Of a stretch of DNA of 64,000 nucleotides, positions 1 through 64,000 are shown one piece after another. The notes below the pieces were generated by a model. That model worked only from the letters and a program-made list of their open reading frames with translations, did not search any database and had not been told where the DNA came from. The stretch is from IMG/VR virus record IMGVR_UViG_3300032242_003291, positions 186,001 through 250,000 of that record. One strand, 5' to 3'. Position 1 is the first letter of the stretch, and the number at the start of each line of letters is the position of its first letter. A program made the position numbers and the translations under genes.

Positions 1-22
1 TATTGTCCTCCCGATTTCTATA

Positions 23-54
23 CAAAGATAAGAACTTTTTTACAAACCGTCAAA
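23..54 (-). promoter_or_regulatory. Bacteroidota primary-sigma promoter (-33 TTTG / -7 TATCTTTG, 20-nt spacer)
   Basis: Minus strand reads TTTG-acggtttgtaaaaaagttct-TATCTTTG; drives a gene beyond the left edge. Confidence 0.8.
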
Positions 55-134
55 TCTTTTTTTCTGAGTTTGGATACCGAGTATCTTTCATCACCTATAA
101 GTTCCAAACTCATTACAAAGATATAAAAAACTTT

Positions 135-389
135 TTAATTAAACAACATCCATCCCAACTTATTTTGTTCTTGATATTGAGAATAAGTACATTTACGTAA
201 AGACTTATAATCAGGTCTTAATTTTACATGTTCAGGATATTTCTTTTCAGATTCAATCCTTTCTTTCATGATACGTTTATATGCTTCTTTCTTACTCGAA
301 GCCCATACATCGTTAAAACCACCACCAATCCAATTGAATAAATAAAGATATTCTCCTGTTGGACTTCTGAAAAGTTTTTCTTTTGTCAT
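135..389 (-). CDS. hypothetical early protein
   Basis: 84-aa ORF directly downstream of the promoter at 411-442. Confidence 0.75.
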   Translation of the reverse strand: MTKEKLFRSPTGEYLYLFNWIGGGFNDVWASSKKEAYKRIMKERIESEKKYPEHVKLRPDYKSLRKCTYSQYQEQNKLGWMLFN

Positions 390-410
390 ATTGTTTCTCT
401 ATTTGTTTCA

Positions 411-442
411 CAAAGATAAGAACTATTTCTGAATCCACCAAA
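411..442 (-). promoter_or_regulatory. Bacteroidota primary-sigma promoter
   Basis: TTTG-N20-TATCTTTG on the minus strand. Confidence 0.85.
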
Positions 443-517
443 CTTTTTTTTAAGTACAGGGTGGGAATTTTTCCAGTCTCCCACCCCGTGGCTTTTGAGT
501 ATTTTAGAATCAGAATA

Positions 518-549
518 CAAATATAGAAAGTATTTTTTACATCACCAAA
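518..549 (-). promoter_or_regulatory. Bacteroidota primary-sigma promoter
   Basis: TTTG-N20-TATATTTG on the minus strand, followed by a GC-rich hairpin at ~458-487 and no ORF. Confidence 0.7.
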
Positions 550-588
550 TTTTTTTTGAAAGATAGTATTTATTAAAAAATCTAATAC

Positions 589-717
589 ATGGCAAAAGCA
601 AAATCGTCAGGAGAATCAAGAAAGGTAACTTTCGGTAAAAGAAAAACAGGAGCAGCTAAAAAGACTTACAACAAACATTCTCCAAGACCAAAAGCTTACA
701 AAGGTCAAGGAAGATAA
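589..717 (+). CDS. small basic Lys/Arg-rich protein (42 aa, ends YKGQGR)
   Basis: Not in ORF track; MAKAKSSGESRKVTFGKRKTGAAKKTYNKHSPRPKAYKGQGR; TATTTAT at 567-573. Confidence 0.7.
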   Translation: MAKAKSSGESRKVTFGKRKTGAAKKTYNKHSPRPKAYKGQGR

Positions 718-753
718 TCTTCAAAACACAAATTAATTTGCTATATTTTTATC

Positions 754-1041
754 ATGTTAGATAAGAAAAGGAGAATCTTTCGCCTGATTGAAAATTATAT
801 CAACGATTATCAGGGTAACGCTGTACAAACTTTGTATGGTAAAGGAGCTCATATCAAAATTCATAACATAAATTTTTCAGTAACTCAAAAATCAATTTTG
901 ATGAAGGCCGTTATTATCTTAGGTGAATTAATCAACGAAGAAGTAATGGATAGGACTCTTGCTGATATACTAATTAACGACGCAATGACCTATTTTTATC
1001 CCGAATGTTCCGTAAAAACTTATATTAGATTTGATGTATAA
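754..1041 (+). CDS. hypothetical protein
   Basis: 95-aa ORF with A-rich initiation context. Confidence 0.7.
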   Translation: MLDKKRRIFRLIENYINDYQGNAVQTLYGKGAHIKIHNINFSVTQKSILMKAVIILGELINEEVMDRTLADILINDAMTYFYPECSVKTYIRFDV

Positions 1042-1043
1042 TT

Positions 1044-1075
1044 TTTGGTGAATTCACACAAAAATAATATCTTTG
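1044..1075 (+). promoter_or_regulatory. Bacteroidota primary-sigma promoter
   Basis: TTTG(1044-47)-N20-TATCTTTG(1068-75), ATG at 1080. Confidence 0.85.
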
Positions 1076-1079
1076 TATT

Positions 1080-1556
1080 ATGAAAAGAATATTATACATT
1101 TTAATACCGTTACTATTTTTATCTTTTACAAAACCATTTTATATCCGTTATAAAGTTTTGTTCACATTAGAAAATTTCACAATATCGGGTAAAAAAGTGG
1201 AAAATATTAAACCAATTTTATATGAAGTTTTAGATAACACTACAGATGATTTATCGTTTAGTTTACATAGTAAAATTTCAGACATCAAAAGTAGTAAGAA
1301 AGCAAATTGTATTGGTTATACCAAATATTATAATTCTAAATTAATCGAGAAGTTGAAAGAAAAAGGGATTGGAAATATCACAATTTCACATGCTAGAGTT
1401 AAAATATTATTGTTTGGTGTTAATATTCACGTATTTAATTCAAACTCTTGGAAAGACCACGACGTATCTGTTGTAAAAAATAACACGACAGGAGATGTCT
1501 ATTATGTAGACCCAAGTCTGTCTGAGGTATTTGGAGATATAATTGTTAAACAGTGA
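1080..1556 (+). CDS. exported protein, transglutaminase-like/cysteine-protease fold candidate
   Basis: N-terminal signal peptide; ANCIGY...HA...HD...YYVDPS resembles a Cys-His-Asp triad layout. Confidence 0.5.
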   Translation: MKRILYILIPLLFLSFTKPFYIRYKVLFTLENFTISGKKVENIKPILYEVLDNTTDDLSFSLHSKISDIKSSKKANCIGYTKYYNSKLIEKLKEKGIGNITISHARVKILLFGVNIHVFNSNSWKDHDVSVVKNNTTGDVYYVDPSLSEVFGDIIVKQ

Positions 1557-2589
1557 TATTGACAGGATAACCAGGGTATCCATCTCCTTCTTTGAAGGCA
1601 ACTGCATTTCTCACAACACTATATAAAGTTCCTTTACCAGTAAAATAACCCGATAATGCATCTGTGAAATTTTGCATAATTTTTTCTTTTGGTAATCCAA
1701 CACTGTTAAAATCATAGTTGTCTCTTACAGTTACAGATGTTTTGTCTGGGGACACTTTGATTGCTGGTGGGTCAACTTCCCCTAACGTATACATAAACTC
1801 ACCCGCTAAACCAGGGTCGAATAGACTTCCTTGACCCGATGATTTCAAATTTTGGCTTTCTTTTTCAGAACCAGTGGCTGTCATTGCTGTTGGTAAATTT
1901 CCAGCACCTATTGACTTCCAAAGAGGATAAGTTAATCCTTTTTTAGCATTTGCTATTGCAACGCTTTTAAGAAATTCTTGTTCTTTTCTTGTTAAATCGG
2001 CAGCTGTAAATGGCTCAGTTCTACCACCCAAATAATCCATTAAAGCTCTAATGTGTAATGGTAAACTAGATTTTTTTGCTGGCGGAACTTTTTTAAGTTG
2101 TTTCATAAATCCCAAATATTGTTCTTGAGTCATTCCACCATGTGTTTCTCTTTCAAATCTTCCACCTTTACCCAAATAATCACTGTGTAAATTAGCATCA
2201 TCTTTTGGAAATAACGATTTGTTTAGTCCTGCGAACTTTGGATTGAGAGAAACGTCTGTCTTTCCAATCGATTGTTTTTTTTGTGTTTTACCTGTTGTTG
2301 GTTTTGGTGTAAATGGTAAATTGTTCAATGGTGGTAGTCCACCTATGAATCTTTTTAGTGCGGCATCGGTAAGGTTACCAAAATATCCTGTTGGCACCAT
2401 AGAATCGGTTTTAAGGTATCCTGAATCTATTAATTTTTGTTGTAACGCTTTAACATCATCTCCTCTATCACCAAATTTCAAGTTTTTCGGGTTGAGGTTA
2501 ACATAGGGACTTTGGATATATTTTTGTTCCCTCAAAACCTTTTTAACTATTTTAGTTAAGTCCGATTCTTTTAATTTTATTATTTTCAC
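1546..2589 (-). CDS. leader-bearing protein with peptidoglycan-binding (PG_binding_1-like) domain
   Basis: MKIIKLKESDLTKIVKKVLREQ leader; LKFGDRGDDVKALQQKL...TGYFGNLTDAALKRF. Confidence 0.75.
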   Translation of the reverse strand: MKIIKLKESDLTKIVKKVLREQKYIQSPYVNLNPKNLKFGDRGDDVKALQQKLIDSGYLKTDSMVPTGYFGNLTDAALKRFIGGLPPLNNLPFTPKPTTGKTQKKQSIGKTDVSLNPKFAGLNKSLFPKDDANLHSDYLGKGGRFERETHGGMTQEQYLGFMKQLKKVPPAKKSSLPLHIRALMDYLGGRTEPFTAADLTRKEQEFLKSVAIANAKKGLTYPLWKSIGAGNLPTAMTATGSEKESQNLKSSGQGSLFDPGLAGEFMYTLGEVDPPAIKVSPDKTSVTVRDNYDFNSVGLPKEKIMQNFTDALSGYFTGKGTLYSVVRNAVAFKEGDGYPGYPVNITV

Positions 2590-2897
2590 TATAACGAAGA
2601 TTTATTAAGTGATTTATATAGGTCAGAATTTTCTTTTTGTAGATATTCAACTTTGACTGCTAATGCAGCAACTTGTTCAGTCAATTTCAATATAGTCTGT
2701 CTCATTTCATCTTTTTCTTTTGATGAATTTTCTAATAGTGCCTCCAACTTCGATATTCTGTCTTTACAATCGTGACGAATGAATTCTTCATCTCTTTCTT
2801 TTCTTAATGATTTTTTCTCATAAAATCTCCAAGCACTCGCAGAACCTAAAACTCCAACTATAGTAATTAAAACTGTCCAAACATTTTGTTGTTCCAT
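2589..2897 (-). CDS. membrane protein with coiled coil, holin-like
   Basis: One N-terminal TM helix plus charged coiled coil; TATTTAT at 2912-2918; upstream of a PG-binding gene. Confidence 0.5.
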   Translation of the reverse strand: MEQQNVWTVLITIVGVLGSASAWRFYEKKSLRKERDEEFIRHDCKDRISKLEALLENSSKEKDEMRQTILKLTEQVAALAVKVEYLQKENSDLYKSLNKSSL

Positions 2898-3047
2898 TAT
2901 TCTATTTTAGAATAAATATTACACATTCAAAGAAAAAGTGTCTTTTGGTCAGGATGGAAATAATTATTATTCTTTCAGAATAATAATAAGAATTAATAAA
3001 ATACTAAAAAAAAATTAAAAAACTAGTAATACTAGTTCTAGGGAATT

Positions 3048-3341
3048 TTATTGGAAAACTACACCTACCTCAAAACCTAACAAACCTTCGAGTAGTCGTG
3101 TAACTCGATGACTTTCCAAAACATCACCATCACTATTAAAATGATAGTATTGTTGTTTTGGTGGTGGGTTCTTTTTTTTAAGGACTAAAAAGATGGCGTG
3201 AGAATTAGGGACCCACTCTTTGACTTCCTCATCGTATTTTTGAGTTGGAATAATATCCATATCTACAATAGATATGTCATCTCCGTAGGAGGTGTCCAAG
3301 GAGGATTCTACAAGTCGTTTTATTCTGTCTATTTTGTCCAT
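3048..3341 (-). CDS. hypothetical protein (Y-x-G paralog family)
   Basis: 97 aa, ends LLEGLLGFEVGVVF. Confidence 0.7.
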   Translation of the reverse strand: MDKIDRIKRLVESSLDTSYGDDISIVDMDIIPTQKYDEEVKEWVPNSHAIFLVLKKKNPPPKQQYYHFNSDGDVLESHRVTRLLEGLLGFEVGVVFQ

Positions 3342-3484
3342 ATTTTGTCTCTCATTATCTTAACGACTCTTTACCCCAAATGAATAACATCTTTGAAATT
3401 TGATATGTTTATGTTCGTTTGAGACATAAAAAAAGACCCATTAAGGGTCCTTTAAGTATAAGTTATAAATTTTGAAAGTTCAAA

Positions 3485-3982
3485 TTATTTTCCTTTAATC
3501 ATTTCCATTGCATGTTTCAAAAACTCTTTTGCTCTTGGTGCAACATGTTCCATTCCATAAACCTTTTCGATGTCTTTAACTAATTCTTCACCGTGTTCGT
3601 TTTCTTTGTATAACTCGATGATTTTATCCATTGCGGTTCCACACTCTTTTTTAGTTTCGTCAAAATAGTTGTACGGTTTGAATCCTTTTAGGTGATTCAT
3701 AACGTCATACGCCAAATGTTCTCCACCATCTGAAACCTTTGGGTGTAATCTTAAAGTTTTTAACAATTCAAGTTTGTCAACTAGTCCGTGAACACCTTGT
3801 TTTCTTAATTTAACTCCATCGATATAGTCATCTGCATCACCATCACCCATAATTTCTTCTAATGTCTTAACATTTCCACCATGACAGAATTTTCTGTCAT
3901 CTTTTTGTTCTGACTGCTCAACCAAATACAGTTTTTGTATTTGTTGCTTTTCTGATTCTGTTATTTCAAATCTTTTTCCCAT
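3485..3982 (-). CDS. leader-bearing hypothetical protein
   Basis: MGKRFEITESEK...LVEQ; TATTTAT at 3987-3993; terminator at ~3428-3450. Confidence 0.8.
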   Translation of the reverse strand: MGKRFEITESEKQQIQKLYLVEQSEQKDDRKFCHGGNVKTLEEIMGDGDADDYIDGVKLRKQGVHGLVDKLELLKTLRLHPKVSDGGEHLAYDVMNHLKGFKPYNYFDETKKECGTAMDKIIELYKENEHGEELVKDIEKVYGMEHVAPRAKEFLKHAMEMIKGK

Positions 3983-4017
3983 AACAATAAATATATTGAA
4001 GTATTAAATTGTTTTTT

Positions 4018-4731
4018 TTACAAAATATCGTGTAAAAAAGAATTTTTCTTGGTTTCTGATAAATACTCTTTGGTAAATGAAAATGGGTCGTAAGGAATTA
4101 CGTTAAAAACTTTTTTATAATAACAATAAATCCTTTTTGCCGAGTCAAATTCATAAATTTGGTCAAATTTCAAAGGTCTTGTGGTGATAAATCGATTATT
4201 TTCAATTTTTTGACGAATTTTTTCACTATCGATTGAAGAATCCGATTTAATAAAACTTAAATTTTCTAAATCTTCCTTTAAATTTTCCATTCTAATAAAA
4301 TACTCAGGAATTCTACTATCAAAAGTCCATTTTGAAAAAAAATTGTAGTTAATATTATCAGTTTGATTAAATTTTGATAATTCCACTAAAGTTTTTCTTT
4401 TGATAAATGATTCCAATACCCATTCGTTAAACCTTTCTTTTATTTTTTGATAAATTGACTTTTCGATTACCACATCTCCGTATTGAGTTAACAAAAAAAC
4501 AGCAAAAATTCTATCATAAGGGTTCCTAACACTACAAATTAGTTTATAATTCGAGAATTCTTCAGGTATTTGATTAAAATGACTAGTATACCTCTCTTTC
4601 AAAGATATTTCATCATTTGTTTTCGAATTATAAACAAAAAAGTCATAATCGGATAAAATTTCTCTTGTAATTTTTGTACCACACCTTTCAGGTGCCCACC
4701 ATATAACATTATGTTTGTAAGATATGTTCAT
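4018..4731 (-). CDS. sulfotransferase (Sulfotransfer_2-like)
   Basis: PERCGT 5'-PSB-like loop, SVRNPYDR 3'-PB motif, FIRMENLKEDL. Confidence 0.75.
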   Translation of the reverse strand: MNISYKHNVIWWAPERCGTKITREILSDYDFFVYNSKTNDEISLKERYTSHFNQIPEEFSNYKLICSVRNPYDRIFAVFLLTQYGDVVIEKSIYQKIKERFNEWVLESFIKRKTLVELSKFNQTDNINYNFFSKWTFDSRIPEYFIRMENLKEDLENLSFIKSDSSIDSEKIRQKIENNRFITTRPLKFDQIYEFDSAKRIYCYYKKVFNVIPYDPFSFTKEYLSETKKNSFLHDIL

Positions 4732-4767
4732 ACTTTGGAAATATAATCTATTTATAGTAAAAAATAT

Positions 4768-5433
4768 ATGAAAAAATCATTCAAAAAATTTTGGTTACCT
4801 GTATTAGTAGGTTTCAGTCTTTTTATCTTGTCTTTCGTTGGTGCAAAAGCACAAGATGTTGTTGTTTTGAAACACACAAATTACACATCACATTTTAGTA
4901 AATCAAAACACTACCCAGTTATGGTTGAGTGGTGGATTACTAAAGCAAAAGCGGGTTGTGCAAATCAACTTGCAAGAAAAGACAACTTCAAACCTGACCC
5001 TTTATTGTTGAAAGAAACTGATTTAGCGGCAGACTACGTAGGTAGTGGTACTGATAGAGGTCATAATATGCCAGCGGCGGAAAACCAATGTCAGACTGCT
5101 ACAGTTCAAGACGAATGTTTTTACTTCTCAAACATGACACCACAATATCATTCACTAAATGCTGGTGATTGGAAAACATTAGAAGTTTTAGAAAGACAAA
5201 TTGCTAACGATAATGATTCAGTTCACGTTTGGTGTGGAAGTATTGGTGAAGCAAAGAAAATTGGAAAAGTCTCGGTTCCAACTGAATGTTGGAAAGTTAT
5301 TTACGTATTAAAAACTAAAGAATGGATGGCCTATGAGTTTAAGAACACAACTGATAAACCATCAGGGTTAAACTCTCATAAAGTAACTGTTGCAGATATT
5401 ACAAAATTAACAGGATTAAAATTCGTTAAATAA
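4768..5433 (+). CDS. exported DNA/RNA non-specific endonuclease (NucA/Serratia family)
   Basis: Signal peptide; DRGH motif, FYFSNMTPQ, LNAGDWKTLE, VPTECWKV. Confidence 0.9.
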   Translation: MKKSFKKFWLPVLVGFSLFILSFVGAKAQDVVVLKHTNYTSHFSKSKHYPVMVEWWITKAKAGCANQLARKDNFKPDPLLLKETDLAADYVGSGTDRGHNMPAAENQCQTATVQDECFYFSNMTPQYHSLNAGDWKTLEVLERQIANDNDSVHVWCGSIGEAKKIGKVSVPTECWKVIYVLKTKEWMAYEFKNTTDKPSGLNSHKVTVADITKLTGLKFVK

Positions 5434-5646
5434 ATATTTGTTGATATTGTCTATCGTATTCACAGATTCATATCTGTCATAAACAAAGTCCCACAATGTT
5501 TTATTTTTTAAGAACGGGTGGGGCTGTGTTTTAGCCCAAGATTTACCAAGGGAGTAATCCTTGGAACTCCATGTTAATTTTTTAGAAGGTTTTTTTATAA
5601 AAAAACCTTTAATTTTTATTAAAATTTTACACCAAACAGAAGACAT
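5416..5646 (-). CDS. hypothetical protein
   Basis: 76-aa ORF convergent with the nuclease gene. Confidence 0.6.
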   Translation of the reverse strand: MSSVWCKILIKIKGFFIKKPSKKLTWSSKDYSLGKSWAKTQPHPFLKNKTLWDFVYDRYESVNTIDNINKYLFNEF

Positions 5647-5743
5647 ATTAATGTAATTGTACTTATCAGTAGAGCAATGTCAAGTTTACTGATTTTATGT
5701 TTTGTGAGAAACGTTGTTATTATTTTTTTCACATCCATGATAT

Positions 5744-5769
5744 AAAAAACCCCCTATTAGAAGGGGGTT
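5744..5769 (-). terminator. intrinsic terminator
   Basis: aacccc(c)t-loop-agggggtt hairpin with U-tract on the minus strand. Confidence 0.75.
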
Positions 5770-5776
5770 AAATTTT

Positions 5777-6187
5777 TTATTTATTAAAAGAAATATTAAT
5801 TACTGTTGAGTCGTTTAATAAACCCCAATCTAATAATTTTTCATCTGGTCCGTCAGTTTCTAAAGTCACTCTTAACGCAGTTTCAAAAATGTCAGCATCT
5901 AACTTAATGGTGTTTCCTGAAGTTTGTACCCCTCTATTAACATAAACGCCATCGTTTACATTGAACATTAATGATGAATCACAAATACTACCACCATCAC
6001 CTCTTTCATTAGTATAAAAATGGATTTGCTTGTTATCAGTACCTGTCCATTCAATTGTTTTATCTTCAATTGTACTGTTAGGTGCTATCATTGTTTGGTC
6101 GGCAAGTTCAGGTGTATTTACAATACCTGAAATACCATCAACTTTAACAAAAAAGTCTGTGTTATTTCTTAAATTTATTTTTGCCAT
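5777..6187 (-). CDS. hypothetical beta-rich protein
   Basis: 136 aa; TATTTAT at 6203-6209. Confidence 0.75.
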   Translation of the reverse strand: MAKINLRNNTDFFVKVDGISGIVNTPELADQTMIAPNSTIEDKTIEWTGTDNKQIHFYTNERGDGGSICDSSLMFNVNDGVYVNRGVQTSGNTIKLDADIFETALRVTLETDGPDEKLLDWGLLNDSTVINISFNK

Positions 6188-6219
6188 ATTTTTGTTTAAT
6201 TAATAAATATCTACAAATT

Positions 6220-6414
6220 TTATAGATACAGTTTTTGAGTTTCCATTTCCAATCTTTTAGCTTCTCTTTTTAATTGGTCAATTCTTATTTGGTCTTTTGG
6301 AGATACTTCAAAGTTTTCAGCTTGAATTACTCTAATTTGTTCTTGAATTCTTTGGAATTGGAAAAGTAATTTATTATAGGCTTGAGCTTTTTGTTCGTTT
6401 GTAAGTCTTTGCAT
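6220..6414 (-). CDS. hypothetical coiled-coil protein
   Basis: 64-aa helical ORF. Confidence 0.7.
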   Translation of the reverse strand: MQRLTNEQKAQAYNKLLFQFQRIQEQIRVIQAENFEVSPKDQIRIDQLKREAKRLEMETQKLYL

Positions 6415-6455
6415 GATTTTTTCTTTTAATTTAATTAGTAATTCAAAATTGTAAA

Positions 6456-6740
6456 TTACTCTTCGTATTTTATATTCTCAAAATTTTTGTTAATATCATC
6501 CAAATTTTTATCTAGTCTTCCTTGTAATTCTGGATGTAATTTTTTCCCTGTTTTGAACATTGCAAGAAGTTCTTGCAGTTTATCCATTATTTCTTCAACA
6601 GTTTCTTCAACATCTTCGTTACCATTGCTAGTGTCTATTTGCATTGGTTGTGAATAAATATCCAAATCCATAGCAACAGCATTTAAGCCTTGTTCTTGTA
6701 ATTTTTTTAGTTGTAATTCTGTTAAAATATATTTAGCCAT
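6456..6740 (-). CDS. leader-bearing hypothetical protein
   Basis: MAKYILTELQLKKLQEQ. Confidence 0.8.
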   Translation of the reverse strand: MAKYILTELQLKKLQEQGLNAVAMDLDIYSQPMQIDTSNGNEDVEETVEEIMDKLQELLAMFKTGKKLHPELQGRLDKNLDDINKNFENIKYEE

Positions 6741-6749
6741 TTGATATGA

Positions 6750-6761
6750 TATATTTATAAA
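6750..6761. promoter_or_regulatory. palindromic TATTTATAAATA, candidate bidirectional phage-class promoter
   Basis: Sits between divergent genes starting at 6740 and 6777 and gives TATTTAT on both strands. Confidence 0.6.
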
Positions 6762-6776
6762 TATAAAACAATACGT

Positions 6777-7586
6777 ATGAAAAACTTATTTTTGATTTTA
6801 GGAATAATTCCAATCTTGTCATTTGGACAAGTTTCCAATTGGAGAAGTAATCCACCTCAACAACACTCAACACAACAAAGGTCTGTTCCTTCTACACCGA
6901 CACCTTCAAGAAATGATAATGTAAGTTCTTGGAGAGCAACACCTCAACCTCAATCACCTCGAGAAAATAATAGACCAATTATTCGACAAAATAATATACC
7001 GTATCGTTACGGTAATCCTTACTATTACTATGGAACATATGGTTGGTATTATCCATCATATTACTATTGGTATGACCCATATGGATTTAGAAATAGAGGT
7101 CAGGTTTACATTTATGAAAATGGTAAATCAGATACTATCAGAACAACACCGACAAGATTTACTGTTGGTATTCAAAAGTCAAATGACATGTTAGGTGCTT
7201 GGTCAACAATTGGAAATGACGGATTTCTTATTTTAGATTACGTTACAACATACGAACAAGACAAATCCGATTTTTTCCCTTATGGAAAAATAACTCAAGT
7301 TGATTTCCCAATGGTCTCTGACTATGTTCAAAGAAATATATTTTACATAGGTGCTGGTAAAACTTTAGACCACAAATGGAGATTAAGTGCAAGTATTGGA
7401 TTCGGCAATGAAGTTGTTAGATATAGAGGTAAAGACGCAATTGGATACATTACATTTCCAAAATATTCAGGAAATTTTACAACAGTTAAACTTGGATTAA
7501 TTCGTAACTACAAAAAAGTATCTGCTAAGTTTGATTACGACCTAAGTAAAAAATATCTTTCTTTAGGATTAGGTGTAAATTTTTAA
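6777..7586 (+). CDS. exported protein, probable outer-membrane beta-barrel with low-complexity N-terminus
   Basis: Signal peptide, Pro/Gln/Tyr-rich linker, alternating beta strands, terminal LGLGVNF beta-signal. Confidence 0.6.
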   Translation: MKNLFLILGIIPILSFGQVSNWRSNPPQQHSTQQRSVPSTPTPSRNDNVSSWRATPQPQSPRENNRPIIRQNNIPYRYGNPYYYYGTYGWYYPSYYYWYDPYGFRNRGQVYIYENGKSDTIRTTPTRFTVGIQKSNDMLGAWSTIGNDGFLILDYVTTYEQDKSDFFPYGKITQVDFPMVSDYVQRNIFYIGAGKTLDHKWRLSASIGFGNEVVRYRGKDAIGYITFPKYSGNFTTVKLGLIRNYKKVSAKFDYDLSKKYLSLGLGVNF

Positions 7587-7587
7587 G

Positions 7588-7920
7588 ATGATTACAGTTT
7601 CACAAAAAGCACTAAACCACATAATAGAATTAATGATTGAGTCTGACTTAACACCAGACTCTCATCATTTAAGGGTAGGTGTTAAAGGTGGTGGATGTAG
7701 CGGTCTATCTTACGTTATGGAATTTGGTGATGAAGTTGAACCAACAGATGAAATTATTTCTGTCGATGGGGGTTTGAATGTTGTGATTGACCGAAAATCA
7801 GTTTTATATCTTTACGGAACTGAATTAGATTATTCTGATGGACTTAATGGAAAAGGATTTCAATGGATAAATCCAAATGCAAGCCGTGAATGTGGTTGTG
7901 GTTCCTCTTTTGCAATATAA
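7588..7920 (+). CDS. iscA: A-type Fe-S cluster carrier (HesB/IscA/SufA)
   Basis: LRVGVKGGGCSGLSY, GTELDY, NPNASRECGCGSSF. Confidence 0.95.
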   Translation: MITVSQKALNHIIELMIESDLTPDSHHLRVGVKGGGCSGLSYVMEFGDEVEPTDEIISVDGGLNVVIDRKSVLYLYGTELDYSDGLNGKGFQWINPNASRECGCGSSFAI

Positions 7921-7989
7921 GATTACGATTTTACTTTTTTAAGATTAGGATTTTACTATTTTATAAGATATTTATAATAAACATTTTAT

Positions 7990-8568
7990 ATGTGGTTAAA
8001 TAAAATTAAATTAGTTGAAAGTACTTTTATCAAAAAAAACTCAACAGGTAAGTCATTTGAATATAAAAGAAAAAAACAAGTCGCTGAATTAAAATGTGAC
8101 AATTGTGAAAATTTTTTTGACAGAGATATTCACGAATTAGCAACAAATAGAAGAAATAATAATTACAAACATTTTTGTAACGAATGTGATGCAAAAAGTT
8201 TAGGTGGTAAAATGGCTGGTAAAATCAGAAATAAAAAATATGAAGGGGAAATTGGTAAAATAATAAAACCAAAAGGTGGATATTATGAAATTTATGTCAA
8301 AAAAACTCACCAATACAGGCCAGAACAAAATTGGGTTAGACAACACATATTTGTTATGGAAAATAACATCGGTAGAAAATTGTTAGAAGATGAAGTTGTT
8401 CATCATATAGATGGAGATAAATTAAATAATGATATCAAAAATTTAGATGTATGTTCAATATCAGAACACAATAGTTGTCATGCAAAAGCGGAACAAATTG
8501 TTTTTCAATTATACAAAGAAGGTAAAGTTGGATATGATAAAATAAAAAAACTTTATTATATTATCTAA
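7990..8568 (+). CDS. free-standing HNH endonuclease with Zn-binding CxxC pairs
   Basis: VVHHIDGDKLNNDIKNL; CDNC and CNEC; TATTTAT at 7969-7975. Confidence 0.85.
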   Translation: MWLNKIKLVESTFIKKNSTGKSFEYKRKKQVAELKCDNCENFFDRDIHELATNRRNNNYKHFCNECDAKSLGGKMAGKIRNKKYEGEIGKIIKPKGGYYEIYVKKTHQYRPEQNWVRQHIFVMENNIGRKLLEDEVVHHIDGDKLNNDIKNLDVCSISEHNSCHAKAEQIVFQLYKEGKVGYDKIKKLYYII

Positions 8569-8593
8569 TCTAATCAATTAGTATTTATAATAG

Positions 8594-9691
8594 ATGAATT
8601 TAAGAGAAAAAATATCAAAACTTATAAAAGAAGCATTAGGTATACCTGAAAACATTTATGAAACATCTGTTGATGTATACAATGAAGTCTTGAAACAACT
8701 TGACCAACCTCCTCATATAAAACGTGATGATGACGAAGTCAAATTATATTTTATGATTGAAAAGGGTTTGAGAATTTCGGATTTCTTATTACCAAGAATT
8801 TTAATGGAATTTACAATTCATGTTGATGAAGATTACAATGAATTTGAATTAGTTAGTATGAATGTTCAAAGTGAGACGGAAAGACCAACTGAAGACAACC
8901 CATCAAAACTCAAAAAGACAGAAGTTGAAGATTTGATTATAAATTCGGTATTTGTTGGTCCTGAGACTTTTGTTCTTGAAAATTTCAAAAATTTTTTAGT
9001 TTCAATCAAAAGTGAATTTGTATCTAGTGTTTCTCACGAATTGAAACACGCATATGACCACACCAAAGGGGAGTACGAATCAGTAGAATATAGAGCGGGT
9101 TATAATGCAATAGCAGGTAAGAAATTTAACATCAATTGTGTTGACCTATTTTTTCATGACTTGTATTATGTAATGGCTAGTGAAAATTTAGTTAGACCAA
9201 CAGAAATTGCATCTGCAATCAGAGAAAATAAAATCAGTCAAAAAGACTTTTTGAAGTTTTTAACTAATAGTACAACATATCAAAATCTAAAAAGAATCTC
9301 ACAATTCACATTAGAAGGTTTCAAAGATTGTTTAAGAAAAGAAATGAAATCAGTGGATAAATTCTTTTACCACGTAGGTGGTGGTGAAGGATTGAGTGAA
9401 GAAGAAAAAGTTAGTAAGATTATAGAATTAGTTTACATCAATTTGGTCAATTGGAAAATAGATGCTTTTAGAGAAATATTAACCTCAGAATTTATCGAGG
9501 AAATTTTAGGGTTCAGAGGTCAAAAAAAGAAAACACTCGATAACTTTATCAAAAAAACTTTGAGATTTGAAAAAAACCCTGAAGACTTTTTTAGATATGA
9601 AGAAAAGAATTTTAGGGATGTGGGAAACAAAATGATTAGAAAGATATCCAAACTACACTCTATCACTCATCCAAAATCCGTCGATAGTTAA
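8594..9691 (+). CDS. HExxH zincin-like protein
   Basis: VSHELKHAYD and downstream RPTE; N-terminal LIKE; TATTTAT at 8582-8588. Confidence 0.6.
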   Translation: MNLREKISKLIKEALGIPENIYETSVDVYNEVLKQLDQPPHIKRDDDEVKLYFMIEKGLRISDFLLPRILMEFTIHVDEDYNEFELVSMNVQSETERPTEDNPSKLKKTEVEDLIINSVFVGPETFVLENFKNFLVSIKSEFVSSVSHELKHAYDHTKGEYESVEYRAGYNAIAGKKFNINCVDLFFHDLYYVMASENLVRPTEIASAIRENKISQKDFLKFLTNSTTYQNLKRISQFTLEGFKDCLRKEMKSVDKFFYHVGGGEGLSEEEKVSKIIELVYINLVNWKIDAFREILTSEFIEEILGFRGQKKKTLDNFIKKTLRFEKNPEDFFRYEEKNFRDVGNKMIRKISKLHSITHPKSVDS

Positions 9692-10117
9692 ACTTTTACT
9701 TCCACATTTATTCAAACAATCTAAATAGTGTTTAACTATTAAATAACTAAAACCATGTCGGTCCTTCAGTGACCAATAATGTTTTGTGTCATTTATAATT
9801 CCTTCGATATAATATTCATAGTTTGTATTTCTACGCTGAATATTTTTTATCATAAGATAAGGATGTTTTCCAATCCAAGATTTCAAATAAATTTGATACT
9901 CATAATATTTTAATGTGAATACGTTAAAAAATTGATTAAAATATTTTTGATTATACCAAATATCTCCAGTACAAATTATTTCAAAATACCATTCTTTAGT
10001 ATCCAAATCAAGTAACCAAATAGAACGACCAACAGGATAGAATATCTTTCCACCTAATTCATCTGACAATCTTTGGAATATAATTTTTTTTAATCTTTCG
10101 TTTGCAGAGTCCACCAT
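9653..10117 (-). CDS. hypothetical protein (WF paralog family)
   Basis: FNVF...YLKSWIGKH motif. Confidence 0.7.
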   Translation of the reverse strand: MVDSANERLKKIIFQRLSDELGGKIFYPVGRSIWLLDLDTKEWYFEIICTGDIWYNQKYFNQFFNVFTLKYYEYQIYLKSWIGKHPYLMIKNIQRRNTNYEYYIEGIINDTKHYWSLKDRHGFSYLIVKHYLDCLNKCGSKSLTIDGFWMSDRV

Positions 10118-10139
10118 TTTAGAAATATAGTAAATTTCC

Positions 10140-10466
10140 TTAGTGTTTCCAAGTTGTAATTATATTACCATCGGGTCCCCACACAATAAAATTCATAATC
10201 GGCTTATTAATGTCAAAATACGGGAAGTACTGTTTGATATGATATTCAACCAAATAGTGTGGGTCAAAATCCTTATCATACATGTTTTCTTTGGTTATGG
10301 TCGGGTCATTTACAAATATATCAACTTCCAATCCTCCCCACCCTCTTGGGTTATATAAATCTGAATTATAACGAATATCGATATGGTCAACCATAGGATA
10401 AATATTTTTGATTGTACCTGAGTTGGCTAATTTCTCTAATCCTTTTACTTGAAAATCTTTAATCAT
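10140..10466 (-). CDS. hypothetical protein
   Basis: 108 aa in a tightly packed operon. Confidence 0.75.
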   Translation of the reverse strand: MIKDFQVKGLEKLANSGTIKNIYPMVDHIDIRYNSDLYNPRGWGGLEVDIFVNDPTITKENMYDKDFDPHYLVEYHIKQYFPYFDINKPIMNFIVWGPDGNIITTWKH

Positions 10467-10467
10467 G

Positions 10468-10842
10468 TTATTCTATGGTTTTCACAGGTAATTTGAAATT
10501 ATCAGTAAACCATTTCTTGAATGGTTCGTGCCATTTATCACCAAAATATCCATCTAATTTAATGTCGTATGGATGCTCAAGTTGTACTATTGGACAAAGT
10601 TCTTTAGCTTTACTTCCATCATCAAAATATTCACAACCATACCACATAAAACATCCATCTTCATCTCCATTATAATCTCCAATATAAAATAAAATTCTAC
10701 TTTCGTCATCACCTTCTTCACCTGTTTCATCATCTATTATGTCATAGGGATTGGTCCAATTAATATCATCAACATCAAATATATCATCGAGATATGTCAT
10801 GATTACACTTTCTAATTTGGACTCTGTGATTACGTATCTCAT
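10468..10842 (-). CDS. leader-bearing WF-family protein
   Basis: MRYVITESKL; LDGYFG...FKKWFTDNFKLPVK. Confidence 0.8.
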   Translation of the reverse strand: MRYVITESKLESVIMTYLDDIFDVDDINWTNPYDIIDDETGEEGDDESRILFYIGDYNGDEDGCFMWYGCEYFDDGSKAKELCPIVQLEHPYDIKLDGYFGDKWHEPFKKWFTDNFKLPVKTIE

Positions 10843-11441
10843 TATTTATTTTGACTTTTAATCTTTTCTAATGCTTTATTAACTTTCATCCACTGTTTTT
10901 CTCTTTCGGCTCTTTCAAGGTCTTTCTTTTCTTCTCTTTTTCTCCAATTGGCAAAACTATCAGGATTCATTTTTTCTCTTGCTATACGAATCAAATCATC
11001 CTTATTTTGTAATTTTGTTTCAATATCGGCAGTTCTTTTCTTAAACCCTTGTAAATCAAAATCAGGTTCTAATTTATCTTGACGTGTTGCGTGGTGGGGT
11101 TTTCTAACTTTTGCAGGTAAATCTCTTTCTTCACCATGTAATTTTTTGAATTTAATTCCGTACTTAGCAACTCCACTCTTTCCACCAAATTTATCAAAAA
11201 TCCATTTTGTAACATCTTCTCTTAAATCCTTGTCGGAACTAAAAAACAAATTGTCCTTTAATTCATTGAACGCATCCAAAGAAACAATACCACTTGTAGG
11301 TCCTAATTGAGCCATAAGTTTACCATTAACATAAATGTTTCTATGGTCTCCCTCATGTTTAATCTCATAACCATTAAACATATCTTCTAACATAGAAGAC
11401 ATCAATTCGTTGGCTTGTTGTTCTGTTATTATAATTTTCAT
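10842..11441 (-). CDS. leader-bearing WF-family protein with charged tail
   Basis: MKIIITEQQ; VTKWIFDKFG. Confidence 0.8.
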   Translation of the reverse strand: MKIIITEQQANELMSSMLEDMFNGYEIKHEGDHRNIYVNGKLMAQLGPTSGIVSLDAFNELKDNLFFSSDKDLREDVTKWIFDKFGGKSGVAKYGIKFKKLHGEERDLPAKVRKPHHATRQDKLEPDFDLQGFKKRTADIETKLQNKDDLIRIAREKMNPDSFANWRKREEKKDLERAEREKQWMKVNKALEKIKSQNK

Positions 11442-11442
11442 A

Positions 11443-12036
11443 TTAAATCCCCCCTCTTTTTTTTCTGTTTTGACTATCTACAACATCTAAGTAAAGCTCG
11501 TCAAGGTCTGCTCCGCTTGATTTAATTCTATTTATAACCTCTTCTTTTGTATAAAGTGTATGTTTAACAATATATTCAATCATTTCTTCATCTGTAATTC
11601 CTTCAGGTTTAACAGGTTTATCAAGACAATCTTCTTCTCTTGCCAATACATCTATTTCATCCAAACCTAATCCTGATTCACCAGTAATTGCTTCAAATTT
11701 TGGTATCATTGTTTCATCATACCATTCTTCAATCACATGTAAAACATAGGAACGTCTAATACTTAATAACTTGGAAAGTTTATCAATAATTTTATGAGAT
11801 ATTGCTAAATACCCTTTTTCAAATCCATTATCCCCATAATAATAAATCGATTTAAGAGTTTCTTTACCATCAACACACCAAGTTTCACTTGAACTTACTC
11901 TATGACGAGTTTTGGCGGTTACTTTTCTTTTACCCTCACTGATATATTCATTCATATATTTGATGATGGCATTTGTAATACCTTGGCTACTTTTATTAAG
12001 TCTATTGTACTGACTTTCTGTTATGATAATTCTCAT
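11443..12036 (-). CDS. leader-bearing WF-family protein
   Basis: MRIIITESQY; VIEEWYDETM; TATTTAT at 12041-12047. Confidence 0.8.
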   Translation of the reverse strand: MRIIITESQYNRLNKSSQGITNAIIKYMNEYISEGKRKVTAKTRHRVSSSETWCVDGKETLKSIYYYGDNGFEKGYLAISHKIIDKLSKLLSIRRSYVLHVIEEWYDETMIPKFEAITGESGLGLDEIDVLAREEDCLDKPVKPEGITDEEMIEYIVKHTLYTKEEVINRIKSSGADLDELYLDVVDSQNRKKRGGI

Positions 12037-12054
12037 TATTATAAATACATCGTT

Positions 12055-12312
12055 TTATTCTTCCCAACTGATACCCAACCAATAATGTTTGTTGTGCTTT
12101 AATCCTGTATATTTTTCGATTTCTTGCGCAAGTACAGCACTTGAAAAGGTGATTTTAGGTTGTTTTCCTTCGTATATTATTTCAAATGAGGGATAGAGTC
12201 CGTCGTATGTGGAAATGGTCTCATTTTTGATTATTTTGACCTTAAAACCATAATGTATGTGTGATTGCTCAAGATATCTTGAAATTATCTTTTCAACTTG
12301 AGGTATTTCCAT
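12055..12312 (-). CDS. hypothetical protein (Y-x-G family)
   Basis: LAQEIEKYTGL. Confidence 0.7.
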   Translation of the reverse strand: MEIPQVEKIISRYLEQSHIHYGFKVKIIKNETISTYDGLYPSFEIIYEGKQPKITFSSAVLAQEIEKYTGLKHNKHYWLGISWEE

Positions 12313-12313
12313 A

Positions 12314-13033
12314 TTATACCATATTTGAACCTTTGGATACTCCTAACGAAGCATATACAGGTTCTGCAATTGATTTTGCTTGATTAGCTATTTGTTTAAC
12401 TACATTTTCGTAACCGCTACCAGCATATCTTTGATTGTTTGAATTTGTAAAGTTATTCAATAAATCAGATGCTGTTTTACCAACCAAATAATTTTTGGCA
12501 ATTAAATCAAAATAAGTTTGAATACCGTCCTCAACTGAGGAATGATATACATTCTTTCCTGTATCCACGTTCCCAACATTAAATGGATTTTTGGTTCTAA
12601 TTGGTCTTGCATTTGGATTACTTGCAAATCCACCTTCAGTTGCAAGTTGAGCCAAAGCTAATTCAACAGGAACATATTTGTTAAATTTATTGTAAGTATT
12701 TTTTGCTGCACTTGCTAACATATCACCTGTAATCCCTAATAAGTTTGATGACCTTTTAGAAATGAAATTGTCTGCAATTGTTTTATATGCATCATATCCT
12801 TGGCTTGTATTCAAATCTAATGGTGTAAATGTCCCTGAGGTAGACAATCCAGCAGCACTTGATGTTGATGGCGTAGAGTTATCTTGTTTTTTATCAAGTC
12901 CTTTTAAGAATGATGACAAATAACTTGTAAAATCGTTAGGATTTTTATTTTGACCAAGTCCACCTAACATTTGACTGGCAAATAAGTTGGCTAATTCTTG
13001 TTCAGTTAATATTACTTTGAATTTTTTACCCAT
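12314..13033 (-). CDS. leader-bearing glucosaminidase/lysozyme-like cell-wall hydrolase
   Basis: MGKKFKVILTEQEL; ALAQLATEGGF...KNPFNVG...YFDLIAKNY...RYA; start re-assigned to 13033 (TATTTAT at 13038-13044). Confidence 0.75.
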   Translation of the reverse strand: MGKKFKVILTEQELANLFASQMLGGLGQNKNPNDFTSYLSSFLKGLDKKQDNSTPSTSSAAGLSTSGTFTPLDLNTSQGYDAYKTIADNFISKRSSNLLGITGDMLASAAKNTYNKFNKYVPVELALAQLATEGGFASNPNARPIRTKNPFNVGNVDTGKNVYHSSVEDGIQTYFDLIAKNYLVGKTASDLLNNFTNSNNQRYAGSGYENVVKQIANQAKSIAEPVYASLGVSKGSNMV

Positions 13034-13048
13034 ACCAATAAATACAAC

Positions 13049-13075
13049 AAAACCCCTCATTTTGTGAGGGGTTTT
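13049..13075. terminator. intrinsic terminator (bidirectional-looking)
   Basis: aaaacccctca-tttt-gtgaggggtttt. Confidence 0.75.
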
Positions 13076-13080
13076 ATAAA

Positions 13081-13566
13081 TTATTCTGAGCCACCTAATT
13101 CATGTGCAAAAAAATCACTATGGTCATGGTCATCATCAATGATACTAACTGATGTCATTTTATCGCCAGGGACAATCTTATTGATTACATCGAGTCCTTC
13201 TGTAACAATTCCAAAACAAGTATGATTACCATCCAAATGTTGAGTGTTTTGTCTATTGATACAAACAAAAAACTGAGAACCTCCTGTGTCTCTACCTGCG
13301 TGAGCCATAGATAATACTCCTTTGTCGTGAAATTGTCTTTCACCATATACTTCGCATGGAATAGTATAACCTGGTCCACCTCTACCGTCACCGTTAGGAC
13401 ATCCTCCTTGGATTACAAAATTTGGAATAACTCTATGAAAACTTAATCCATCATAGAATTTTTCGTTAATTAGTTTGATGAAATTTTGAACTGTTTTCGG
13501 TGTTTCATTGTCATATAGTTCGGCAATCATATCACCCTTTTCTGTAGAAATTTTAACTTTAGTCAT
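13081..13566 (-). CDS. cyclophilin-type peptidyl-prolyl cis-trans isomerase
   Basis: FYDGLSFHRVIPNFVIQGG, LSMAHAGRDTGGSQFF, HLDGNHTCFG. Confidence 0.95.
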   Translation of the reverse strand: MTKVKISTEKGDMIAELYDNETPKTVQNFIKLINEKFYDGLSFHRVIPNFVIQGGCPNGDGRGGPGYTIPCEVYGERQFHDKGVLSMAHAGRDTGGSQFFVCINRQNTQHLDGNHTCFGIVTEGLDVINKIVPGDKMTSVSIIDDDHDHSDFFAHELGGSE

Positions 13567-13593
13567 ATTATACTTTTTTAGAAATATAATAAA

Positions 13594-14160
13594 CTAATAT
13601 CTACCAGTCAAATAAACCCACATAGTTTCTGGAATTCTTGTACAAGTGGTTTTGTGACCCTTATCATTTTCACAAGGGATGTTTGGTAGGGTCTTAATCA
13701 TGGCTCTCAATTCCTTAGGGGCCCCTTTTAATAATTTTAATACGTCGTTTTTGGGATAAACGTTTTCTCTATTATATTGCTCTTTGATAATATGTTCTTG
13801 TAGTTCATTATCTTCTTCATCACCATCGAAACTATATCCTGAAAAATCTAAAGAATCAATTTCCGCAATTTTCTTCAGTCCTTTAGCAACGAAGGCTTTC
13901 CTGAATGCATCTTTAGTTTGTTCATTATCAAGACCAAATAAATCTCTGATACTTCTGAATAACGAATGACCAATTAAAATATGATAACCCTCACCCTTTA
14001 CCCAATCAGCCTCAATACCATTATCGGCATCATGAGTTCCCTTTGGAAAAAAAGAAAATTCTTTATACTTCTTAAAACGAAAATCAAGATTATTCAACTT
14101 GTCTAATGCAAATTGAAAGGCTAAATTCTCTAATTGTTGTTCTTGTAATATTATTTTCAT
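13594..14160 (-). CDS. leader-bearing WF-family protein with extra C-terminal module
   Basis: MKIILQEQQL; IRDLFGLDN; internal LQE and IKE before the second module. Confidence 0.75.
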   Translation of the reverse strand: MKIILQEQQLENLAFQFALDKLNNLDFRFKKYKEFSFFPKGTHDADNGIEADWVKGEGYHILIGHSLFRSIRDLFGLDNEQTKDAFRKAFVAKGLKKIAEIDSLDFSGYSFDGDEEDNELQEHIIKEQYNRENVYPKNDVLKLLKGAPKELRAMIKTLPNIPCENDKGHKTTCTRIPETMWVYLTGRY

Positions 14161-14161
14161 A

Positions 14162-14770
14162 TTAAAATCCGTTTTCCTCCGAACATGTGATTCTATAAAT
14201 ATCAAAAAGATATTCACCAAACCAATCTTTACACATTTCAACTAAACTATCATGAATATCATCATAATCTTCACTCTCAAACAAATCCTCATCAATAGTT
14301 AAAAAATTACTAACCGCATACTCTATAACATTATCGGCATAATCAAACTCATCACCAAAATCATCACATAATGTGGGATAATTAATCTCACCGTCTGTAA
14401 TAAATTTCCTCATATTTTCTTTGTTTGCTCTTCTTCTGAACCAAAGAGGTGCGTCGGATTCATCGAGAAACTTGTGTTTTGTTTTTTCAATTTGTCTCTT
14501 AATGCTGTATTCTATTCGTTTTTCTTGTTCTTCTTTATTTAATTGAATAAAATCTTCATCTCTCATCACATAAGCCATTTTTCTTTGTTCATCGTATTCG
14601 TAATTAACATAAATAAACTCTTCCTTACGATTCACAACACTATACTTAACAAGACGTCCATTAAAATTAAAGATTCCACCTTTAACATTACGTTCAGGGT
14701 CTTTGGCATGTCTTTTACGAGACGCATTTAACAATCTTTCGTATTGGTCTTCAGTTAAGATATATTTCAT
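14162..14770 (-). CDS. leader-bearing two-module protein
   Basis: MKYILTEDQY; LDE then WFRRR module; TATTTAT at 14776-14782. Confidence 0.8.
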   Translation of the reverse strand: MKYILTEDQYERLLNASRKRHAKDPERNVKGGIFNFNGRLVKYSVVNRKEEFIYVNYEYDEQRKMAYVMRDEDFIQLNKEEQEKRIEYSIKRQIEKTKHKFLDESDAPLWFRRRANKENMRKFITDGEINYPTLCDDFGDEFDYADNVIEYAVSNFLTIDEDLFESEDYDDIHDSLVEMCKDWFGEYLFDIYRITCSEENGF

Positions 14771-14785
14771 TAAAGATAAATACCT

Positions 14786-15103
14786 TTATTTAACAAAGAC
14801 GGCTGGTCTTCTAAATTCTTTAATTCCAACTTTTGTGTTTAGAAAATTTTCAAAGTAATTTCGTATGTACATACTGATTCGTTCAGTAAAACGTTCTCTA
14901 GTATGTAAATTAGCTGAAAGTATATCATTTTCTGCTTCAGGCGTTATATCAAATTCTACCACAATATAAAGGGTATCTGACCATTCACTATAATTTATAG
15001 GTTCAATTTTTAGGTGCGTCATCCAACTTGCTTTGAGCATCGGAACAAAATGTTCCATAGCCCTTTCAAATGAATTGTGTGACCAATTTCTACTACTTGA
15101 CAT
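14786..15103 (-). CDS. hypothetical protein (Y-x-G family, divergent)
   Basis: 105 aa, coupled to the upstream gene. Confidence 0.7.
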   Translation of the reverse strand: MSSSRNWSHNSFERAMEHFVPMLKASWMTHLKIEPINYSEWSDTLYIVVEFDITPEAENDILSANLHTRERFTERISMYIRNYFENFLNTKVGIKEFRRPAVFVK

Positions 15104-15803
15104 ATTCTAATATTGTTTCGGAATAAGAAGGTGAAAAAATAATTAATGGTGTATCCCTATGGTTATTTTCGAACATACAAGTAATTAAGGGCATCATATC
15201 CTCATAAAGTTTTTCTCTAACTTTTCTTTCAATGTTAGGACTCATTAATTCAGAATGATGTGTTGGTGAAACCGTTATGTGAATCTCCAAAGGTCCATAT
15301 ATAATCGACGAACCGTACAAATTACTACCACTAGTACCACCGCTACCCAAGTGAGGTTTAATTCTTACTTCAGTGATATCCAATATCCAAACATACTTTT
15401 TCATTAAAAAATGTTTGAGTGGTAGGTGGTCCAAAACCAAAGGGTCTTTTGGTGCAGTAAGGGTTGATGTGACATCAGTTATAGTTGTACCACACCATCT
15501 ATCATAATGGTATTCAGATAATGATGACGTACCTGTTGGTACATTTCTTGTTTTTTCTTTTTTAATCTTGTATACAATCTCAGCAACCATTGGTGGCGCT
15601 GGCAGCTCCTTAGGTGTTTGAGGTATTGGTGGTGGAGGTGGTTCGGGAATATAAAAACCCCCTCCATTAATTCTTCGGGTAATATCCTCAATTCTTTCAC
15701 CATCATTATCAATATACCCATGATTTCTAGCCATATCAGGATACCCGTTAGGTAATAATGGTGGTCTACCAGTCAATCTACTTAAAAAATTTAATAAATT
15801 CAT
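15093..15803 (-). CDS. Pro-rich hypothetical early protein
   Basis: -7 element TACTTTTG at 15810-15817; PEPPPPPIP tract; start re-assigned to 15803. Confidence 0.75.
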   Translation of the reverse strand: MNLLNFLSRLTGRPPLLPNGYPDMARNHGYIDNDGERIEDITRRINGGGFYIPEPPPPPIPQTPKELPAPPMVAEIVYKIKKEKTRNVPTGTSSLSEYHYDRWCGTTITDVTSTLTAPKDPLVLDHLPLKHFLMKKYVWILDITEVRIKPHLGSGGTSGSNLYGSSIIYGPLEIHITVSPTHHSELMSPNIERKVREKLYEDMMPLITCMFENNHRDTPLIIFSPSYSETILEYVK

Positions 15804-15834
15804 ACTACGCAAAAGTAGTAAAAGTTTTGGAAAT

Positions 15835-15861
15835 AAAAAACCCCACCTTGAGAGTGGGGTT
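15835..15861 (-). terminator. intrinsic terminator
   Basis: aaaaaaccccac-loop-gtggggtt. Confidence 0.75.
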
Positions 15862-15865
15862 GATT

Positions 15866-16732
15866 TTATGATTCTACTCTTAAATAATTAAGATTATAAC
15901 CCATTCCTTTTAATAACTCTTTAATATTTTCTTTTAATGGTCTTCTAGCACTATAAGAATCATCTTTATATGAAAATTCTATAAATCCACCTAAATTTTG
16001 AGTTCCAGGAGTAAATTTAATTGCATGTATTACTCTTTTAGCATCAGGAAGCTCTTTTATTTTTTTCTTAATTACTTTATTCAAATCATTTTTGACCCAT
16101 TCATCAAGTCCAATATATTCTACACTATGAAAACTAAAAATAAGTTGTCCATGAGTTGGGTTTCCAAGTTCAACCCCTAAAAAACCTTTTATTTTGTCAG
16201 TTAAGTCTTTGGAAATTTCATTCATCTTGTATTTTCTATTATCTTCGGATTTGATAAATCTTTCCCAATCAACTTCTAGTTTAGCATAAACTTTGAATGG
16301 TGAATCTTCGGTGATAACAATTTTCATAAATTCAGGTAAATCCAATTGTTCAATAAAAAACTCTAATGGTTTTTTATATCTCTCTGTAAATTTTTCTTGT
16401 GAACGAAGTGATGGTAATTTGTGTTTTCCTAATTCCACCAGTTTTCTTCCTATATTCGATGCATTTGTTAGACTATTTCTCCATGTAACCATAACGTCTT
16501 CAGCTCTCATTCCATTATCATTACAAAAATCTGAAATATATTTTTTTACTAAATAAGATAATGGGTATTCTCCTATTTCATCACCATGATTCTTTTTAAC
16601 CCATGGTCTAAAATAATGTAAGAATACCTCAACAAAATCTTCATCATCATAAATTTCATCATTGAAAGATTCAACAATCCGATTGATAACTTTGATAAGT
16701 TCAGATTCCGTAAGGGTTAATGTTTTTTTCAT
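15866..16732 (-). CDS. leader-bearing hypothetical protein
   Basis: MKKTLTLTESELIKVINRIVES; TATTTAT at 16738-16744. Confidence 0.8.
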   Translation of the reverse strand: MKKTLTLTESELIKVINRIVESFNDEIYDDEDFVEVFLHYFRPWVKKNHGDEIGEYPLSYLVKKYISDFCNDNGMRAEDVMVTWRNSLTNASNIGRKLVELGKHKLPSLRSQEKFTERYKKPLEFFIEQLDLPEFMKIVITEDSPFKVYAKLEVDWERFIKSEDNRKYKMNEISKDLTDKIKGFLGVELGNPTHGQLIFSFHSVEYIGLDEWVKNDLNKVIKKKIKELPDAKRVIHAIKFTPGTQNLGGFIEFSYKDDSYSARRPLKENIKELLKGMGYNLNYLRVES

Positions 16733-16784
16733 CTTATATAAATACCTTTTAAATTAAAAATCCCTCGTAGTGAGGGATTTGTGG

Positions 16785-16895
16785 TTAGGATTTTAATTTC
16801 TTTAATACTTCGTGATTCTTTTTAATCAATTCGGCAGTTTTAACACCTGATTTTTGGCTTCTCATTGCCCTTGGTTTTTTAGCTCTTGTTCCCAT
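16785..16895 (-). CDS. small basic protein (36 aa)
   Basis: Not in ORF track; MGTRAKKPRAMRSQKSGVKTAELIKKNHEVLKKLKS; TATTTAT at 16909-16915, terminator at 16756-16780. Confidence 0.7.
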   Translation of the reverse strand: MGTRAKKPRAMRSQKSGVKTAELIKKNHEVLKKLKS

Positions 16896-16915
16896 ATTAT
16901 TTTAATTGATAAATA

Positions 16916-17299
16916 TTACCAACTTTGACGTTCTACGTGTTTCACAGGTAATCCCGTATGTTTTGTAAACCATCTTTTGAATAATTCTTGCCATCTTGGA
17001 CCAAAGTATCCATCAAGGGCATCATATTTTTTACTATCAATTGTAATCATAGGACATTTATGTTCAGGTAGGGGGTCCTCATTTGGGTTGTCACATAATG
17101 TATAAAACATATGTGGTTCATCACCATTACCTTCAAAATCTGGGTCAAAGAAAAAAAACATCTCATAGCTTGTATCCATTTCATCATGATAACTTTTTTT
17201 ATCTTCCCATCCTCCTCCTGGTACAAGATGACCATCAAAATATTTCAAGATTGTATCTATCAATTTATTATTTTGTTGCTCTGTTATAATGTATTTCAT
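16916..17299 (-). CDS. leader-bearing WF-family protein
   Basis: MKYIITEQQ; LDGYFG...FKRWFTKHTGLPVK; close paralog of 10468..10842. Confidence 0.8.
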   Translation of the reverse strand: MKYIITEQQNNKLIDTILKYFDGHLVPGGGWEDKKSYHDEMDTSYEMFFFFDPDFEGNGDEPHMFYTLCDNPNEDPLPEHKCPMITIDSKKYDALDGYFGPRWQELFKRWFTKHTGLPVKHVERQSW

Positions 17300-17605
17300 T
17301 TAATTATTCCAATTACTGTCACCCAACACACGAGTATTGGTTTTATCGAATACAACATTTATCCCTGTATAATCTTTAATTTTGGACCTCAATTTCATTT
17401 TAACTTGATGACTAAAGGCGGCTCTATTAATGTCATCCATACTACTCCACCACTCTTCAGGGACATAAAACACGGCATGTAATGTAAATTCACCTGGTGC
17501 CGTGTGACGTACGTCAAAGGCAACATGTTTTATTGGGTCAGGTAATATGTTTGGTAATAACTTTTCTAACGTTGATTCTACTTTGTCTTGGTCCATATTA
17601 TTCAA
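17300..17605 (-). CDS. hypothetical protein (Y-x-G family)
   Basis: LRSKIKDYTGINVVF. Confidence 0.7.
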   Translation of the reverse strand: MNNMDQDKVESTLEKLLPNILPDPIKHVAFDVRHTAPGEFTLHAVFYVPEEWWSSMDDINRAAFSHQVKMKLRSKIKDYTGINVVFDKTNTRVLGDSNWNN

Positions 17606-17912
17606 TTATTTGAAATGCAGAAATTACCATATCATCGGGGTAATGTTTATCAAACCACTTTTCCAATAGTTTTTCCGTTTCTCTTTTATCTAAACCAAAT
17701 AAGTTCATCATATGATGAAACAAATGTTCCTCAACACCCAAATGATAATCCATATAACGAAACATTGTTTTCATATCTTTATCAACAATCTCAAAATCTC
17801 CTTCTGTAGCATTGATGTGGTCTAAATCAACTTTTTTAAGTTCTCCGACAGTATCTTTAAGATATTTGTCAACGAAATCCACCAATCTATTTTCTGTTAT
17901 TAGATACTTCAT
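17598..17912 (-). CDS. leader-bearing WF-family protein
   Basis: MKYLITENRL; MNLFG...LEKWFDKHY; start re-assigned. Confidence 0.8.
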   Translation of the reverse strand: MKYLITENRLVDFVDKYLKDTVGELKKVDLDHINATEGDFEIVDKDMKTMFRYMDYHLGVEEHLFHHMMNLFGLDKRETEKLLEKWFDKHYPDDMVISAFQIIE

Positions 17913-17916
17913 TTTA

Positions 17917-18180
17917 TTATACTGCTGGGTCTTTATCGATAAATACAATAAAAATATCAATTCCCATATAGTTCATTATGTCACTTTTAATCTTCTCACG
18001 TATTTTAGTTTCATATTCTGACCTCAAATAATTTTCGGTTAATATAACAATAGTTAATTCTCCATGAGCTTCACCTAATATTAGTCTTGAAACTTTTGAT
18101 ATATTCTGACCTTTAATCACATCTATTATGTATGGTTCAAGTTTTTTATATTTTGATAAATCAGATTTTATTTTCATCAA
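17917..18180 (-). CDS. hypothetical protein (Y-x-G family)
   Basis: IKSDIMNYMGIDIFIVF. Confidence 0.7.
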   Translation of the reverse strand: MMKIKSDLSKYKKLEPYIIDVIKGQNISKVSRLILGEAHGELTIVILTENYLRSEYETKIREKIKSDIMNYMGIDIFIVFIDKDPAV

Positions 18181-18476
18181 TCTACTTTTTTCACTTCAAC
18201 ACCAAATTTATATTCAAAAAACTTTCCAACAAATACACTTGTCTCAATATAGCTTTTACCAAATAAATCCATTAAAGTTTTTCTAAACTCTTTTAGAAAC
18301 CACAATCTACCATCCTCACCGTCATATTCCATTTCAACTTCATTGTTCGCTTCTCCGTTACGATTTTCAAGGACAATAAATCTATCGAATTCAATAATTT
18401 CCTTAGCGTCAATCCACGAATTTATATAATCCGCCATTAACATATCTATCTTACTTTCTTTAATAATATATTTCAT
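18177..18476 (-). CDS. leader-bearing WF-family protein
   Basis: MKYIIKESKI; MDLFG...FFEYKFGVEVK. Confidence 0.8.
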   Translation of the reverse strand: MKYIIKESKIDMLMADYINSWIDAKEIIEFDRFIVLENRNGEANNEVEMEYDGEDGRLWFLKEFRKTLMDLFGKSYIETSVFVGKFFEYKFGVEVKKVD

Positions 18477-18478
18477 AG

Positions 18479-18832
18479 TTACATTCTGTCTACTGTTGTA
18501 CAATTTTCACCTGTAAAGTTATTATACCATTCTAAAAATAATGTACCAATGTGATTAAAATTAAAACCAAAAAGTCTTGAGACCGTATCCCACATTATTG
18601 GCCTTACTAAAAGCATTCTACCTTCTTCAGTTTCATCTTCCTCATCGTCATCAAAATTATAGGCTTCAAACATGGCATCAGATGGATGTTCATTTTTTCC
18701 TCGAACATATAATCTTGTCATATCTTCATATTCGTATCCTTCATCGGAAACCTCCCAATCATAAGAATCAAGATAATTAAAGACCATCTTCTTCATTTTT
18801 TCGTACTGAGATTCTGTTATAATGATTTTCAT
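18479..18832 (-). CDS. leader-bearing WF-family protein
   Basis: MKIIITESQY; SRLFG...FLEWYNNF. Confidence 0.8.
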   Translation of the reverse strand: MKIIITESQYEKMKKMVFNYLDSYDWEVSDEGYEYEDMTRLYVRGKNEHPSDAMFEAYNFDDDEEDETEEGRMLLVRPIMWDTVSRLFGFNFNHIGTLFLEWYNNFTGENCTTVDRM

Positions 18833-18895
18833 AATTTTAAGCAATCATAAATTACATCTTTTTTTTCAAAAAATTTTATCAATAAAATAATTTTT

Positions 18896-20047
18896 TTATA
18901 GTTGTATTAAAATACTACCGTCTGAATTTGACGATACTATCAAATTTACCTGATTTGTTCCTGTATTATAAGAACCACCTCCTCCTGCGCCAGCGCCATT
19001 ACCACCTGCACCACCTCCACTATATCCTCCACCTCCTCCACCACCATCATAAGCTTGACCTGCACCACCACCGAATCCACCATCTCCACCACAAACACTG
19101 TAACCAAGACCGCCCGTAGCATTATTTGTATATGAAAGACCACCACCACCAAATCCTGAACTTGCACCATTTCCCGTGTATCCTCCACCACCATTTCCTG
19201 CAAGTATTGATGCTGTAGTGGTTCCACCTCCACCACCTGAACCGCCAGCATATTGTCCTGACACACCTGTGGTACCTGTAGAGGCATTATACCCGTTTCC
19301 AATGTTAGTATCACCATTCTTTGAAGCCCCTCCTCCACCGCCAGCGGCTAAAATTAATGTTCCGTTTTGTAAGACAAATGAGCCACCACCACCTCCTCCA
19401 TTTTGAGCAATACATGCATTGTTGGCCGATATTCCTTTTTGTCCAACGACCATGGTAATAGTATCTCCAACATTAAATGTAAAAGTACCTTGCATTGAGG
19501 CGGCCAAACCACCTGTTACTCCTGGAGGATACGAATCCGCGCCACCACCTCCGATTGCTCTTACAGTATACGACCCTGCTTTCGTAATTGTCAAAATTTG
19601 TTTACCAGATGAAACCGAAAAATTACCCGATAAGAAAGATTGTCCCGCGTATGCGGTCTGACATTGAGTTAAAGTTGGTCCGTTGACTCCTGTAGCACCT
19701 GCAGGAGTAAATAAATTACTAAATTGTGTTGTTCCCGTAGTTATAAAAACATTATTCGAGTTATTAGCCCATGTAATATTTTGGTCAACAGTGACTCCTG
19801 TTCCTCCTGCGCCAAGTAATATAGAATTTAAACCTGTGGTATCTGTTGCAACTCTTGCAGTCCATCCAGTTGAACCACCAATTTGATAAACGGTAAACCC
19901 ACCAATTGGTGAATCGATACCACTGTAGAATCCAGTACTACTGGTTGGTCCTAAGTCTTTAGTTGAACCTGAGAAGTAACTAAAACTTCCTTTAACTGTT
20001 GCTCCCGCAATTGCAGTTGTTCCCGATTTAATAATAATTATTGACAT
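18896..20047 (-). CDS. glycine-rich putative virion/tail-associated protein
   Basis: GGGG repeats in the C-terminal half with YTVRAIGGGG/VVGQKG pattern; TATTTAT at 20052-20058. Confidence 0.65.
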   Translation of the reverse strand: MSIIIIKSGTTAIAGATVKGSFSYFSGSTKDLGPTSSTGFYSGIDSPIGGFTVYQIGGSTGWTARVATDTTGLNSILLGAGGTGVTVDQNITWANNSNNVFITTGTTQFSNLFTPAGATGVNGPTLTQCQTAYAGQSFLSGNFSVSSGKQILTITKAGSYTVRAIGGGGADSYPPGVTGGLAASMQGTFTFNVGDTITMVVGQKGISANNACIAQNGGGGGGSFVLQNGTLILAAGGGGGASKNGDTNIGNGYNASTGTTGVSGQYAGGSGGGGGTTTASILAGNGGGGYTGNGASSGFGGGGLSYTNNATGGLGYSVCGGDGGFGGGAGQAYDGGGGGGGYSGGGAGGNGAGAGGGGSYNTGTNQVNLIVSSNSDGSILIQL

Positions 20048-20083
20048 ACAAATAAATATCCACAAAAATAAAAATGAAAAAAA

Positions 20084-20386
20084 CTATATATAATGAACAA
20101 ACTTTCTTAAGTCTCTTACCTTTTTCATTTTATATTTGTCCCCAAACCAAGTTTTAATAAATTTTGCCGCATCATCTTCACTAACTGAAAACAAACCACT
20201 AATGGTACGACAAAGTGGTGGGTATCTATATAGTTTTATGAATTCCCAATCATCTTTTGTTCTGAACGAAAAAATATGAGTGTTATTGTTTGAATAAACG
20301 GCATAGTAATCGTGTTGACATTTTAATTTAACACCAGGGCCAACTACCTCCTCCAAAAAATTATAAATTATTTGTTCCATGAGCAC
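20084..20386 (-). CDS. WF-family protein without leader
   Basis: ISGLFS...FIKTWFGDKY. Confidence 0.75.
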   Translation of the reverse strand: MLMEQIIYNFLEEVVGPGVKLKCQHDYYAVYSNNNTHIFSFRTKDDWEFIKLYRYPPLCRTISGLFSVSEDDAAKFIKTWFGDKYKMKKVRDLRKFVHYI

Positions 20387-20555
20387 TTTTATTAGTTATA
20401 CCCTCAATACAACGGTCCATTTTATCATTAAATTTTTTTTCAGCCAATTCTATTTCTTTCGTAAGGTCAACACGTACTTTTTCTTGGATTTCTCTGAGTA
20501 ATTCCATATCAATTTCATGTTTAATCCTTTCTTCTAATATTTTTACTGCATCCAT
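20361..20555 (-). CDS. hypothetical coiled-coil protein
   Basis: 64 aa, overlapping operon. Confidence 0.65.
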   Translation of the reverse strand: MDAVKILEERIKHEIDMELLREIQEKVRVDLTKEIELAEKKFNDKMDRCIEGITNKSAHGTNNL

Positions 20556-20929
20556 TATTCTACAAGATAATTTGTTATTCTTCCATCTCTATAAGGTATT
20601 AATGTATTATACCGATTATAATCTCCATTTGCTATCACAATACAATTAGGATATAGTTTTTTATTTGTTTTATTTTTCCATATGTTAAGGCAAAAATCCA
20701 TAAACTCATTATGAGCATCAGTATATGCCATTAACTTAGCAATATCTACATCACAAGAAAGTTCACCATTATCATATATGCGAACATAACTATTATTTTC
20801 GATAAATAAATTTCTTTTTGATGGATAAAAAAGTATAGACCCAATATAATTCTTACCTATAAAAACAACAGGTGGACAATCAATCTTAACCGTCCAATAA
20901 TCGAAAAATTTATCGTACATTGTTTTCAT
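20555..20929 (-). CDS. hypothetical protein
   Basis: 124 aa, operonic. Confidence 0.7.
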   Translation of the reverse strand: MKTMYDKFFDYWTVKIDCPPVVFIGKNYIGSILFYPSKRNLFIENNSYVRIYDNGELSCDVDIAKLMAYTDAHNEFMDFCLNIWKNKTNKKLYPNCIVIANGDYNRYNTLIPYRDGRITNYLVE

Positions 20930-21143
20930 TTATTTTATGAATAGCATTGTGCCGTTTAATCATTAAATCGGGTATAAACATAATATAATAATCAAATGCT
21001 TCAGTTGTTAAATCTTTCCATGGACCCCACACTTTAGTACGTATTCCCATAATTCGGTCCTTAAGGTTACCCATATCAACTTCATATTTTTTCATGTAGG
21101 ATTCACCAAAATAATCATCAACCTCAAATATTAAATCTTTCAT
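20910..21143 (-). CDS. hypothetical protein
   Basis: 77 aa, operonic. Confidence 0.65.
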   Translation of the reverse strand: MKDLIFEVDDYFGESYMKKYEVDMGNLKDRIMGIRTKVWGPWKDLTTEAFDYYIMFIPDLMIKRHNAIHKINENNVR

Positions 21144-21146
21144 ACA

Positions 21147-21956
21147 CTATAATTTTACTCCACCTTCAATAACCTTGCCAGCTTCAAACTCATCAGACCA
21201 ATCATACTCTCCCGAATTTTGGTCAGGATAGATATTCTTTATACCTTCTTCAATAACCATCCATATGTCCGTAGTGTTTGCACTACAGCCTGGGTCATAA
21301 TAAAATCTATCCATTCCCTGAGCAGGAACAACCACACGGTGAGGTTTAACATCCTTAACGATTCTTGGTATTAAATTCTGTGCTCTCATCTGCCTATGAG
21401 TTGAACTTGAATCATATACTTCTTTAAGACCATAATTCATCACATTACGAACATTAAATTCAGCATTACTATTCAATCCTTCAACTCCCTTAACACCGTT
21501 ACCAATCACAGCTCGAGTATGCCATTCGAATTCATCACCATGATTTTTACCGTGTTGTCCAATCTTTTTTATTCCCTCATCAACAACCTTATCAATATAA
21601 TCCTTACCCAATGCTCGTGTACTACTAACATTCTTTATTCCATTTTCGAGAACATTCGGGGTTTCGTTTCTACCTTTATCACGAGGATATGCAATCGTAC
21701 GATGAGCGCAGTCCTTATAGAAGAAATCATTAGCCCACTGTATAATATACCCATCCATTTCGGTTCCAACAGTTATTGAAACATATTTGAATATATCGTT
21801 GAAGAACTTATAGTTATACCATAAGGTCCCCTCATCGGTCAACTCAACAACCCATCTTGTTTGATTTGTAAAGATTAACCATGTGGCATTTTTCCACCGA
21901 TAAACATCTACTCCTTTAATTGAAGAAGTTATAAGCTCATTGACAATTTTTTGCAT
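21147..21956 (-). CDS. early WF-family domain fused to short tandem repeats
   Basis: -7 TATCTTTG at 21961-21968; repeated V-[IL]-x-x-G-[IV]-K units. Confidence 0.75.
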   Translation of the reverse strand: MQKIVNELITSSIKGVDVYRWKNATWLIFTNQTRWVVELTDEGTLWYNYKFFNDIFKYVSITVGTEMDGYIIQWANDFFYKDCAHRTIAYPRDKGRNETPNVLENGIKNVSSTRALGKDYIDKVVDEGIKKIGQHGKNHGDEFEWHTRAVIGNGVKGVEGLNSNAEFNVRNVMNYGLKEVYDSSSTHRQMRAQNLIPRIVKDVKPHRVVVPAQGMDRFYYDPGCSANTTDIWMVIEEGIKNIYPDQNSGEYDWSDEFEAGKVIEGGVKL

Positions 21957-21985
21957 AACACAAAGATACAAAAATATTTTGATAT

Positions 21986-22011
21986 AAAAAACCCACCTTA
22001 AGGGTGGGATT
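21986..22011 (-). terminator. intrinsic terminator
   Basis: aaaaacccacc-ttaag-ggtggg. Confidence 0.75.
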
Positions 22012-22285
22012 ATATTTTATCTACTGCTTTTGTAAACTTGTGACATTTTTCGGATACACCTCCTTCTTCATGGTCAGTAATGGATAATTTTACATTATCA
22101 TAATGAACGGTCATATCAGGATGGTGATTTTGTTTATCTGCAATTTTCATTACCGAATTAACAAATGGCATAACCTCTTTATAGTCTTTGAAATAGAATG
22201 TTTTAATAAGTTTATTACCACTTTCTTTCCAATCACTTTTATTCATAATTGTTCTTTTTTGTTGTTCTGTGATAATATATTTCAT
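22010..22285 (-). CDS. pterin-4-alpha-carbinolamine dehydratase (PhhB-like) with N-terminal leader
   Basis: W..SGNKLIKTFYFKDY..VMPFVN.V...ADKQNHHPD...ITDH..GGVSE; MKYIITEQQ leader. Confidence 0.85.
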   Translation of the reverse strand: MKYIITEQQKRTIMNKSDWKESGNKLIKTFYFKDYKEVMPFVNSVMKIADKQNHHPDMTVHYDNVKLSITDHEEGGVSEKCHKFTKAVDKI

Positions 22286-22297
22286 AATGAGACTACT

Positions 22298-22780
22298 TTA
22301 CCAAGTTCTACATGCCCAATAACGTGGCTTCCATCTTGGTCCAGGATTATCACAATTCATTCTCGCTCTAAAGTTTCTTCTACGTTCGGGATTATTCTTT
22401 TTAATTGTCATTCTTTTACCGTGAGCAGATTTTCCACCAAACCCAAAGTTAACCTTAACAACCTTACCCTTATCATTTTTAACATATACCTTGGACTTCT
22501 TCACATCACCTTGCATAATCTTTCCAAGTTGAACTTTACGTCCTTGATATTCAGCCTCATTTATGGAACCTTCTTCAAATTCTGTTTCTTCAACTGAACC
22601 ATACTCATCTTCATATAAAGTTTCATTTTTAGGCTTTATACCTTTTTTCTTCATGTTGATGGCAATTGCTGCTTGTTGTGCAGGACTTGATGCTTCGTCC
22701 ATTTCATTTTCAGATTCTTTAAGAACACGTTTAACCAATTTCATCAAATCGGATTCTGTAAGTCTAACTATCTTTGGCAT
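22298..22780 (-). CDS. leader-bearing multi-module protein
   Basis: MPKIVRLTESDLMKLVKRVLKES; modules after MDE and INE; C-terminal RARMNCDNPG...YWACRTW; TATTTAT at 22796-22802. Confidence 0.8.
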   Translation of the reverse strand: MPKIVRLTESDLMKLVKRVLKESENEMDEASSPAQQAAIAINMKKKGIKPKNETLYEDEYGSVEETEFEEGSINEAEYQGRKVQLGKIMQGDVKKSKVYVKNDKGKVVKVNFGFGGKSAHGKRMTIKKNNPERRRNFRARMNCDNPGPRWKPRYWACRTW

Positions 22781-22813
22781 AATAAATGTTTTATTATAAA
22801 TACATACGGAAAT

Positions 22814-22837
22814 AAAAAACCCACCATAAAGGTGGGT
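22814..22837 (-). terminator. intrinsic terminator, near-identical to 24325-24349
   Basis: aaaaaacccaccataaaggtggg. Confidence 0.75.
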
Positions 22838-22846
22838 CAATATTTA

Positions 22847-24286
22847 CTATTGTTCTAACAAATTAAGTTGTGATTTCAAATACTCTGATTGTTTTGCAAT
22901 TTTCTTTAAAAATTCTTGATAATATTTTTTATTATACTGATAAAGTCCATTTAGATGTTGGGAACCTTTGTTTCCCAATAATTCAAGACTTTCTTTTGAT
23001 AATGAATTTTTACCTGAGGCATATCCAATTAAATTATCCAATTCTTGTTTAGCACCTTTAGCTCCGACTTTTTGAACTAAACCATTAATTTCGCTTGTCA
23101 TATTATTTAAAATCATCTGATTATTTGCAACTATTTCTTGTGGATGATAAAGATATTGTTGATATAAATCTTTATACTTTTCACCAGCATTTATTGCGTT
23201 ATCAATACCTTGACCTGTTTCAGACGCTTTAGCATATGCTGATTTATAGTTAGATAATTCAGTTTGTTTAGCGTTTTGAATGGCTTCATAAGAATTATTC
23301 AATTTTGGACTAACCAAAGATGGGTCCTTGATGTGAGTTGCTTCATGATTTAAAACTTGTCTTATTTCTTCTTCACTCTTACCTGCCAATGCGTCCAAGT
23401 TCATATAAATTTTATTTCTACCAACAGCTTCACCAGCAAAAGTTTCGCCAGGAAAACTTTTAACAATCACATCAACTTCTTTTGTAGTACCATTAACAAT
23501 CAAATCCAATTTTAAAAAACGTTGTTCCCCTTGTTTAATTATTGGGACCAATTGTGAAATTTGATTTAATTCTGATTCTGCAAATTTAATTCCTCCTTGA
23601 ACTGCCATTCTGGCCAACTTATATGTATTGCCTGACGCGGACTTCAAATTATTTAAAAATCCTTCTTTGGTTATTTTATTTGAAAGAAATTGTTGGAGTA
23701 ATTCATTATATTTTTGTTGTCCAAATTTTGAAATAAAATTTGGTTTTAATGATTCGACACTATTAACAATGGGAGTAAGTTTTGTTGACGCACTTTCTAA
23801 ACCTTGTTTGACTAAGACCTCATTTTCTTTAATAGCATTCAAAGCAGTTGCTTCCGCAGGAGAGAAAATTTTCACACCTTTAGCAATTTTGCTTCCCAAT
23901 GCTGCCATTGCCTTTGAACCTAATTGTTTTACACCAGGAATCTCACCAATGAAAGGTAACAAAGAAAAGGCTGCGGTTATACCCGCAGCTTTTGTATCTC
24001 CTTCATTGTAATAAATTGCTGAATCAGCCAATCCAATACCCGCAGAAATAAATGGACCTACAGCAGGAATAAAGGCCGTACCGATGGCGAGAAATCCCAT
24101 AAGTGTATGTACATCAAATGGTACCCCTTTGCCGTTTGTTGGGTCAATTGTTCCTGATTTAACATTTGTTGTTGGCTGAAGAAAATTTGATGGTGCTGAT
24201 GGTGTAAGAGTTGCGGCAGGTTTGACTCCCTTAACTTGTTCAGATAAGACTCTATTAAATTGTGATTCTGTGACAATAATTTTCAT
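22847..24286 (-). CDS. leader-bearing polymorphic-toxin-like protein with hydrophobic pre-toxin segment and HExxH motif
   Basis: MKIIVTESQF..VLSEQ; AIGTAFIPAVGP...EGD...AAFSLLPFIG; LNHEATHI; TATTTAT at 24292-24298. Confidence 0.6.
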   Translation of the reverse strand: MKIIVTESQFNRVLSEQVKGVKPAATLTPSAPSNFLQPTTNVKSGTIDPTNGKGVPFDVHTLMGFLAIGTAFIPAVGPFISAGIGLADSAIYYNEGDTKAAGITAAFSLLPFIGEIPGVKQLGSKAMAALGSKIAKGVKIFSPAEATALNAIKENEVLVKQGLESASTKLTPIVNSVESLKPNFISKFGQQKYNELLQQFLSNKITKEGFLNNLKSASGNTYKLARMAVQGGIKFAESELNQISQLVPIIKQGEQRFLKLDLIVNGTTKEVDVIVKSFPGETFAGEAVGRNKIYMNLDALAGKSEEEIRQVLNHEATHIKDPSLVSPKLNNSYEAIQNAKQTELSNYKSAYAKASETGQGIDNAINAGEKYKDLYQQYLYHPQEIVANNQMILNNMTSEINGLVQKVGAKGAKQELDNLIGYASGKNSLSKESLELLGNKGSQHLNGLYQYNKKYYQEFLKKIAKQSEYLKSQLNLLEQ

Positions 24287-24324
24287 TAACAATAAATATA
24301 CCGACCCATTTGTTTGATATAAAT

Positions 24325-24349
24325 AAAAAACCCACCATAAAGGGTGGGT
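24325..24349 (-). terminator. intrinsic terminator
   Basis: aaaaaacccaccataaagggtggg. Confidence 0.75.
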
Positions 24350-24372
24350 CTTAATATAGAATTATGTTTTAT

Positions 24373-24930
24373 TTAATTATTTTTACGTTTTGCAAACTCT
24401 GAAAGTTCATATAGTTTAGCAAGGATTGAATCAACGTTCCCACTTAAAAGAATTGTTTCTGTTGTTGGTTGATATCCGTTTCCAACTATCTCAACAAAAA
24501 TACCTTTATAAAGTTTTCTCATGGCAAAAGTTGGGGTATAATTTTGTACTGTAATAGGATTTATATTGGCAGTACTATTAGGATATAAAGAATACACTAA
24601 TGGTTTACCATATTCAAATTCCATTCTACTAGGAAACATTATATTATCCGTGTTAACATCACTTTTGGTTAAAACCAATGGACTATAAGTTGAGGTTGCA
24701 TATTGACTTTTTGAATTTAACAACCAAGGAAACCCGCGGCGTCCGTTATTCATTACTAACCCTTTTAAGAACTTTGTTACCTCTTGTTTTTCTTGTGGAG
24801 TTAATCCCTTTACCGCAGAATTAACATTTGCAGCAGAAGTTGCCGCAACATCGTCTTCTTTTAATAATCTTTTTTCCAATTTAAGATTAGCCTCTTGCAT
24901 GTGTCTAATCTTACTCATACTTCTATTCAT
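24373..24930 (-). CDS. hypothetical protein with variant leader
   Basis: MNRSMSKIRHMQEANLKLEKRLLKED; TATTTAT at 24945-24951. Confidence 0.75.
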   Translation of the reverse strand: MNRSMSKIRHMQEANLKLEKRLLKEDDVAATSAANVNSAVKGLTPQEKQEVTKFLKGLVMNNGRRGFPWLLNSKSQYATSTYSPLVLTKSDVNTDNIMFPSRMEFEYGKPLVYSLYPNSTANINPITVQNYTPTFAMRKLYKGIFVEIVGNGYQPTTETILLSGNVDSILAKLYELSEFAKRKNN

Positions 24931-24971
24931 AAAATTTCTTTATAATAAATATATTGTCAGACCCATTTGTT

Positions 24972-25286
24972 TTATTCAGCCGCATCATAGGATTGAATAT
25001 TTTCTTCAACTACTTCATCAATCATTGGTTGGTCTTCCAACTCTTCAATAACAATGTTAATTGCTTCAGGATAATTACAACTATATGACTGAAAGTATAT
25101 CCCCGCAAGACCCAATACCTCATTGTTAATGTAGTGACGATTCTTACCTTTACCTTTTAATATTTCGTGGTCCATCGACACATCATTCCAATCACCCAAT
25201 ACACATCTATGTCCACCTTTTTCTTTGTGTAATAGTCTAACGACATTATTATGACTGAAGTTTTCAATAAATTCTTTTAGTTTCAT
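24972..25286 (-). CDS. hypothetical protein
   Basis: 104 aa, last gene of an early operon. Confidence 0.7.
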   Translation of the reverse strand: MKLKEFIENFSHNNVVRLLHKEKGGHRCVLGDWNDVSMDHEILKGKGKNRHYINNEVLGLAGIYFQSYSCNYPEAINIVIEELEDQPMIDEVVEENIQSYDAAE

Positions 25287-25287
25287 A

Positions 25288-25458
25288 TTAGTTATGTATT
25301 ATTTTTGGTTCTTTAATTCCACGAAGTTCTGTAAGATGTTTTTTAGCGTCTTCAATTGATTTGTGTGATTTGTAAGGCCATGCAGGTCTAACCGAGCTTT
25401 GTGATGTGTATATGTGAATTGATTCACTACAACTGAATGTTATTATTCTTTCTCCCAT
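25288..25458 (-). CDS. small hypothetical protein (56 aa)
   Basis: Not in ORF track; MGERIITFSCSES...; shares the junction motif of its neighbours. Confidence 0.6.
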   Translation of the reverse strand: MGERIITFSCSESIHIYTSQSSVRPAWPYKSHKSIEDAKKHLTELRGIKEPKIIHN

Positions 25459-25459
25459 A

Positions 25460-25642
25460 TTATTTGATTAAAAAATTGATGATTAATAGTGCAACGACTC
25501 CCCCAATAACGAATCCACGCAAAAAATATGTAAATCTTTCAACTTGTAAAATTTCTTTTAGATGTTTTGTTGCATAATCTACACTATGTTCTTGTTTTGA
25601 AACAAGTCTTAAAATTGATTTAATTAAATCTATTGTTTTCAT
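25460..25642 (-). CDS. small membrane protein
   Basis: C-terminal hydrophobic helix. Confidence 0.65.
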   Translation of the reverse strand: MKTIDLIKSILRLVSKQEHSVDYATKHLKEILQVERFTYFLRGFVIGGVVALLIINFLIK

Positions 25643-25656
25643 ATTATTTGTTTTAT

Positions 25657-25851
25657 CTAATACATACCTTTATTTTCTTTTGTCCTTTTGAATAATTTCC
25701 AATCATAATCTGTTAATTCTCTTGAATATAACACGTGAGTGTCTCTTCCTAACTCTTTCTCTATGAGTATAAAATTTTCTATTGATGTCATTTCACCAAA
25801 AATAGTTTCGTGCTTTCCCTCTCTTAAAATTGTTAAATGATATGCTTTCAT
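25657..25851 (-). CDS. hypothetical protein
   Basis: 64 aa. Confidence 0.65.
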   Translation of the reverse strand: MKAYHLTILREGKHETIFGEMTSIENFILIEKELGRDTHVLYSRELTDYDWKLFKRTKENKGMY

Positions 25852-25852
25852 A

Positions 25853-25969
25853 TTATTTGTTTTTTGATTTTCTTATTTTAATTTCAGACACCATAAAAAA
25901 TAGTAAAAACATTAATGTAACTCCACTCCAAAAGTATATCCAAACAAGCGACTCTTGATGTAAATTCAT
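25853..25969 (-). CDS. small membrane protein (38 aa)
   Basis: Not in ORF track; MNLHQESLVWIYFWSGVTLMFLLFFMVSEIKIRKSKNK. Confidence 0.6.
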   Translation of the reverse strand: MNLHQESLVWIYFWSGVTLMFLLFFMVSEIKIRKSKNK

Positions 25970-25972
25970 AGG

Positions 25973-26527
25973 TTATTTGTTTTTAACAATTTGAATCATT
26001 CTTTTAAGACACGCAAGTTGTGCATCATCATAATTCAAAGTGGTTTCTTTATAGATTTTTCTCTTGGATGGAAATTCGTAGATTGGTATGAGATTATGAT
26101 TGATATTAGATGTAAAGGATGTTGATTCAGGTGTCACATGAATTTCATATCCATTAAAATATATCAATGGCAATAACGTAAATTGTCCTTCCAAATAACT
26201 TGATTCATCACTAATGCGAGTTATAATCATCTCTCTCAAAAACTTAAATGCTTGTTGGTAGAGTGGTGCTGATATAATTAATATCTCAGTTGTATTAAAA
26301 ATATCATTTATTGATGTGATTAGTTCATTACCTACATAATACCCAAAGCATTGCTCATCAAAACCTAATTCTTTAAGTTCTAATGCTTGTTCATATGGGA
26401 TAAATTGATTGTTCATATTATTTGTTTTTAATGTAGCATTAAAATTGTAATGTACACCACCGTTTTCGTCTTTAGTTGGTTCTATTCCTGTACCTGCAAA
26501 TAGTTCTTCAAATGTTTTAGGTTTCAT
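25973..26527 (-). CDS. hypothetical protein, probably with an internal start at 26416
   Basis: FIPYEQALELKELGFDEQCFGYY...APLYQQAF; -7 element TATCTTTG at 26557-26564. Confidence 0.7.
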   Translation of the reverse strand: MKPKTFEELFAGTGIEPTKDENGGVHYNFNATLKTNNMNNQFIPYEQALELKELGFDEQCFGYYVGNELITSINDIFNTTEILIISAPLYQQAFKFLREMIITRISDESSYLEGQFTLLPLIYFNGYEIHVTPESTSFTSNINHNLIPIYEFPSKRKIYKETTLNYDDAQLACLKRMIQIVKNK

Positions 26528-26654
26528 ATTATTTATTTTATATTACAAAACTAATACAAAGATATGATATATCCATCAGTATTTATACTGAATTTTTTTC
26601 GGGGTCGGGTTAATCTGAGATGGTCATAATGAGGGGGTGATTATATGAACCAAT

Positions 26655-26727
26655 CCGAACCACCGAAGGTGGTCGGGGACCGTCGGTCAAAAACGGGGGA
26701 AAATATCGACGAAGTCGTTTTCGTCGG
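26655..26727. repeat. cluster of GC-rich hairpins with GAA triloops
   Basis: accaccGAAggtggt and cgacGAAgtcg in a non-coding gap. Confidence 0.6.
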
Positions 26728-26757
26728 CGAATATCTGGTTAAAAGCAGAATTAATTC

Positions 26758-27057
26758 TTACTGATGCCCATATACACCATCAGTTTCAAGAACATCTTCA
26801 TTAAGTGTGTGAGCAACCCATCTCTTCATATACCAATCAACTTCTTCCACACTAAGAGAAAACATATCCATAATTGCAACCTGAATATGTTGCATATAGT
26901 TAAATTGTTTGCGGGCATAAATTAATGCGCCGACAACATAAAAATTATCATGATATAGAATAAGGTGGTTATTCTGAAGTGCAGTTTTATAATCACCGAA
27001 CCTATCCGTTATGAACTGTAGTATCAACTTTTCCATGAATTTTTTCATTTCCTCCAA
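26758..27057 (-). CDS. WF-family protein without leader
   Basis: IMDMFS...YMKRWVAHTL. Confidence 0.7.
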   Translation of the reverse strand: MEEMKKFMEKLILQFITDRFGDYKTALQNNHLILYHDNFYVVGALIYARKQFNYMQHIQVAIMDMFSLSVEEVDWYMKRWVAHTLNEDVLETDGVYGHQ

Positions 27058-27217
27058 ATTTATATCTAAGCTGAAAAAGTTTCATTATTTTATCATATTC
27101 ATCCTCGATTTCTTGCCAATATTTTTTTGCATACAAATCACCTTCCTCTGTAGCAACACCACCTAAACTTTTCAACTTCTCAACGTGTGGAAATCTATCT
27201 TCTGTTACTATATTCAT
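27002..27217 (-). CDS. tandem-array paralog (DRFPH...R.KFGG..IH)
   Basis: MNIVTEDRFPH...RYKFGGNEKIH. Confidence 0.75.
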   Translation of the reverse strand: MNIVTEDRFPHVEKLKSLGGVATEEGDLYAKKYWQEIEDEYDKIMKLFQLRYKFGGNEKIHGKVDTTVHNG

Positions 27218-27395
27218 TATGTATTTTTTTATTACCACCGATTCTAAATCTTTCCAAAGTATTTTCCATAATGAAATCAGATTCTATGATAAATTCCGAA
27301 TAGTTGTCATTATAATACTTTTCCGCTTCTATAGTTTCACCCAACTTCATTAAATTATAATGGTGCGGGAACCTATCTTTGTTTGCTATTGTCAT
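27195..27395 (-). CDS. tandem-array paralog
   Basis: DRFPHH...RFRIGGNKKIH. Confidence 0.75.
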   Translation of the reverse strand: MTIANKDRFPHHYNLMKLGETIEAEKYYNDNYSEFIIESDFIMENTLERFRIGGNKKIHNEYSNRR

Positions 27396-27585
27396 TATGA
27401 ATTATTTTATTACCACCAAATGTTTGTCTAATTGTTACGGTTTCCACGAGGAATTCATATTCTTTATTCAACAGGTCACTATACACCTGATTATACCATC
27501 TAGCTTCATCAGTAGTTCCACCAAGTCTCATCAATTCTTTATAGTGGGGGAATCTATCTTTATTTGATATTGTTGCTATTGTCAC
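27373..27585 (-). CDS. tandem-array paralog
   Basis: DRFPHYKEL...RQTFGGNKIIH; GTG start. Confidence 0.75.
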   Translation of the reverse strand: MTIATISNKDRFPHYKELMRLGGTTDEARWYNQVYSDLLNKEYEFLVETVTIRQTFGGNKIIHNDNSKQR

Positions 27586-27772
27586 TATTAATTATTTTAT
27601 GAATAAATTCACTTCCACCCAATTGTTTTCTAAACCTATTTTCATCAATAAGTCTATCATATTCTTTATTTATCACATATTGATTTTGTTCTGTATACAA
27701 ACGACCTTCAGCAGTTTCAGAATTACCCAAACGAAATAACTCTTTAATGTGGGGGTACTTATCTATAATCAT
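27560..27772 (-). CDS. tandem-array paralog
   Basis: DKYPHIKEL...RKQLGGSEFIH. Confidence 0.75.
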   Translation of the reverse strand: MIIDKYPHIKELFRLGNSETAEGRLYTEQNQYVINKEYDRLIDENRFRKQLGGSEFIHKIINSDNSNNIK

Positions 27773-27968
27773 ATTTAACGTATTTGTGAATAGCTTTATT
27801 TCCACCAAACTTATATCTTAATTCAACATCATATAAATCCAAGTAGTTACCACGATTTTTCATGGAAGGAATACCATACATTCCTGCTGAAAGAACAAAC
27901 TTGCGTCTCCTTATTTGATTTTTGGCATCAAGATACTTGTTCCACTGTTTTACTTCTTCTTGTTTCAT
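27759..27968 (-). CDS. tandem-array paralog (C-terminal motif only)
   Basis: LRYKFGGNKAIH. Confidence 0.7.
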   Translation of the reverse strand: MKQEEVKQWNKYLDAKNQIRRRKFVLSAGMYGIPSMKNRGNYLDLYDVELRYKFGGNKAIHKYVKYDYR

Positions 27969-28119
27969 TTTTAATTAATTCATGTATTGCTCGGTCCCCA
28001 CCCAATTTAAGTCTGAGATTATACATCTGCAATTTTTTTACAGCATCCGTCAACTCAAACCATAAAGAACCATTCGGGTTAACAAAATATAAACGTTCGT
28101 TATAACTATTCTCTTTCAT
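27928..28119 (-). CDS. tandem-array paralog (C-terminal motif only)
   Basis: LRLKLGGDRAIH. Confidence 0.7.
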   Translation of the reverse strand: MKENSYNERLYFVNPNGSLWFELTDAVKKLQMYNLRLKLGGDRAIHELIKNETRRSKTVEQVS

Positions 28120-28399
28120 ATACGCATTCAGTTGGTTTATTCTTCTCCCACATATCAAATATAAAATCCAAAAATTCGGGACCTACTGCAAAGTAATCCA
28201 AAAAGTCGTGAACAGATGCATACTCACACATTCTACCATGTTTATAATTATCGTATAATCCAATATTCACTCTCTCCCCCTCCTTATAAAAGATATTCTT
28301 CTTCGTTGCAACAAGTGTCACGGTCCCCAACTTATCTGACCTATTGGATAATACATCAAGATAACATCTTTGAAATGTGAAAAATTTATTGAAGTCCAT
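28106..28399 (-). CDS. hypothetical protein
   Basis: 97 aa, head of the array operon. Confidence 0.7.
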   Translation of the reverse strand: MDFNKFFTFQRCYLDVLSNRSDKLGTVTLVATKKNIFYKEGERVNIGLYDNYKHGRMCEYASVHDFLDYFAVGPEFLDFIFDMWEKNKPTECVYERE

Positions 28400-28848
28400 A
28401 TACTATTTTCTTTTATCCATTTTTTCATCCACAATGGTCCATACAAATATAACAACCACCATCCCGAAAAAGATAATCATTGAGTAGTCCATATTATCTT
28501 TTTTTGAATAGGTTAATAAATCCACTTATAGTTGAAAATACCAACACATAGTATAATCCAATTACAATCCATTTAACAATTTCCATAATATAATTTTTAC
28601 AAACATAGTATATTCCACAAAATTTTCCAAAAATTTTTTTTCTCGTTGGGTGAGTATAATAAAAGTGGGGGGTCATGTTCTTAAATAAGTTACCTATTGT
28701 TCTTAACTCAAGAGGTGATGCACTTAAATTGGAAATATATTTCTAAATTATTAAAATTAAATAATGACTTGTTATTTTTTAGGTTGTAAACATATAATAA
28801 TAATTTACAATTGGAAATATGTTTCTAATATTAAGTATATTTATTAGT

Positions 28849-29421
28849 ATGAGTAATTTTTTAATATATGGATTGAGATGTCCAAAAACAGATGACTACA
28901 AATATATCGGTAAAAGTAGTTCAGGATATGAAAGAGCAAAGGCTCACTTAACCTTTTCACATAATAATTCAGTTAATCTTTGGGTGAGTGAATTGAGAGA
29001 AGAAGGACTGTCCCCACTAATTGATGTCCTTGAAGAATGTGATGAAAATAATCTCACAATTAAAGAACAATTTTGGATACAATTTTATGATGATAAAGGA
29101 TGTAAATTAATGAACCACATAAAGTATGATGGTAAAGCAATTCATAAATTGAAACAAGACATTTTAATCGAACAAGAAAAACTTAATAAAGAATTAGAGA
29201 CCGCTAAAAATAATTTACAAGAGTTTTCTAACATTTCTTTATTCATAAAAAAAAGAAGAAAACAATTAAACATAAATCAAATTGACTTATCAGAAATGGT
29301 AGGTATAACTAATAGAACCCTCACCATGATTGAGAATGAAACAGGTAATCCTTCATACTCCACAATTGTATCATTGTTAGATACCCTTGGATACAAATTG
29401 GTCCCAATATTGAAGACATAA
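28849..29421 (+). CDS. GIY-YIG endonuclease with C-terminal XRE/HTH_3 domain
   Basis: LIYGLRCP...YKYIGKS...RAKAH; IKKRRKQLNINQIDLSEMVGITNRTLTMIENETGNPS; TATTTAT at 28838-28844. Confidence 0.85.
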   Translation: MSNFLIYGLRCPKTDDYKYIGKSSSGYERAKAHLTFSHNNSVNLWVSELREEGLSPLIDVLEECDENNLTIKEQFWIQFYDDKGCKLMNHIKYDGKAIHKLKQDILIEQEKLNKELETAKNNLQEFSNISLFIKKRRKQLNINQIDLSEMVGITNRTLTMIENETGNPSYSTIVSLLDTLGYKLVPILKT

Positions 29422-29448
29422 AAAAAACCCCACCTAAAAGATGGGGTT
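29420..29448. terminator. intrinsic terminator between convergent genes
   Basis: aaaaaaaccccacc-loop-atggggtt. Confidence 0.7.
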
Positions 29449-29474
29449 AAAATTTTCATGCACAAATTTTAAGA

Positions 29475-29756
29475 CTATTCAGAATCTTCTTCTGACTCCT
29501 CTTCATCTTCGTCCTCATCATCTGAATAAACATCATCCTCTAAATCAGAAACTCTCTCTTCTAAATCATAGATTTTTTCTTTTAACATAGAGATTTCTAA
29601 AGCTGATGAGTTCTCCACTTCATCCTCTTCAGTTTCATCATCAGAAGTTGTTTCTTCTGTTTCTTCCTCAGTTGTTTCTTCGTCAGTTGTGTCAACTGTT
29701 TCTTCAGCCAATTCCTCATCAGCTGGTAATACTTGTTCATCATCTAAATTTAACAT
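29475..29756 (-). CDS. highly acidic protein with short coiled coil
   Basis: Asp/Glu-dominated sequence, LEISMLKEKIYDLEERVSDLE. Confidence 0.7.
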   Translation of the reverse strand: MLNLDDEQVLPADEELAEETVDTTDEETTEEETEETTSDDETEEDEVENSSALEISMLKEKIYDLEERVSDLEDDVYSDDEDEDEEESEEDSE

Positions 29757-29840
29757 GTTAAAATGGGTTTTGTTTTATTTATGTTTTAACACTAATAAAT
29801 AGTTTTTGGACATGACCCATAATGTAAATTTATTGTTAAT

Positions 29841-29867
29841 AAAAAACCCCACCTGAGGAGTGGGGTT
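29841..29867 (-). terminator. intrinsic terminator
   Basis: aaaaaaccccacc-tgagga-gtggggtt. Confidence 0.75.
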
Positions 29868-29891
29868 CTTAATATCATTTAATATGTGGGG

Positions 29892-30725
29892 TTACATTTT
29901 CATACCCGATTGATTCAAACACTCAACCAATCTACGTAATTCTTCTGCAGCTGCAGGGTCTTTTTTAATTCCAAAGGTTACAAGTAAATCCACAACAATA
30001 TTATCCAATTGTTTAGTTTCTTCTCTTTTCATAAATTCAGAAATTTTAGGGTAACCACCTTTTGCAATACACGCTTTAATTGCTGGCATTGCATTTGCAA
30101 TTGGTTTAGCAATTGCAGAATTCATTTTGTTCTTGATTGATGGTAATGCATTTGCGATTGGTTCATCAATAACTGATTTTAAACTTGGTTGATAAGGTAA
30201 TTGTTGTTCATTAAGTCCAGCAACTCCAAGTAATGCTCCTTTTGCCACATCACCCCATGAACCACCTGATGATTGAGGTTTGTTTCCCATTCCTGATTGC
30301 ATTTGTTTGATGAATGGTGCTGCAATTCCCGTAAGACTTGTTGCAATGTTAGAAAGGGTTTTTGAAATATCTCCCCCTGTTACAGCATTTTTCAATGTTT
30401 GATAATGTTGACCCAATCTTGATTTCTCTTGGTCAAGAACTTGATTAAAAGATTTAGCATCTCCGCTTGCCGCCGATTTAATCATGTTAAACAATGAAGT
30501 TGTTGGTAATGTTTGAAGAATGACATTTCCTAATTGACCATTTATTTCAAGGCCATTTCCAACAGCGCCTAACGAACTTTGTTCATTAACCAATGGTTTA
30601 GAATCCCCAAGTTTAGAGTTAATTAATTTAGAAAAATTCTCAGTCATTACTTTCATTCCTCCTGAGTGTTGTTCACGGATTGCATTTTTTTCTTCTTCCG
30701 TTAAGTTATTCAATATGTGCTTCAT
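29892..30725 (-). CDS. leader-bearing helical protein with internal L-N-E junctions
   Basis: MKHILNNLTEEEKNAIREQH; LVNEQ, LNEQ; TATTTAT at 30740-30746. Confidence 0.8.
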   Translation of the reverse strand: MKHILNNLTEEEKNAIREQHSGGMKVMTENFSKLINSKLGDSKPLVNEQSSLGAVGNGLEINGQLGNVILQTLPTTSLFNMIKSAASGDAKSFNQVLDQEKSRLGQHYQTLKNAVTGGDISKTLSNIATSLTGIAAPFIKQMQSGMGNKPQSSGGSWGDVAKGALLGVAGLNEQQLPYQPSLKSVIDEPIANALPSIKNKMNSAIAKPIANAMPAIKACIAKGGYPKISEFMKREETKQLDNIVVDLLVTFGIKKDPAAAEELRRLVECLNQSGMKM

Positions 30726-30749
30726 AAAATTTGTTTAATATAAATATAA

Positions 30750-31184
30750 CTAAAATCCTTTAATAATCTTTTTAACCAATCTGTTGATATCAGATTCATC
30801 AATCTTCTTGAACTTACTAACTCTATGGTTTTTATAATAATTTAATAAGTCTTCCAACTTAAGTCCCATATAAGCAATTCTTAATTGACCTTCAACTTCA
30901 AATGGATTTATTACACGACCAATTTCATCAGATACTCTTAATGGTTCATCTTCTCCAAGTGGATTCTTAACACCACTCGGTAATAATATCAAATATTTCT
31001 TTGGAGGTACGGAAACATAAAAGAATTGTCCCAACTTTGAATAGTGGTCCCAAAACCCTGGACCAAATACCTGTGGATTTCTAAACTCCTTTGGTAATTC
31101 CTTATAAGAATTAATCATTTTAATTTGGTTCCAAAAATGTTTTCCAAATTCTTTCTTTAATAGTTTAATCATCATTTCATTCAT
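30750..31184 (-). CDS. hypothetical protein with leader-like motif at the C-terminus
   Basis: Ends KKIDESDINRLVKKIIKGF; TATTTAT at 31189-31195. Confidence 0.75.
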   Translation of the reverse strand: MNEMMIKLLKKEFGKHFWNQIKMINSYKELPKEFRNPQVFGPGFWDHYSKLGQFFYVSVPPKKYLILLPSGVKNPLGEDEPLRVSDEIGRVINPFEVEGQLRIAYMGLKLEDLLNYYKNHRVSKFKKIDESDINRLVKKIIKGF

Positions 31185-31222
31185 ATCAATAAATACAAAA
31201 TTTTTCCAGAAATTTTTTAATT

Positions 31223-31252
31223 AAAAAACCCCCTTCGTAATTGAAGAGGGTT
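31223..31252 (-). terminator. intrinsic terminator
   Basis: aaaaaacccccttc-loop-gaagagggtt. Confidence 0.7.
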
Positions 31253-31274
31253 AGTGTTATAATATAGAACAAAA

Positions 31275-31736
31275 TTAGAATTGACTAGTTGCACCTGTTG
31301 CACCCCCACCATATTGTGTTTGGTTAGGAGCTCCTCCAGTTGCTTTGTTTGGGTATAATTTATTTTTTAATTGAAGTGCATATGCAATTGCGTTTTGAGA
31401 TGCTTTTTGTGAATTAGGTGAAACATTAAAAGATTTCACACCTTTATTACCTTGATAAAAAACTTCTAGAGTCCATGGATTTCTTGATGGGTCATCTCCA
31501 CAATTTAAAAATACGTTAATACCTGTACTGTGGTTGTTGAAATACATATACTTACAACAAGCATATGGACATTTTTTCCATGTTGTTGCTTTGGACTCAT
31601 CAACCAATTTGAATCCCTCTTTAGTTAATTGAGGTACGATTAATTTATTCCAATAATCGAAATCTTCTTGCTCTTTAATTACTCTATTCACCAAACGAAC
31701 CAAATCGTTTTCTGTTAATCTTATTATTTTACTCAT
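31275..31736 (-). CDS. leader-bearing hypothetical protein
   Basis: MSKIIRLTENDLVRLVNRVIKEQ; TATTTAT at 31752-31758. Confidence 0.8.
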   Translation of the reverse strand: MSKIIRLTENDLVRLVNRVIKEQEDFDYWNKLIVPQLTKEGFKLVDESKATTWKKCPYACCKYMYFNNHSTGINVFLNCGDDPSRNPWTLEVFYQGNKGVKSFNVSPNSQKASQNAIAYALQLKNKLYPNKATGGAPNQTQYGGGATGATSQF

Positions 31737-31809
31737 AAAAAATATTTTATAATAAATATATCGAAAAGGTCATTTTTTTCCCAAAAATTTTTTTTGCGTA
31801 ACTCAAGGT

Positions 31810-32015
31810 ATTATCCCCCCCAAATGACATTCTGACAGTATAGTAAGGGGGGATACGGGGGGAGGGGGGGTGCCTACCCCATGCCAAGGGGGGTATATGG
31901 GGGAGGTAGTTATCCACATTTAGTCCCCACCCCTCCCGTTGTCGGTGTGGATAACAAACACCCCCTCCTGACATGTTGTCTCATAAAAAGTTATCCCCAT
32001 ATGGGATGGGGATAA
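31810..32015. other. candidate replication origin/terminus element: G-run tract plus paired DnaA boxes
   Basis: TTATCCACA at 31910-31918 (+) and 31946-31954 (-); TTATCCCCA pair at 31991-31999 and 32007-32015; multiple G5-G7 runs. Confidence 0.55.
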
Positions 32016-32020
32016 GTTTA

Positions 32021-32052
32021 TTTGGTTGTGTGAAAGCTATGTTGTATCTTTG
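32021..32052 (+). promoter_or_regulatory. Bacteroidota primary-sigma promoter, antisense to 32057..32503
   Basis: TTTG-N20-TATCTTTG. Confidence 0.8.
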
Positions 32053-32056
32053 TAGG

Positions 32057-32503
32057 TTATTCAGGTATGGTGTGAGTGTCCTTGTAGCCAGCGGGGACAA
32101 TCCATCTACCGATAGATAGTCTTCTTGTGCCAGGTAGCTTAAGGTCGTAAGGCATTGCTGCGGACTTATGAATACCTTTGATTGTATCTTCTATCTCGTT
32201 TGTTACTTCTTTGGCGTCTTCGTATGTACATTTGAATCCTGTGGACAGATATGGGGAGTTATATTCTCTACCATGTTCGATAGAACTTACAAGCCAACTT
32301 GCAAGACCCCAACCATATTCATCCTCTATCAAGTAGGGGTCGAAGTAAACGTCAATGAAGATAAGGTTATATTCATTTATTCTATCCTCTTCCACCCCGA
32401 CATCAAGTATCCATGGGTATTCACGTTTCAGCGCTTTAGCTGTAACCTTATACTCATAGTTGTCATATAATTCCTGTGGGGTCATTGGGTCCGATACTGC
32501 CAT
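32057..32503 (-). CDS. hypothetical protein
   Basis: 148-aa ORF. Confidence 0.7.
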   Translation of the reverse strand: MAVSDPMTPQELYDNYEYKVTAKALKREYPWILDVGVEEDRINEYNLIFIDVYFDPYLIEDEYGWGLASWLVSSIEHGREYNSPYLSTGFKCTYEDAKEVTNEIEDTIKGIHKSAAMPYDLKLPGTRRLSIGRWIVPAGYKDTHTIPE

Positions 32504-32546
32504 AATGGTAAAACCACATTTGGTTTAGAATGTGGGGATAACTTCT

Positions 32547-32578
32547 TTTGGTTATATCATAAATACTACATACCTTTG
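32547..32578 (+). promoter_or_regulatory. Bacteroidota primary-sigma promoter
   Basis: TTTG-N20-TACCTTTG. Confidence 0.8.
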
Positions 32579-32682
32579 TATTGTTCGAAGCGGGAGTGTA
32601 GAACGGGCGGGGGCAATGTGTCAGCTGAAGAAATCAGAGGTAGGCTATTTGGTCCCCACCCCAAACAGACGAGGGCGTAATA

Positions 32683-32714
32683 CAAAGGTACGTCTTTTTT
32701 CTGTAACTACCAAA
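32683..32714 (-). promoter_or_regulatory. Bacteroidota primary-sigma promoter convergent with 32547-32578
   Basis: TTTG-N20-TACCTTTG on the minus strand. Confidence 0.8.
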
Positions 32715-32750
32715 TCTTTTTTTCGGGATTATTTCGTATCTTTGTACCCT

Positions 32751-33143
32751 ATGAGACTGACAGATAAGATATATAATATGGACCTATCATACAGGGTGGT
32801 GAACTTGACCATTAAGTGGTGTGAGAAGTTCTTTACTGCTCCACACATTAAAAGACGTAGGGAACTTCTTGTCATGATATATCATTCCCCCACCCATCAG
32901 GTGTTCGGACAATACTGTGATAAGAACCATTGGTTGAGTATTAACATACATAACTGTCCGACAGTTAGGGACCTTATTAAAACTACCATCCATGAATATA
33001 CCCACGTATGTCAGGACCTGAAGGAATATGCTCTTATGAATAAGATGGTGGGGTATGATAAGAATCCTCTTGAAGTCGAAGCAAGATTGAATGAGGACAC
33101 ATACTATAAGAATTGTTGGAGGAGCATTAAATCGAAGCTTTAA
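32751..33143 (+). CDS. small HExxH metallopeptidase-like protein
   Basis: TIHEYTHVCQ...YDKNPLEVEAR; -7 TATCTTTG at 32737-32744; start re-assigned. Confidence 0.7.
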   Translation: MRLTDKIYNMDLSYRVVNLTIKWCEKFFTAPHIKRRRELLVMIYHSPTHQVFGQYCDKNHWLSINIHNCPTVRDLIKTTIHEYTHVCQDLKEYALMNKMVGYDKNPLEVEARLNEDTYYKNCWRSIKSKL

Positions 33144-33387
33144 TTAACTCCTGACACTTAGCCACAATATCCTTGGGAGTAATCTCTTCCCCACCATGGA
33201 CATATAGTCCTTCCACCTTTGCATCCACACAGGCCCATCCATCTAATCCTATGGGTTTCCTTGAGAAGGACCTCTTAGCCTTCTCGAAATATAAGGTCCC
33301 TAACTCCACTTCCCCACCCATCATCGTGACCACGACCCTGATTCTGTCAGGGTCTAACTGTGTTAACTCATAAGATAATTTGTCCAT
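33127..33387 (-). CDS. hypothetical protein
   Basis: MDKLSYEL... start re-assigned. Confidence 0.65.
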   Translation of the reverse strand: MDKLSYELTQLDPDRIRVVVTMMGGEVELGTLYFEKAKRSFSRKPIGLDGWACVDAKVEGLYVHGGEEITPKDIVAKCQELIKASI

Positions 33388-33421
33388 GTGTATAAGTATA
33401 CTTACGGAACACATAAAAATA

Positions 33422-33551
33422 AAGTTATCCACAGGTGGGGAATGGTCCTGACGATATGACAGGGTGGAAAAAAAGTTGGGGATGTGGATAACTTTGGGGG
33501 TAAAATATTTGGATTTGTCAGAATGTCAGGGGACCGTTACGATGGGGATAA
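33422..33551. other. second inverted DnaA-box pair
   Basis: TTATCCACA at 33425-33433 (+) and 33483-33491 (-); TTATCCCCA at 33543-33551 (-). Confidence 0.6.
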
Positions 33552-34161
33552 TCCCTCGACACACTTTTCCCCCACTTTCTACCACTATTGTTTCCCACAT
33601 TTTACCACCGAAATAGTCCCCACGTATATAAAAACACCACTTTTTCCCCTCTGTAGGGGTCTACAGGACCAGTTTTTTACTATATATAAAACCTAGCAAA
33701 AAAAGGAGTAATAAGTGTGAGACGCGGGGAAACGAACGTAGTGAGTGTTTCATGACTATTCAGTCATGGTTTAACCCCCCTTCAAGGAGGGAACCGATAT
33801 GTTTTATTACCTCCAACGAGGTGACAACTCAGTCCCCCACTCGTGGTGGAGACCTGTAGTCTGTGATAATATATCGTGTAAATGTATGATATTTCATTTT
33901 ATCGTGGGAATCCACGATGCTTATATATCATCTCATCCACATATGTAATGTGTCATAAGTAAACTTATAGCTTGACCCGTAGGGATGTTTTGTAAAGTTA
34001 TAGCTTGACACACTATATCACATATTAAAGTCTCTTCATATATGTGGGGAATATATTTGGTGGGGGATGTTCCCGACATGGATGTCGGAGACATATGGAT
34101 ATCCATATTTATCCGCAAATATACGATTGCATATCCGATATTATGTTATACCTTTGTGATT

Positions 34162-34446
34162 ATGAGAAGATTGATATGGGAGTTCCTTAATATGAAGTAT
34201 AAAGATATTGTAATATATCATCAGGTCTTTGACCTTGATAACAGACGCACTGAAAAGTTTGTCACTGAAAGTTATCAGAGCATTATGGAATTTACTTATT
34301 TCTATAGTGGCAAAGATGTAAGGACTCATATAACTCCTGATATTAGAAAAAATATACAGAACTATTTCTGTGTTAATGCTTTAGATGTTGAATCATATAT
34401 TCTTGAATGGTGCCGTGATAAAAGTTATAAGACTATTGAAATGTAA
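34162..34446 (+). CDS. early WF-family protein without leader
   Basis: -7 TACCTTTG at 34149-34156; IQNYF...YILEWCRDK. Confidence 0.7.
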   Translation: MRRLIWEFLNMKYKDIVIYHQVFDLDNRRTEKFVTESYQSIMEFTYFYSGKDVRTHITPDIRKNIQNYFCVNALDVESYILEWCRDKSYKTIEM

Positions 34447-34447
34447 T

Positions 34448-34765
34448 ATGGATGAAGAATTAAACTTTGGTGAAAAGATTAAGATTGTGCTTAATAAGAT
34501 GGTTGTACCTGACTATGATGCTATTGACCGCGTGGAGTATACAAAGTTTGGTGATATAGGTGAAAGTCGATATTATGAAATCATATATATAGTCAAAAAA
34601 GGTTGCTATAGTGACTTAGATATTAATATAGGTACTGAAATCATTGAAAAAACTCAGAGAATTGTTCCTATGGTTGGATTGTTACCTCATGAAGGTTATA
34701 ATGTTTTGTTTCGTATCGATGGAAAGAAATATAATACATTGGAAGGAATGGGATTATACGATTAA
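34448..34765 (+). CDS. hypothetical protein
   Basis: MDEELNF..., coupled to the upstream stop. Confidence 0.7.
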   Translation: MDEELNFGEKIKIVLNKMVVPDYDAIDRVEYTKFGDIGESRYYEIIYIVKKGCYSDLDINIGTEIIEKTQRIVPMVGLLPHEGYNVLFRIDGKKYNTLEGMGLYD

Positions 34766-34767
34766 TG

Positions 34768-34825
34768 AAAGAAGTGAGGGACATCCACGGAACGTAGTGT
34801 AGTGGATTGTTCTTGTCCCGAACTG
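34768..34825. repeat. nested hairpin with GAACGTAGTG loop
   Basis: gggaca/tgtccc and tccac/gtgga stems; the same loop motif occurs at ~33735-33747. Confidence 0.55.
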
Positions 34826-34862
34826 AGTGAATTAATTGGATAATCTAAAAGTATTTATTCAT

Positions 34863-35183
34863 ATGAAGATAATCATCACAGAAGAACAATACGACAAAAT
34901 CATTAGTCAGAAATCTCTTTTTTGGATTAAGAGAAGAATTGATTTGGTTAAAGACGGATTGAAAGAAACCTTTGAACTTATGGAGTATGATATTTGTCGA
35001 ATCGATGATTATTATAAGTTTGAAAAGAAATTCTTCTCTGTATTAATGGATGGTCTTCATCCATATTTTTATGATGATGAAAGTTTTGACCACGCAGAAT
35101 ATGATGCTATGTATAATACATTAAAGGATTTATACTATGTTGAGTGTACCGAGTTTTATTTTGACGGTAGAGAACGCTGCTAA
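34863..35183 (+). CDS. leader-bearing WxKRR-module protein
   Basis: MKIIITEEQY; FWIKRR; TATTTAT at 34852-34858. Confidence 0.8.
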   Translation: MKIIITEEQYDKIISQKSLFWIKRRIDLVKDGLKETFELMEYDICRIDDYYKFEKKFFSVLMDGLHPYFYDDESFDHAEYDAMYNTLKDLYYVECTEFYFDGRERC

Positions 35184-35187
35184 TTTT

Positions 35188-35219
35188 TTTGATTCTCACA
35201 CCCTTTTTTCATACCTTTG
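35188..35219 (+). promoter_or_regulatory. Bacteroidota primary-sigma promoter
   Basis: TTTG-N20-TACCTTTG. Confidence 0.8.
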
Positions 35220-35235
35220 TATTGTGGAAAAACTT

Positions 35236-35538
35236 ATGCATTTATATCTGAAAACAATTTATCCTAAAGCTTATGTTTATAAATCTAAGTTTGGTTCCCT
35301 TATTTATAATATGGATGAATCTACTAGCTTTTGTTTGAAGTTTAATACTAAATTTCACATTAACAAAAAACCAGTTGTGAATCAATTGATTCACCTATTT
35401 TGTTGTGACGAAAATGTTGCTGAAAATGTTTATTATAATTGGTTTGAAAGTCTCCCCGTATATGTTATGGGTAAAAACTTAACTTGTGAAGATGTTCTTG
35501 TACCATTGGTAACTGAATGTAATTCTACTGTCAGTTAA
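35236..35538 (+). CDS. early WF-family protein without leader
   Basis: LIHLF...VYYNWFES. Confidence 0.7.
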   Translation: MHLYLKTIYPKAYVYKSKFGSLIYNMDESTSFCLKFNTKFHINKKPVVNQLIHLFCCDENVAENVYYNWFESLPVYVMGKNLTCEDVLVPLVTECNSTVS

Positions 35539-35582
35539 TAATAACTTAATATTCCCCGACAAAGTATATCCTATTTATCTAT

Positions 35583-36281
35583 ATGGTTAAAGATTTTCTT
35601 ACTATTGTAATCCCCACAAAAAATGAGAGTGAACTTATCGATATCACTCTTTGTCATCTGAATAAACAAACCGATATAAACGGCACTAAAGTTATAATTT
35701 GTGATTGTTCTGACGATAATACTGTGGAAGTTATTAAAACGGGTAATTACAAAAACTTAGATATTGTTTTTACTGATGGTGGACTTCCGAGCGTTGCCAG
35801 AAATAACGGTGCCAAGTTATGTGATACTCCTTATGTTTTATTCTTGGATGCTGATATCTTCTTGGTGAATATTAATACCATAAAAGATACTCTTAATCTT
35901 ATTAAGAACAATAATCTTTATTTGGTAACAACTAAGTTCAGAGTCAGAGGTATCTATTCATTTGTATTCCCTATCTTCGAATTCTTTAGAGACTTAACCG
36001 TATATAAAGCCCCATGTGCTGTCGGAGGTTTCATGCTCTTTGACATATTCGAATTTAATCGTCTTGGAGGATTTAATAATGAAGATAAGTTTGCCGAGGA
36101 CTTTCATATCAGCTTGAAGGTTAATCCATTCAGATTTCATGTATCCCCACATAAGATATACACAACAGATAGACGTTTCAAAAAGAAAGGTTTGTTCTAT
36201 ATGTTGAAGATGTCTTTCCTCTCTTATATCAATAGAGATAATCCTGAGTTCTTTAAGAACGACCACAAATATTGGAACTAA
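35583..36281 (+). CDS. glycosyltransferase family 2
   Basis: LTIVIPTKNE, ICDCSDDNT, ARNNGA, VLFLDAD, FAED. Confidence 0.9.
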   Translation: MVKDFLTIVIPTKNESELIDITLCHLNKQTDINGTKVIICDCSDDNTVEVIKTGNYKNLDIVFTDGGLPSVARNNGAKLCDTPYVLFLDADIFLVNINTIKDTLNLIKNNNLYLVTTKFRVRGIYSFVFPIFEFFRDLTVYKAPCAVGGFMLFDIFEFNRLGGFNNEDKFAEDFHISLKVNPFRFHVSPHKIYTTDRRFKKKGLFYMLKMSFLSYINRDNPEFFKNDHKYWN

Positions 36282-36383
36282 TATGGAAGATTGGATTGGA
36301 TTCTTTTATATGTTAATAATTAAAGGAATGTTATCAGCTCTAATTGTGATTGGAGTTTATGCCCTTATTAAAAGAAAAAGAAA

Positions 36384-37124
36384 ATGAATTATAAAGCCGT
36401 TGTAATGTCTGACCTTCATTTGGGTATGAAGGACTGCAAACCACAAAAGATATTGGACTTCTTGGATTCTATGAGGACCGACATCTTAATATTAAATGGA
36501 GACGTTATCGACTTTGATGCTCTTCGCAGAGGAAGCAAATGGAAAAATAAACATACAAAAGTTATTACCAAGATATTAGATATTTCTCGTCATGTTCCCG
36601 TGGTTTATATTCGCGGGAACCATGATGATGATATCCGTGAGTTCTTCGGAATGGAAATTGGTAACATACAATTTACAGATGAATATATTATTGATACTAA
36701 AGAATGGGTTGAAAATGATGTCTATCACAATAGAAGATATCTTGTTTTTCACGGTGACCAAATTGATGTCACATCCAAGTTCAAACTACTTACTCAGATT
36801 GGCTCTGTGGGCTACGACCTGGCTCTAAGATTGAATACAATCTATAACCGTTACAGAGAATGGAGAAAACTTCCTTATTATTCCATATCAAAAAGGATTA
36901 AAGAAAACTTTAAGAAAGCATTGAGCTTCATTAATAACTTTGAAGATAATGCCGTTCAGTATGGTAAAAGAAAAGGATGTAATGGTGTGATATGTGGGCA
37001 CATACATATTCCTGTGATGAAAGAAATTAACGGAGTTAACTATTATAACTCAGGTGATTGGGTTGAAAACTTTACAGCAGTTGTTCTTACTACAGATTAC
37101 AAATGGGAGTTAATTCATTTATAA
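36384..37124 (+). CDS. LpxH-like metallophosphoesterase (UDP-2,3-diacylglucosamine diphosphatase family)
   Basis: SDLHLG, NGDVID, RGNHD, FHGD, CGHIH, NSGDWVE. Confidence 0.85.
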   Translation: MNYKAVVMSDLHLGMKDCKPQKILDFLDSMRTDILILNGDVIDFDALRRGSKWKNKHTKVITKILDISRHVPVVYIRGNHDDDIREFFGMEIGNIQFTDEYIIDTKEWVENDVYHNRRYLVFHGDQIDVTSKFKLLTQIGSVGYDLALRLNTIYNRYREWRKLPYYSISKRIKENFKKALSFINNFEDNAVQYGKRKGCNGVICGHIHIPVMKEINGVNYYNSGDWVENFTAVVLTTDYKWELIHL

Positions 37125-37757
37125 ATTTTCTCTTATTATTTTACAAGGTGAACCGTACGCAATTACGTTATCGGGAATGTCTTTTGTTACGACTGAACCC
37201 GCACCTATGATTGTGTTCTTTCCTATCTTTACTTCATGTAATATGTTTGTCCCCATCCCTATTGTTGTACCTTTACCTATGGTCACGTTTCCTGCGATGT
37301 TGGTACCAGGATTGATTGAACAATAATCACTTATGATTGTATGATGACCTATGGAAACATGTCTATTAATGGATACAAAATTACCTATCTTTGTTTGTGC
37401 TGCAATTGATACTTTGGAATTGATTAATACCCCACATCCTATTTTGCTTGTATGGGAAATATCTAAACCACTATGAATTACACTAATAAACTTGTTGAAG
37501 TCAGGATTTAATTCTTGTATTATTTTTATTTTATGTTGAGGTTGATATACCCCGAGAACAAATGCTGTGTAGTCATCTAAGTTAACTTCATTCAAAACTT
37601 CTATGTTAAATCTGTCGTGATTAAACGTATTCAGTATTGGTAAATCTAAATTGTTATAGATTGTTATCTTTGGCATTTGATGAATTGAATATAAGTTATC
37701 TAATATCATCGTGACAATATTATCTCCTTTACCTATAACTAATAATTTTGTTCCCAT
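37119..37757 (-). CDS. NeuD/PglD-like hexapeptide sugar acyltransferase
   Basis: Left-handed beta-helix repeats, IGHHT, IGAGSVVTKDIP, AYGSPCK. Confidence 0.9.
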   Translation of the reverse strand: MGTKLLVIGKGDNIVTMILDNLYSIHQMPKITIYNNLDLPILNTFNHDRFNIEVLNEVNLDDYTAFVLGVYQPQHKIKIIQELNPDFNKFISVIHSGLDISHTSKIGCGVLINSKVSIAAQTKIGNFVSINRHVSIGHHTIISDYCSINPGTNIAGNVTIGKGTTIGMGTNILHEVKIGKNTIIGAGSVVTKDIPDNVIAYGSPCKIIRENL

Positions 37758-38556
37758 ATCCTTTTTTTCTTAATTCGTATGATGTGTAATGAGTCATATC
37801 TAATTCATTCATTATTCTATGTGCTCGTTTTAATAACTCTATGTTGGTTGTCTTTTCCTTATCTTTGAAATATAAGTTATCTTCTAATCCGATTCTTATT
37901 CCATCGAAATCTAACAGACCATAAGTTGTGCTTTTTAGTTGTTGTGAACCTATCCCACCTAAACAAACGTATGAATTTGTTGGTAGATTAGATTTTATTG
38001 TTGATAATGTTCCGAAGTCACACTGACCGTTATATATGTTTCCCAATATAACGTTAATGTGATATGGTGGATTTAATCTGTTCTTTGAAATAAGGTAATT
38101 GGTATAGTTTAACATCCCTGTATCAAAACATTCTATCTCAGGCTGAACCCCGTGTTTGTTCATCTCTTCTATCAAAGATAGTATCATCTCAGGTTGATTT
38201 AGAGATGCTCCTGATGGGAAGTTTAATGATGACATCGTTAATGAACCCATGTCAGGATATAATTGTAATACTTCTGCTCTTTGTTCTAATTCAGGAAAGT
38301 TTCTTCCAGTTAGTGAGACGCAAATCAATAATTCAGGACAATGTTTTTTTACACCTTCTATAATCTTTTGATACACTTCTTTCTTGTAAGTGTTCTTTAA
38401 TGTATTTTCATCCCGAGCATGTAAATGCACAATCGATATACCCACTTCATGTGCGTTATGAATTTCCTCTATTATTTCGTTCGGTAATAGTGGAGCAAGA
38501 GAATTATCCCTTGTTGTTTGAGTACCTGTTGGTGTGAAATTGATTATTTTATGCAC
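37729..38556 (-). CDS. beta-keto acid cleavage enzyme (BKACE/Kce, DUF849)
   Basis: IINFTPTG, GISIVHLHARD, PEIECFDTGM, IRIGLEDN; probable GTG start overlapping the upstream stop. Confidence 0.9.
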   Translation of the reverse strand: MHKIINFTPTGTQTTRDNSLAPLLPNEIIEEIHNAHEVGISIVHLHARDENTLKNTYKKEVYQKIIEGVKKHCPELLICVSLTGRNFPELEQRAEVLQLYPDMGSLTMSSLNFPSGASLNQPEMILSLIEEMNKHGVQPEIECFDTGMLNYTNYLISKNRLNPPYHINVILGNIYNGQCDFGTLSTIKSNLPTNSYVCLGGIGSQQLKSTTYGLLDFDGIRIGLEDNLYFKDKEKTTNIELLKRAHRIMNELDMTHYTSYELRKKGYGNKIISYR

Positions 38557-39499
38557 TTGTAATATATGATTTGATTTTGAACACTTCCCTAAATTGATTA
38601 TCGAATGCTTTTTCATAAATAACTTTTTGTGAGTTATCAACTCTTACGTGATTGATATCATCAAAAATTCCCAAAGGTCTTATGTGCCAGTGGTAAGGTT
38701 TTGTTGTTATGTTAACAATTGTAGATTTATTTACAATTACAACAATTTCTTCAGAGGTGTCTTTCACGGATTTATAAAAAATGTTCAATGTTTTGTCTGA
38801 TGGATTATAGTACAAAGTGAAATGGACCCCCCTATGAAAAACTTTATCTCCCCTTTGAAATTTATCTTCCAAAGGTTCATCTTTGAATAATATTTTTCCC
38901 GAGTTTAATAGAAGGTTTTTTGTGAAATGCTCTAATTGGGTTTCTTTCATTTTTTTCATTTCTCTTTCAATATATTCCTTGTCATAATTTTTTATTTTTT
39001 CAGGTAAAGAACTTACTTTCATAGACTTGAAAGAACCAAAAAGAAACCCGTCTTCTTGCCCATTATTAGTATAAATTACAGAATCATACCTTTCTAAAAA
39101 ATTACTATTTTCGTCAACTAAATTTTTATCTAACAGCAAACAATCATACTCGATATGATGAATATTTTGATATCCAAAATTTATTGCTATTTGGCAAGCA
39201 ATCGATAACATTCTATAAATCGCAAATCCATAAAAATATTTATTAAAAAATCTTGATTTTATTTTTGAATTTCCAAATTCGAAATACATGTAGCCTAACA
39301 AATCATAATCCTCTGAAATTTCATTTTTATAATCATAAACATAATAATGACATTTTTTTTGAATATGAATTGGAACATGCGAATGAGAAACTAACGCAAT
39401 ATGTTTACCACATTCTAAAACAGAATTAATACATTTTTCTAAAATTATTTCTTGTTCTTCTGTTGGACAATAAGCAGAAATAAAAATTAAATCTTTCAT
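38549..39499 (-). CDS. hypothetical glycan-modification protein (GT-like N-terminus)
   Basis: IALVSHS, HHIEYDC; TATTTAT at 39509-39515. Confidence 0.6.
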   Translation of the reverse strand: MKDLIFISAYCPTEEQEIILEKCINSVLECGKHIALVSHSHVPIHIQKKCHYYVYDYKNEISEDYDLLGYMYFEFGNSKIKSRFFNKYFYGFAIYRMLSIACQIAINFGYQNIHHIEYDCLLLDKNLVDENSNFLERYDSVIYTNNGQEDGFLFGSFKSMKVSSLPEKIKNYDKEYIEREMKKMKETQLEHFTKNLLLNSGKILFKDEPLEDKFQRGDKVFHRGVHFTLYYNPSDKTLNIFYKSVKDTSEEIVVIVNKSTIVNITTKPYHWHIRPLGIFDDINHVRVDNSQKVIYEKAFDNQFREVFKIKSYITSA

Positions 39500-39566
39500 T
39501 CCCCAAAAATAAATAAAAATAGTTTTTAATCAATAAAATGTTTTACCCTAAAAAGTATTTATTAAT

Positions 39567-39884
39567 ATGGACTATATTATGAACCAAAGACAACTTGATA
39601 AGTTGATGAAACCATATTGGGATATGCATTTTAATGATGCATACTTTGGTAAAGTTAATTTGAGTGGTGAAGATTGGGTAGGTTTGATTAAAAAAGATTC
39701 TAAAGGTATTCCTGAATTATTGTTGGGACATCCTGAAGATAGAGAAGAAATGATGTGGTATTGTAATGGACCAACTTTTAATGGTGGACATACACTTTTT
39801 AGTATTAAGCGTAGTGCATTTAATGAATCTATGAAAAGATATGTTAAGGATAGATTTAACATTACAACAAAAGATATTATGTAA
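39567..39884 (+). CDS. WF-family protein with degenerate leader
   Basis: MDYIMNQRQL; TLFS...MKRYVKDRF; TATTTAT at 39556-39562. Confidence 0.7.
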   Translation: MDYIMNQRQLDKLMKPYWDMHFNDAYFGKVNLSGEDWVGLIKKDSKGIPELLLGHPEDREEMMWYCNGPTFNGGHTLFSIKRSAFNESMKRYVKDRFNITTKDIM

Positions 39885-40139
39885 CTACTTCTTTTTTACC
39901 TTAACACAATTTGGGTATCTCTTTCCGAACATTGTCTTCATCCCCTTTTGAGTATATCCTTTCCAACATCTCTCAGTTATTTCTGATTCATTATTCTCAT
40001 GTTTGAAGTGTTCGTGGTCGGGCTCCATTTCGAATGCTGGTGCTGCGTAAGCCCCAACGCCTTCTTTTTCTTCTTGTTCTTTCGAAGGTAAATTGTTCTC
40101 AATGTGTTCCCTGAGTATTTTTTTGATAAGTTGTCTCAC
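39885..40139 (-). CDS. leader-bearing multi-module small protein
   Basis: MRQLIKKILREH; ITE then RCWKGYTQKGMKTMFGKRYPNCVK; TATTTAT at 40144-40150. Confidence 0.8.
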   Translation of the reverse strand: MRQLIKKILREHIENNLPSKEQEEKEGVGAYAAPAFEMEPDHEHFKHENNESEITERCWKGYTQKGMKTMFGKRYPNCVKVKKK

Positions 40140-40167
40140 AATAATAAATATCCTATATTTGAATTAG

Positions 40168-40470
40168 ATGGAAAGATTAATCAATTCTTTTTTGGAAACT
40201 AAATACACTGATAAACTCCGTATTAAAACTAGATATATTACTGAAGGTATAAAGTGTATTGAATATAATATATCATCAGGTTATGATGATATAATAACTG
40301 TTTATCTTTATTCCGAACACCAAAAAGGTTTTAAGGTTTTTGGTCCTTTAGCTAAAGAATTGGAATCATGGTTCGATATTAAATTTAGAGGGAAAGTAGA
40401 AGAGCTTGTATTCTCTTGGTGTAAAACCAAAATAGATTTTAATAATAAAAACCTAGAATATTTTGTATAG
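40168..40470 (+). CDS. WF-family protein without leader
   Basis: LESWF...LVFSWCKTK. Confidence 0.7.
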   Translation: MERLINSFLETKYTDKLRIKTRYITEGIKCIEYNISSGYDDIITVYLYSEHQKGFKVFGPLAKELESWFDIKFRGKVEELVFSWCKTKIDFNNKNLEYFV

Positions 40471-40583
40471 TGTTAATGTCTATAATGTGGATGATGTTTG
40501 TGCCAATGACGATGATGTTTTGTGGTTACACATGAAACCATTAAAATTGAAATGATTGATATTAAAAATAACTTTTTCATAAT

Positions 40584-41672
40584 TTACCAATTAAAATCTG
40601 TATTAGTATTTGTTGATTCGTAATTAATTATTAGTGGCATCCCCGTTGATATTCGTAGTCTTTTCTCTAATTCATAAGCTATATCATCAGCATCAAAATC
40701 ACCCCTCCTTATTGAAGAATAGTAAACCATAAGTTTTATATGCATGTACTTTTGTTCTATGGTCTTATTGCTATGCATAATTGTAACCCAATCCGCATCG
40801 TTAACCTCAATTTTTTCTAATTCTTCGAGTTGGTTACAATGTTCATCATTACTGTAATCAGGATAATCAATCATACCATCTTCACATTCTTTTCGAATGT
40901 GTTTTATCTCTCTATCAATAACTTCTTGGAATAATTGTCTATATTTTTGTGATTCTAAAATAAGATTATATTGTGATTCTGTTACGATGTATTTTTTTTT
41001 AGATTCTTTGATATCATCAATTAACATTGATTCGTATGGAATACCAAGTTTGTCCAAACTCCAAAGTATTTGATTATATTTTCCATCATAAAGATTTTTT
41101 GAAAAATCTTTACCTTTCCAATGTTTTGTTGGTGCTGAACGAGTAACGGCTTTGTGAATCCAACTGTCGGGACTTGAATGTTTTACGTTGTGTAATGTAA
41201 TTAAATGAGTACTAGGTTCGTTAAGAAATTTTTTATAATCTTTTGAGTTTGGGTCACCCTCAATTGCTGGTGTAACAAATACCGCGCCAGCGTCAACTAA
41301 TTTGTTTATATCAAATGGTAATCTTTCAGGAGATTCATTTCTACCCTCTTGATAATCATAAACAATTGATTCGTTCAAACCATGTGTCTCTCTATATCTT
41401 CTGTTAATGTATCCAGCAAATTTTTTATAAAGGTACCAATATAATTCGTCTTTTTCTGCAAGACTTACTTTACGACCTGTTTGTTCCCATATATAATCGA
41501 GAATTTTCTCATTCAACCAATTACACACCTCTTCCACACAATCTGTGGCATCGCTAAATGCACCCAAATCTAAATCATAATCTAATACGACGTTTAATTC
41601 ATCCAACAATTCACCATCATCCAATCTTCTTTTAACATGTGGAGACATTGACTCAAACAAAGATATTCCCAT
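40584..41672 (-). CDS. polyprotein-like three-module protein with an internal leader copy
   Basis: LFES / LNES / IKESKKKYIVTESQYNLILESQ junctions; TATTTAT at 41678-41684. Confidence 0.8.
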   Translation of the reverse strand: MGISLFESMSPHVKRRLDDGELLDELNVVLDYDLDLGAFSDATDCVEEVCNWLNEKILDYIWEQTGRKVSLAEKDELYWYLYKKFAGYINRRYRETHGLNESIVYDYQEGRNESPERLPFDINKLVDAGAVFVTPAIEGDPNSKDYKKFLNEPSTHLITLHNVKHSSPDSWIHKAVTRSAPTKHWKGKDFSKNLYDGKYNQILWSLDKLGIPYESMLIDDIKESKKKYIVTESQYNLILESQKYRQLFQEVIDREIKHIRKECEDGMIDYPDYSNDEHCNQLEELEKIEVNDADWVTIMHSNKTIEQKYMHIKLMVYYSSIRRGDFDADDIAYELEKRLRISTGMPLIINYESTNTNTDFNW

Positions 41673-41692
41673 ACAATATAAATATAGAATAA

Positions 41693-41881
41693 TTACTTCT
41701 TGTCTTCAGGTAATATTCTGAAGTTCATTACACGTTTACCATTCACTGTGGGCATACCATATTCATCTTTACCAATAGTTTTAACTGTGGTTTTTTTATT
41801 TCTGAATCTACCTGTATATATTATATCACCTACCTTCAAAGGAATATAAATGCCGTCTATTCTGTTTTCTTTTGAACTCAT
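41693..41881 (-). CDS. small basic beta-barrel-like protein
   Basis: IPLKVGDIIYTGRFRNK...KTIGKDEYGMPTVNG. Confidence 0.7.
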   Translation of the reverse strand: MSSKENRIDGIYIPLKVGDIIYTGRFRNKKTTVKTIGKDEYGMPTVNGKRVMNFRILPEDKK

Positions 41882-41898
41882 AGTTTTATTTTTAATGA

Positions 41899-42522
41899 AT
41901 GAAATCTTGGTTTGTTAACATTTCTGAACAATATAAATATTTTACATGGACCCCTGAAAGAACGGGTTCAACTCATTTTACTAATGTAATATCAAAACTT
42001 GGTTTTAAGTCTGCAGATGTTGTTGATTATAAAATTGTTTCATACGTAGATAATGTTCGTCATAATCATTTTTGTTCTCTTTTTGAAAACCATTGGGATT
42101 ATAAATTAATAATAACAACTAGGAATCCTTACTCAATGGTTATATCAAGGTCAGGTGCGTCTTCACTCAATAATATATCTGATGTTCAATCTGAAATAGA
42201 ATTAAGAATTGAAAATATGATGCAAAATCCCGTTGACAGTCCTTTTTGTTGTCAATGCTTTCAAGATAGAAAACCTGATTATTTCTTGAGGTTGGAAAAT
42301 TTATATGAGGATTGGCTCAAAATACCATTTGTTCAAACACATGAATTTAATCTTTCAGGTGAATTAAAAAAATTAACATCAATCAGGTTGAATGAACAAA
42401 AAAATACTGAAAACATTAATTATTGGAAAAAATATTACAACAAAAGGATTGCTGATTTAGTTTACTATAATTTCCCAAACAATTTCGAATTATTTGGATA
42501 TGATAAAGATTCTTGGAAATAA
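41899..42522 (+). CDS. sulfotransferase (Sulfotransfer_2-like)
   Basis: PERTGS, TTRNPYS, YFLRLENLYED. Confidence 0.75.
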   Translation: MKSWFVNISEQYKYFTWTPERTGSTHFTNVISKLGFKSADVVDYKIVSYVDNVRHNHFCSLFENHWDYKLIITTRNPYSMVISRSGASSLNNISDVQSEIELRIENMMQNPVDSPFCCQCFQDRKPDYFLRLENLYEDWLKIPFVQTHEFNLSGELKKLTSIRLNEQKNTENINYWKKYYNKRIADLVYYNFPNNFELFGYDKDSWK

Positions 42523-42524
42523 GA

Positions 42525-42965
42525 TTACATTTGGTTCAAGACCATATGTTCAATCTCATTTTTATTAATCAAATATACAGGTAAGTGTGTCAAGTGTTTT
42601 ATATTAATTGCTTTGTATAACCTATTTAATCCATCTGAAACTGATAAATTACCATCTTTTTCTTTTACCACTAATAAGGGATAAGATAAATCTGCCTTCA
42701 AAACTCTATTCTTATCGTTAGGATTACTAATGTCATAACTTAAGTCCCACCATTCCAAATTATGTTTAATTTTACTTAATGGAAATTTTTTATGTAAATA
42801 TTTTTCGGGGTTACTTTCAACAAAATCATATATGGATTTTACACTAAAAAGATTGCCATCGTCATCGGCAAATTTACTATCCTCAAAAGGTTCATTAACA
42901 TCTCTATCTAATTTATCTTCATATAAGATACTTTTGATTCTTGATATTTCTTCGTGAAGTTTCAT
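42525..42965 (-). CDS. leader-bearing ParB/Srx-like domain protein
   Basis: MKLHEEISRIKSILYE; ADLSYPLLV...SDGLNRLYKA. Confidence 0.65.
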   Translation of the reverse strand: MKLHEEISRIKSILYEDKLDRDVNEPFEDSKFADDDGNLFSVKSIYDFVESNPEKYLHKKFPLSKIKHNLEWWDLSYDISNPNDKNRVLKADLSYPLLVVKEKDGNLSVSDGLNRLYKAINIKHLTHLPVYLINKNEIEHMVLNQM

Positions 42966-43369
42966 TATTTTTCTCCGTACATTAATTCTTCATATTTGAA
43001 AAAATCTTTTTCAAATGATTTAATAAAAATACTAGCCAATACGTTAGCCATATTTTCTTCAGGTCCACCAATATCTTTTATTGGTTGGTCGTCTCTTAAT
43101 CCCATTTTTTGATGTTGATATTCATGTACCCATTCATGTGCAATTGTTTTGAGAACATCGATTAATAGACGATGTGCAGATAAAACATATATTTCATGAT
43201 TAGGAAGTCTAACTCCTGTAGTCATTGGCTCAACTCTTTTTTCTAAAAATGTAAAAGTGACATCCTCAGTAAGTTGTAGTTTGGTTTGAATAAATTTAAT
43301 AAAATCTTTAATCACTTTTATTTCGTCAGGATTAAATAACTTTTTGGTATTTTTAAGACAGACTCTCAT
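42965..43369 (-). CDS. small HExxH metallopeptidase-like protein
   Basis: TIAHEWVHEYQH...GPEENMAN. Confidence 0.7.
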   Translation of the reverse strand: MRVCLKNTKKLFNPDEIKVIKDFIKFIQTKLQLTEDVTFTFLEKRVEPMTTGVRLPNHEIYVLSAHRLLIDVLKTIAHEWVHEYQHQKMGLRDDQPIKDIGGPEENMANVLASIFIKSFEKDFFKYEELMYGEK

Positions 43370-44474
43370 GATTATAAATATCTGTAATCATTTTTAATGC
43401 CTGAGCAATTATTTGATGCATGTCGTAATACACATATGTTGCCAATCTGCCACCAAATATAACGTTTTTAAGACCCTTAGTTAGTTCGTGATACCTATTA
43501 TAGACCTGAGTGTTTTTATCGTCTCTAATTGGGTAATATGGTTCGTTATGACCATCGTATTCTTCAGGGAACTCGTAACTTATGATTGTACCTTTTTGAC
43601 CTTGATAGTCAAACCATTTATGTTCTAATATTCTGGTAAAAAGAGTTGTGGAATCTGTATAATTAACCACAGGATTACCTTGGAAATTACCTTCATCTAT
43701 CGTAACATTGGTCCAACTCAAACTTCTGTAATCTAACTTACCAAACTGATAATCAAAATATCTGTCTATCGGTCCTGTATATATTATTTTCTCTGCAAGA
43801 TTGTCATAATATTCACGGTTATCGAAATAATCTTGACCTAAAGAAACATCAATACCTTCTAACATTTTTTCAAATATTTGAGTATATCCACCTATAGGTA
43901 TTCCAGTATATTTGTCATTAAAGTAATTACTATCCCACGTGAATCTTATAGGTAATCTTTTAATAATTGATGCTGGTAATTCACTACAGGGTCTACCCCA
44001 TTGTTTAGTGGTATAGCCATTGATAAGTTTTTCGTAAATATCATCACCAACAATTGACCTTGCTTGTTCTTCGAGATTTTTAACTTCGCCTTTATACCTT
44101 TGTTTTTTGATGATTTCTTTTGCATCTTCTTCGGTTTTAACACCCCACAGTTGGTTAAAGGTCCACATGTTGAATGGGAGTGTGAACATTTCTCCGTTGT
44201 AATTCGCAATAACATTATGACTATATTGTTTAAATTCAGCAAATTGATTTATGTAATCCCAAATATATTTTTCATTAGTGTGGAATATATGTGCCCCGTA
44301 TCTGTGAACATGAATACCATTAACATTTTCAGTGTAACAATTTCCTCCAAGAGTGTTTCTTTTATCAATGACTAAACAAGATTTACCTCTCTTAGTAAGT
44401 TCATAAGCACAAACGGAACCATAAGGTCCCGCTCCTATTATGAGGTAATCATATTTTTTATCGATTAAAATCAT
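43353..44474 (-). CDS. glf: UDP-galactopyranose mutase
   Basis: IIGAG, GGNC, HRYGAHIFH, YTGPID, TRILEHK, EPYYP, GRLATYVYYDMHQ. Confidence 0.97.
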   Translation of the reverse strand: MILIDKKYDYLIIGAGPYGSVCAYELTKRGKSCLVIDKRNTLGGNCYTENVNGIHVHRYGAHIFHTNEKYIWDYINQFAEFKQYSHNVIANYNGEMFTLPFNMWTFNQLWGVKTEEDAKEIIKKQRYKGEVKNLEEQARSIVGDDIYEKLINGYTTKQWGRPCSELPASIIKRLPIRFTWDSNYFNDKYTGIPIGGYTQIFEKMLEGIDVSLGQDYFDNREYYDNLAEKIIYTGPIDRYFDYQFGKLDYRSLSWTNVTIDEGNFQGNPVVNYTDSTTLFTRILEHKWFDYQGQKGTIISYEFPEEYDGHNEPYYPIRDDKNTQVYNRYHELTKGLKNVIFGGRLATYVYYDMHQIIAQALKMITDIYNHESLS

Positions 44475-45628
44475 TTGAAATCAAATTTAATTGAATCTAA
44501 ATTAATTGAAAATTCTCCAACCTTTTTTTCTATTTTGTTTTTCCAATCAACAAGATGGTTGCTTGAATTGTAATAAGCTCTATCTTCAATAAGGAACGCA
44601 AGTGTTGGGAATGGATTAACTCTTTCAGGTTGTAACATTTTTTTAAAATGAGGAATCATTTCTTCTAACTTTCCTTTTCTTTCTAAATGTTCACACAAAT
44701 AGAGTAAATGTTCATTTCTTTGTGGTTGGAATTGTTCAGCCAATAAATAATGTTCTTCAGCAGATTTATTGTCTCCAATAAAACTATGTGCATGTCCCAT
44801 CGTACAAAGAGCAAAATAACACATTTCATCTTCATGTTTAGCAGTCTTAGAGTTAGACCAATCATGAGTTAATTCTAAAAATCTTTCATAGTACCATATT
44901 GAACGTCTAGCATATTCATCGGAATGTTTTTTACCAAAGGGTAGTTCACTTGGATTACCATAACAATCAGCATAACTTTTGGCAATATACCATAAATGAT
45001 AATAGTCTTCCAAAACTTTATTTCCAACAACCTTATCTTTCTCTAATTCCAACGCATCATTTAGAAATTTTCTTGGTACGTGCCAAGTTTCACCATCTTG
45101 TGATACCTTGTGTCTAAACCCCCATGGCATTCCAACTCTTTGAAACCCTTCTCCGATTTCAGGTAAATGAATTGTCTCGTGTCTTTTATCATGTTGGAAA
45201 AACCAAGGTAATTTAGCATTCCAAAGCCATGTTCTAAAATATTTGGTATCACCAGCTTCAGCACCAATATTGAAACTTTGTATTGATGTGTTATCAAATA
45301 TAGACCAATCAAAATCTTCATCAACATGAAGTCTTTCATCAGCATCCATTCTTAAAATCCAATCACATCCATGTAAAGTTTTAAGTGCTTCTTGCAGGGT
45401 ATGGTCTCTGTTAAATCCAGGAAAGTTCCATTCAGTAAAATAAGTAAATCCTGGTATTTTTTTTTCTTCAAAGAAATTATCAATAACTTCTTTTGTGTTA
45501 TCTTCGGTTCCATTACATTGGATTACATAATAATCTATATATGGTGCAACTGACTCCAACATTCTTGTAATGGTCTTAGACTCATTGCCGACCATAGCAT
45601 TCAAACAAATTTTTGTTTTTTTATTCAT
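44471..45628 (-). CDS. glycosyltransferase family 2 with helical/TPR-like C-terminus
   Basis: CLNAMVGNE, NRDHTL, WILRMDADE, RHETIH. Confidence 0.85.
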   Translation of the reverse strand: MNKKTKICLNAMVGNESKTITRMLESVAPYIDYYVIQCNGTEDNTKEVIDNFFEEKKIPGFTYFTEWNFPGFNRDHTLQEALKTLHGCDWILRMDADERLHVDEDFDWSIFDNTSIQSFNIGAEAGDTKYFRTWLWNAKLPWFFQHDKRHETIHLPEIGEGFQRVGMPWGFRHKVSQDGETWHVPRKFLNDALELEKDKVVGNKVLEDYYHLWYIAKSYADCYGNPSELPFGKKHSDEYARRSIWYYERFLELTHDWSNSKTAKHEDEMCYFALCTMGHAHSFIGDNKSAEEHYLLAEQFQPQRNEHLLYLCEHLERKGKLEEMIPHFKKMLQPERVNPFPTLAFLIEDRAYYNSSNHLVDWKNKIEKKVGEFSINLDSIKFDFK

Positions 45629-46868
45629 AAATGTAATTCATAACTTGTTCTTCTTTGAAGAACTTTTTAACGGGTTGATGATTCTGAAATTTATGAGAAT
45701 GTTCTCTTTCTTCATCCCAACACCAATCTTCAAATCCTAATTCTTGGATTCTTTTATGTATTGCCTTGTCATAATAATCTCTTATCAATCTGGCTCTTCT
45801 GTTTATATCTTGTGCATTATTATCAACTGTACTATTTCTATTGTTATATTGTAAGTATAACATTCGTTTTACGTGAATAAACCTTGTATGTAAAAAACTC
45901 TTAACAATCATTTCAAAATCATCAGCAACGGGGGTATTTTTGTTATGTCCACCGATTTTGTGGTAAAGATTTCTTTCCCACATTCTAACGTGGTCTGGCA
46001 TTGAAATATTGAATCTTATTGTTAAAGGATTTATATCAGGGTACCAATGAGCTAAATAATCTTTACCGTCAGCGTTAACCCATGTATGACCAGCATATCC
46101 AAAATCAAAATAGTTATCATGTCTTCCGTACCAATTACCTGACCAATCGTGGTCATATGTTTTCATTTCTCCATCATCATATAATTCACAAACATCGCTA
46201 TATAAAAATCCTGCATCAGGATGTTTTAAAATTGCGTCATTACATATCTCAAGACACTTATTTACAAATTTATCATCGTGGTCTAACTCAACCAACCAAT
46301 CGCCATCACATAACATTGCCGCCCTATGTTTAGCAAGTCCGACATTACCACCTGATACTGGTAATATTTTATGTATTTTTACCCTATAATCATTTTTAGA
46401 TATATCTTGGATAATATTCCATGTCTCATCATCAGGTGAATCATCAACAATAACCCATTCCCAATTTGTCCACGTTTGATTAACCAAACCTTGATAGGTT
46501 CTTTTAATTCTTTCTCCTGTTTGATATGTTGGAGTAAAAATTGAGAATCTCGGTCTGTTGACTTTAGTATGTCTAAAAACTGTTTGACACACTATAACAT
46601 TTGCCAACACATTATCGCCCAACATCTCATCATAATGAATGTGCATTTGTCTCAATTGGTGATGAGGAATTTCGATTAGTTCATTAAAAGATATAATTAA
46701 ATCAGGTTGATAATTTGTATAATCACCGACAACATCATTGTTATAAGGTAAAGAATAGACAACAACGTCGTCAAACAAAGATTCTTCAAAATAAACATCA
46801 GAAACTAAAGTTATTTCTCCTTTGATTTCTAGTCCATAAACAATTGCGCTTGGTTTTTTTGTCTTCAT
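45621..46868 (-). CDS. glycosyltransferase family 2 (C-terminal domain)
   Basis: FSIFTPTY, WVIVDDS, ELDHDD, VADD. Confidence 0.9.
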   Translation of the reverse strand: MKTKKPSAIVYGLEIKGEITLVSDVYFEESLFDDVVVYSLPYNNDVVGDYTNYQPDLIISFNELIEIPHHQLRQMHIHYDEMLGDNVLANVIVCQTVFRHTKVNRPRFSIFTPTYQTGERIKRTYQGLVNQTWTNWEWVIVDDSPDDETWNIIQDISKNDYRVKIHKILPVSGGNVGLAKHRAAMLCDGDWLVELDHDDKFVNKCLEICNDAILKHPDAGFLYSDVCELYDDGEMKTYDHDWSGNWYGRHDNYFDFGYAGHTWVNADGKDYLAHWYPDINPLTIRFNISMPDHVRMWERNLYHKIGGHNKNTPVADDFEMIVKSFLHTRFIHVKRMLYLQYNNRNSTVDNNAQDINRRARLIRDYYDKAIHKRIQELGFEDWCWDEEREHSHKFQNHQPVKKFFKEEQVMNYIYE

Positions 46869-47194
46869 GTTTCGTAAGGGTCATTCAAATCCCAACTTGT
46901 TAATACAAATTCTAATTGAAGAAAAGTAATTTGTCCATAGTCATCTTTAATTGCGGTCGCTTTTAACCCTCCGCTTGAAACAAAATATTCTTCTTCAGGT
47001 GAAGCATATAATAAACAATTTTTGATTACTGATTCGAGTCTTTCTCGGGCCGCTATTCTTACATCGTCAACAGTTGGAATTCCGTTTGGATACCATATCC
47101 ATTCGAGGCATGTCATAGCTTTTTGAATTTTTTCGTATTCAAAATTGTTCATTATATCAAACATCATCTTCTGATGTCTCTCCCTATGTTTCAT
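46865..47194 (-). CDS. hypothetical protein
   Basis: 109 aa. Confidence 0.7.
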   Translation of the reverse strand: MKHRERHQKMMFDIMNNFEYEKIQKAMTCLEWIWYPNGIPTVDDVRIAARERLESVIKNCLLYASPEEEYFVSSGGLKATAIKDDYGQITFLQLEFVLTSWDLNDPYET

Positions 47195-47398
47195 TAGTTT
47201 AACTTATATTTGATGCCATCACCAAACTTAATCCAACCTTTTTTCTTTTTCATTCCAAAATGGTCTAATACCATTTTATAATTTCTTGGGTCAAGTACGT
47301 TGTTTTTTGAAAGTTTTTTTAATGTTGATAAAAATTCAACGACTTCCATTTCAGATATTTCGTTGTTCTCAATTAATTCTTTTAGATTAGATTTCATA
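47194..47398 (-). CDS. hypothetical early protein
   Basis: -7 TACCTTTG at 47412-47419; start re-assigned. Confidence 0.7.
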
Positions 47399-47425
47399 CT
47401 ATTAGTTTTTACAAAGGTAATAAAT

Positions 47426-47455
47426 AAAAAACCCCTAATCAAATGTTAGGGGTTT
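47426..47455 (-). terminator. intrinsic terminator
   Basis: aaaaacccctaa-loop-ttaggggttt. Confidence 0.7.
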
Positions 47456-47472
47456 GTTTATTGATTGTTTTG

Positions 47473-47958
47473 TTAAAGATTTTTTGGTTTACCAGCTCCT
47501 CTGTATGCTTTCTTATAATTTGGTTCATTCAGACTACTAATTTTAACACCTTCATATTTATTTGAAGCATGGACAAACATTGTTTCACCTATGTAAGTTC
47601 CGCAATGCCATTTGGATGGAGATGCCTTACTTTTGAAAAAAACAATATCACCGACCTGTAAACTATCCTTCTTTACTCTTTCCGTTGTCTCCCATTGTAA
47701 AATACAGGTATTTTCAATGTTTATCTTATAAACATCCGAAGCCAGTCTTTTGTTAAATTGAGAGCAATCAATACCTTTCTCGGTACTTCCTCCCAATTTG
47801 TATGGTTTTCTTAACCAATAGGTAATAAAATTATTCAAATTAGAATCTACTGCGAATCTGGGTTTAGTTTCAAATATTTGTGTTGGAACAAACACCTGAG
47901 CGTTTAGTTTTGTTGTAAATAAAAGTACAATAACTGTACTAAAAATAAGTTTTTTCAT
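47473..47958 (-). CDS. exported NlpC/P60 peptidoglycan peptidase
   Basis: Signal peptide; PYKLGG...GIDCS, GDIVFF, HCGTYIG...FVHAS. Confidence 0.92.
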   Translation of the reverse strand: MKKLIFSTVIVLLFTTKLNAQVFVPTQIFETKPRFAVDSNLNNFITYWLRKPYKLGGSTEKGIDCSQFNKRLASDVYKINIENTCILQWETTERVKKDSLQVGDIVFFKSKASPSKWHCGTYIGETMFVHASNKYEGVKISSLNEPNYKKAYRGAGKPKNL

Positions 47959-47999
47959 TTTATAAATTAAATTAAGGGGACGTTTCTGTCCCCTTTTAA

Positions 48000-48740
48000 T
48001 TACATTGTTTTCAGGATTGATTCAGTCATACCTGTCCACTTCTTGATTTGTTTTCTTGGAATCCAAAACTCCATCTCTCCAATTTCCTCGACTCTTTTCA
48101 AGTAGTCTTCACGAAAACGAGCCGCTTCAGAAGCATCCTTGATGTAAGGTACTCTCATATGATTTGCACATATCTTACCCATACCTGTTAACATTGAAAA
48201 CTCATCTGTCAAATCCTTCATACAAGAAGTACAGATTTTACCACGTTTGATAGTCATCTTACCAGCAAATTTAACTGCCTTTGGACTAACCGCTAATAAC
48301 TTTGTGATATCCAATAAAGTTGGATTGAATTGTAATCCGTAAGTTTCTTTTAACTCTTGACCAATTTTGCGACCAATGATGATTGTTTCGCTAGGAGTTG
48401 GCCAATTCATTCGAATGGTTTTTTCTTGGTCTTCCTCTTTTTGAATCTGAGCTAAAGCCGCTGACTTTTGTTTGTCGGTCAAGGTTCCGTACTTTTGTAA
48501 CTTCTCAGCAATATCCTTAACAAATTTATTCTCACCTGTATAATCAACAATACGTTTCGTATCTTCAGTCATTTCTTCAGTTTTAACAGTCGCAACAGCG
48601 TTAAGACACTTCTCAACTGCTGCTAATTGGTTTGGTGTTAATCCGTTATACTTAGTAACAACGGTTTTCATTTTCAATACAAATGAGTTATTACCTTCGT
48701 AGTTTCTAACTCTGTCTAAAGTGGTAGTGGTAGTAGTCAT
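48000..48740 (-). CDS. early protein with DUF6011-like Zn ribbon
   Basis: CTSCMKDLTDEFSMLTGMGKICA; promoter at 48762-48793; start re-assigned. Confidence 0.65.
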   Translation of the reverse strand: MTTTTTTLDRVRNYEGNNSFVLKMKTVVTKYNGLTPNQLAAVEKCLNAVATVKTEEMTEDTKRIVDYTGENKFVKDIAEKLQKYGTLTDKQKSAALAQIQKEEDQEKTIRMNWPTPSETIIIGRKIGQELKETYGLQFNPTLLDITKLLAVSPKAVKFAGKMTIKRGKICTSCMKDLTDEFSMLTGMGKICANHMRVPYIKDASEAARFREDYLKRVEEIGEMEFWIPRKQIKKWTGMTESILKTM

Positions 48741-48761
48741 ATTTTTATCGTTTTGTGAATA

Positions 48762-48793
48762 CAAAGATAAGACCTTTATACGAATCCACCAAA
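48762..48793 (-). promoter_or_regulatory. Bacteroidota primary-sigma promoter
   Basis: TTTG-N20-TATCTTTG. Confidence 0.85.
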
Positions 48794-48800
48794 TGTTTTT

Positions 48801-49022
48801 TTAACTTAAATCTTTGATGATTTTAGATATCTTTTTTTCATAATATGATTTAATCATACTAAGAACATTCATTATTGCAAACAGAATGAATACCCCACCC
48901 ATTAGTCTGATTACTATGGTAGATGTGATTGGTCGAGCATAAATAAGGTAATCAAGTCCTCCGACAAGATATAGTAATGTGGTTGGAATTAACCACCAAT
49001 ATGACTTAGTAAAGTTTTTCAT
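48801..49022 (-). CDS. small two-TM membrane protein
   Basis: Two hydrophobic helices; coupled to the downstream end of the muramidase-like gene. Confidence 0.65.
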   Translation of the reverse strand: MKNFTKSYWWLIPTTLLYLVGGLDYLIYARPITSTIVIRLMGGVFILFAIMNVLSMIKSYYEKKISKIIKDLS

Positions 49023-49597
49023 TATAATTTTGTACTTGGAGTTTTACGTTTTATGATTTTTTTTTTATGTGTAGGGGTTTTTTTTGTTTTAGGTTTTATT
49101 GTTTCATCCCACTCCTTTGGTAAATCCAATCGTTTGATAATATCCTCTAATTGACGTGAATAACTCGAACCGACCTCACTGTAGGTACTATTGAGATACT
49201 TCATATATTCGTCCCTGGATGTCCTTATAATCGATTCCCTGACTGATTGTAAGAGGTAATAATCAACAACAGACATTTTCCAATTTGAATAATGAGCATA
49301 TGCACCAACTGTAGTGTCAGATGTTGAAATCCTACTATATGACCTTCTCATACCAAACAAGTTATTGTTGTTAATACAGTTTTGAGATTTGAACCATCCT
49401 GTTTCAAGGATTGCCTGAGCAACAACAATATTTTTATGTTTGAATGGGAGTGCCCATATTGTTAAAATTAAATTATCAACCGTTAAGGTATCTCCCATCG
49501 CAATTTGTGGTGCTTTAGGTCCGTTTTTCTTTTTTGTTACTTCAGTGAATGAACATGCCATTATACCAAAAGTTAATATCAATAAAAATTTCTTCAT
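49022..49597 (-). CDS. exported glucosaminidase-family (FlgJ-like) hydrolase, possible lipoprotein
   Basis: GIMAC lipobox-like; IVVAQAILETGWF...NNLFGM. Confidence 0.8.
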   Translation of the reverse strand: MKKFLLILTFGIMACSFTEVTKKKNGPKAPQIAMGDTLTVDNLILTIWALPFKHKNIVVAQAILETGWFKSQNCINNNNLFGMRRSYSRISTSDTTVGAYAHYSNWKMSVVDYYLLQSVRESIIRTSRDEYMKYLNSTYSEVGSSYSRQLEDIIKRLDLPKEWDETIKPKTKKTPTHKKKIIKRKTPSTKL

Positions 49598-49644
49598 TAT
49601 TCAATGATACAAAAAAAAATCCCCTATTTCAAGGGGATTATATT

Positions 49645-50115
49645 TTAATTTTGAACGAATGCTTTGTCCGCCCATGTTTTTGTATTAACCAACTCCCACA
49701 ATTTCATATCACACATATCAGGAAAAGATTGTCTCATAGTTCCAACTGTAATCACTTCAAGAAATCCACGGTCAATTGAGTACCACTTACCTCCTTTAGT
49801 TGTAAACACATTGTGCCAAATTACACGTCCATCTTCCCATGTATGTTTCACTTGAATATTAACAAGAGAATTTTTAGACCATCCTCTCATCATGTCAGAT
49901 GCCGTACCTTTACTATCGTGGATGTTAATGAAACCCGCTTGACATTTGTTTGCGATACGGAATTCATACTCTTGATTCACATCTTTGATGTGGTTGGAAA
50001 CCAAAACTTTGATTAACTTGTTCTTTACTGTGGTGTTGAAAGAGCCGTAGAAAACGTCTCCTGCTAATGTACCTGTTGTTAACTTTACTGCTGGAATTGT
50101 AGGTGTGTTTGTCAT
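49645..50115 (-). CDS. hypothetical early protein
   Basis: Promoter at 50137-50168; start re-assigned. Confidence 0.75.
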   Translation of the reverse strand: MTNTPTIPAVKLTTGTLAGDVFYGSFNTTVKNKLIKVLVSNHIKDVNQEYEFRIANKCQAGFINIHDSKGTASDMMRGWSKNSLVNIQVKHTWEDGRVIWHNVFTTKGGKWYSIDRGFLEVITVGTMRQSFPDMCDMKLWELVNTKTWADKAFVQN

Positions 50116-50136
50116 ATATCTTGTGTTTTGTGAATA

Positions 50137-50168
50137 CAAAGATAAGGAGACTATTTCAAACCGCCAAA
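50137..50168 (-). promoter_or_regulatory. Bacteroidota primary-sigma promoter
   Basis: TTTG-N20-TATCTTTG; downstream leader TATTCACAAAAC shared with 48762. Confidence 0.85.
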
Positions 50169-50175
50169 ACTTTTT

Positions 50176-50592
50176 TTATTTATTATAACAATCCATACAT
50201 AATTGGCCTGAACCGTCCACATAACCTATTCTCATATCCACGTGTGTGGAACGTAAATAAGCCGTTTCTTTTCCACATAGTACACATTTATCTAATGTGT
50301 TAGGGTCTTCTGCCTCCTGTTTCAAAACACATCCCAAATGGTCGTACCCCACCAAATAGTCGTATTCCACGTTTGATGTATCTTCGCCACAGATAGAACA
50401 GGTATATGGACGGACTATAGACTTAACAAGACCATCTTCTCCGATAATGATACCGAAGTGTTCATCATCATATTGAGGTCCTTCTTGGTCCCTTCTGGCT
50501 TGCCAGTATTTATTTCTTGTTAATTCACCTAACATTGCATCGTTTGGTGTATCAAGGATTTCTTTTTCTGTTAAAGTAACTTTAATTGACAT
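50176..50592 (-). CDS. Cys-rich Zn-binding hypothetical protein
   Basis: CSIC...HLGC and CVLC...LCMDC. Confidence 0.7.
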   Translation of the reverse strand: MSIKVTLTEKEILDTPNDAMLGELTRNKYWQARRDQEGPQYDDEHFGIIIGEDGLVKSIVRPYTCSICGEDTSNVEYDYLVGYDHLGCVLKQEAEDPNTLDKCVLCGKETAYLRSTHVDMRIGYVDGSGQLCMDCYNK

Positions 50593-50651
50593 ATGTTATT
50601 TTTGAAAAAAACTAATTGAAATTTTTTTATAAGTCAAATCTATTTATTACT

Positions 50652-51041
50652 ATGATTAACAAAGAATCTTTGGTCGAGAAGTTAAAATATTTGATTACTG
50701 TAAATGGGAAATCTAAAATGTTTGACATAATGAACGTTTATATTGAACTAAACTTTGTTGACCAAGAACAAACTAAGTTAACAGGTTATGATTTGGATGT
50801 CAAATTTGATTATCAAGGAGCATTTGATTTTGAAATGTCCACTTTTTTATATGATATTCAAAAGATGGAACAAAAACTAAGAGAATTTGTTGGTGAATAT
50901 GTTTTAACTCCTGATGGTAAAATTGTAAGTCGTGCAAACACAGACGTTTCAATGTCAGACGCAAAGGTTTTTAGCATAGAGTTTGCCGTGGACGAAAAAC
51001 ACATCTTTGATTTAGGATATAGCTTTTATTTTGGAGAATAG
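50652..51041 (+). CDS. hypothetical protein
   Basis: TATTTAT at 50641-50647; start re-assigned. Confidence 0.75.
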   Translation: MINKESLVEKLKYLITVNGKSKMFDIMNVYIELNFVDQEQTKLTGYDLDVKFDYQGAFDFEMSTFLYDIQKMEQKLREFVGEYVLTPDGKIVSRANTDVSMSDAKVFSIEFAVDEKHIFDLGYSFYFGE

Positions 51042-51042
51042 T

Positions 51043-51885
51043 ATGAGTGATAAATTAAAAAGATTAGCCAAGAACCTTTCGGAACTATCATTAGCCGAGG
51101 TTGACAACCTACAAGAGGTTTACATCAGACTATGCGGTGTGATGTCCAATCAAAAAGAATACTTCGAACATCTCGGAACTTCCAACGTAATCAAATTACT
51201 TTTTTATATTTGGTCTTACAAACAAACAGGTCAGTTTGAAATGGGTGATAAGATGATAAATCAAATTGCCTTTGCAATCCTTATCACAACAGAAGGTGAC
51301 AATTATGTTGAATCCTGTGATGGTTGTGCAGGCGATGGTTACGTCAGATGTGATGTTTGTGATGGAACTGGTGGAGTAGAATGTTCAGAATGTGATGGAA
51401 CAGGTGAAGAAAATTGTTATCAATGTGATGGTGAAGGTGAAGTTGGTGGTGAAACTTGTGATGAATGTGAGGGTACAGGTAGTATGACATGTACAAATTG
51501 TGATGGTGATGAAAATTTACAATGTTCTGAATGTGATGGTGGAGATAAAACATGTGATACCTGTGACGGGAATGGTGATGTTCAAACAGATGAGTACGAA
51601 TATAAAAAATATTATATAGTGACTTGGAGCAAACTAATCAAAGACAGATGTGAGATAACCGAGGGTGATACTGACATCACAATGAGTGAATATGATTTTG
51701 ATAGACTAAGAGAAAAATATGTAGTATTACATCTTGAAAACTTACATGATGAATTTCAAGAGTATGTTCAATCTAATGAAATGTATTGTACAACCTATAC
51801 AGATACCCCAAGATTATACTTCACACAACATATGGAACAATACTTCAAAGAAGACCGTGACGTAATAAAAAACTATATCGTCTAA
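51043..51885 (+). CDS. protein with eight DnaJ-type CxxCxGxG repeats, no J-domain
   Basis: CDGCAGDG, CDVCDGTG, CSECDGTG, CYQCDGEG, CDECEGTG, CTNCDGDE, CSECDGGD, CDTCDGNG. Confidence 0.8.
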   Translation: MSDKLKRLAKNLSELSLAEVDNLQEVYIRLCGVMSNQKEYFEHLGTSNVIKLLFYIWSYKQTGQFEMGDKMINQIAFAILITTEGDNYVESCDGCAGDGYVRCDVCDGTGGVECSECDGTGEENCYQCDGEGEVGGETCDECEGTGSMTCTNCDGDENLQCSECDGGDKTCDTCDGNGDVQTDEYEYKKYYIVTWSKLIKDRCEITEGDTDITMSEYDFDRLREKYVVLHLENLHDEFQEYVQSNEMYCTTYTDTPRLYFTQHMEQYFKEDRDVIKNYIV

Positions 51886-51887
51886 CC

Positions 51888-52385
51888 ATGAGTGACTTAA
51901 ATATATTCTTAAAAGCATTAAAAAAAGTTGGTTATCCAAATCCTGATGTAGTTTCTATTGCCCGAATGATGGATTACGACTTGGAACAATTCTTACCTGA
52001 TTTAGTCGATGAAGTTGGCGAAGAAAAAGCTGACGAGTTCACTGAAAAAGCACTGAATAAAATAACACCAAAAGAAGGTATTAGAGTTAATCTTTATGAC
52101 GACCCAAACCAATATGCCTACATCCATATACATAATCCACGTCTTGATTTAGAAAATGACGAGACAACAGTACTATGTGATTGGAGTTGGGGAGAAACAC
52201 AAATTTTACATCAAGACGAAGATGGTAATGAAACTTATAAATCAATCGATGAAATAAGCGAAGACCTTGGTATGGGAGATTGGGCAGAATATGATGAGTT
52301 AGTTGACGGAATCAAAGCAGATTGTAGTGATATTGTTTTCAACAATTGTGGTTTCGGTGTATGGTGGGATGACTATAAATATTAA
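51888..52385 (+). CDS. acidic hypothetical protein
   Basis: 165 aa, followed by a hairpin at 52384-52411. Confidence 0.75.
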   Translation: MSDLNIFLKALKKVGYPNPDVVSIARMMDYDLEQFLPDLVDEVGEEKADEFTEKALNKITPKEGIRVNLYDDPNQYAYIHIHNPRLDLENDETTVLCDWSWGETQILHQDEDGNETYKSIDEISEDLGMGDWAEYDELVDGIKADCSDIVFNNCGFGVWWDDYKY

Positions 52386-52449
52386 AAAAAGAGAGACCGA
52401 AGTCTCTCCTTTGAGGCCGTACAGTTTTGTACAGATTCCACCACCAAGT

Positions 52450-52743
52450 TTAACGAACTTGGAAACCTTTTCCAAATATTTTATTAAGGAGTTCTGTTAA
52501 ATCTTCTCCTTTCATATAACCAACAACGTCATCGCTTCCTTCGGGATAAAAAAACTTTGTGATAAATTCATCACTTTTTCTGTCAAATATTGCCAGTTCA
52601 AAATCTTTTTCGAAGTCACCATACAATCCACTTCTTCCACCAACGATTGAAGCCTCAACTTCTTCGTTAAAGATACGAGTCATTTTACCACCTTCTAATT
52701 GGTGTGGCTTAGACCATTCAATTATGTTTTCTACTGTTATCAT
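52450..52743 (-). CDS. hypothetical protein
   Basis: 97 aa. Confidence 0.7.
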   Translation of the reverse strand: MITVENIIEWSKPHQLEGGKMTRIFNEEVEASIVGGRSGLYGDFEKDFELAIFDRKSDEFITKFFYPEGSDDVVGYMKGEDLTELLNKIFGKGFQVR

Positions 52744-53009
52744 TTTTTACCTAGTATTTGATTCAGTTTAACCTGAAGTAATTCAATATTATATCTATCC
52801 TTTTGAGTTTTATTGGGTTTATTTTTAATTTCACGAATCAAATCAAGAATATAATCTTCTTCACTGTTTGAATCAAATTCAACAATTGGTTCTGCTTTTG
52901 GTTGTGGATTAACGTTTGTTTGTTTTCCACTACTTTGTCCAGCTTTATATGCACCATACACAACTGCTGCAAATAAACCCAACTTTACTATATTTTTTAA
53001 TGTACTCAT
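52740..53009 (-). CDS. small membrane-anchored protein
   Basis: N-terminal hydrophobic helix. Confidence 0.7.
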   Translation of the reverse strand: MSTLKNIVKLGLFAAVVYGAYKAGQSSGKQTNVNPQPKAEPIVEFDSNSEEDYILDLIREIKNKPNKTQKDRYNIELLQVKLNQILGKK

Positions 53010-53287
53010 TTTGTTTCTAATGCCTCCATTTTTGATTTGTTAATTAAATGTTCCGCTAAAGTATATGTATCCACATTAGTTGTAATTATTGAATTTACTA
53101 ATTGTTTGTGTGGAATGTGAACTAAAAAATCCACACCATTGAAGAATGTTAAATCATTTTTCATTTCAATACATCCTTGTACCATTTTCAAAAACAATTT
53201 GAATTGTGTTGGGTTAACAAAAGTTTCATTCAAAAGAACACCAAATGTCTCGTGTTGAATTTTGATAATGTGTTGTGGTAGATTCAT
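53006..53287 (-). CDS. hypothetical early protein
   Basis: -7 TATATTTG at 53306-53313, TTTG 19 nt upstream. Confidence 0.75.
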   Translation of the reverse strand: MNLPQHIIKIQHETFGVLLNETFVNPTQFKLFLKMVQGCIEMKNDLTFFNGVDFLVHIPHKQLVNSIITTNVDTYTLAEHLINKSKMEALETK

Positions 53288-53337
53288 ATGTCTTTATTTA
53301 GATTACAAATATAGTAAATTTATTTGAAACAACAAAA

Positions 53338-54003
53338 ATGAACAATTTTTTTTTATTTTCTGAAAAACATGAGTCTTTTGTATGGCTTCCATCGAGAACA
53401 GGAAGTAATCATTCATTTAGTATTCTAAAGTCTTTCGAGTTTGAAAATTATACATATTCAAAAAAAACTAATATGTTGGAACGTTCAAATACTTTTGGTT
53501 ATGGGCATTCACTTAATCGATTTCCAAACGATGAAAATTATTGTTTGATAAGTACCGCAAGGCATCCATATACAAGATTGGTTTCTTTTTTCAAGATTTC
53601 AAGATGTTTCAAATATAAAAATAGTTATTCAATAAATTATACGATGGATGAACCTCTGAACGAAAGAAAATTAAAATTCAAAAATTTTTTAGATGGTATA
53701 TTAAATAATCCATCTATAATTCATCCTGCACTTAGAAGTTATACTTTAGATAGAATTCCTAACTTTTTTTTAAGGGTTGAAAATTTGTATGAAGACTATA
53801 TTAAAATTCCCTTCATATCATCAAGTGAATTTAATTTGAGTGGTGAATTAGAAAAAAAATGTTTAATAAAAGAAAACCCAAACAAAATCGATTTGACTCC
53901 TTGGCGAGAATATTTTGACCAATCAGTCGCAGATTTGATTTACAGTAAAACTGAACAATATTGTAACTTATTAGGTTATGAAAGGGATATTTGGAAGAAT
54001 TAA
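53338..54003 (+). CDS. sulfotransferase (Sulfotransfer_2-like)
   Basis: PSRTGS, TARHPYTR, FLRVENLYED. Confidence 0.75.
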   Translation: MNNFFLFSEKHESFVWLPSRTGSNHSFSILKSFEFENYTYSKKTNMLERSNTFGYGHSLNRFPNDENYCLISTARHPYTRLVSFFKISRCFKYKNSYSINYTMDEPLNERKLKFKNFLDGILNNPSIIHPALRSYTLDRIPNFFLRVENLYEDYIKIPFISSSEFNLSGELEKKCLIKENPNKIDLTPWREYFDQSVADLIYSKTEQYCNLLGYERDIWKN

Positions 54004-54524
54004 TTCTTGATAGGATTTTGAATATCCGACATAAGTCTATAAGTTCTTATGATACCTAAATCAGTTAAAGTAACTCTTTCAACTTCTATTCCCCAATCTT
54101 TTGCCAATACTTTAACCTCTTCTGTAATGACATCATTAACATCAACCAAGTCATTCCAGTCTGTTCTTTCAACAATATCTCTAATAACTCCTTGAGTGGT
54201 GTCAACAAGGACATCCGCAGCGTGATTAACACTCATTAGAAATTTTTTCACATCATACACATGATATCTTATTATTGATTTTAATACAATATTTTTTTCA
54301 TCCTGTGTAGTTAAAGTTTGAGGTTGGAGATGTACTGTTTGTGTGATAACATATGATGTCCAAATATGGTCTAAAAACGGGATTTTGAATCTAATTCCAG
54401 GTTTTATAATTCTTAAAAACTTTCCGCCTCTCATGTGAATTCCTCCCATCCATTCACTAACAATAACCACAGGTATTAGTTCATCTTTTAAGTTTAACAG
54501 GAAATCTATCAGTTTATCGAACAT
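54000..54524 (-). CDS. SPFH/band-7 domain protein
   Basis: PGIRFKIPF, QTLTTQD, WGIEVERVTLTD; promoter at 54543-54574. Confidence 0.85.
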   Translation of the reverse strand: MFDKLIDFLLNLKDELIPVVIVSEWMGGIHMRGGKFLRIIKPGIRFKIPFLDHIWTSYVITQTVHLQPQTLTTQDEKNIVLKSIIRYHVYDVKKFLMSVNHAADVLVDTTQGVIRDIVERTDWNDLVDVNDVITEEVKVLAKDWGIEVERVTLTDLGIIRTYRLMSDIQNPIKN

Positions 54525-54542
54525 ATATTTTAATTTGAAATA

Positions 54543-54574
54543 CAAAGATAAACATTTTTTCTTAAATCAACAAA
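54543..54574 (-). promoter_or_regulatory. Bacteroidota primary-sigma promoter
   Basis: TTTG-N20-TATCTTTG. Confidence 0.8.
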
Positions 54575-54596
54575 AAACCCTCCAATTGGAGGGTTT
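54572..54596 (-). terminator. intrinsic terminator
   Basis: aaaaaaccctcc-aatt-ggagggttt. Confidence 0.75.
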
Positions 54597-54604
54597 CTAT
54601 TATT

Positions 54605-55642
54605 TTAATACCATGTTTGTCTTTTCTCATCAAACGTCCAACCATCTCTTTGTTCTCCAGGTTCTCCTGTACCTGTTGGTGGTTGTGGTGATTTTTGTGT
54701 TGTTTGCTCAGGTGCTTGTTGTGCTGATTGTTGCGCTTGTTGTGGCGCTGGTTGTGTTGTATCATTATCCCCTTCAACACCTTGTTTTGTTGTATTTCCA
54801 CTATCTTCAACAGCTGTGTAGTCACTGTATGGATTATTATTCTGAGTTTGGCCACCTTTCAAATATTCATCTTTATATGACGCCCATGCCTTTGTTGTTC
54901 TTGGACCCATTCTACCATAACCCGCACCTGTTTTGTTCAAAATATTATTAGCATACCCTGTAGCCCAACCTGCCTTGTTTTCATCTAACCAATCTTGGAA
55001 AGCCTTTACTCCTTTAATATCTTTTAATTCAGGTGGCGTCGGAGTTACACTTGAAGTAGAGCCACCCCCGCCACTTTTTTTATTAGTATCACTTTTCCAT
55101 TTTTTTGTCGCAGAAGTAAAACTATCACCATCAGCAGTGTTTATTATTAGATTAGTTCCATCTACTTTCCAAGTTCCAGTCCATGTGTCAGATACTGCTT
55201 TTCTAGCTAAAAGATTATCCCATCCATCAGAAATATAAAATTTTCCATCAGGCATAAATCCATAATAATACTTTTCATTCTCACCAGTTCTTTGTGCAGC
55301 AAGTAATCCAGTGTCTTTATTTCTCACAGTTGGATAATGAATAACCTTAAAATAAGATGTATCTTTTAGGAAAGCCATCAAAATAGGAAATTTGTCAAAC
55401 CATCCTGTAGTTGAGGCAACATTATATTTAGCGTCAAGTTCTGCTTGCTTTTTGTTAGCTGCGGCAATGTCGTCAGCAGTTCTGTGTTCAGTACCAGGGT
55501 CTATTTTGTTTAGTTCCGCTCTTTCATAACTACCAATCACATCTTCATTAAATTCTTGTTCAGAAATTACTCTACCTCTTTGATATCCAAATAAGGATTT
55601 CATTCTTGTGATATCTTCATTAATCAATTTTTTTGAATCCAT
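54605..55642 (-). CDS. leader-bearing protein with PG-binding-like segment and Gln/Pro/Thr tail
   Basis: MDSKKLINEDITRMKSL...VISEQ; VKAFQDWLD...GPRTTKAW; TATTTATAAATA at 55651-55662. Confidence 0.7.
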   Translation of the reverse strand: MDSKKLINEDITRMKSLFGYQRGRVISEQEFNEDVIGSYERAELNKIDPGTEHRTADDIAAANKKQAELDAKYNVASTTGWFDKFPILMAFLKDTSYFKVIHYPTVRNKDTGLLAAQRTGENEKYYYGFMPDGKFYISDGWDNLLARKAVSDTWTGTWKVDGTNLIINTADGDSFTSATKKWKSDTNKKSGGGGSTSSVTPTPPELKDIKGVKAFQDWLDENKAGWATGYANNILNKTGAGYGRMGPRTTKAWASYKDEYLKGGQTQNNNPYSDYTAVEDSGNTTKQGVEGDNDTTQPAPQQAQQSAQQAPEQTTQKSPQPPTGTGEPGEQRDGWTFDEKRQTWY

Positions 55643-55674
55643 GTCTATTTTATTTATAAATATTCAATAAAACA

Positions 55675-55705
55675 AAAAACCCCATCCGTAGAAACGGACA
55701 GGGTT
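55675..55705 (-). terminator. intrinsic terminator after the large ncRNA
   Basis: aaccc-tgtccgt..acggatgggtttttt on the minus strand. Confidence 0.7.
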
Positions 55706-55716
55706 AAGGCAAAAAA

Positions 55717-56480
55717 GGTTGAGAATACACCAAATTGAGAGAGTCTTTACAGGAGATTATTTTGATTCCTCCGATTTCCACTTCCTTTTGAGAAGTAACT
55801 CTCAGTCACGGTCAATTAGATTAACCAATCCTTAAGTCGTAATATACTCTATTCTTACTCATCACTCTTCGAGGTTGCCACCCCAATTAATCCTTGCGAG
55901 ATTAGAGAACTTTCAAAACAATCGTATCGGGTTTGGGACCCTCTACGGCCATGAACAACTCATGACTAAGTAGTGACCTGTCTACCACGACTGATGAACA
56001 CTTTTCCTTGTATTATTAATTGATTTGTTAGAATCCAAATTTTAACAAAGGTTGTGATTTGTGGATGATAGATGTAGCGGTTCATCAAACCAGCCATCTC
56101 ATCTTTTGAACGAGACGATACTGAACTACACCTTGAAGTCTCCCGACCTCCATATCTCAAGTTTACTTCATAACTCCTACCTTGGTAGGTGAAGAGTAAG
56201 GAGAACAACAGCACCACCTGTACGAACCCATACCTTTCGGTTTTAAGTCTACTCTAATATTGAACTCCGTAATTGTATAGTTGGATGACCATACTTCTTA
56301 CAACAGCTCTACGAGTTATTCTTATTGGAGTTCCCTCCTCAACCAAACGACCCACATCGCTTGGTCACCCAACCACTTTCCCTACAGTGTTACCCTCAGT
56401 ACTAAAGGTCAGATGATATCCCGCTTGTCTACTCGAGCTCCCTTTCGGAAGCCGCAACCGTTCCAATCAAGAACGAATCA
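55717..56480 (-). ncRNA. large structured ncRNA (~760 nt), probably GOLLD class
   Basis: GC-richer tract without credible CDS; own promoter (56626-56657) and boxA-like site; long-range helices 56336-56344/55717-55725 and 56217-56222/55748-55753; next to a tRNA; 5' end approximate. Confidence 0.6.
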
Positions 56481-56625
56481 CTTTATACTACTTTCATAGT
56501 TTATTTTATGGATTATAGACCACCCAATATTTTTATTCAAAGAACTATCAAATTTGAAGGAGAGAGGAAACTTTACGACCAAGTAAACTTGGAACCTTTA
56601 CTACCTCTTTCCTTCATTTGTCTTA

Positions 56626-56657
56626 CAAAGATAAGATTGTTTTTGGAAACAATCAAA
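56626..56657 (-). promoter_or_regulatory. Bacteroidota primary-sigma promoter for the large ncRNA
   Basis: TTTG-N20-TATCTTTG; AGTTCTTTGAA at ~56536-56546 downstream. Confidence 0.85.
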
Positions 56658-56689
56658 TCTTTTAAGAGATTTTTTAACATAATAACTGA

Positions 56690-56770
56690 TTTAGTTATTC
56701 TCCATTGAAGATGTGTTATTCACCTTCAATCACCCCCTACTCGTAATAGGACAGGTTAACTTTCTCTCCG
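56690..56770 (-). ncRNA. small structured RNA of unknown class
   Basis: Own promoter (56806-56837) and boxA-like AGTTCTTTAACA (56771-56782); two hairpins; no ORF. Confidence 0.5.
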
Positions 56771-56805
56771 TGTTAAAGAACTAACAACTCTCGTCGTTTG
56801 TTTTT

Positions 56806-56837
56806 CAAAGATAAGAAGAACTTTTCAATTCGTCAAA
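56806..56837 (-). promoter_or_regulatory. Bacteroidota primary-sigma promoter
   Basis: TTTG-N20-TATCTTTG. Confidence 0.85.
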
Positions 56838-56893
56838 TCTTTTTTTAAAAATAGGGAACCTCGATTTTACGACCATAGTCAACCCATTCTTAG

Positions 56894-56965
56894 TTGCGAG
56901 GGATGGATTCGAACCACCGACCTAAAGGTTATGAGCCTTCCGAGCTACCTCTGCTCTACCTCACG
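56894..56965 (-). tRNA. tRNA-Met(CAT), initiator type
   Basis: Cloverleaf with CAT anticodon, TTCGAAT T-loop, C1:A72 mismatch, A11:U24; no encoded CCA. Confidence 0.92.
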
Positions 56966-56977
56966 ATATATCTTAAT

Positions 56978-57045
56978 GATTACAAACCCACTTCCCCACG
57001 GTCACCTATCCACGTCATGCGCTGGTTGTACCAGCGGGTGTAATC
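56978..57045 (-). ncRNA. tRNA-sized structured RNA of unknown class
   Basis: 7-bp closing stem GATTACA/TGTAATC, internal CGCTGGT/ACCAGCG hairpin, between a boxA-like site and tRNA-Met. Confidence 0.5.
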
Positions 57046-57131
57046 AAATTTATTAAAGAACTATCTCAAAAAGAAGTCCCACAAGCTTCAGTATTTCTCT
57101 CGAATCACACACTCGTGGGACATTTGTTTTA

Positions 57132-57163
57132 CAAAGGTAAGTGATAGTTTTGACACTGTCAAA
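57132..57163 (-). promoter_or_regulatory. Bacteroidota primary-sigma promoter for the tRNA unit
   Basis: TTTG-N20-TACCTTTG; leader hairpin 57077-57120; AGTTCTTTAA at 57053-57062. Confidence 0.85.
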
Positions 57164-57263
57164 TTTTTATAAAACTTTTTTTGGGGATGTTTGTCCATTC
57201 GGACTTGGATATATAAATATATCCGTTTTCATCAAAGTCTCACAAAGATAGATAAATTTTTCA

Positions 57264-57683
57264 CTATTGTAAAATAATTTCAGCTAATTTGTAAAAATAT
57301 TCTCCTGATGTCTCAGGTTTTATCTCTTTCAGAGTAAAATAACCACACTCTGTATGTTCATCTCCATCTATTGCATTCAACAGGTCAGGGTATAATGGAG
57401 TCTCAATTTCTAATAAATAAACATACATAAAACCTTTTACTTTTTTTCCGTCTCGGGTATGTCTTGGGATTAATCCGACAAACTTTAATTCAAGGTCACC
57501 AATATTAATATTTGTTTCCTCGAGAAACTCTCTTTTAGCGCCCTCTTGTGTTGTTTCATTTTCTTCTAACTTGCCACCAGGTATAGACCACATACCAGGA
57601 TATGACCCCTGATTATTTCTTTTACATAAAAGAAGTTTGTTTTTATATTTTACAGCAACCCCGACGTATCTTTTTTTATCCAT
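57264..57683 (-). CDS. NUDIX hydrolase
   Basis: WSIPGGKLEENETTQEGAKREFLEETNI Nudix box. Confidence 0.95.
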   Translation of the reverse strand: MDKKRYVGVAVKYKNKLLLCKRNNQGSYPGMWSIPGGKLEENETTQEGAKREFLEETNINIGDLELKFVGLIPRHTRDGKKVKGFMYVYLLEIETPLYPDLLNAIDGDEHTECGYFTLKEIKPETSGEYFYKLAEIILQ

Positions 57684-57697
57684 GGTATTTATATTAT

Positions 57698-58045
57698 ATG
57701 AAAGTTAAAATTAACGAAAATATTATTAAAGTAAAAACATTAATTGACAAACATTCTCAAGCAATTGGTATGATGGGAAAAAAATTTGACAAATCATTTA
57801 ATGGTTTATTATTTTTAATGGGTGGAAAAAAACAATGCTTTTGGATGAAGAATTGTATCATCCCATTAGACATAATAATAATAAAAAATAATGTAATAGT
57901 TAATATACATCAAGATTGTCCTCCTTGTAATGAAGAACCTTGTCCTTCTTATTGTGGAAGAGGTAATATAGTTTTAGAACTTGCTGGTGGTAGTTGTGAG
58001 AGTCTTAACATACAACCTGGTGATTCTGTTGAATATCTATTTTAA
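57698..58045 (+). CDS. DUF192 family protein
   Basis: GMMG, GLLF, FWMKNCIIPLDII, VLELAGG...NIQPGD; TATTTAT at 57686-57692. Confidence 0.9.
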   Translation: MKVKINENIIKVKTLIDKHSQAIGMMGKKFDKSFNGLLFLMGGKKQCFWMKNCIIPLDIIIIKNNVIVNIHQDCPPCNEEPCPSYCGRGNIVLELAGGSCESLNIQPGDSVEYLF

Positions 58046-59449
58046 TTTAGATTCTTTTTCTTCTTCAATCTTTTCTTTTAGTTTTGTTTTGAATTCGTTG
58101 GCTATCATCTTTGTAAATTTAACATAAGGGTGGTCTTCGCTCTCAGGATTATAACGATAAGAACCTTGAGGTGGTCTTGTACCTCTACCCAAATAACTTA
58201 ATCCTCCAATGTTTGTGATACATTTATGCCCACCTGAATTAGATTGAATTAAATCCCATGCATTTACCAAGATACTGTCTAAAATGTTTTTTTCTCTATC
58301 AGTCAAATCTTTGAATGGTTTCTCCATCATCTCCCTAATCTTATCTAAAGCTTCCTCCCCTTTTGGAATACCTATGAATTTACCACCATATATCGCATCA
58401 AAATCTTGGAACGTATACCCAATACTTTCAGGACCAACACTAGTCTCGCTAATCCATTTAATTGTAGATAATGGTATTTTCTTGTCTTTGAGTTGACCTT
58501 CCCATTTTGATAATACTTCTTGTGCTATCTCACCTAAATTTACGCCTTTAAGTCCTCGGTCTTTTTTGAAGGGATTACAAGATGCTTGAACTAATCCCAT
58601 GGGCCAAGCCATAATCAAAAAATCGGATTCAGGATTATTTCTGAATGGTGTGTATCTATCATAAGAACCTGGTTTGAACATACTACCACCACCATATTGA
58701 TAAATTATATTATCACTAACCTGAGGAAAATCCTTCATTTGTTGTGCATAATCATCTGCATTTGATTGTAATTCTTCAGGACCTACTGAATTGGTCTTTT
58801 TCATCCACTCTTTGATGTTTCCTAATATTGAAAGTAATGATGGTTCCGAATCCATAACCAATCCTTCCAAAAAACCTGGCTTATTTTTGAATGCTAAAAT
58901 TAATTTGTTAATGACCAAACCTAACAACATTTTATTTTTTTGTAATGATTTGTCTTTATCGAATCTGTATATATAATTTACGACTTCATCAGGAGTAATA
59001 TTGTGTTTAATAAAATCCGCAGAGTCTACAGTATTAATTAACAAAACATCTGATGTTGGAAACAAATCTTTTGTTGATACTACTTGAGATATCGTTTCGA
59101 CATTTGAACGTGCACCTCTAAATTGTTTTGATGTTCCCTTTTCAACCCCTACTTGTGTGTCATGATGGTCAGTATGAATTTTGAACATTGGTTTACCGTG
59201 AGCAAAATCTACAAGGACAGGCATTGTATCACCTGTTGCATCATTTTTTTTAACTGAAAACTCCTTGTCACCATATTGAATTACATGAGCCCCAACAACA
59301 TCAATACCATTATCTTCAAGATATTTTTTCATTGCAATTGCTGTTGTAACACCATCTAAGTCCTGATGAAAATAAATTTCGGCTTTGGGATATCTTTTCC
59401 TCAAAGCCGAAATATCTCTTATACCGCTTTCGTTAATTAATTTTTTCAT
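58037..59449 (-). CDS. DHH-family phosphoesterase-like protein with short leader
   Basis: MKKLINE-SG; YFHQDLDG, VDFAH, HTDHH, INTVDSAD, SGGH. Confidence 0.75.
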   Translation of the reverse strand: MKKLINESGIRDISALRKRYPKAEIYFHQDLDGVTTAIAMKKYLEDNGIDVVGAHVIQYGDKEFSVKKNDATGDTMPVLVDFAHGKPMFKIHTDHHDTQVGVEKGTSKQFRGARSNVETISQVVSTKDLFPTSDVLLINTVDSADFIKHNITPDEVVNYIYRFDKDKSLQKNKMLLGLVINKLILAFKNKPGFLEGLVMDSEPSLLSILGNIKEWMKKTNSVGPEELQSNADDYAQQMKDFPQVSDNIIYQYGGGSMFKPGSYDRYTPFRNNPESDFLIMAWPMGLVQASCNPFKKDRGLKGVNLGEIAQEVLSKWEGQLKDKKIPLSTIKWISETSVGPESIGYTFQDFDAIYGGKFIGIPKGEEALDKIREMMEKPFKDLTDREKNILDSILVNAWDLIQSNSGGHKCITNIGGLSYLGRGTRPPQGSYRYNPESEDHPYVKFTKMIANEFKTKLKEKIEEEKESKLK

Positions 59450-59814
59450 TAAAGTCCAATCCAATTTAGGAATCTATCCATTAAACCTCCTTCATCTGCA
59501 ACAAGGTCTTGTAATTGTTTTCTGTCTTGTGGTGGCATTTTACTCCAAGTTTCTTCACCCCACACTCCATCAGGTCTTCTACAACCAATACTTGATTGAT
59601 ATCTCGATATTGCTTGTGATGTTTGTGATGTTTGATTGATGTCCGTTTTACCGTCAACAGTCAGTGGTTGTCTATTATCACCTGTAATTTTTTTATTATT
59701 CAAGAATCTTTGAATTGCTCTAATGAATTGTCTATCCATGTTTTGTTCTGAAATAACTCTTTTAACAAGATTAGTTAAATCGTTTTCTGTAAGTCTTATT
59801 ATTTTTTTTGCCAT
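59449..59814 (-). CDS. leader-bearing peptidoglycan-binding domain protein
   Basis: MAKKIIRLTENDLTNLVKRVISEQ; IRAIQRFLN...LTVDG...AISRYQ...PDGVWGEETW. Confidence 0.8.
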   Translation of the reverse strand: MAKKIIRLTENDLTNLVKRVISEQNMDRQFIRAIQRFLNNKKITGDNRQPLTVDGKTDINQTSQTSQAISRYQSSIGCRRPDGVWGEETWSKMPPQDRKQLQDLVADEGGLMDRFLNWIGL

Positions 59815-59829
59815 GTTATTGTTTTTATA

Positions 59830-61002
59830 TTAAACTGCTGCTAATGCCGATTTAGCCACTTGACTACCAAATAGTGATGAGAAAAAGTCTCCCACAGGAT
59901 TTGATGATGATGTTGATTGTGTTGTTGATTGTGAAGGTTGTGTTTGTTGTTGAGTTCCTTGAGGTGTTTCTGTACCAAAACTATCTTTAAAATATTGTTG
60001 TGCTTGTGGTGTCTGATTATATTGTGCAACTTTAGACTCAAACTTATCTTGACCCATTTTTTCAACTGCTTCCTCAGGTCCTACAAAATTTCCTATTCCC
60101 ATCCAATCTAAAAAACCCAACCACCATTTGGTTTGTCTTGCTAAAGCTCTAACTGATTTGTTTCTACCCATCAACTGTGGCATGCCACCAAATAAAGTTT
60201 TCCAAGATAAAGCACCTTTAGTTGTCCTATATGATGTAAAGAGTCCTCCCGCTTCTTTGGACATTTTAATTAAATTTTCTAAGTTTTTAACTTGGTCAGC
60301 TTTGCTCAGTCTCAATATACCAGCACCACCCGCAGGAATTCCTTTAATTTTTGCCGCTAAATCAACACCAGCAGTTCTTATAGCCGCTCCTTTAGTTGCT
60401 CCTTTTTCAAATAATTCAATCCATTGTAATATTGTGTTTTTTAACCCTTTAAATGGTCCCATCGGCATTTTTTCGATGAAACCTTTCATTTTACTTCCAA
60501 TTCTACCCATTCCCTCTGTAAATTTACCAATAATTCCACCACCTTTAGTAAGTTTTTCAAGTTCAGCTGCCGCTTCTACAGATTTACCTGCTTCAGATAA
60601 TTTTAACACTCCCTCCAAAGCTTTGGCACTCGGTGCTCCAAGTTTTAATGCCCCCATCACAGGTTTTGCAACAATATCACCAATATATGGAACCGCAGAC
60701 ACTAAAGATAAAAATCCAAATAACTTATCTCCTTGAGAGATGTAAGAAATTCCATTAACTAAATCTACAACACCAGTTGGGTCAAAAATTCCAACAATAT
60801 CACCCAATGTATTATACCAATGACTTTCATTTAATTTTTTGGCTTTTTTTGGATACAAAACTTTTAAGAATTCTACAACAAATTCTTTTTCGTTAGTTGA
60901 AAATTTTTCCCAATTTTCAGTTGCTAATTTCCTATTATTTTCTTTTGAAATGTTTTCTTGAATTACTGCAAGTTGTTTTGTGGATATAATAATTTCCGCC
61001 AT
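59830..61002 (-). CDS. pre-toxin TG (PT-TG)-like domain protein
   Basis: LGDIVGIFDPTGVVDLVNG...QGD...LSLVSAVPYIGD; variant leader; TATTTAT at 61017-61023. Confidence 0.65.
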   Translation of the reverse strand: MAEIIISTKQLAVIQENISKENNRKLATENWEKFSTNEKEFVVEFLKVLYPKKAKKLNESHWYNTLGDIVGIFDPTGVVDLVNGISYISQGDKLFGFLSLVSAVPYIGDIVAKPVMGALKLGAPSAKALEGVLKLSEAGKSVEAAAELEKLTKGGGIIGKFTEGMGRIGSKMKGFIEKMPMGPFKGLKNTILQWIELFEKGATKGAAIRTAGVDLAAKIKGIPAGGAGILRLSKADQVKNLENLIKMSKEAGGLFTSYRTTKGALSWKTLFGGMPQLMGRNKSVRALARQTKWWLGFLDWMGIGNFVGPEEAVEKMGQDKFESKVAQYNQTPQAQQYFKDSFGTETPQGTQQQTQPSQSTTQSTSSSNPVGDFFSSLFGSQVAKSALAAV

Positions 61003-61033
61003 TTTTATTTTTCTTTATAAATATCCAAGAAAC

Positions 61034-61058
61034 AAAAAAAGGGTCATTCGACCCTTTT
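61034..61058 (-). terminator. intrinsic terminator
   Basis: aaaaaaagggtc-attc-gacccttt. Confidence 0.75.
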
Positions 61059-61059
61059 A

Positions 61060-61911
61060 TTATAAACCTAATTCTAATTGTTTGTTCAAATCAACAAAAT
61101 GTTGTACTCTTTCTTTTGCAATTTTGGTATAAGCATCACTTAATTCAATCCCAATCCACCTTCTGTTCCATATTTCAGCAGCACAAATACTTGTACCTGA
61201 ACCTGTAAATGGGTCTAACACAATATCATTTTTATATGATAGTATTTTGATGGCTTTGACTGGAATATCCATTGAGAATGTTGCCTTAGTCAATTGCTTG
61301 GTATCTGCAAAGTAATCCCATTGACCATAAACTAAATCCATAAATTCTTTCTTATCATCTTCTTGATATACATTTTTCTTTTTTACTGCACCGTCCTCCT
61401 GCTCGACGTCAATAATTTGTCCTTTCCATTGAGGTTCACCTTTAATTTTCTTAATGTGTGTTTTTTTGTAAGCCAACAATACACATTCTTTTGGATTATA
61501 TATGTATGGTGCCGATGGTGACATCCAAGAACCCCACGCTGTGGTTTTACTCCTATGTGGAGATTCTTCTTCCAAATCAACTATACCATAAAACTTATAA
61601 CCAATGTTTTTCATAATCTGCCAAAGTTCTGATACCATTAAAATTCTCCCACCTTTATCCTGTCTGTTAATTTCATAAGGAATGTTTAGGGCTATCCTCC
61701 CATCATCTTTCAATACTCTGTACGCCTCTCTTAACCAATTAGCACTGAAAACTTTGTATTGTTCAAATTCTATATCATCATCAAATGTATCATATTTGAT
61801 TCCAACACCGTAAGGTGGTGATGTTACGATTAGGTCTACGGAAGACTCAGGCATTTTTGCCATGACTTCAATACAATCCCCATTAATTACTTTACCTATA
61901 TAATCTTCCAT
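61060..61911 (-). CDS. orphan beta-class amino DNA methyltransferase (SPPY, likely N4-cytosine)
   Basis: DLIVTSPPY (motif IV) before VLDPFTGSGT (motif I); start re-assigned. Confidence 0.9.
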   Translation of the reverse strand: MEDYIGKVINGDCIEVMAKMPESSVDLIVTSPPYGVGIKYDTFDDDIEFEQYKVFSANWLREAYRVLKDDGRIALNIPYEINRQDKGGRILMVSELWQIMKNIGYKFYGIVDLEEESPHRSKTTAWGSWMSPSAPYIYNPKECVLLAYKKTHIKKIKGEPQWKGQIIDVEQEDGAVKKKNVYQEDDKKEFMDLVYGQWDYFADTKQLTKATFSMDIPVKAIKILSYKNDIVLDPFTGSGTSICAAEIWNRRWIGIELSDAYTKIAKERVQHFVDLNKQLELGL

Positions 61912-61916
61912 TATTT

Positions 61917-62150
61917 TTATTTTACTATTACTACGTCGCCCTTCCAAATGACTTCATTTGCCTGACAACTCATATGATGTTTATCCACTCGTTCACCTCT
62001 TTTATTATCCCAAACTAAATCTCTTGTGGTGTGTAAAGGTATCTCAACTATTACGTTAGATGCTGTCCATTCTACGCCATCAATTAGAATTCTCCAAAAC
62101 ATGTGATTATCTTCACACAAGGTATTCCATCTTATTTTAACGTCTATCAT
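61917..62150 (-). CDS. hypothetical protein
   Basis: 77 aa, operonic. Confidence 0.7.
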   Translation of the reverse strand: MIDVKIRWNTLCEDNHMFWRILIDGVEWTASNVIVEIPLHTTRDLVWDNKRGERVDKHHMSCQANEVIWKGDVVIVK

Positions 62151-62548
62151 AACTTACCTTCTTGCTTTAGTTGTTCTCTGATTTTGGTTGCGGAGATTTC
62201 ACTAACTTCTTGTGGTGGTATATGTTCGATAACATCATAACCGACTCCCCTTCCGAAATTAACTGACTCTATATCTGGGATTTTAATAACTTCAACCCTT
62301 CCTTCACTGATTAAATCCAACAATTCAACAGTTATGTTTGAATGAACTTGATTGGCTGTGAAAGGATTTTTTTCATCAGGTTCAACATCCCTAATACAAA
62401 TTAAAACATTTTTTCCTTGTTCTAATCTTTGGTCTATTAACCATCTATGACCTGCGTGCCATGGCTGCCATCTTCCAATAAACATTGAATATTGTTTACC
62501 GACGCTGTTTTTTAATTTTGGGTCTCCCTCTACGTGTATTTTTTCCAT
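62147..62548 (-). CDS. small HxGH nucleotidyltransferase (cytidylyltransferase/NadM-like)
   Basis: FIGRWQPWHAGH, KNPF, ISATKIR. Confidence 0.85.
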   Translation of the reverse strand: MEKIHVEGDPKLKNSVGKQYSMFIGRWQPWHAGHRWLIDQRLEQGKNVLICIRDVEPDEKNPFTANQVHSNITVELLDLISEGRVEVIKIPDIESVNFGRGVGYDVIEHIPPQEVSEISATKIREQLKQEGKL

Positions 62549-62549
62549 A

Positions 62550-62993
62550 TTAATATTCGTACGCCAGAATTGTTCTAGCACATTCTTGAACCGTTTTATT
62601 ATCAGTATTGATATCTACGAAAAGCTCAGTTGGAGCTTCATAGTTTTCTACAAAGAAATTTTCACGTCCTCTCACCTCTGTTGTATGAACGTAAAATTCA
62701 ACAAGATTATCTCCCATTTTTTTCTTGAAGTTCTCTCTTTGGTCTTTATACGGTGAAACTAACGACACAATAACATTATGTCCTTTAGATACTAGATATT
62801 GTGAAAGTTGTTGAGCCAACTCGATATTCTTTCTTCTACCTTGTTCCGAATAATCTTTATTATCAAATAATTCTCTGATGTCATCACCATCAACATTGAA
62901 TGAATTTTGAGTTAAAAGATTATTACAAATGTATTTTGCAATTGTAGTTTTTCCTGCTCCAGGTTGTCCTGTTAGCCAATAAATTTTAGCCAT
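62550..62993 (-). CDS. cysC: adenylyl-sulfate (APS) kinase
   Basis: WLTGQPGAGKTT, VDGDDIR, GRRKNI, VSLVSPY, YEAP. Confidence 0.9.
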   Translation of the reverse strand: MAKIYWLTGQPGAGKTTIAKYICNNLLTQNSFNVDGDDIRELFDNKDYSEQGRRKNIELAQQLSQYLVSKGHNVIVSLVSPYKDQRENFKKKMGDNLVEFYVHTTEVRGRENFFVENYEAPTELFVDINTDNKTVQECARTILAYEY

Positions 62994-63216
62994 TGTTTTC
63001 TAAGTTTTTTATTTTTCTATCTAAATAGAATGCCGCTTTCTTGAGGTCTTCCAATTCTTTTGCAGGGTCTTTCTTACCCGCTCTTGCAACATATTTAACT
63101 ACATTGAATAGGTACGCATCATAATCTAATCCCCAAGCTTCACAGACTTTTATTACTTCGTATGGATTATCTGCCCCACCATAGTGAGAAGGTCCATTTA
63201 CCATTTCTTTACTCAT
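62986..63216 (-). CDS. DUF3310-like phage protein
   Basis: VNGPSHY...NVVKYVARAGKK...EDLKKAAFYL. Confidence 0.85.
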   Translation of the reverse strand: MSKEMVNGPSHYGGADNPYEVIKVCEAWGLDYDAYLFNVVKYVARAGKKDPAKELEDLKKAAFYLDRKIKNLENNG

Positions 63217-63321
63217 TTTTTATTCCCCCATTTTTTTTCCATGTACTCAATATACCTGTCAGTTTTATTACCGTTGTATAAGAAATATACAAAATAATAA
63301 TCCCAAATCCAGTCTAATTTT

Positions 63322-63609
63322 TTAAGAAACTTTTTCATTTTTCTTCTTTTTCTTTTCTTTATCTTTTTGGTATTGTGCCGCGGTGTTTAAAGAAACTGCT
63401 GCCGCCTCATCGATTAAAACTTTATCAGTTTCGTGATTAGGATTAACTTCCGTTTCAACAACTTTCTTTCCTTTTGATAACTTCCACTCTGTTTTGGAAA
63501 TATATTGCCAGCTGCTGCCGACCATATTCATTGCAGTTTTTTCATCAACTCTTTTGATGTCACCTACATCTACGCCTTTAGACGCTCTGATTGCTTTGAT
63601 ACACTTCAT
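63322..63609 (-). CDS. hypothetical protein
   Basis: 95 aa, basic tail. Confidence 0.7.
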   Translation of the reverse strand: MKCIKAIRASKGVDVGDIKRVDEKTAMNMVGSSWQYISKTEWKLSKGKKVVETEVNPNHETDKVLIDEAAAVSLNTAAQYQKDKEKKKKKNEKVS

Positions 63610-63817
63610 TGGTTTTTTCCTCCATGTTTTTTTTGTTATTTATAATAGATAGAATCTCTTCATCAGTTTTTCCCTGAATGAATAGTTCATATATTTCTAC
63701 GCTTTCATCATCTTCGAAAGTGAGTCCATCACTTTTTCCGTAATACTTTCTTAAACCGCCTTCGCTCAAGGCTCTATAACTTCTTTCAAAGTCTACATAT
63801 CGTTGATTGAATCCCAT
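63578..63817 (-). CDS. hypothetical early protein
   Basis: Promoter at 63822-63853. Confidence 0.75.
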   Translation of the reverse strand: MGFNQRYVDFERSYRALSEGGLRKYYGKSDGLTFEDDESVEIYELFIQGKTDEEILSIINNKKNMEEKTNEVYQSNQSV

Positions 63818-63821
63818 ACAA

Positions 63822-63853
63822 CAAAGATAGTAAAATTATAATTCAGAGTCAAA
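63822..63853 (-). promoter_or_regulatory. Bacteroidota primary-sigma promoter
   Basis: TTTG-N20-TATCTTTG. Confidence 0.85.
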
Positions 63854-64000
63854 ATTACTTATCTTTTGAAAATTAACTACCTGAAAGACATATTGCATAA
63901 TTTTACGTTTCATAATTGGAATTAACGTTTCTTGCATTGGAAATGATTGTGAACATCTTGTTTCAAAGATTGGGAACTCTTTGTAATTTTCAACATTTGT

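What the first reader, a model, noticed from the sequence alone, without database searches (positions are those of the whole stretch)
32021..32744. Convergent perfect promoters around a 104-bp GC-rich non-coding segment
Seen: promoters 32547-32578 (+) and 32683-32714 (-) face each other across 32579-32682. A third (32021-32052, +) points antisense into 32057..32503, and both plus-strand promoters follow a TTATCCCCA box. Known: ColE1-type replicons use overlapping sense/antisense RNAs for primer control. Inference: primer RNA/antisense pair or DnaA-regulated transcriptional activation of the origin.
Basis: partly seen in the sequence, partly recalled or inferred. Interest (0 to 1): 0.72.

Follow-up and report, generated by a model that had tools for sequence, protein, structure and literature searches.

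The report
Phage small RNA between facing promoters
The GC-rich 104-bp gap is probably the gene for a previously undescribed small RNA, conserved in a group of freshwater jumbo phages, driven by a host-type promoter with a DnaA-box-like site in front, and in this phage read in the opposite direction by the promoter of a neighbouring gene; there is no sign that it is a replication origin.

Summary
All three sites match the Bacteroidota sigma-A promoter (TTTG, 20 nt, TAnnTTTG): 23 such sites in the window against 4.8 expected. The window lies in a 317-kb freshwater jumbo phage.

The 104-bp gap (53% GC against 32% for the window) is non-coding. It holds an 83-nt element starting at the predicted start site, G32583. 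I found it in 38 distinct variants in related phage contigs. It has invariant blocks (CGGGAG, ACGGGC, AATCAGARGTAG), moderate compensatory support for hairpins P1 and P2, G-U pairs that fit only the + strand, hairpin insertions and a 3' hairpin. Rfam has no match.

Gene order is conserved: 148-aa gene (-), RNA (+), HExxH peptidase-like gene (+), 86-aa gene (-). TTATCC[A/C]CA boxes flank the cassette in every relative, and one sits 5 nt upstream of the RNA promoter.

The minus-strand promoter lies inside the RNA's terminator-like hairpin. It should give the 148-aa mRNA a 175-nt leader complementary to the RNA over 96 nt. It is missing in 12 of 37 relatives, so it is an add-on.

Best reading: a stand-alone small RNA, also a cis-antisense partner of the 148-aa leader. 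Nothing points to an origin. Transcription is predicted, not shown.

The parts
31803..31837 (.). Left arm of a long imperfect inverted repeat that brackets the cassette. It includes the 13-nt perfect repeat TGACATTCTGACA at 31825-31837. The partner is 33516-33559.
   Evidence: the repeat finder pairs I9 and I12. Both arms are conserved in relatives.
31910..32015 (.). Left cluster of four DnaA-box-like 9-mers: 31910 (+), 31946 (-), 31991 (+), 32007 (-). The inner pair, 31991-32015, also forms a 10-bp hairpin followed by a T-run on the minus strand, which looks like the terminator of the 148-aa gene.
   Evidence: The terminator-like site is listed. Relatives carry the cluster in the same place.
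32021..32052 (+). Consensus Bacteroidota promoter (P-left) with a box 5 nt upstream. The predicted start, 32057, is the last base of the 148-aa gene's stop codon, so its transcript is antisense to the whole gene.
   Evidence: Start-site rule from PMC9723704. Exact in L004, L005 and L052, near-matches in other relatives.
32057..32503 (-). Gene for a conserved 148-aa protein of unknown function. The model is a confident alpha/beta fold with no clear structural relative.
32504..32678 (-). Predicted 175-nt leader of the 148-aa mRNA. It is complementary to the small RNA over 32583-32678.
   Evidence: Inferred from the promoter position and the -12 to -5 rule. Not shown experimentally.
32533..32541 (-). 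DnaA-box-like site, TGGGGATAA as read on the + strand, 5 nt upstream of the -33 TTTG of the RNA promoter.
   Evidence: Of 29 variants with a scorable promoter, 25 have an exact TG[T/G]GGATAA at this spacing and 1 has one mismatch.
32547..32578 (+). Promoter of the small RNA. It is nearly invariant among relatives.
32583..32700 (+). Predicted small RNA of about 113-118 nt. The conserved core 32579-32661 scores 106.6 bits with the covariance model. Helices: P1 32583-32586 with 32601-32604; P2 32612-32614 with 32620-32622; P3 32623-32626 with 32643-32646. Invariant blocks: 32591-32596, 32603-32608, 32632-32643.
32674..32700 (+). Terminator-like hairpin (32674-32679 paired with 32689-32694) followed by six T (32695-32700). 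Its loop and 3' arm contain the -7 box of the minus-strand promoter.
32683..32714 (-). Minus-strand consensus promoter facing the RNA promoter. Predicted start 32678. Drives the 148-aa gene.
   Evidence: Present in 25 of 37 variants.
32738..32745 (+). -7 box of the HExxH gene's own promoter, with no canonical -33 in the window. ATG 32751 follows after 5 nt, so the mRNA would be nearly leaderless.
   Evidence: (family D16).
32751..33143 (+). Gene for a 130-aa HExxH protein with weak zincin / SprT-like / DUF3920 / DUF6782 signals.
33127..33387 (-). Gene for a conserved 86-aa protein of unknown function.
33425..33559 (.). Right cluster of boxes (33425 +, 33483 -, 33543 -) and the right arm of the bracketing inverted repeat (33516-33559). 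The stretch 33388-33490 is an inverted paralogue of the left box-and-promoter unit.

Best explanation
The segment is the gene for a small non-coding RNA.

Inferred course of events:
- Host RNA polymerase with the Bacteroidota housekeeping sigma factor starts at G32583, from the near-invariant promoter 32547-32578.
- A DnaA-box-like site 5 nt upstream of the -33 element probably modulates that promoter.
- The transcript begins directly with hairpin P1. It continues through a short variable hairpin P2 and a hairpin P3 whose loop carries the invariant AAUCAGARGUAG.
- It ends at a hairpin plus T-run near 32695-32700, giving an RNA of about 115 nt.

The invariant unpaired blocks suggest a sequence-specific partner, either a protein or a nucleic acid, that is common to the whole phage group.

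In this phage and about two thirds of its relatives, a second host-type promoter sits inside the RNA's 3' hairpin and fires the other way, starting at 32678. The 148-aa gene's mRNA then carries a 175-nt leader complementary to the RNA over 96 nt. The two promoters should interfere with each other, and the RNA should pair with that leader and lower or time expression of the 148-aa gene.

Shown here: motifs, conservation, synteny and moderate covariation.
Inferred: the start sites, the 3' end, the antisense effect and DnaA binding.
For: 1. Promoters and non-coding status are as described.

2. Spread. The element has 38 distinct variants. The covariance model finds it once in the window and in 38 other loci, all freshwater phage-like contigs. 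There is no credible hit in GTDB species genomes.

3. Conservation. The RNA core is 68-96% identical to relatives in which the three flanking genes are only 55-67% identical at DNA level and 31-49% at protein level.

4. Structure.
- RNAalifold finds P1 de novo on a plain MAFFT alignment. One pair reads UA in 20, CG in 13 and UG in 1 sequence.
- On the model-fitted alignment 93.8% of cells pair, against 27-56% when partners are slid. No shuffle of 500 reaches the covariation score.
- In the second class, on a plain MAFFT alignment, one P2 pair reads AU in 9 and GC in 5 sequences. There 94.5% of cells pair, against 37-57% slid.
- P2 stems differ in sequence but stay complementary: GGC/GUC, GAC/GUC, GACC/GGUC, GGGAU/GUCCC, GGAG/CUCU, GGGG/CCCU.

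5. Strand. Many G-U pairs would be A-C on the other strand, and RNAalifold finds nothing on the minus strand.

6. Hairpin insertions occur at the predicted 5' end (L008, L131) and in the P1 loop (L009, L119).

7. The predicted start site coincides with the first base of P1 (one search rule applied).

8. Every variant examined has some hairpin after P3, although the sequences are unrelated.

9. In the two true metatranscriptome runs, the only part of 31700-34100 found is 32573-32646.
Against: - Folding energy is no better than shuffles: z is -0.5 for the 104 nt and -1.55 for 146 nt. The structure conservation index is only 0.14.
- Within the window's own sequence class there is no two-sided covariation at all. 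The compensatory changes come from a few events between classes, and such counts can be inflated by relatedness.
- P3 is almost invariant, so it is untested.
- The RNA-library contigs also cover the promoter and upstream DNA. They could be DNA carry-over or the minus-strand leader, so they prove no start site.
- The terminator hairpin is weak or lacks a T-run in several relatives.
- No target with complementarity above chance exists in the phage genome.
- The facing promoter is absent in 12 of 37 variants, so the antisense role cannot be the element's core function.
Confidence: 0.58

Rival explanations
1. Origin-linked transcription. The cassette is a phage replication origin that recruits host DnaA through the box clusters. 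The G-rich + strand transcript forms an R-loop or primer, or opens the DNA. The facing promoter provides antisense copy control, as in ColE1.
For: - DnaA-consensus 9-mers are clustered and conserved on both sides and at the RNA promoter.
- The facing promoters are about 100 bp apart, as in ColE1.
- The non-template strand of the first 68 nt has 27 G against 9 C, with invariant G-runs, a composition that favours R-loops.
- T4-type phages start early replication from promoter-derived R-loops (my own knowledge). This phage has a family-B polymerase and a DnaB-like helicase.
Against: - There is no GC-skew turn at the locus.
- Replication genes lie 157-192 kb away and the neighbours are accessory enzymes.
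- The long transcript of the pair encodes a conserved protein rather than a primer.
- The conserved + strand RNA is followed by a hairpin in all variants.
- The facing promoter is missing in a third of relatives.
- The compensatory changes point to a folded RNA rather than a DNA-RNA hybrid.
- No initiator-like or winged-helix fold was found in the 148-aa or 86-aa models.
Confidence: 0.12
2. A cis-acting leader rather than a free RNA. The element would be a riboswitch-like sensor, or a polymerase-modifying antiterminator like the put RNAs of phage HK022. It would control read-through of the following hairpin into the HExxH gene.
For: - The order is promoter, then conserved structured element, then hairpin with T-run, then gene on the same strand.
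- The HExxH gene follows the element in all relatives except L031.
- The invariant unpaired blocks could form a ligand or polymerase contact surface.
Against: - The HExxH gene has its own promoter directly in front of its ATG. In relatives that lack the facing promoter it is a full consensus promoter.
- The hairpins after the element are unrelated in sequence, and I saw no conserved alternative pairing with the core.
- There is no Rfam riboswitch match.
- L031 keeps the element but lacks the HExxH gene.
Confidence: 0.13
3. A DNA-level element only. The invariant blocks and boxes would be binding sites for proteins (host DnaA or a phage regulator) in a symmetrical control region. The apparent hairpins would be by-products, and any transcript would have no function of its own.
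For: - The cassette is full of repeated DNA motifs in inverted pairs: the boxes, TGACATTCTGACA and TAGTCCCCAC.
- The thermodynamic signal is weak and the window's class shows no two-sided covariation.
Against: - The near-invariant consensus promoter sits exactly in front, and the predicted start coincides with P1.
- The G-U pairs are strand-asymmetric.
- P2 stems change in sequence yet stay complementary.
- Hairpin insertions are tolerated at two points.
Confidence: 0.1

Closest known systems
P22 sar RNA / ant, plasmid R1 CopA / repA leader, ColE1 RNA I / RNA II (cis-encoded countertranscripts; my own knowledge)
   Same: A short stem-loop RNA with its own promoter is made opposite to the 5' part of a longer transcript. 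The two promoters face each other about 100 bp apart, so the RNAs are fully complementary.
   Different: - No sequence or Rfam relationship.
- The overlap covers the distal leader (32583-32678), not the start codon at 32503.
- The long partner is an mRNA for a 148-aa protein of unknown function, not a primer or a known Rep.
- A third of relatives keep the RNA without the facing promoter.
- The large loops carry invariant sequences, unlike typical kissing loops.
Face-to-face pR / pL promoters of coliphage 186 and P2 (transcriptional interference switch; my own knowledge)
   Same: Two strong promoters converge over a short distance inside a small phage control region.
   Different: No repressor or integrase context was recognised. 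No helix-turn-helix protein lies in the cassette. There is no evidence that this phage is temperate.
DnaA-box clusters and DnaA-controlled promoters (oriC, datA, B. subtilis DnaA-box clusters, dnaA and nrd promoters, DnaA stimulation of lambda pR; general knowledge, DnaA review PMC5835720 listed)
   Same: Several exact TTATCCACA-type 9-mers lie within 1.6 kb, often in inverted pairs, some directly beside promoters. Their placement is conserved in relatives.
   Different: - They sit in a 317-kb lytic-type phage that has its own helicase and polymerase and no DnaA.
- Binding by DnaA is untested.
- The fixed box-to-promoter spacing of 5 nt has no described counterpart that I know of.
HK022 put RNAs (cis-acting antiterminator RNAs just downstream of early promoters; my own knowledge)
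   Same: A conserved element of about 70-80 nt with stem-loops lies immediately after an early promoter and before a terminator-like hairpin.
   Different: There is only one copy and no sequence similarity. The downstream gene has its own promoter.

Membership tests
Bacteroidota sigma-A promoter | -33 TTTG and -7 TAnnTTTG separated by about 19-21 nt | tested here: met
   All three sites match exactly with a 20-nt spacer. The window has 23 such sites against 4.76 expected. The motif definition and the -12 to -5 position come from PMC9723704.
Bacteroidota sigma-A promoter | Placed directly upstream of transcription units | tested here: met
   Most of the 47 genome-wide sites lie 4-25 nt before an ATG-started ORF, or before the tRNA and GOLLD RNA genes.
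Bacteroidota sigma-A promoter | Mapped transcription start | not testable with these tools
   Only unstranded contigs of RNA libraries were available, and they also cover upstream DNA.
Any Rfam RNA family (including RNAI, CopA, riboswitches) | Covariance-model match | tested here: not met
   No hit at gathering score in the window except GOLLD and tRNA. No hit with E up to 10 inside 32579-32700.
ColE1-type primer / antisense pair | Facing promoters giving complementary 5' regions | tested here: met
   The predicted starts at 32583 (+) and 32678 (-) give a 96-nt overlap.
ColE1-type primer / antisense pair | The long transcript is a non-coding primer ending at an origin | tested here: not met
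   The long transcript runs into a 148-aa ORF that is conserved down to 31% identity.
ColE1-type primer / antisense pair | The antisense arrangement is a constant feature of the family | tested here: not met
   12 of 37 variants lack the minus-strand promoter.
DnaA-dependent origin (oriC-like) | Cluster of consensus DnaA boxes | tested here: met
   Eight of the genome's 15 boxes lie in 1.64 kb, P about 3e-14. Relatives carry 7-12 boxes at the same places.
DnaA-dependent origin (oriC-like) | Strand-composition switch at the origin | tested here: not met
   Cumulative GC skew keeps falling through 215-220 kb of the genome. The minimum is at 305 kb and the maximum at 5 kb. This criterion is weak for phages.
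DnaA-dependent origin (oriC-like) | DnaA binding and origin firing | not testable with these tools
   Needs footprinting or ChIP and replication mapping.
Stand-alone structured small RNA | Base pairs kept by compensatory change | tested here: inconclusive
   Supported between sequence classes and within the second class. Absent within the window's own class. Folding energy is not above shuffles.
Stand-alone structured small RNA | Own promoter and own 3' end signal | tested here: met
   The promoter is invariant. The window has a hairpin plus six T, and relatives have some hairpin of varying quality. These are predictions, not mapped ends.
ImmA/IrrE (Peptidase_M78) or SprT-like zincin, for the HExxH gene | Profile match above the family threshold | tested here: not met
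   Only sub-threshold hits: DUF3920 in 12 of 18 family members, DUF6782 in 8, SprT-like in 5, M78 in 1. The HExxH motif is nearly invariant.

The most novel reading that the evidence does not exclude
The whole 2.3-kb cassette would be a device by which a jumbo phage reads or hijacks the host replication initiator. It comprises two inverted box-and-promoter arms, a central box-promoter-RNA unit, an HExxH SprT-like peptidase and two unknown small proteins. Host DnaA bound at the boxes would switch on the small RNA and the antisense transcripts, coupling phage early expression to the host's replication state. Alternatively, the multiplied boxes would soak up DnaA and shut down host initiation. 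The small RNA would be the conserved effector.
Probability: 0.15. Interest if true: 0.8.

Novelty: new variant of a known kind. Interest (0 to 1): 0.55.

Why it matters
Very few non-coding RNAs of jumbo phages, or of phages infecting Bacteroidota, have been described. This one is better conserved than the proteins around it, so it must do something that matters to the phage.

Its promoter carries a DnaA-consensus site at a fixed distance, and the cassette is bracketed by conserved box clusters. If these bind host DnaA, this would be a direct link between the host's replication initiator and phage early gene control.

The element is short, has clear invariant blocks and has natural variants. 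That makes it easy to test once a host or a surrogate such as Flavobacterium johnsoniae is available.

For annotation there are two practical points. The 203-aa ORF 32532-33143 that spans the gap is an over-extension, and the real gene starts at 32751.

Tried and rejected
- E. coli-type promoter scan: it does not see the three sites, because the motif is the Bacteroidota one.
- Phage GenBank collection by blastn: no match.
- Protein-seeded scans of IMG/VR with the 148-aa and HExxH proteins: nothing. Relatives came from the large protein database and from DNA patterns instead.
- Coding reading of the gap (ORF from 32532 or ATG 32616): rejected, because the frame is not kept in relatives.
- Hammerhead-like CUGANGA and Shine-Dalgarno-like GAGGU in the P3 loop: rejected, because neither is conserved in the second sequence class.
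- Alternative hairpin CUGA/UCAG in place of P3: kept only in one class.
- Long-range G-run/C-run helix closing P2 and P3: possible in the window, but the C-run is missing in several relatives.
- Trans targets in the phage genome: complementarity of at most 12 nt, at chance level.
- Bacterial homologues of the RNA: nine pattern hits in GTDB genomes, none confirmed by the model. One weak hit in a gut contig (L028, 18.8 bits) is probably false.
- Phage-encoded DnaA: none.
- Folds of the 148-aa and 86-aa proteins: good or fair models, but no convincing structural relative. Foldseek E is at least 0.09. The best VIA Z is 5.6, and KH-like rows at Z 4-5 are within noise.
- ESM Atlas look-ups: only viral hypothetical clusters.
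- HExxH profile against the PDB: nothing.
- Metatranscriptome contigs: they show presence, not strand or ends.
- Mobile-element or invertible-segment reading of the bracketing inverted repeat: the orientation and flanks are the same in every relative whose contig reaches the flank, and no recombinase is nearby. It was therefore not pursued.
- Complex prediction was not used. It gives no verdict for protein with DNA or RNA.

Full report
SOURCE
The window is bases 186001-250000 of a 317,259-bp IMG/VR virus record that CheckV rates complete. It is 32% G+C. It carries a GOLLD RNA and a tRNA-Met. It has its own DnaB-like helicase and family-B DNA polymerase and no DnaA. Near-identical and related DNA occurs only in freshwater and lake metagenomes. 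The GenBank phage collection holds nothing similar.

THE OBSERVATION
The three "perfect promoters" are exact matches to TTTG-N20-TAnnTTTG at the stated coordinates. This is the housekeeping promoter of Bacteroidota, with the -7 box at -12 to -5 (PMC9723704). That also points to the host phylum. The motif is strongly enriched: 23 sites in the window against 4.76 expected, and no shuffle reaches 23. Of the 47 sites in the genome, most lie a few bases before an ATG-started ORF or before the tRNA and GOLLD genes.

The two facing promoters stand out because the nearest ORFs are 172-199 nt away. The gap between them is 52.9% G+C and G-rich on the + strand.

WHAT LIES IN THE GAP
An ORF from 32532 spans it. 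Homologues of the neighbouring 148-aa protein led to ten related loci. In these the upstream part of that frame is broken, while the DNA stays highly conserved. The true gene starts at ATG 32751, five bases after its own -7 box.

The stretch directly after the + promoter has three invariant blocks: CGGGAG, ACGGGC and AATCAGARGTAG. A pattern built from them found 8 more IMG/VR loci, mostly from contigs of about 320 kb, and many metagenome loci. In total there are 38 distinct variants. The genome has one copy.

A covariance model built from 18 of the variants scores the window at 106.6 bits over 32579-32661. It finds the element in 38 other loci. It finds nothing credible in pattern-matched stretches of 185,579 bacterial and archaeal species genomes. 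Rfam has no match.

IS IT A STRUCTURED RNA, AND ON WHICH STRAND?
In favour:
- RNAalifold finds helix P1 on a plain MAFFT alignment. One pair switches between U-A (20 sequences) and C-G (13).
- P2 is a 3-5-bp hairpin whose stem sequence differs among lineages but always pairs. Within the second sequence class one pair is A-U in 9 and G-C in 5 sequences, on a plain alignment.
- On the model-fitted alignment 93.8% of cells pair, against 27-56% for slid partners. No shuffle of 500 reaches the covariation score.
- Frequent G-U pairs fit only the + strand, and the minus strand gives no consensus fold.
- Two kinds of extra hairpin are tolerated. One is exactly at the predicted 5' end and one is in the P1 loop.
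- The predicted start, G32583, is the first base of P1.
- Unrelated hairpins follow P3 in all variants examined.
- The core is more conserved (68-96% identity) than the flanking genes (55-67%).

Against:
- Folding energy is no better than shuffled sequence. The structure conservation index is 0.14.
- The window's own class shows only one-sided changes.
- P3 is nearly invariant.
- The compensatory events are few.

I put about 0.7 on a functional folded + strand RNA.

THE FACING PROMOTER
In the window the RNA should end at a hairpin (32674-32679 paired with 32689-32694) plus six T. The loop and 3' arm of that hairpin are the -7 box of the minus-strand promoter, whose predicted start is 32678. 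The minus transcript runs 175 nt to ATG 32503 of the 148-aa gene and is complementary to the RNA over 96 nt.

This is the geometry of countertranscript control, as in P22 sar/ant, R1 CopA and ColE1 RNA I/II, and of convergent-promoter interference, as in coliphage 186 (my own knowledge). However, only 25 of 37 variants have this promoter. The others go from the RNA's 3' hairpin straight into a consensus promoter for the HExxH gene. So the RNA is the conserved unit and the facing promoter is a lineage-specific addition.

The third promoter (32021-32052) is conserved. It would start at the stop codon of the 148-aa gene and read antisense through the whole gene.

THE SURROUNDINGS
The gene order is 148-aa gene (-), RNA (+), HExxH gene (+), 86-aa gene (-). 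It is kept down to 31-49% protein identity.

TTATCC[A/C]CA, the DnaA-box consensus, occurs 15 times in the genome. Eight of these lie between 31910 and 33551, with Poisson P about 3e-14. Every relative has the same layout: a left cluster, one box before the RNA promoter and a right cluster, 7-12 boxes in all, mostly the perfect TTATCCACA.

The left and right non-coding arms are inverted paralogues. Each has a box, a CCTGACATGTTGTC-like block, another box and an inward-facing promoter. They are bracketed by a longer inverted repeat that includes a perfect 13-mer. One inverted box pair doubles as the terminator-like hairpin of the 148-aa gene.

The 148-aa model is confident (pLDDT 91.6) and the 86-aa model is fair (79). 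Neither shows a recognisable DNA-binding fold or any convincing structural relative. The HExxH protein gives only sub-threshold zincin, SprT-like, DUF3920 and DUF6782 signals. Since no phage candidate for box binding emerged, host DnaA is the simplest candidate. This is inference from the sequence match alone.

ORIGIN OR NOT
Nothing tested points to an origin here:
- The GC skew does not turn at the locus.
- The neighbours are glycosyltransferases, a UDP-galactopyranose mutase, a BKACE enzyme and a phosphoesterase.
- The replication genes are far away.
- The long member of the RNA pair encodes a protein.

These are weak tests for a phage. The box clusters and the G-rich transcript keep the idea alive at roughly 0.1.

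EXPRESSION DATA
Two true metatranscriptome runs contain, out of 31700-34100, only 32573-32646, with two differences. This fits the extreme conservation of the core. Their contigs also extend upstream of the promoter and are unstranded, so they prove neither a start site nor a strand.

VERDICT
- The primer and origin part is unsupported.
- Best explanation: a previously undescribed small RNA gene with a box-linked host-type promoter. In this phage it is also the cis-antisense partner of the 148-aa gene's leader. It sits inside a conserved, symmetrical, box-rich control cassette of unknown purpose.

Noticed in passing
window 55716-57163 (-): A full-length GOLLD RNA (325 bits) and a tRNA-Met lie here. 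Three consensus promoters with no ORF behind them sit at 56626, 56806 and 57132. There may be further non-coding transcripts between them.
   Followed up: no
window 31845-31906: A conserved block of long G-runs (G6, G6, G7, then G6 and G5) with an embedded G-run/C-run hairpin whose loop varies among relatives. It could form a G-quadruplex or another structured RNA. The block is nearly invariant in 12 relatives.
   Followed up: partly
window 33433-34040: About 600 nt of non-coding DNA conserved block by block in relatives. It contains a + strand terminator-like hairpin at 33650-33680 whose stem covaries among relatives, an AT-rich stretch, and two 18-nt direct repeats at 33959 and 33992. It may hold more RNAs or protein-binding sites.
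   Followed up: partly
window 31803-31837 with 33516-33559: A long imperfect inverted repeat brackets the whole 1.7-kb cassette. One low-confidence contig joint in run X24 skips 31795-33635. This may be a relative without the cassette or with a diverged one.
   Followed up: no
whole genome; examples at window 1044, 32738, 63822: Many genes start 4-7 nt after the -7 box, so their mRNAs would be leaderless or nearly so. In Flavobacterium psychrophilum only 5.5% of the mRNAs examined are leaderless (PMC9723704).
   Followed up: partly
L009 989-1094 and L119 667-772: The same 23-nt hairpin insertion sits in the P1 loop of two variants that belong to different core classes. Variants such as L113 and L088 mix class-specific parts. 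This suggests recombination within the RNA gene.
   Followed up: no
window 29475-29756 (-): A 93-aa protein made largely of Asp, Glu and Thr runs. It could be a DNA mimic or an otherwise unusual acidic protein.
   Followed up: no
window 28819-29421 (+): A 200-aa protein with a C-terminal Xre-type helix-turn-helix domain and a weak N-terminal GIY-YIG signal.
   Followed up: no
genome 1-5000, 255001-260000, 315001-317259: Three segments of 42-46% G+C in a genome of about 32% G+C.
   Followed up: no

What the first reader, a model, noticed from the sequence alone, without database searches (positions are those of the whole stretch)
35583..46868. Glycan-modification cluster with a BKACE enzyme fused into an acyltransferase operon
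Seen: three GT2s, Glf, an LpxH-like phosphoesterase, a sulfotransferase, and an overlapping trio of unknown GT-like protein, BKACE and NeuD-like acyltransferase (39499 to 37119). Known: BKACEs convert a beta-keto acid plus acetyl-CoA to acetoacetate plus a new acyl-CoA, and NeuD/PglD enzymes acylate sugars. Inference: BKACE supplies an unusual acyl-CoA for a novel acylated, Galf-containing and possibly sulfated glycan on the virion, DNA or host surface.
Basis: partly seen in the sequence, partly recalled or inferred. Interest (0 to 1): 0.65.

Follow-up and report, generated by a model that had tools for sequence, protein, structure and literature searches.

The report
Phage-borne BKACE–acyltransferase amino-sugar cassette
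A 317-kb freshwater jumbo phage carries a tightly coupled gene set, shared with Bacteroidota bacteria, that most likely makes a sugar with an unusual acyl group, using an enzyme family (BKACE) so far reported mainly in catabolic pathways.

Summary
BKACE, the NeuD/PerB-like hexapeptide acyltransferase, Glf, two GT2s and a metallophosphoesterase match their families clearly. The "GT-like" 316-aa protein has a GT-A fold. The third GT2, the LpxH likeness and the sulfotransferase call are weak.

The conserved unit is the overlapping trio, not the 11-kb cluster. BKACE and the acyltransferase are adjacent in 34/34 close viral loci, in 60/68 wider viral loci, and in 43/80 bacterial loci (4 more nearby) from several phyla. 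Glf, the GT2s and the sulfotransferase-like gene occur in only 1–6 of 34 loci.

A half-length DegT aminotransferase follows the acyltransferase in most relatives. In this genome it lies about 80 kb away, beside a second acetyltransferase and a paralogous GT-A. Bacterial versions add a full-length DegT, GT2/GT56, WbqC, an ArnT-like GT-C or Amj.

The phage BKACEs form one clade with freshwater Cytophagales. Their catalytic residues are invariant, and the Kce amine-binding Glu is Gln.

Best reading: a cassette exchanged with bacteria that builds and transfers an N-acylated 4-amino-6-deoxyhexose (perosamine-type is the best guess), with BKACE supplying the acyl-CoA. The acyl group and the acceptor are unknown. 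I found no phage BKACE in GenBank phages or in the searchable literature.

The parts
38549..39499 (-). 316-aa GT-A-fold glycosyltransferase-like protein with a C-terminal beta domain (about 223-316); first gene of the trio
   Evidence: No Pfam, NCBIfam or PHROG hit. Family of ~383 clusters at 50% identity; nearest Atlas clusters are all viral; some members fused to GT1, GT9 or FkbM domains. AF2 pLDDT 94.8. GT-A fold: Z 14.7, rmsd 3.2, 171 aa to SpsA. Best BFVD hit is a 924-aa phage protein named 'glycosyltransferase Aah/TibC'. N59 and D119 invariant; H39, Y110, H114, E117 and Y118 (with D119 forming an E-Y-D motif) and E190 nearly invariant. Directly upstream of BKACE in most close relatives.
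37729..38556 (-). BKACE (beta-keto acid cleavage enzyme, DUF849), 275 aa from GTG 38556
   Evidence: PF05853 204 bits. Below all NCBIfam equivalog cut-offs (Kce 174 vs 382). Best PDB 3no5 and Kce 2y7d. H44/H46/E225, E142, R221 and D226 invariant in 114 sequences; the position of Kce Glu14 is Gln13. Start overlaps the upstream stop by 8 nt.
37119..37757 (-). 212-aa left-handed beta-helix N-acyltransferase, NeuD/PglB/VioB/PerB-like
   Evidence: Hexapep 67 bits. TIGR03570 146.6 bits vs 160.8 cut-off. Best PDB is PerB, GDP-perosamine N-acetyltransferase (7e-20), then VioB, PglB, PglD; His aligns with the PerB residue substituted in 4eaa/4eab. ATG lies 29 nt inside the BKACE 3' end.
36384..37124 (+). 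Calcineurin-like metallophosphoesterase (weakly LpxH/YfcE-like), convergent with the trio
   Evidence: PF00149 53 bits. LpxH models 25-29 bits, far below cut-off. Travels with the GT2 at 35583 beside the trio in 5 of 34 loci and in L045.
35583..36281 (+). GT2 glycosyltransferase, 232 aa
   Evidence: PF00535 59 bits. Present with the phosphoesterase in 5 of 34 loci and in L045.
41899..42522 (+). 207-aa sulfotransferase-like protein (tentative)
   Evidence: No Pfam or NCBIfam hit. PSB/PB-like motifs. Nearest Atlas clusters are viral Sulfotransfer_2/1 families at 0.95-0.96. Homolog in only 1 of 34 loci (L023).
43353..44474 (-). UDP-galactopyranose mutase (Glf)
   Evidence: PF03275 257 bits plus NAD_binding_8. 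In 3 of 34 loci and in L045. Bacteroidota homologs up to 60% identity.
44471..45628 (-). 385-aa protein with a weak N-terminal GT2-like region
   Evidence: PF00535 and PF13704 at 20-21 bits, below cut-offs; phrog_13126 'beta-1,4-glycosyltransferase' 2e-7.
45621..46868 (-). GT2 glycosyltransferase, 415 aa, with a ~100-aa N-terminal extension
   Evidence: PF00535 67 bits. TuaG-like, 60 bits.
42965..43369 (-). 134-aa protein with an HExxH-like motif; travels with Glf
   Evidence: Motif read. Homologs in 6 of 34 loci, next to Glf where Glf is present. No family hit.
40584..41672 (-). 362-aa ORF of unknown function in the variable stretch between the trio and Glf
   Evidence: No hit in Pfam, NCBIfam, PHROGs or PDB sequences. 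Homologs in 2 of 34 loci.

Best explanation
The overlapping genes at 39499-37119 are the phage copy of a cassette shared with Bacteroidota. The cassette builds and transfers an N-acylated amino-deoxy-sugar.

Proposed steps:
1. An NDP-4-keto-6-deoxyhexose is formed. The best guess is GDP-4-keto-6-deoxymannose, made by the phage's own GMD at ~85 kb of the genome.
2. The 214-aa mini-DegT aminates it. This gene is at ~306 kb in this genome and directly after the acyltransferase in most relatives.
3. The BKACE converts a free, uncharged beta-keto acid plus acetyl-CoA into acetoacetate plus a non-acetyl acyl-CoA.
4. The PerB/VioB-like beta-helix acyltransferase puts that acyl group on the sugar's amino group.
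5. The 316-aa GT-A enzyme transfers the finished sugar to an acceptor.

Shown here: the family identities, intact catalytic motifs, the gene overlaps, strong conserved linkage in phages and bacteria, and a clade shared with freshwater Cytophagales.

Inferred: the acyl-CoA-supply role of BKACE, the nucleotide and sugar identity, and the acceptor.

On the acceptor, the bacterial versions carry lipid-carrier or envelope parts (GT2, GT56, an ArnT-like GT-C, Amj). The phages carry instead a GT-A with no strongly hydrophobic segment (crude scan only), whose family is sometimes fused to GT9, GT1 or FkbM domains. I therefore lean slightly toward a phage or virion protein (about 50%) over a host envelope glycan (about 35%).
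For: - BKACE 204 bits with invariant predicted Zn and catalytic residues.
- Generic BKACE chemistry (beta-keto acid + acetyl-CoA -> acyl-CoA + acetoacetate; Zn-dependent, reversible, broad scope): PMC11961710, PMC4922564, 10.1101/205583.
- Acyltransferase nearest to PerB, VioB and PglD, with the key His aligned.
- Translational coupling by overlaps of 8 and 29 nt.
- BKACE-LbH adjacency: 34/34 close viral loci; 60/68 wider viral loci, with shuffled order of DegT and GT-A; 43/80 bacterial loci within ~500 bp plus 4 nearby, in Bacteroidota, Chlorobiota, Acidobacteriota, Lentisphaerota, Omnitrophota, Planctomycetota, Elusimicrobiota.
- Mini-DegT follows the acyltransferase in 20/35 close loci and lies within 3.5 kb in 44/71 wider viral contigs. 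It keeps the D-S-A and SF..K..KGG motifs. Best sequence and fold matches include GDP-perosamine synthase.
- Bacterial operons: BKACE-LbH-WbqC-DegT-GT56; BKACE-LbH-DegT-GT2-WbqC; LbH-BKACE-DegT; BKACE-LbH-miniDegT-245aa-Amj. DegT is the commonest neighbour family (10 of 112 ORFs), then GT2, WbqC, PMT_2.
- Phage GMD scores 400 bits. GMD is also present in the Pseudarcicella and Aquirufa genomes.
- All phage BKACEs form one clade with Flectobacillaceae and Spirosoma, SH-aLRT 100.
Against: - No enzyme assay exists. The acyl-CoA-supply role rests on linkage plus family chemistry.
- No conserved partner makes the beta-keto acid, so its source is unknown.
- The acyltransferase could simply use acetyl-CoA; its nearest relatives all do.
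- The mini-DegT is only ~58% of normal length and lacks the C-terminal domain, so its activity is unproven.
- In this genome the mini-DegT sits beside a different PglD-like acetyltransferase and a paralogous GT-A, so it may serve that pair instead of, or as well as, the trio.
- The perosamine assignment rests on best hits whose scores are close to those of other sugar aminotransferases and acetyltransferases. Some bacterial operons carry FdtA or GT56, which point to dTDP-sugars.
- No nucleotidyltransferase (PF00483) was found in the phage.
- About 40% of bacterial members of this BKACE subfamily lack the LbH neighbour. In Flavobacteriaceae a PlsC acyltransferase is the neighbour instead.
Confidence: 0.55

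Rival explanations
1. The cassette does make an N-acylated amino sugar, but the acyl group is plain acetyl. The BKACE is only a metabolic helper. For example, it could run in reverse (acyl-CoA + acetoacetate -> beta-keto acid + acetyl-CoA) to top up acetyl-CoA locally, or it could remove an inhibitory metabolite.
For: All the nearest solved relatives of the acyltransferase use acetyl-CoA. The BKACE reaction is reversible (PMC10470551; PMC11961710). No conserved gene supplies a beta-keto acid.
Against: Acetyl-CoA is abundant, so a dedicated supplier that is translationally coupled to the acyltransferase and kept through shuffled gene orders in phages and many bacterial phyla is hard to justify. 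This genome also has a separate PglD-like acetyltransferase next to the mini-DegT, which suggests the BKACE-linked one does something different.
Confidence: 0.17
2. The BKACE-acyltransferase pair acylates something other than a nucleotide sugar. Candidates are an aminolipid, a peptidoglycan or lipid II-linked amine, a polyamine or another small molecule. The glycosyltransferase neighbours would then be secondary.
For: In the closest bacteria the cassette is a compact operon outside any large O-antigen locus and is followed by Amj, a lipid II flippase family. In Flavobacteriaceae the same BKACE subfamily sits after a PlsC-type lipid acyltransferase. The mini-DegT is truncated.
Against: DegT sugar aminotransferases, GT2, GT56, WbqC and FdtA are the commonest partners. 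The acyltransferase and the mini-DegT match nucleotide-sugar enzymes best by sequence, and the mini-DegT also by fold. A GT-A enzyme overlaps the BKACE in the phage.
Confidence: 0.13
3. The cassette hypermodifies phage DNA by attaching an acylated amino sugar to a modified base.
For: The phage is T4-like and encodes a thymidylate-synthase-family protein. T4-like phages are known to glycosylate DNA (own knowledge).
Against: The homologous bacterial operons are envelope-glycan type, with a flippase, an ArnT-like GT-C and GT56. The thymidylate-synthase-family match (324 bits) was not resolved further. No DNA-modification gene is linked to the cassette in any of ~100 viral loci.
Confidence: 0.03

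Closest known systems
Bacillus anthracis anthrose operon antABCD
   Same: A four-gene logic: a dedicated enzyme that prepares an unusual acyl-CoA, a glycosyltransferase, a DegT-family aminotransferase, and a left-handed beta-helix N-acyltransferase that acylates a 4-amino-4,6-dideoxyhexose. The operon is documented in PMC6947953; the enzyme roles are from my own knowledge (Dong et al.; Kubiak & Holden).
   Different: In anthrose the acyl-CoA supplier is an enoyl-CoA hydratase, not a BKACE. No sequence relationship of the supplier or the GT was tested or is expected. Here the aminotransferase is half-length, and the genes sit in a phage.
GDP-perosamine pathway (GMD, Per, PerB) of Caulobacter and E. 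coli O157
   Same: The best solved-structure matches are Per for the mini-DegT and PerB for the acyltransferase. The phage encodes a strong GMD.
   Different: PerB uses acetyl-CoA and has no BKACE partner. The phage enzymes are only distantly related (the mini-DegT is ~20-22% identical to Per in the structural alignment; PerB match E 7e-20). The nucleotide and sugar identity is not established.
Kce and the characterised BKACE family (lysine fermentation, carnitine, deoxyribonate and phloroglucinol catabolism)
   Same: Same family; HxH and Glu Zn ligands and the catalytic Glu are conserved. Same expected reaction type.
   Different: The characterised roles I found are catabolic or engineered. 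Here the context is biosynthetic. Kce's amine-binding Glu14 is Gln in the phage and Flectobacillaceae clade and Ile/Val/Leu elsewhere in the subfamily. All equivalog cut-offs are missed.
Arn (ArnB/A/C/T) lipid A aminoarabinose pathway and phage Gtr serotype-conversion cassettes
   Same: The bacterial versions of the cassette combine a DegT aminotransferase, an N-acylating step, a GT2, a flippase-family protein (Amj or Wzx-like) and an ArnT-like GT-C. This is the logic of lipid-carrier-mediated envelope decoration (own knowledge).
   Different: Arn uses a formyltransferase, not an LbH plus BKACE. The phage version lacks the membrane parts and carries a GT-A with no obvious membrane segment.
Mimivirus viosamine pathway (4,6-dehydratase, DegT-like aminotransferase, beta-helix N-acetyltransferase) for virion fibril glycans
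   Same: A virus-encoded route to an N-acylated 4-amino-4,6-dideoxyhexose alongside many viral glycosyltransferases (own knowledge; not checked with tools).
   Different: It belongs to a eukaryotic giant virus, uses acetyl-CoA and has no BKACE.

Membership tests
BKACE (Pfam PF05853 / DUF849) | Profile match above the curated cut-off | tested here: met
   203.7 bits vs 24.8 cut-off, profile positions 3-270 of 274.
BKACE (Pfam PF05853 / DUF849) | Zn ligands (Kce His46, His48, Glu230) and catalytic Glu143 present | tested here: met
   Alignment to 2y7d. H44, H46, E225 and E142 are invariant in 114 phage and bacterial sequences. Residue roles partly from own knowledge; Zn dependence from PMC11961710.
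[quoted passage not shown] | Glu14 that binds the substrate 5-amino group; equivalog score | tested here: not met
   Gln13 at that position (role of Glu14 from PMC10470551). NF052387 scores 174 bits vs 382 cut-off.
BKACE (Pfam PF05853 / DUF849) | Beta-keto acid + acetyl-CoA -> acyl-CoA + acetoacetate activity | not testable with these tools
   Needs an enzyme assay.
NeuD/PglB/VioB/PerB sugar N-acetyltransferases | Subfamily profile above cut-off | tested here: inconclusive
   TIGR03570 scores 146.6 bits vs 160.8 cut-off, matching profile positions 42-202 of 202.
NeuD/PglB/VioB/PerB sugar N-acetyltransferases | Left-handed beta-helix with the catalytic His | tested here: met
   Hexapep 67 bits over 4 stretches. 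His aligns with the PerB residue replaced in the 4eaa and 4eab entries.
NeuD/PglB/VioB/PerB sugar N-acetyltransferases | N-terminal nucleotide-sugar-binding domain (PglD_N type) | tested here: inconclusive
   ~90 N-terminal residues are present, but PglD_N was not detected. VioB aligns from residue 48. The genome's second acetyltransferase does hit PglD_N.
NeuD/PglB/VioB/PerB sugar N-acetyltransferases | Acetyl-CoA as donor | not testable with these tools
   The hypothesis is that it uses another acyl-CoA; this needs an assay.
GT-A glycosyltransferases | GT-A (nucleotide-diphospho-sugar transferase) fold | tested here: met
   Model pLDDT 94.8. VIA Z 14.7/14.6/14.5 to SpsA, a Leptospira GT and WrtF, and TarP over residues 1-219. 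Foldseek prob 1.0.
GT-A glycosyltransferases | DxD-type metal and nucleotide-sugar motif; membership of a named GT family | tested here: inconclusive
   A nearly invariant E117-Y118-D119 follows a beta strand, but no Pfam GT family matches even at E<=10. Nucleotidyltransferases share the fold. There is no Gly-rich N-terminal loop (read from the sequence).
DegT/DnrJ/EryC1 sugar aminotransferases (mini-DegT, outside the window) | Profile above cut-off and the PLP-lysine motif | tested here: met
   PF01041 52 bits vs 19.8 cut-off. Invariant SF..K123..KGG and D98-S-A. Fold matches GDP-perosamine synthase, PseC and ArnB, TM 0.6-0.69 normalised to the model.
DegT/DnrJ/EryC1 sugar aminotransferases (mini-DegT, outside the window) | Full two-domain ~370-aa architecture | tested here: not met
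   208-215 aa in phages and in Aquirufa and Arcicella. Profile positions ~99-163 and 246-360 are missing.
Sulfotransferases (ORF 41899-42522) | Match to a sulfotransferase profile | tested here: not met
   No Pfam or NCBIfam hit at E<=10 or E<=1. Only motifs and language-model neighbours support the call.
LpxH (UDP-2,3-diacylglucosamine diphosphatase) | Equivalog score | tested here: not met
   29 and 25 bits vs 134 and 190 cut-offs. Only the generic Metallophos family is met.

The most novel reading that the evidence does not exclude
BKACE has an unrecognised biosynthetic role. Coupled to a PerB/VioB-like acyltransferase and a DegT aminotransferase, it would define a widespread, undescribed pathway that puts a non-acetyl, uncharged acyl group on amino-deoxy-sugars. 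Candidates include a hydroxyacyl group such as 3-hydroxybutyryl or glyceryl, or a short alkyl acyl group. The pathway would act on envelope glycans in Bacteroidota and other phyla. Freshwater jumbo phages would have exchanged the cassette with Cytophagales, swapped its membrane glycosyltransferase for a GT-A with no obvious membrane segment, and used it to decorate their own virions or to rewrite the host surface during infection.
Probability: 0.45. Interest if true: 0.72.

Novelty: new variant of a known kind. Interest (0 to 1): 0.62.

Why it matters
- Every characterised BKACE role I could find in the held papers is catabolic (lysine fermentation, deoxyribonate, phloroglucinol) or engineered. 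An anabolic BKACE feeding a sugar N-acyltransferase would be a new use of the family. It could also explain how some of the unusual N-acyl groups seen on bacterial amino sugars are made.
- The pairing is common. It occurs in dozens of species-level bacterial genomes across at least seven phyla and in more than 60 jumbo-phage contigs, so a single biochemical study would annotate many genes.
- For phage biology it is a new kind of auxiliary gene. There was no BKACE in 50,697 GenBank phage records.
- It sits in a phage with an unusually large glycosylation repertoire: about ten GT or GT-like genes, GMD, SDR enzymes, Glf, an FkbM methyltransferase and two amino-sugar acyltransferases.
- The shared clade with Flectobacillaceae also gives a testable host prediction for an uncultured jumbo-phage lineage.

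Tried and rejected
- DNA and protein searches of 50,697 GenBank phages with the trio, BKACE and the 316-aa protein found nothing. The acyltransferase found only distant hits.
- PHROGs was uninformative for the trio.
- PDB sequence searches were empty for the 316-, 362- and 207-aa ORFs.
- Literature searches linking BKACE or DUF849 to phage, O-antigen, capsule or glycosyltransferase found no relevant paper. This shows absence only in the held library.
- WbqC literature was uninformative, and WbqC was not found in the phage.
- The Kce structure paper is not held. The role of Glu14 was taken from PMC10470551 instead.
- The bacterial 240/245-aa partner is not related to the phage GT-A family by hhalign or to the phage 254-aa ORF.
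- unk207 is not similar to the Pseudarcicella Sulfotransfer_4 neighbour.
- The L035 281-aa upstream ORF is not a member of the 316-aa family.
- The Atlas structure library was unavailable.
- The sigma-70 promoter scan found no more sites than shuffled sequence (70 vs 76), so it gives no operon boundaries.
- Only table 11 was used. No frame needed another genetic code.
- The idea that the 11-kb region is one conserved glycan cluster was rejected on conservation counts.

Full report
**Context.** The window is bases 186001-250000 of a 317,259-bp IMG/VR virus record that CheckV rates as complete. GC content is about 31%. The genome encodes a T4-type Gp23 major capsid protein. The nearest named capsids are only 42-44% identical: uncultured huge phages, Microcystis phage Mel-JY01 and Flavobacterium phage immuto. 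This is therefore an uncultured T4-like jumbo phage.

**Observation.**
- Clear family matches: GT2 (35583-36281), metallophosphoesterase (36384-37124), hexapeptide transferase (37119-37757), BKACE (37729-38640; 204 bits), Glf (43353-44474; 257 bits) and GT2 (45621-46868).
- The acyltransferase scores 146.6 bits on the NeuD/PglB/VioB model, just under its 160.8 cut-off.
- Its nearest solved relatives are PerB (GDP-perosamine N-acetyltransferase, 7e-20), VioB, PglB and PglD. The His that aligns with the PerB residue substituted in entries 4eaa/4eab is present.
- The 316-aa 'GT-like' protein has no sequence-family hit.
- An alignment of 89 relatives gave a pLDDT-94.8 model. Residues 1-222 are a GT-A fold: Z 14.7, rmsd 3.2 over 171 residues to SpsA, with similar values to TarP and WrtF (Foldseek). 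A C-terminal beta domain follows.
- Weak items:
  - The third GT2 (44471-45628) is below threshold.
  - The 'LpxH' likeness rests on 29 bits against a 134-bit cut-off.
  - The 'sulfotransferase' (41899-42522) has no profile hit. It is supported only by PSB/PB-like motifs and by viral Sulfotransfer_2 neighbours in the ESM Atlas.

**Gene junctions.** The BKACE most likely starts at GTG 38556 and overlaps the GT-A stop codon by 8 nt. The acyltransferase ATG at 37757 lies 29 nt inside the BKACE 3' end. The genes overlap but are not fused.

**What is conserved.** The BKACE has many 83-90% identical relatives in metagenomes. They lie on phage-like contigs.
- In 34 related loci, tblastn finds BKACE and the acyltransferase in 34 of 34, always adjacent. 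The GT-A is found in 32 of 34.
- The GT2s, phosphoesterase, Glf, sulfotransferase-like gene and the other ORFs occur in only 0-6 of the 34.
- The conserved unit is therefore the trio, set in a variable region.
- A wider scan found 71 viral contigs with BKACEs of 44-88% identity, many of them 200-335 kb long.
- Counts in those 71 contigs:
  - The acyltransferase is immediately downstream in 60 of the 68 with enough flanking sequence.
  - A 214-aa 'mini-DegT' lies within 3.5 kb in 44.
  - The GT-A is adjacent in 24.
  - Gene order varies: DegT can lie before BKACE or between BKACE and the acyltransferase, and the GT-A can follow DegT.
- Linkage that survives such rearrangement points to selection for co-inheritance.

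**The missing partner.** In 20 of 35 close loci the mini-DegT follows the acyltransferase directly.
- In this genome it lies at about 305.9-306.6 kb. Beside it are a PglD_N-plus-hexapeptide acetyltransferase (192 aa), a 321-aa paralogue of the GT-A (24-31% identical) and a 254-aa ORF.
- One relative (L020) has all of these genes together.
- The mini-DegT passes the DegT cut-off and keeps an invariant D-S-A and SF..K..KGG.
- Its best sequence and fold matches include GDP-perosamine synthase, followed by PseC and ArnB.
- It lacks about 40% of a normal DegT, including the C-terminal domain.
- The phage also encodes a strong GMD (400 bits) inside a second glycan operon at 76-93 kb. That operon has GT4-like, GT2_5+GT4, GT2, FkbM, GT11 and GT10 genes and several SDR enzymes.
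- GMD, a Per-like aminotransferase and a PerB-like acyltransferase together make a GDP-perosamine-type route the best single guess. The scores do not exclude dTDP- or UDP-sugars.

**Bacterial origin.** A scan of one genome per species found 80 bacterial loci with BKACEs 44-75% identical to the phage enzyme.
- The nearest are freshwater Cytophagales: Pseudarcicella hirudinis 59%, Arcicella 60%, Aquirufa 55% and Spirosoma 56%.
- In 43 loci a homologue of this acyltransferase lies within about 500 bp of the BKACE, and in 4 more it lies within 4 kb.
- These loci come from Bacteroidota, Chlorobiota, Acidobacteriota, Lentisphaerota, Omnitrophota, Planctomycetota, Elusimicrobiota, Verrucomicrobiota and an actinomycete MAG.
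- Per-gene annotations:

| Organism | Gene order |
|---|---|
| Membranihabitans | BKACE, LbH, WbqC, DegT (375 aa), GT56 |
| Omnitrophota MAG | BKACE, LbH, DegT (405 aa), GT2, WbqC |
| Elusimicrobia MAG | LbH, BKACE, DegT (378 aa) |
| Aquirufa | BKACE, LbH, mini-DegT, 245-aa protein, Amj |
| Pseudarcicella | BKACE, LbH, 240-aa protein; convergent Sulfotransfer_4 gene |

- The 240- and 245-aa proteins are 40% identical to each other. They carry a 'LLDDDT' motif and a hydrophobic C-terminal stretch, which looks GT-A-like by eye only.
- Among 112 neighbouring ORFs from 21 loci, DegT is the commonest family (10). Next come GT2 (6), WbqC (4), ArnT-like PMT_2 (4), Amj (2) and FdtA (2).
- This is the gene content of an envelope-decoration pathway for an N-acylated amino sugar.
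- The Pseudarcicella and Aquirufa genomes also have strong GMD homologues.
- In an IQ-TREE phylogeny of 103 BKACEs, all 26 phage sequences fall in one clade (SH-aLRT 100). The clade also holds Flectobacillaceae, Spirosoma, a Prolixibacteraceae MAG and two short MAG contigs that may themselves be phage.
- This indicates gene exchange with freshwater Cytophagales and suggests the host lineage. The direction of transfer inside that clade is unresolved.

**What the BKACE can and cannot be.** BKACEs convert a beta-keto acid plus acetyl-CoA into an acyl-CoA plus acetoacetate. They are Zn-dependent, reversible and broad in substrate scope (PMC11961710; PMC4922564). Documented products include 3-aminobutyryl-CoA, acetoacetyl-CoA, formyl-CoA and, by proposal, glyceryl-CoA.
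- The predicted Zn ligands and catalytic residues are invariant in all 114 sequences of this subfamily, so the enzyme is very likely active.
- Kce Glu14 binds the substrate's 5-amino group and is Trp in triacetate lyase (PMC10470551).
- That position is Gln in the phage and Flectobacillaceae clade and Ile/Val/Leu elsewhere.
- All NCBIfam equivalog cut-offs are missed.
- It is therefore not Kce, and a positively charged substrate is unlikely.
- A polar uncharged substituent in the phage clade, and a hydrophobic one in the others, is a reasonable inference but an untested one.

**Mechanism and target.** The best explanation and its rivals are given in their own sections. What is shown: the identities, intact motifs, coupling, conserved linkage and shared clade. 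What is inferred: that BKACE supplies the acyl donor, the sugar identity and the acceptor.
- The bacterial cassettes carry lipid-carrier or periplasmic components.
- The phage cassettes carry instead a GT-A for which a crude hydrophobicity scan found no strongly hydrophobic segment.
- That GT-A family is sometimes fused to GT9, GT1 or FkbM domains. Its best viral structural match is a phage protein named after the Aah/TibC protein heptosyltransferases.
- No PF02397 phosphoglycosyl transferase was found in the phage. Other initiating enzymes and Wzx/Wzy were not searched.
- This tilts me slightly toward a protein or virion acceptor, but host-surface remodelling remains plausible.
- DNA is unlikely.

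**Novelty.** I found no BKACE in 50,697 GenBank phage records and no paper in the held library linking BKACE or DUF849 to glycan biosynthesis or to phage. The logic of a dedicated acyl-CoA supplier plus DegT, an LbH N-acyltransferase and a GT is known from the anthrose operon. I therefore rate this a new variant of a known kind, widespread in bacteria and newly seen in phages.

**Limits.**
- The search for homologous proteins sees only proteins of 0.55-1.75 times the query length, so fusions were found through the exhaustive representative search instead.
- Adjacency counts rest on tblastn HSPs and on contigs that are often cut at their ends.
- Anthrose, Arn and Mimivirus enzyme roles are from my own knowledge.
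- Only genetic code 11 was used.

Noticed in passing
window 55716-56133 (-): A full-length GOLLD RNA (Rfam RF02032, 325 bits against a gathering score of 150, model positions 1-416) lies about 760 nt from the tRNA-Met at 56893-56965. GOLLD is a large structured RNA of unknown function known from lake metagenomes and phages. Its presence fits a freshwater origin.
   Followed up: no
outside the window: G000:C1 about 76-93 kb (locus L043): A second, tightly packed glycan operon. It holds a GT4-like gene, a 542-aa GT2_5+GT4 fusion, a GT2, an FkbM methyltransferase, GT11 and GT10 (fucosyltransferase families), two SDR epimerases, GMD (400 bits), a 317-aa unknown, another SDR, PhoH and a GT2. A PolB-like exonuclease and a dUTPase sit at its start. 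It suggests phage-made GDP-fucose-type sugars and fucosylation.
   Followed up: partly
outside the window: G000:C1 about 305.3-308.4 kb (locus L044:6346-9428, - strand): A paralogous cassette: a 254-aa ORF, a 321-aa paralogue of the 316-aa GT-A (24-31% identical), the mini-DegT (214 aa) and a PglD_N+hexapeptide acetyltransferase (192 aa). The phage may make two differently N-acylated versions of one amino sugar, each with its own GT-A.
   Followed up: partly
locus L135 (Algibacter marinivivus) and other Flavobacteriaceae loci L093-L126: In Flavobacteriaceae the same BKACE subfamily (45-48% identical to the phage enzyme) has no LbH neighbour. It follows a PlsC-type acyltransferase and overlaps an unknown 226-aa ORF. 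So BKACE again sits beside an acyltransferase, but a lipid-type one.
   Followed up: partly
window 42965-43369 (-): A 134-aa ORF with an HExxH-like motif (HEWVHEYQH) has no family hit. It travels with Glf in related phages.
   Followed up: no
window 32001-34000: A GC-rich island (0.41 against ~0.31 for the rest of the window). The 203-aa ORF at 32532-33143 has no PDB sequence match, and no Rfam family matches there.
   Followed up: partly
window 47429-47455: A strong bidirectional terminator-like hairpin (10-11 bp stem, 4 G-C pairs, T-runs on both sides) lies between the glycan region and the NlpC/P60 (47473-47958) and glucosaminidase (49022-49597) cell-wall hydrolase genes.
   Followed up: no
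loci L002-L005 (related phage contigs), positions about 9842-11044: In some relatives the trio is followed by a 105-aa ORF and a Y-family (IMS/DinB-type) DNA polymerase instead of the phosphoesterase and GT2. This shows how variable the flanks are.
   Followed up: no
loci L048 and L049 (short contigs binned into Bacteroidales and Saprospiraceae MAGs): These carry BKACE-LbH-miniDegT at 65-75% identity to the phage and group with the phage sequences in the tree. They are probably phage fragments mis-binned into MAGs.
   Followed up: no

What the first reader, a model, noticed from the sequence alone, without database searches (positions are those of the whole stretch)
55717..56625. ~760-nt structured RNA next to a tRNA, probably GOLLD
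Seen: promoter, hairpin leader (56555-56617) and boxA-like site, then a long GC-richer tract ending in U6 and a terminator. The 3' end can pair far upstream (GGUUGAGGA with UUCUCAACC; UACAGG with CCUGUA). Known: GOLLD RNAs are ~800-nt phage-associated RNAs often found beside tRNAs, with unknown function. Inference: a Bacteroidota-phage GOLLD or a new giant RNA class. The class call is from size and context, not a model search.
Basis: partly seen in the sequence, partly recalled or inferred. Interest (0 to 1): 0.78.

Follow-up and report, generated by a model that had tools for sequence, protein, structure and literature searches.

The report
GOLLD RNA gene in jumbo phage
The flagged stretch is a genuine copy of GOLLD, a known giant phage RNA that builds hollow RNA-only cages, here in a 317-kb phage of Bacteroidota; its one fresh feature is that it starts with the same anti-termination signal that bacteria use for ribosomal RNA.

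Summary
Rfam's GOLLD model (RF02032) matches window 56133..55716 (- strand) over its whole length at 325 bits (threshold 150, E 2e-92). No other large-RNA family matches.

The conserved RNA is 815 nt (56530..55716), not about 760. Its 5' half is co-linear with GOLLD env-38, whose cryo-EM structure is a 14-subunit nanocage.

In 84 relatives from IMG/VR, 227 predicted pairs are 95% canonical. Shifted controls give about 40%. 163 pairs carry compensatory changes.

Promoter, leader hairpin, boxA-like site, U6 and terminator are all present.

Contigs from four freshwater and estuary RNA libraries cover only the core, at very high depth.

The window is 100% identical to a 317-kb viral contig.

One side result may be new. 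The GTTCTTTGA motif upstream of GOLLD is found in 80 of 90 relatives and is the same boxA found in Bacteroidota 16S leaders (47 of 96). It also precedes the neighbouring tRNA-Met and an unknown small RNA. This suggests transcription in the rRNA manner, aided by host Nus factors.

Verdict: a new member of a known kind, of moderate interest.

The parts
56626..56657 (-). Bacteroidota-type promoter of the GOLLD unit (-33 TTTG at 56657..56654; -7 TATCTTTG at 56633..56626). The inferred transcription start is near 56620.
   Evidence: Pattern match with enrichment in the window, 24 found against 5.8 expected. The same promoter sits at the same distance in relatives.
56555..56616 (-). Leader hairpin in a boxB-like position. 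The basal stem is UGAAGGAAAGAGG / CCUCUCUCCUUCA. Inside are two copies of a GU(A/C)GUAAAG..UUCC motif around a small inner hairpin.
   Evidence: Fold of -24.1 kcal/mol, z -4.0. The 11-bp stem is conserved in 13 relatives, with 4 pairs changed on both sides.
56537..56545 (-). boxA element GTTCTTTGA of the rRNA-leader type.
   Evidence: Present within about 50 nt upstream of the GOLLD core in 80 of 90 non-duplicate relatives. The same 9-mer occurs in 47 of 96 Bacteroidota 16S leaders, peaking 100-225 nt upstream, with a shared aaaaGTTCTTTGAA context. It is close to the published consensus GYTCTTTAANA (PMC5725501).
56134..56530 (-). GOLLD 5' domain (397 nt), the cap-forming half in the env-38 structure.
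   Evidence: Co-linear with the env-38 sequence printed in Supplementary Table 4 of PMC12286853. RNAalifold gives 116 pairs, 57 of them compensatory, in 12 sequences. Helices and covariation hold in 84 sequences. The GAAA loop at 56238..56235 (L11a-like) is kept in about 74 of 84.
55716..56133 (-). GOLLD 3' domain, the universally conserved half covered by the Rfam model. It includes the A/U-rich variable linker at about 56075..56003.
   Evidence: RF02032 match of 325.1 bits, E 2.4e-92, model positions 1-416 of 416, with no non-canonical pair flagged. Covariation. The P27 stem covaries.
55672..55715 (-). U6 run (55715..55710) followed by an intrinsic terminator (stem-loop 55705..55678, U-run 55677..55672).
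   Evidence: Terminator scan. Fold of -18.5 kcal/mol, z -4.8. The nearest relatives carry a similar hairpin and U-run.
56893..56965 (-). tRNA-Met(CAT) upstream on the same strand, with a C1xA72 mismatch (initiator-like acceptor end).
   Evidence: ARAGORN and Rfam tRNA, 59.8 bits, with the mismatch flagged in the NC line. Of 83 relatives, 59 have a same-strand tRNA within 1 kb upstream, and in 46 it is tRNA-Met.
57051..57163 (-). Promoter (57163..57132), leader hairpin (57121..57075) and boxA GTTCTTTAATA (57061..57051) of the tRNA-Met unit.
   Evidence: The motif matches GYTCTTTAANA exactly.
56672..56837 (-). Middle unit: promoter (56837..56806), boxA GTTCTTTAACA (56781..56771) and an unknown small RNA of about 100 nt.
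   Evidence: No Rfam match even at E up to 5.

Best explanation
This is the gene for a GOLLD RNA carried by a jumbo phage of about 317 kb that infects Bacteroidota.

Shown here:
- Family membership.
- An 815-nt two-domain fold supported by covariation.
- The gene has its own host-type promoter and an intrinsic terminator.
- Phage and tRNA-Met context.
- Abundant matching RNA in environmental RNA libraries, limited to the core.

Inferred:
1. Host RNA polymerase starts near 56620 and transcribes a leader hairpin and a boxA.
2. boxA binds host NusB/NusE and assembles an rRNA-type antitermination complex. That complex carries the polymerase through about 900 nt of untranslated, highly structured RNA without Rho termination, and may help it fold as it is made.
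3. The leader is trimmed off.
4. The mature RNA, being co-linear with env-38, self-assembles into a closed homo-oligomeric RNA-only nanocage. The likely form is a 14-mer in which the 5' domains form the caps, the 3' domains form the rings, and the variable linker points inward.
5. The cage acts during lytic growth on the translation apparatus, for example by enclosing or sequestering tRNA or ribosome-related cargo. This last step is the weakest. No cargo is known for any GOLLD.
For: Identity and fold:
- Rfam GOLLD full-length hit at 325 bits. The two huge phages LR745206 and LR756502 carry homologous copies at 287 and 275 bits.
- The 5' domain is co-linear with env-38.
- 84 unique relatives at 59-100% identity: 227 pairs, 95.1% canonical against 38-44% in shifted controls, and 163 compensatory pairs against 64-89.
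- The L11a-like GAAA loop and the covarying P27 stem are retained.

Expression and context:
- RNA-library contigs lie only on 55726..about 56540, at word depths up to 2.7e5. They are absent from flanking ORFs and nearly absent from the leader.
- Promoter and terminator.
- The window is 100% identical to a 317,259-bp IMG/VR contig. Relatives sit on contigs of up to 483 kb.
- tRNA-Met synteny.

boxA:
- 80 of 90 relatives carry it.
- The same motif occurs in 47 of 96 Bacteroidota 16S leaders, where about 0.3 would be expected by chance. The extended consensus is shared.
- In the window, only the three ncRNA promoters are followed by it.

Against: - No experiment ties this boxA to Nus factors in Bacteroidota or in this phage. 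The motif could serve another role, such as a processing site.
- The drop in RNA-library coverage at the leader could reflect sequence divergence among relatives rather than processing. Those libraries can also contain DNA (caveats printed).
- Oligomer state varies with helices in the 5' domain and P21: the S. agalactiae GOLLD forms a 10-mer and env-38 a 14-mer. It was not modelled here.
- No leader-trailer helix like that of rRNA operons was seen.
- The biological role of any GOLLD cage is unknown.
Confidence: 0.85

Rival explanations
1. A new class of giant structured RNA that only resembles GOLLD in size and context.
For: Before any model search, the call rested on size and context alone. 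The Rfam model does not cover the 5' half.
Against: Full-length GOLLD match at twice the gathering score. The uncovered 5' half is co-linear with the 5' domain of env-38, a canonical GOLLD.
Confidence: 0.01
2. The tract is protein-coding (ORF 56217..55966, 83 aa, or ORF 56281..56499 on the + strand), and its conservation reflects a peptide.
For: ORFs of 72-83 aa exist in the region.
Against: In the frame homologous to the 83-aa ORF, 81 of 84 relatives have internal stops and 54 of 84 have length changes that are not a multiple of three. Substitutions follow base-pair covariation instead.
Confidence: 0.01
3. It is a GOLLD RNA, but the GTTCTTTGA element is not an antitermination signal. It would be a conserved processing or protein-binding site, or part of a phage-specific promoter-proximal element. 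GOLLD would then be made by unmodified RNA polymerase.
For: No functional data exist for boxA in Bacteroidota in the material read. The leader hairpin carries other recurrent motifs (GUCGUAAAG..UUCC) that hint at further unknown binding partners.
Against: The motif is identical to the one in Bacteroidota 16S leaders, at a similar distance from the promoter and in the same A-rich context. Two of the three copies match the published gamma-proteobacterial consensus GYTCTTTAANA exactly. The motif follows only the promoters of untranslated RNAs.
Confidence: 0.3
4. The 3' end of the RNA pairs with the 5' domain, closing the molecule into one long-range-paired fold rather than two separate domains.
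For: In the window itself both helices are perfectly complementary, 9/9 and 6/6. UGAG/CUCA complementarity is kept in 82-84 of 84 relatives.
Against: - There is no compensatory change. All nine pairs of the first helix form in 8 of 84 relatives and all six of the second in 23 of 84.
- The 5' strands lie inside covarying local helices.
- The terminal ACC covaries with the local P27 partner.
- In env-38 the two domains are separate, and L27 pairs within the 3' domain.
Confidence: 0.04

Closest known systems
GOLLD RNA env-38 (marine metagenome; cryo-EM homo-14-mer nanocage, Kretsch et al. 2025, PMC12286853)
   Same: Both the 5' and 3' domains are co-linear block by block. The sizes are similar (815 against 833 nt). 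Both lie downstream of a tRNA-Met. The conserved GAAA loop, the L27 sequence GUAUUCUCA and the A/U-rich linker are all present.
   Different: The source here is a freshwater-type Bacteroidota jumbo phage rather than a marine scaffold. Some 5'-domain hairpins are shorter, so the 5' domain is 397 nt against 420. The oligomer state was not determined here. The upstream leader of env-38 was not available for comparison.
GOLLD RNAs of Lactobacillales and Streptococcus agalactiae prophages (Rfam RF02032; the Sag GOLLD forms a decamer, PMC12990946)
   Same: They share the conserved 3' domain (P14-P27) and the phage and tRNA context.
   Different: Sag GOLLD lacks P9, P11a-c and P21b and assembles as a 10-mer. 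The window's RNA has the env-38-type 5' domain and both P21 hairpins. The host phylum and promoter type also differ.
ROOL RNA (RF03087-type rumen/phage RNA; 8-mer nanocage)
   Same: It is a large phage-associated RNA near tRNAs that forms an RNA-only cage.
   Different: Sequence and fold are unrelated. No Rfam match to ROOL appears in the window.
Bacterial rRNA operon leader (boxB-boxA-boxC; rrnTAC with NusA/B/E/G, SuhB, S4)
   Same: The order is the same: promoter, then hairpin, then boxA, then a long untranslated structured RNA. The boxA sequence matches that of Bacteroidota 16S leaders.
   Different: The product is GOLLD, a tRNA or a small RNA, not rRNA. No leader-trailer helix was seen. 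Factor binding was not tested.
Lambdoid phage nut sites (boxA + boxB with protein N)
   Same: A phage uses boxA together with a hairpin to make host polymerase resistant to termination.
   Different: Here the elements precede non-coding RNA genes rather than early operons. No N-like protein was sought or found. The boxA is the full rRNA-type motif rather than the shorter lambda form (the lambda comparison rests on my own knowledge).

Membership tests
GOLLD RNA (Rfam RF02032) | Covariance-model score at or above the curated gathering score (150 bits) over the conserved 3' domain | tested here: met
   325.1 bits, E 2.4e-92, model positions 1-416 of 416, not truncated.
GOLLD RNA (Rfam RF02032) | The helices of the 3' domain, including the long-range bracketed helix, are kept by compensatory changes | tested here: met
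   No non-canonical pair is flagged in the cmscan alignment. In 84 relatives the 10-bp helix 55992..55983:55844..55835 has 10 of 10 compensatory pairs, and the other 3'-domain helices are 85-100% canonical.
GOLLD RNA (Rfam RF02032) | A separate, more variable, structured 5' domain, giving a total of about 800 nt | tested here: met
   397-nt 5' domain and 815 nt in total. It is co-linear with env-38, and 57 of 116 pairs are compensatory in 12 sequences.
GOLLD RNA (Rfam RF02032) | Phage or prophage location, often beside tRNA genes | tested here: met
   100% identical to a 317-kb IMG/VR viral contig. tRNA-Met lies 348 nt upstream of the boxA.
GOLLD RNA (Rfam RF02032) | Made as a discrete non-coding RNA | tested here: inconclusive
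   Contigs from four RNA libraries cover only the core, at very high depth. They come from relatives at 85% likeness or more, and DNA carry-over cannot be excluded. The ORF in the region is not conserved.
GOLLD RNA (Rfam RF02032) | Self-assembly into a dihedral RNA-only nanocage (10- to 14-mer) | not testable with these tools
   Inferred from co-linearity with env-38 only.
rRNA-type boxA antitermination leader | boxA sequence matching the host's rRNA-leader boxA, placed shortly after the promoter | tested here: met
   GTTCTTTGA lies about 75 nt after the inferred start. The same 9-mer occurs in 47 of 96 Bacteroidota 16S leaders, with a shared flanking consensus. The sister units match GYTCTTTAANA exactly.
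rRNA-type boxA antitermination leader | Binding of NusB/NusE and resistance to Rho termination | not testable with these tools
ROOL, OLE, RNase P, tmRNA, group I/II introns (considered) | Match to the family's Rfam model | tested here: not met
   In the window, only GOLLD and tRNA pass gathering scores. At E up to 5 on 55600..57300, none of these families appears. ARAGORN finds no tmRNA.

The most novel reading that the evidence does not exclude
In Bacteroidota jumbo phages, GOLLD and its companion non-coding RNAs are built as miniature rRNA-like transcription units. The companions are an initiator-like tRNA-Met and an unknown small RNA. Each unit has its own promoter, leader hairpin and host-type boxA. 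The phage would therefore recruit the host's ribosomal antitermination and RNA-chaperone complex to make and fold the nanocage RNA. Making these RNAs in bulk could also draw Nus factors away from host rRNA synthesis.
Probability: 0.45. Interest if true: 0.6.

Novelty: new member of a known kind. Interest (0 to 1): 0.4.

Why it matters
GOLLD is one of the largest bacterial and phage non-coding RNAs. Since 2025 it has been known to form an RNA-only cage larger than a ribosome, yet its function and biogenesis remain unknown.

This locus adds nothing new about the class itself. It does give a clean, fully delimited gene: promoter, leader, 815-nt core and terminator. It also comes with a family of at least 84 distinct relatives of the same type as the solved structure.

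The conserved boxA leader gives a concrete and testable lead on how such a long untranslated RNA escapes Rho and gets folded. It also links GOLLD, an initiator-like tRNA and rRNA-style transcription in one island. That fits the suspected connection to translation.

Tried and rejected
- The coding potential of the overlapping ORF was rejected.
- Other Rfam families at a relaxed threshold gave only chance-level hits, such as L10_leader at 27 bits against a cut-off of 44, overlapping the terminator.
- A megablast of 24 kb of the window against GenBank phages found nothing.
- A blastn at lower stringency found only tRNA hits, apart from the two huge phages.
- An exact 44-mer of env-38 is not in IMG/VR. 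The comparison with env-38 was therefore made by eye, block by block, and env-38 residue numbers could not be mapped. The printed supplement text appears to lack about 17 nt.
- For that reason I did not assign loops to the named intermolecular bridges. Loop tables show GC and CG dinucleotides in the P21-region loops, but several are plain GNRA tetraloops, and I drew no conclusion.
- PHROGs, Pfam and NCBIfam scans of 20-odd window proteins gave no capsid or terminase hallmark. The phage assignment rests on identity to the IMG/VR contig.
- A search for a leader-trailer helix flanking GOLLD found only weak A/U complementarity that relatives do not conserve.
- No paper in the held library links GOLLD with boxA; all four hits were unrelated plant papers.
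- The first 15-mer scan of IMG/VR returned mostly chance matches and had to be filtered with nhmmer.

Full report
**What is there**

On the minus strand, Rfam's GOLLD model (RF02032) matches 56133..55716 from its first to its last position. The score is 325.1 bits against a gathering score of 150, with E 2.4e-92. The only other gathering-level hit in the 64-kb window is a tRNA at 56965..56894, which ARAGORN calls tRNA-Met(CAT). A relaxed search of 55600..57300 (E up to 5) adds only chance-level hits. None is to ROOL, OLE, RNase P, tmRNA or introns. The Rfam model covers only the universally conserved 3' half of GOLLD, so the 5' half had to be checked separately.

**The 5' half and the family**

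A blastn search of GenBank phages found that 56525..56206 resembles two uncultured huge phages, LR745206 (635 kb) and LR756502 (642 kb). Both carry full GOLLD matches directly downstream, at 287 and 275 bits, with tRNAs beside them.

Two pattern scans of IMG/VR, filtered with nhmmer, gave 126 viral loci with the same two-domain RNA. Of these, 84 are unique full-length sequences that are 59-100% identical to the window. Many sit on contigs of 100-483 kb.

The conserved core in the window is 56530..55716, which is 815 nt.

The env-38 GOLLD sequence is printed in Supplementary Table 4 of Kretsch et al. 2025. It is co-linear with the window's 5' domain, block by block. Shared blocks include:
- GGCCGC-TATGGTCG, AAATAAA, GAAAG, GGATAAAGTG and TGCGG;
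- GAGCTTGAGTAGGCAAG, GAGATATC and GAGGGTAACACT-TAG;
- a GGAA-loop hairpin followed by CAATAAGAATAACTC-TAGA;
- a GAAA-loop hairpin;
- TAC-GGTGGTGC-GTT.

So this is the same architecture as the GOLLD whose cryo-EM structure is a D7 homo-14-mer cage.

**Structure support**

- With 12 sequences, RNAalifold predicts 116 pairs in the 5' domain. In 57 of them both sides have changed and the pair is kept.
- With 84 sequences over the whole core there are 227 pairs, 95.1% canonical. When the 3' partners are slid by 1-3 columns the figure falls to 38-44%. Compensatory double changes occur in 163 pairs, against 64-89 in the slid controls.
- The 3-bp P27 stem covaries freely (GGU/ACC, CGA/UCG, GGA/UCC, GCU/GGC and others). 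The GAAA loop that the structure paper calls L11a is kept in about 74 of 84 sequences.
- The 83-aa ORF that overlaps the region is broken by stops in 81 of 84 relatives.

The following are present at or near the stated places:
- the promoter, of the Bacteroidota type, TTTG-N20-TATCTTTG at 56657..56626 (the motif occurs 24 times in the window against 5.8 expected);
- the leader hairpin at 56616..56555;
- the boxA-like site at 56545..56537;
- the higher G+C content;
- U6, then a strong terminator at 55705..55678.

The two long-range helices are not supported. For GGUUGAGGA/UUCUCAACC, only the invariant UGAG/CUCA core persists. The outer pairs are 37-76% canonical, nothing is compensatory, and all nine pairs form in 8 of 84 sequences. 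UACAGG/CCUGUA is complete in 23 of 84.

The 5' strands of both helices lie inside covarying local helices. The terminal ACC covaries with its local P27 partner. In env-38 the two domains are separate bodies, and L27 pairs within the 3' domain.

**Expression**

Public runs that hold this sequence are freshwater, aquatic and estuary metagenomes, and they include metatranscriptomes. I laid contigs of four RNA libraries on 55300..57400 at 85% likeness or more. Coverage runs only from the 55726..55796 bin to the 56507..56577 bin, with summed word depths up to 2.7e5. It is zero on both flanking coding regions and essentially zero on the leader.

This fits an abundant, discrete RNA trimmed to the core. 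Two caveats apply. The contigs come from a swarm of relatives, so less conserved flanks may simply fail to match. RNA libraries can also contain DNA.

**Genome and host**

Window 54743..64000 is 100% identical to IMGVR_UViG_3300032242_003291, a 317,259-bp viral contig. Protein scans found auxiliary genes but no capsid or terminase in this window. Those found were NUDIX, DUF192, N6/N4 DNA methylase, SPFH, glycosyltransferases and an APS-kinase-like protein. The promoter type and the boxA type point to a Bacteroidota host.

**The leader**

The same module of promoter, hairpin and GTTCTTT(A/G)A occurs three times in a row on this strand. It precedes the tRNA-Met, an unknown small RNA and GOLLD. 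None of the other 21 promoter matches in the window is followed by the motif.

Among 90 non-duplicate relatives with enough upstream sequence, 80 have the exact motif just upstream of the core. Most of the rest have one-letter variants after promoters of the same type.

I then sampled 96 Bacteroidota 16S leaders from GTDB genomes. Of these, 47 contain the same 9-mer within 450 nt upstream, concentrated 100-225 nt upstream. About 0.3 would be expected by chance. The extended consensus aaaaGTTCTTTGAA is shared with the GOLLD leaders.

Two of the window's three copies match exactly the published consensus GYTCTTTAANA, derived from E. coli (PMC5725501). boxA is reported to be necessary and sufficient to form the rRNA antitermination complex, which resists Rho and is proposed to chaperone rRNA folding (PMC10250234). 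I found no paper in the held library that links GOLLD with boxA.

**Mechanism**

Shown: a GOLLD gene with its own promoter, leader and terminator in a jumbo phage, with conserved tRNA-Met synteny (46 of 83 relatives).

Inferred, in falling order of confidence:
1. The RNA folds as two domains and self-assembles into a closed cage like env-38.
2. boxA recruits host Nus factors, so that about 900 nt of untranslated RNA are completed and folded.
3. The leader is removed.
4. The cage acts on the translation apparatus during lytic growth. The literature offers only hypotheses for cargo, such as tRNAs or ribosomes.

**Verdict**

This is a new member of a known kind. The boxA leader is a modest but testable addition.

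Noticed in passing
window 57163..55672 (- strand): There is a non-coding RNA island of three consecutive units: tRNA-Met, an unknown small RNA, and GOLLD. Each unit has its own Bacteroidota-type promoter, a leader hairpin and an rRNA-type boxA. In the window the motif follows only these three promoters.
   Followed up: yes
window 56893..56965 (-): The tRNA-Met(CAT) has a C1xA72 mismatch at the top of the acceptor stem, which is the bacterial initiator hallmark. It has only two of the usual three G:C pairs next to the anticodon loop. A same-strand tRNA-Met lies upstream of GOLLD in 46 of 83 relatives.
   Followed up: partly
window 56672..56781 (-); also L054, L108, L012, L183, L025 and others: An unknown small RNA of about 100 nt lies between the tRNA and GOLLD. 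Its conserved hairpin is ACCUGUCCUAUUACGAGUAGGGGGU, with the stem covarying CCUA/UAGG to CCCA/UGGG, and there is a closing outer stem. It is found in about 24 of 122 relatives and has no Rfam match.
   Followed up: partly
window 56975..57046 (-); L093, L193: A conserved structured segment of about 70 nt lies between the boxA and the tRNA-Met. Its outer stem is GAUUACACCC...GGGUUUGUAAUC, and this covaries in L093. The inner block GUACAACCAG-GCAUGAC-UGGAU-GGUGAC is conserved. Its identity is unknown.
   Followed up: no
window 56568..56598 and 56852..56878 (-): The motif GGU(C/A)GUAAA(G/A)...(G)GUUCC recurs. It appears twice inside the GOLLD leader hairpin and once in the hairpin that trails the tRNA. 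It is also seen in the leaders of relatives (L201, L025, L171). It may be a protein-binding site.
   Followed up: no
window 56076..56086 with 55993..56002 (-): RNAalifold finds a 10-bp helix (GAUGAAC / GUUCAUC) that closes off the variable linker. It has 7 compensatory pairs and is 98% canonical in 84 sequences. The Rfam structure line marks these positions as unpaired.
   Followed up: partly
window 57264..59464: The genes upstream of the RNA island recur in 35-47 of 93 relatives. They are a NUDIX hydrolase (57683..57264, -), a DUF192 protein (57602..58045, +) and a 475-aa protein with a weak DHH-domain hit (59464..58037, -). This may be plain synteny by descent.
   Followed up: partly
L054:6106-6184 and many other relatives: Many relatives have an extra spacer of about 70 nt between boxA and the GOLLD core. 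It has a conserved sequence (..UUAUCCAUUCAG..GAGACCUUCGGGUUGAUU..). The window lacks it: boxA is followed after 6 nt by the core.
   Followed up: no
window, whole: Bacteroidota-type promoters (TTTG-N17-22-TAnnTTTG) are enriched about fourfold, 24 found against 5.8 expected. The window also carries auxiliary genes: an APS-kinase-like protein (62550..62993), a cytidylyltransferase-like protein (62147..62581), a sulfotransferase-like protein (53338..54003), two glycosyltransferases (44471..46868) and an SPFH/Band 7 protein (54000..54545).
   Followed up: partly
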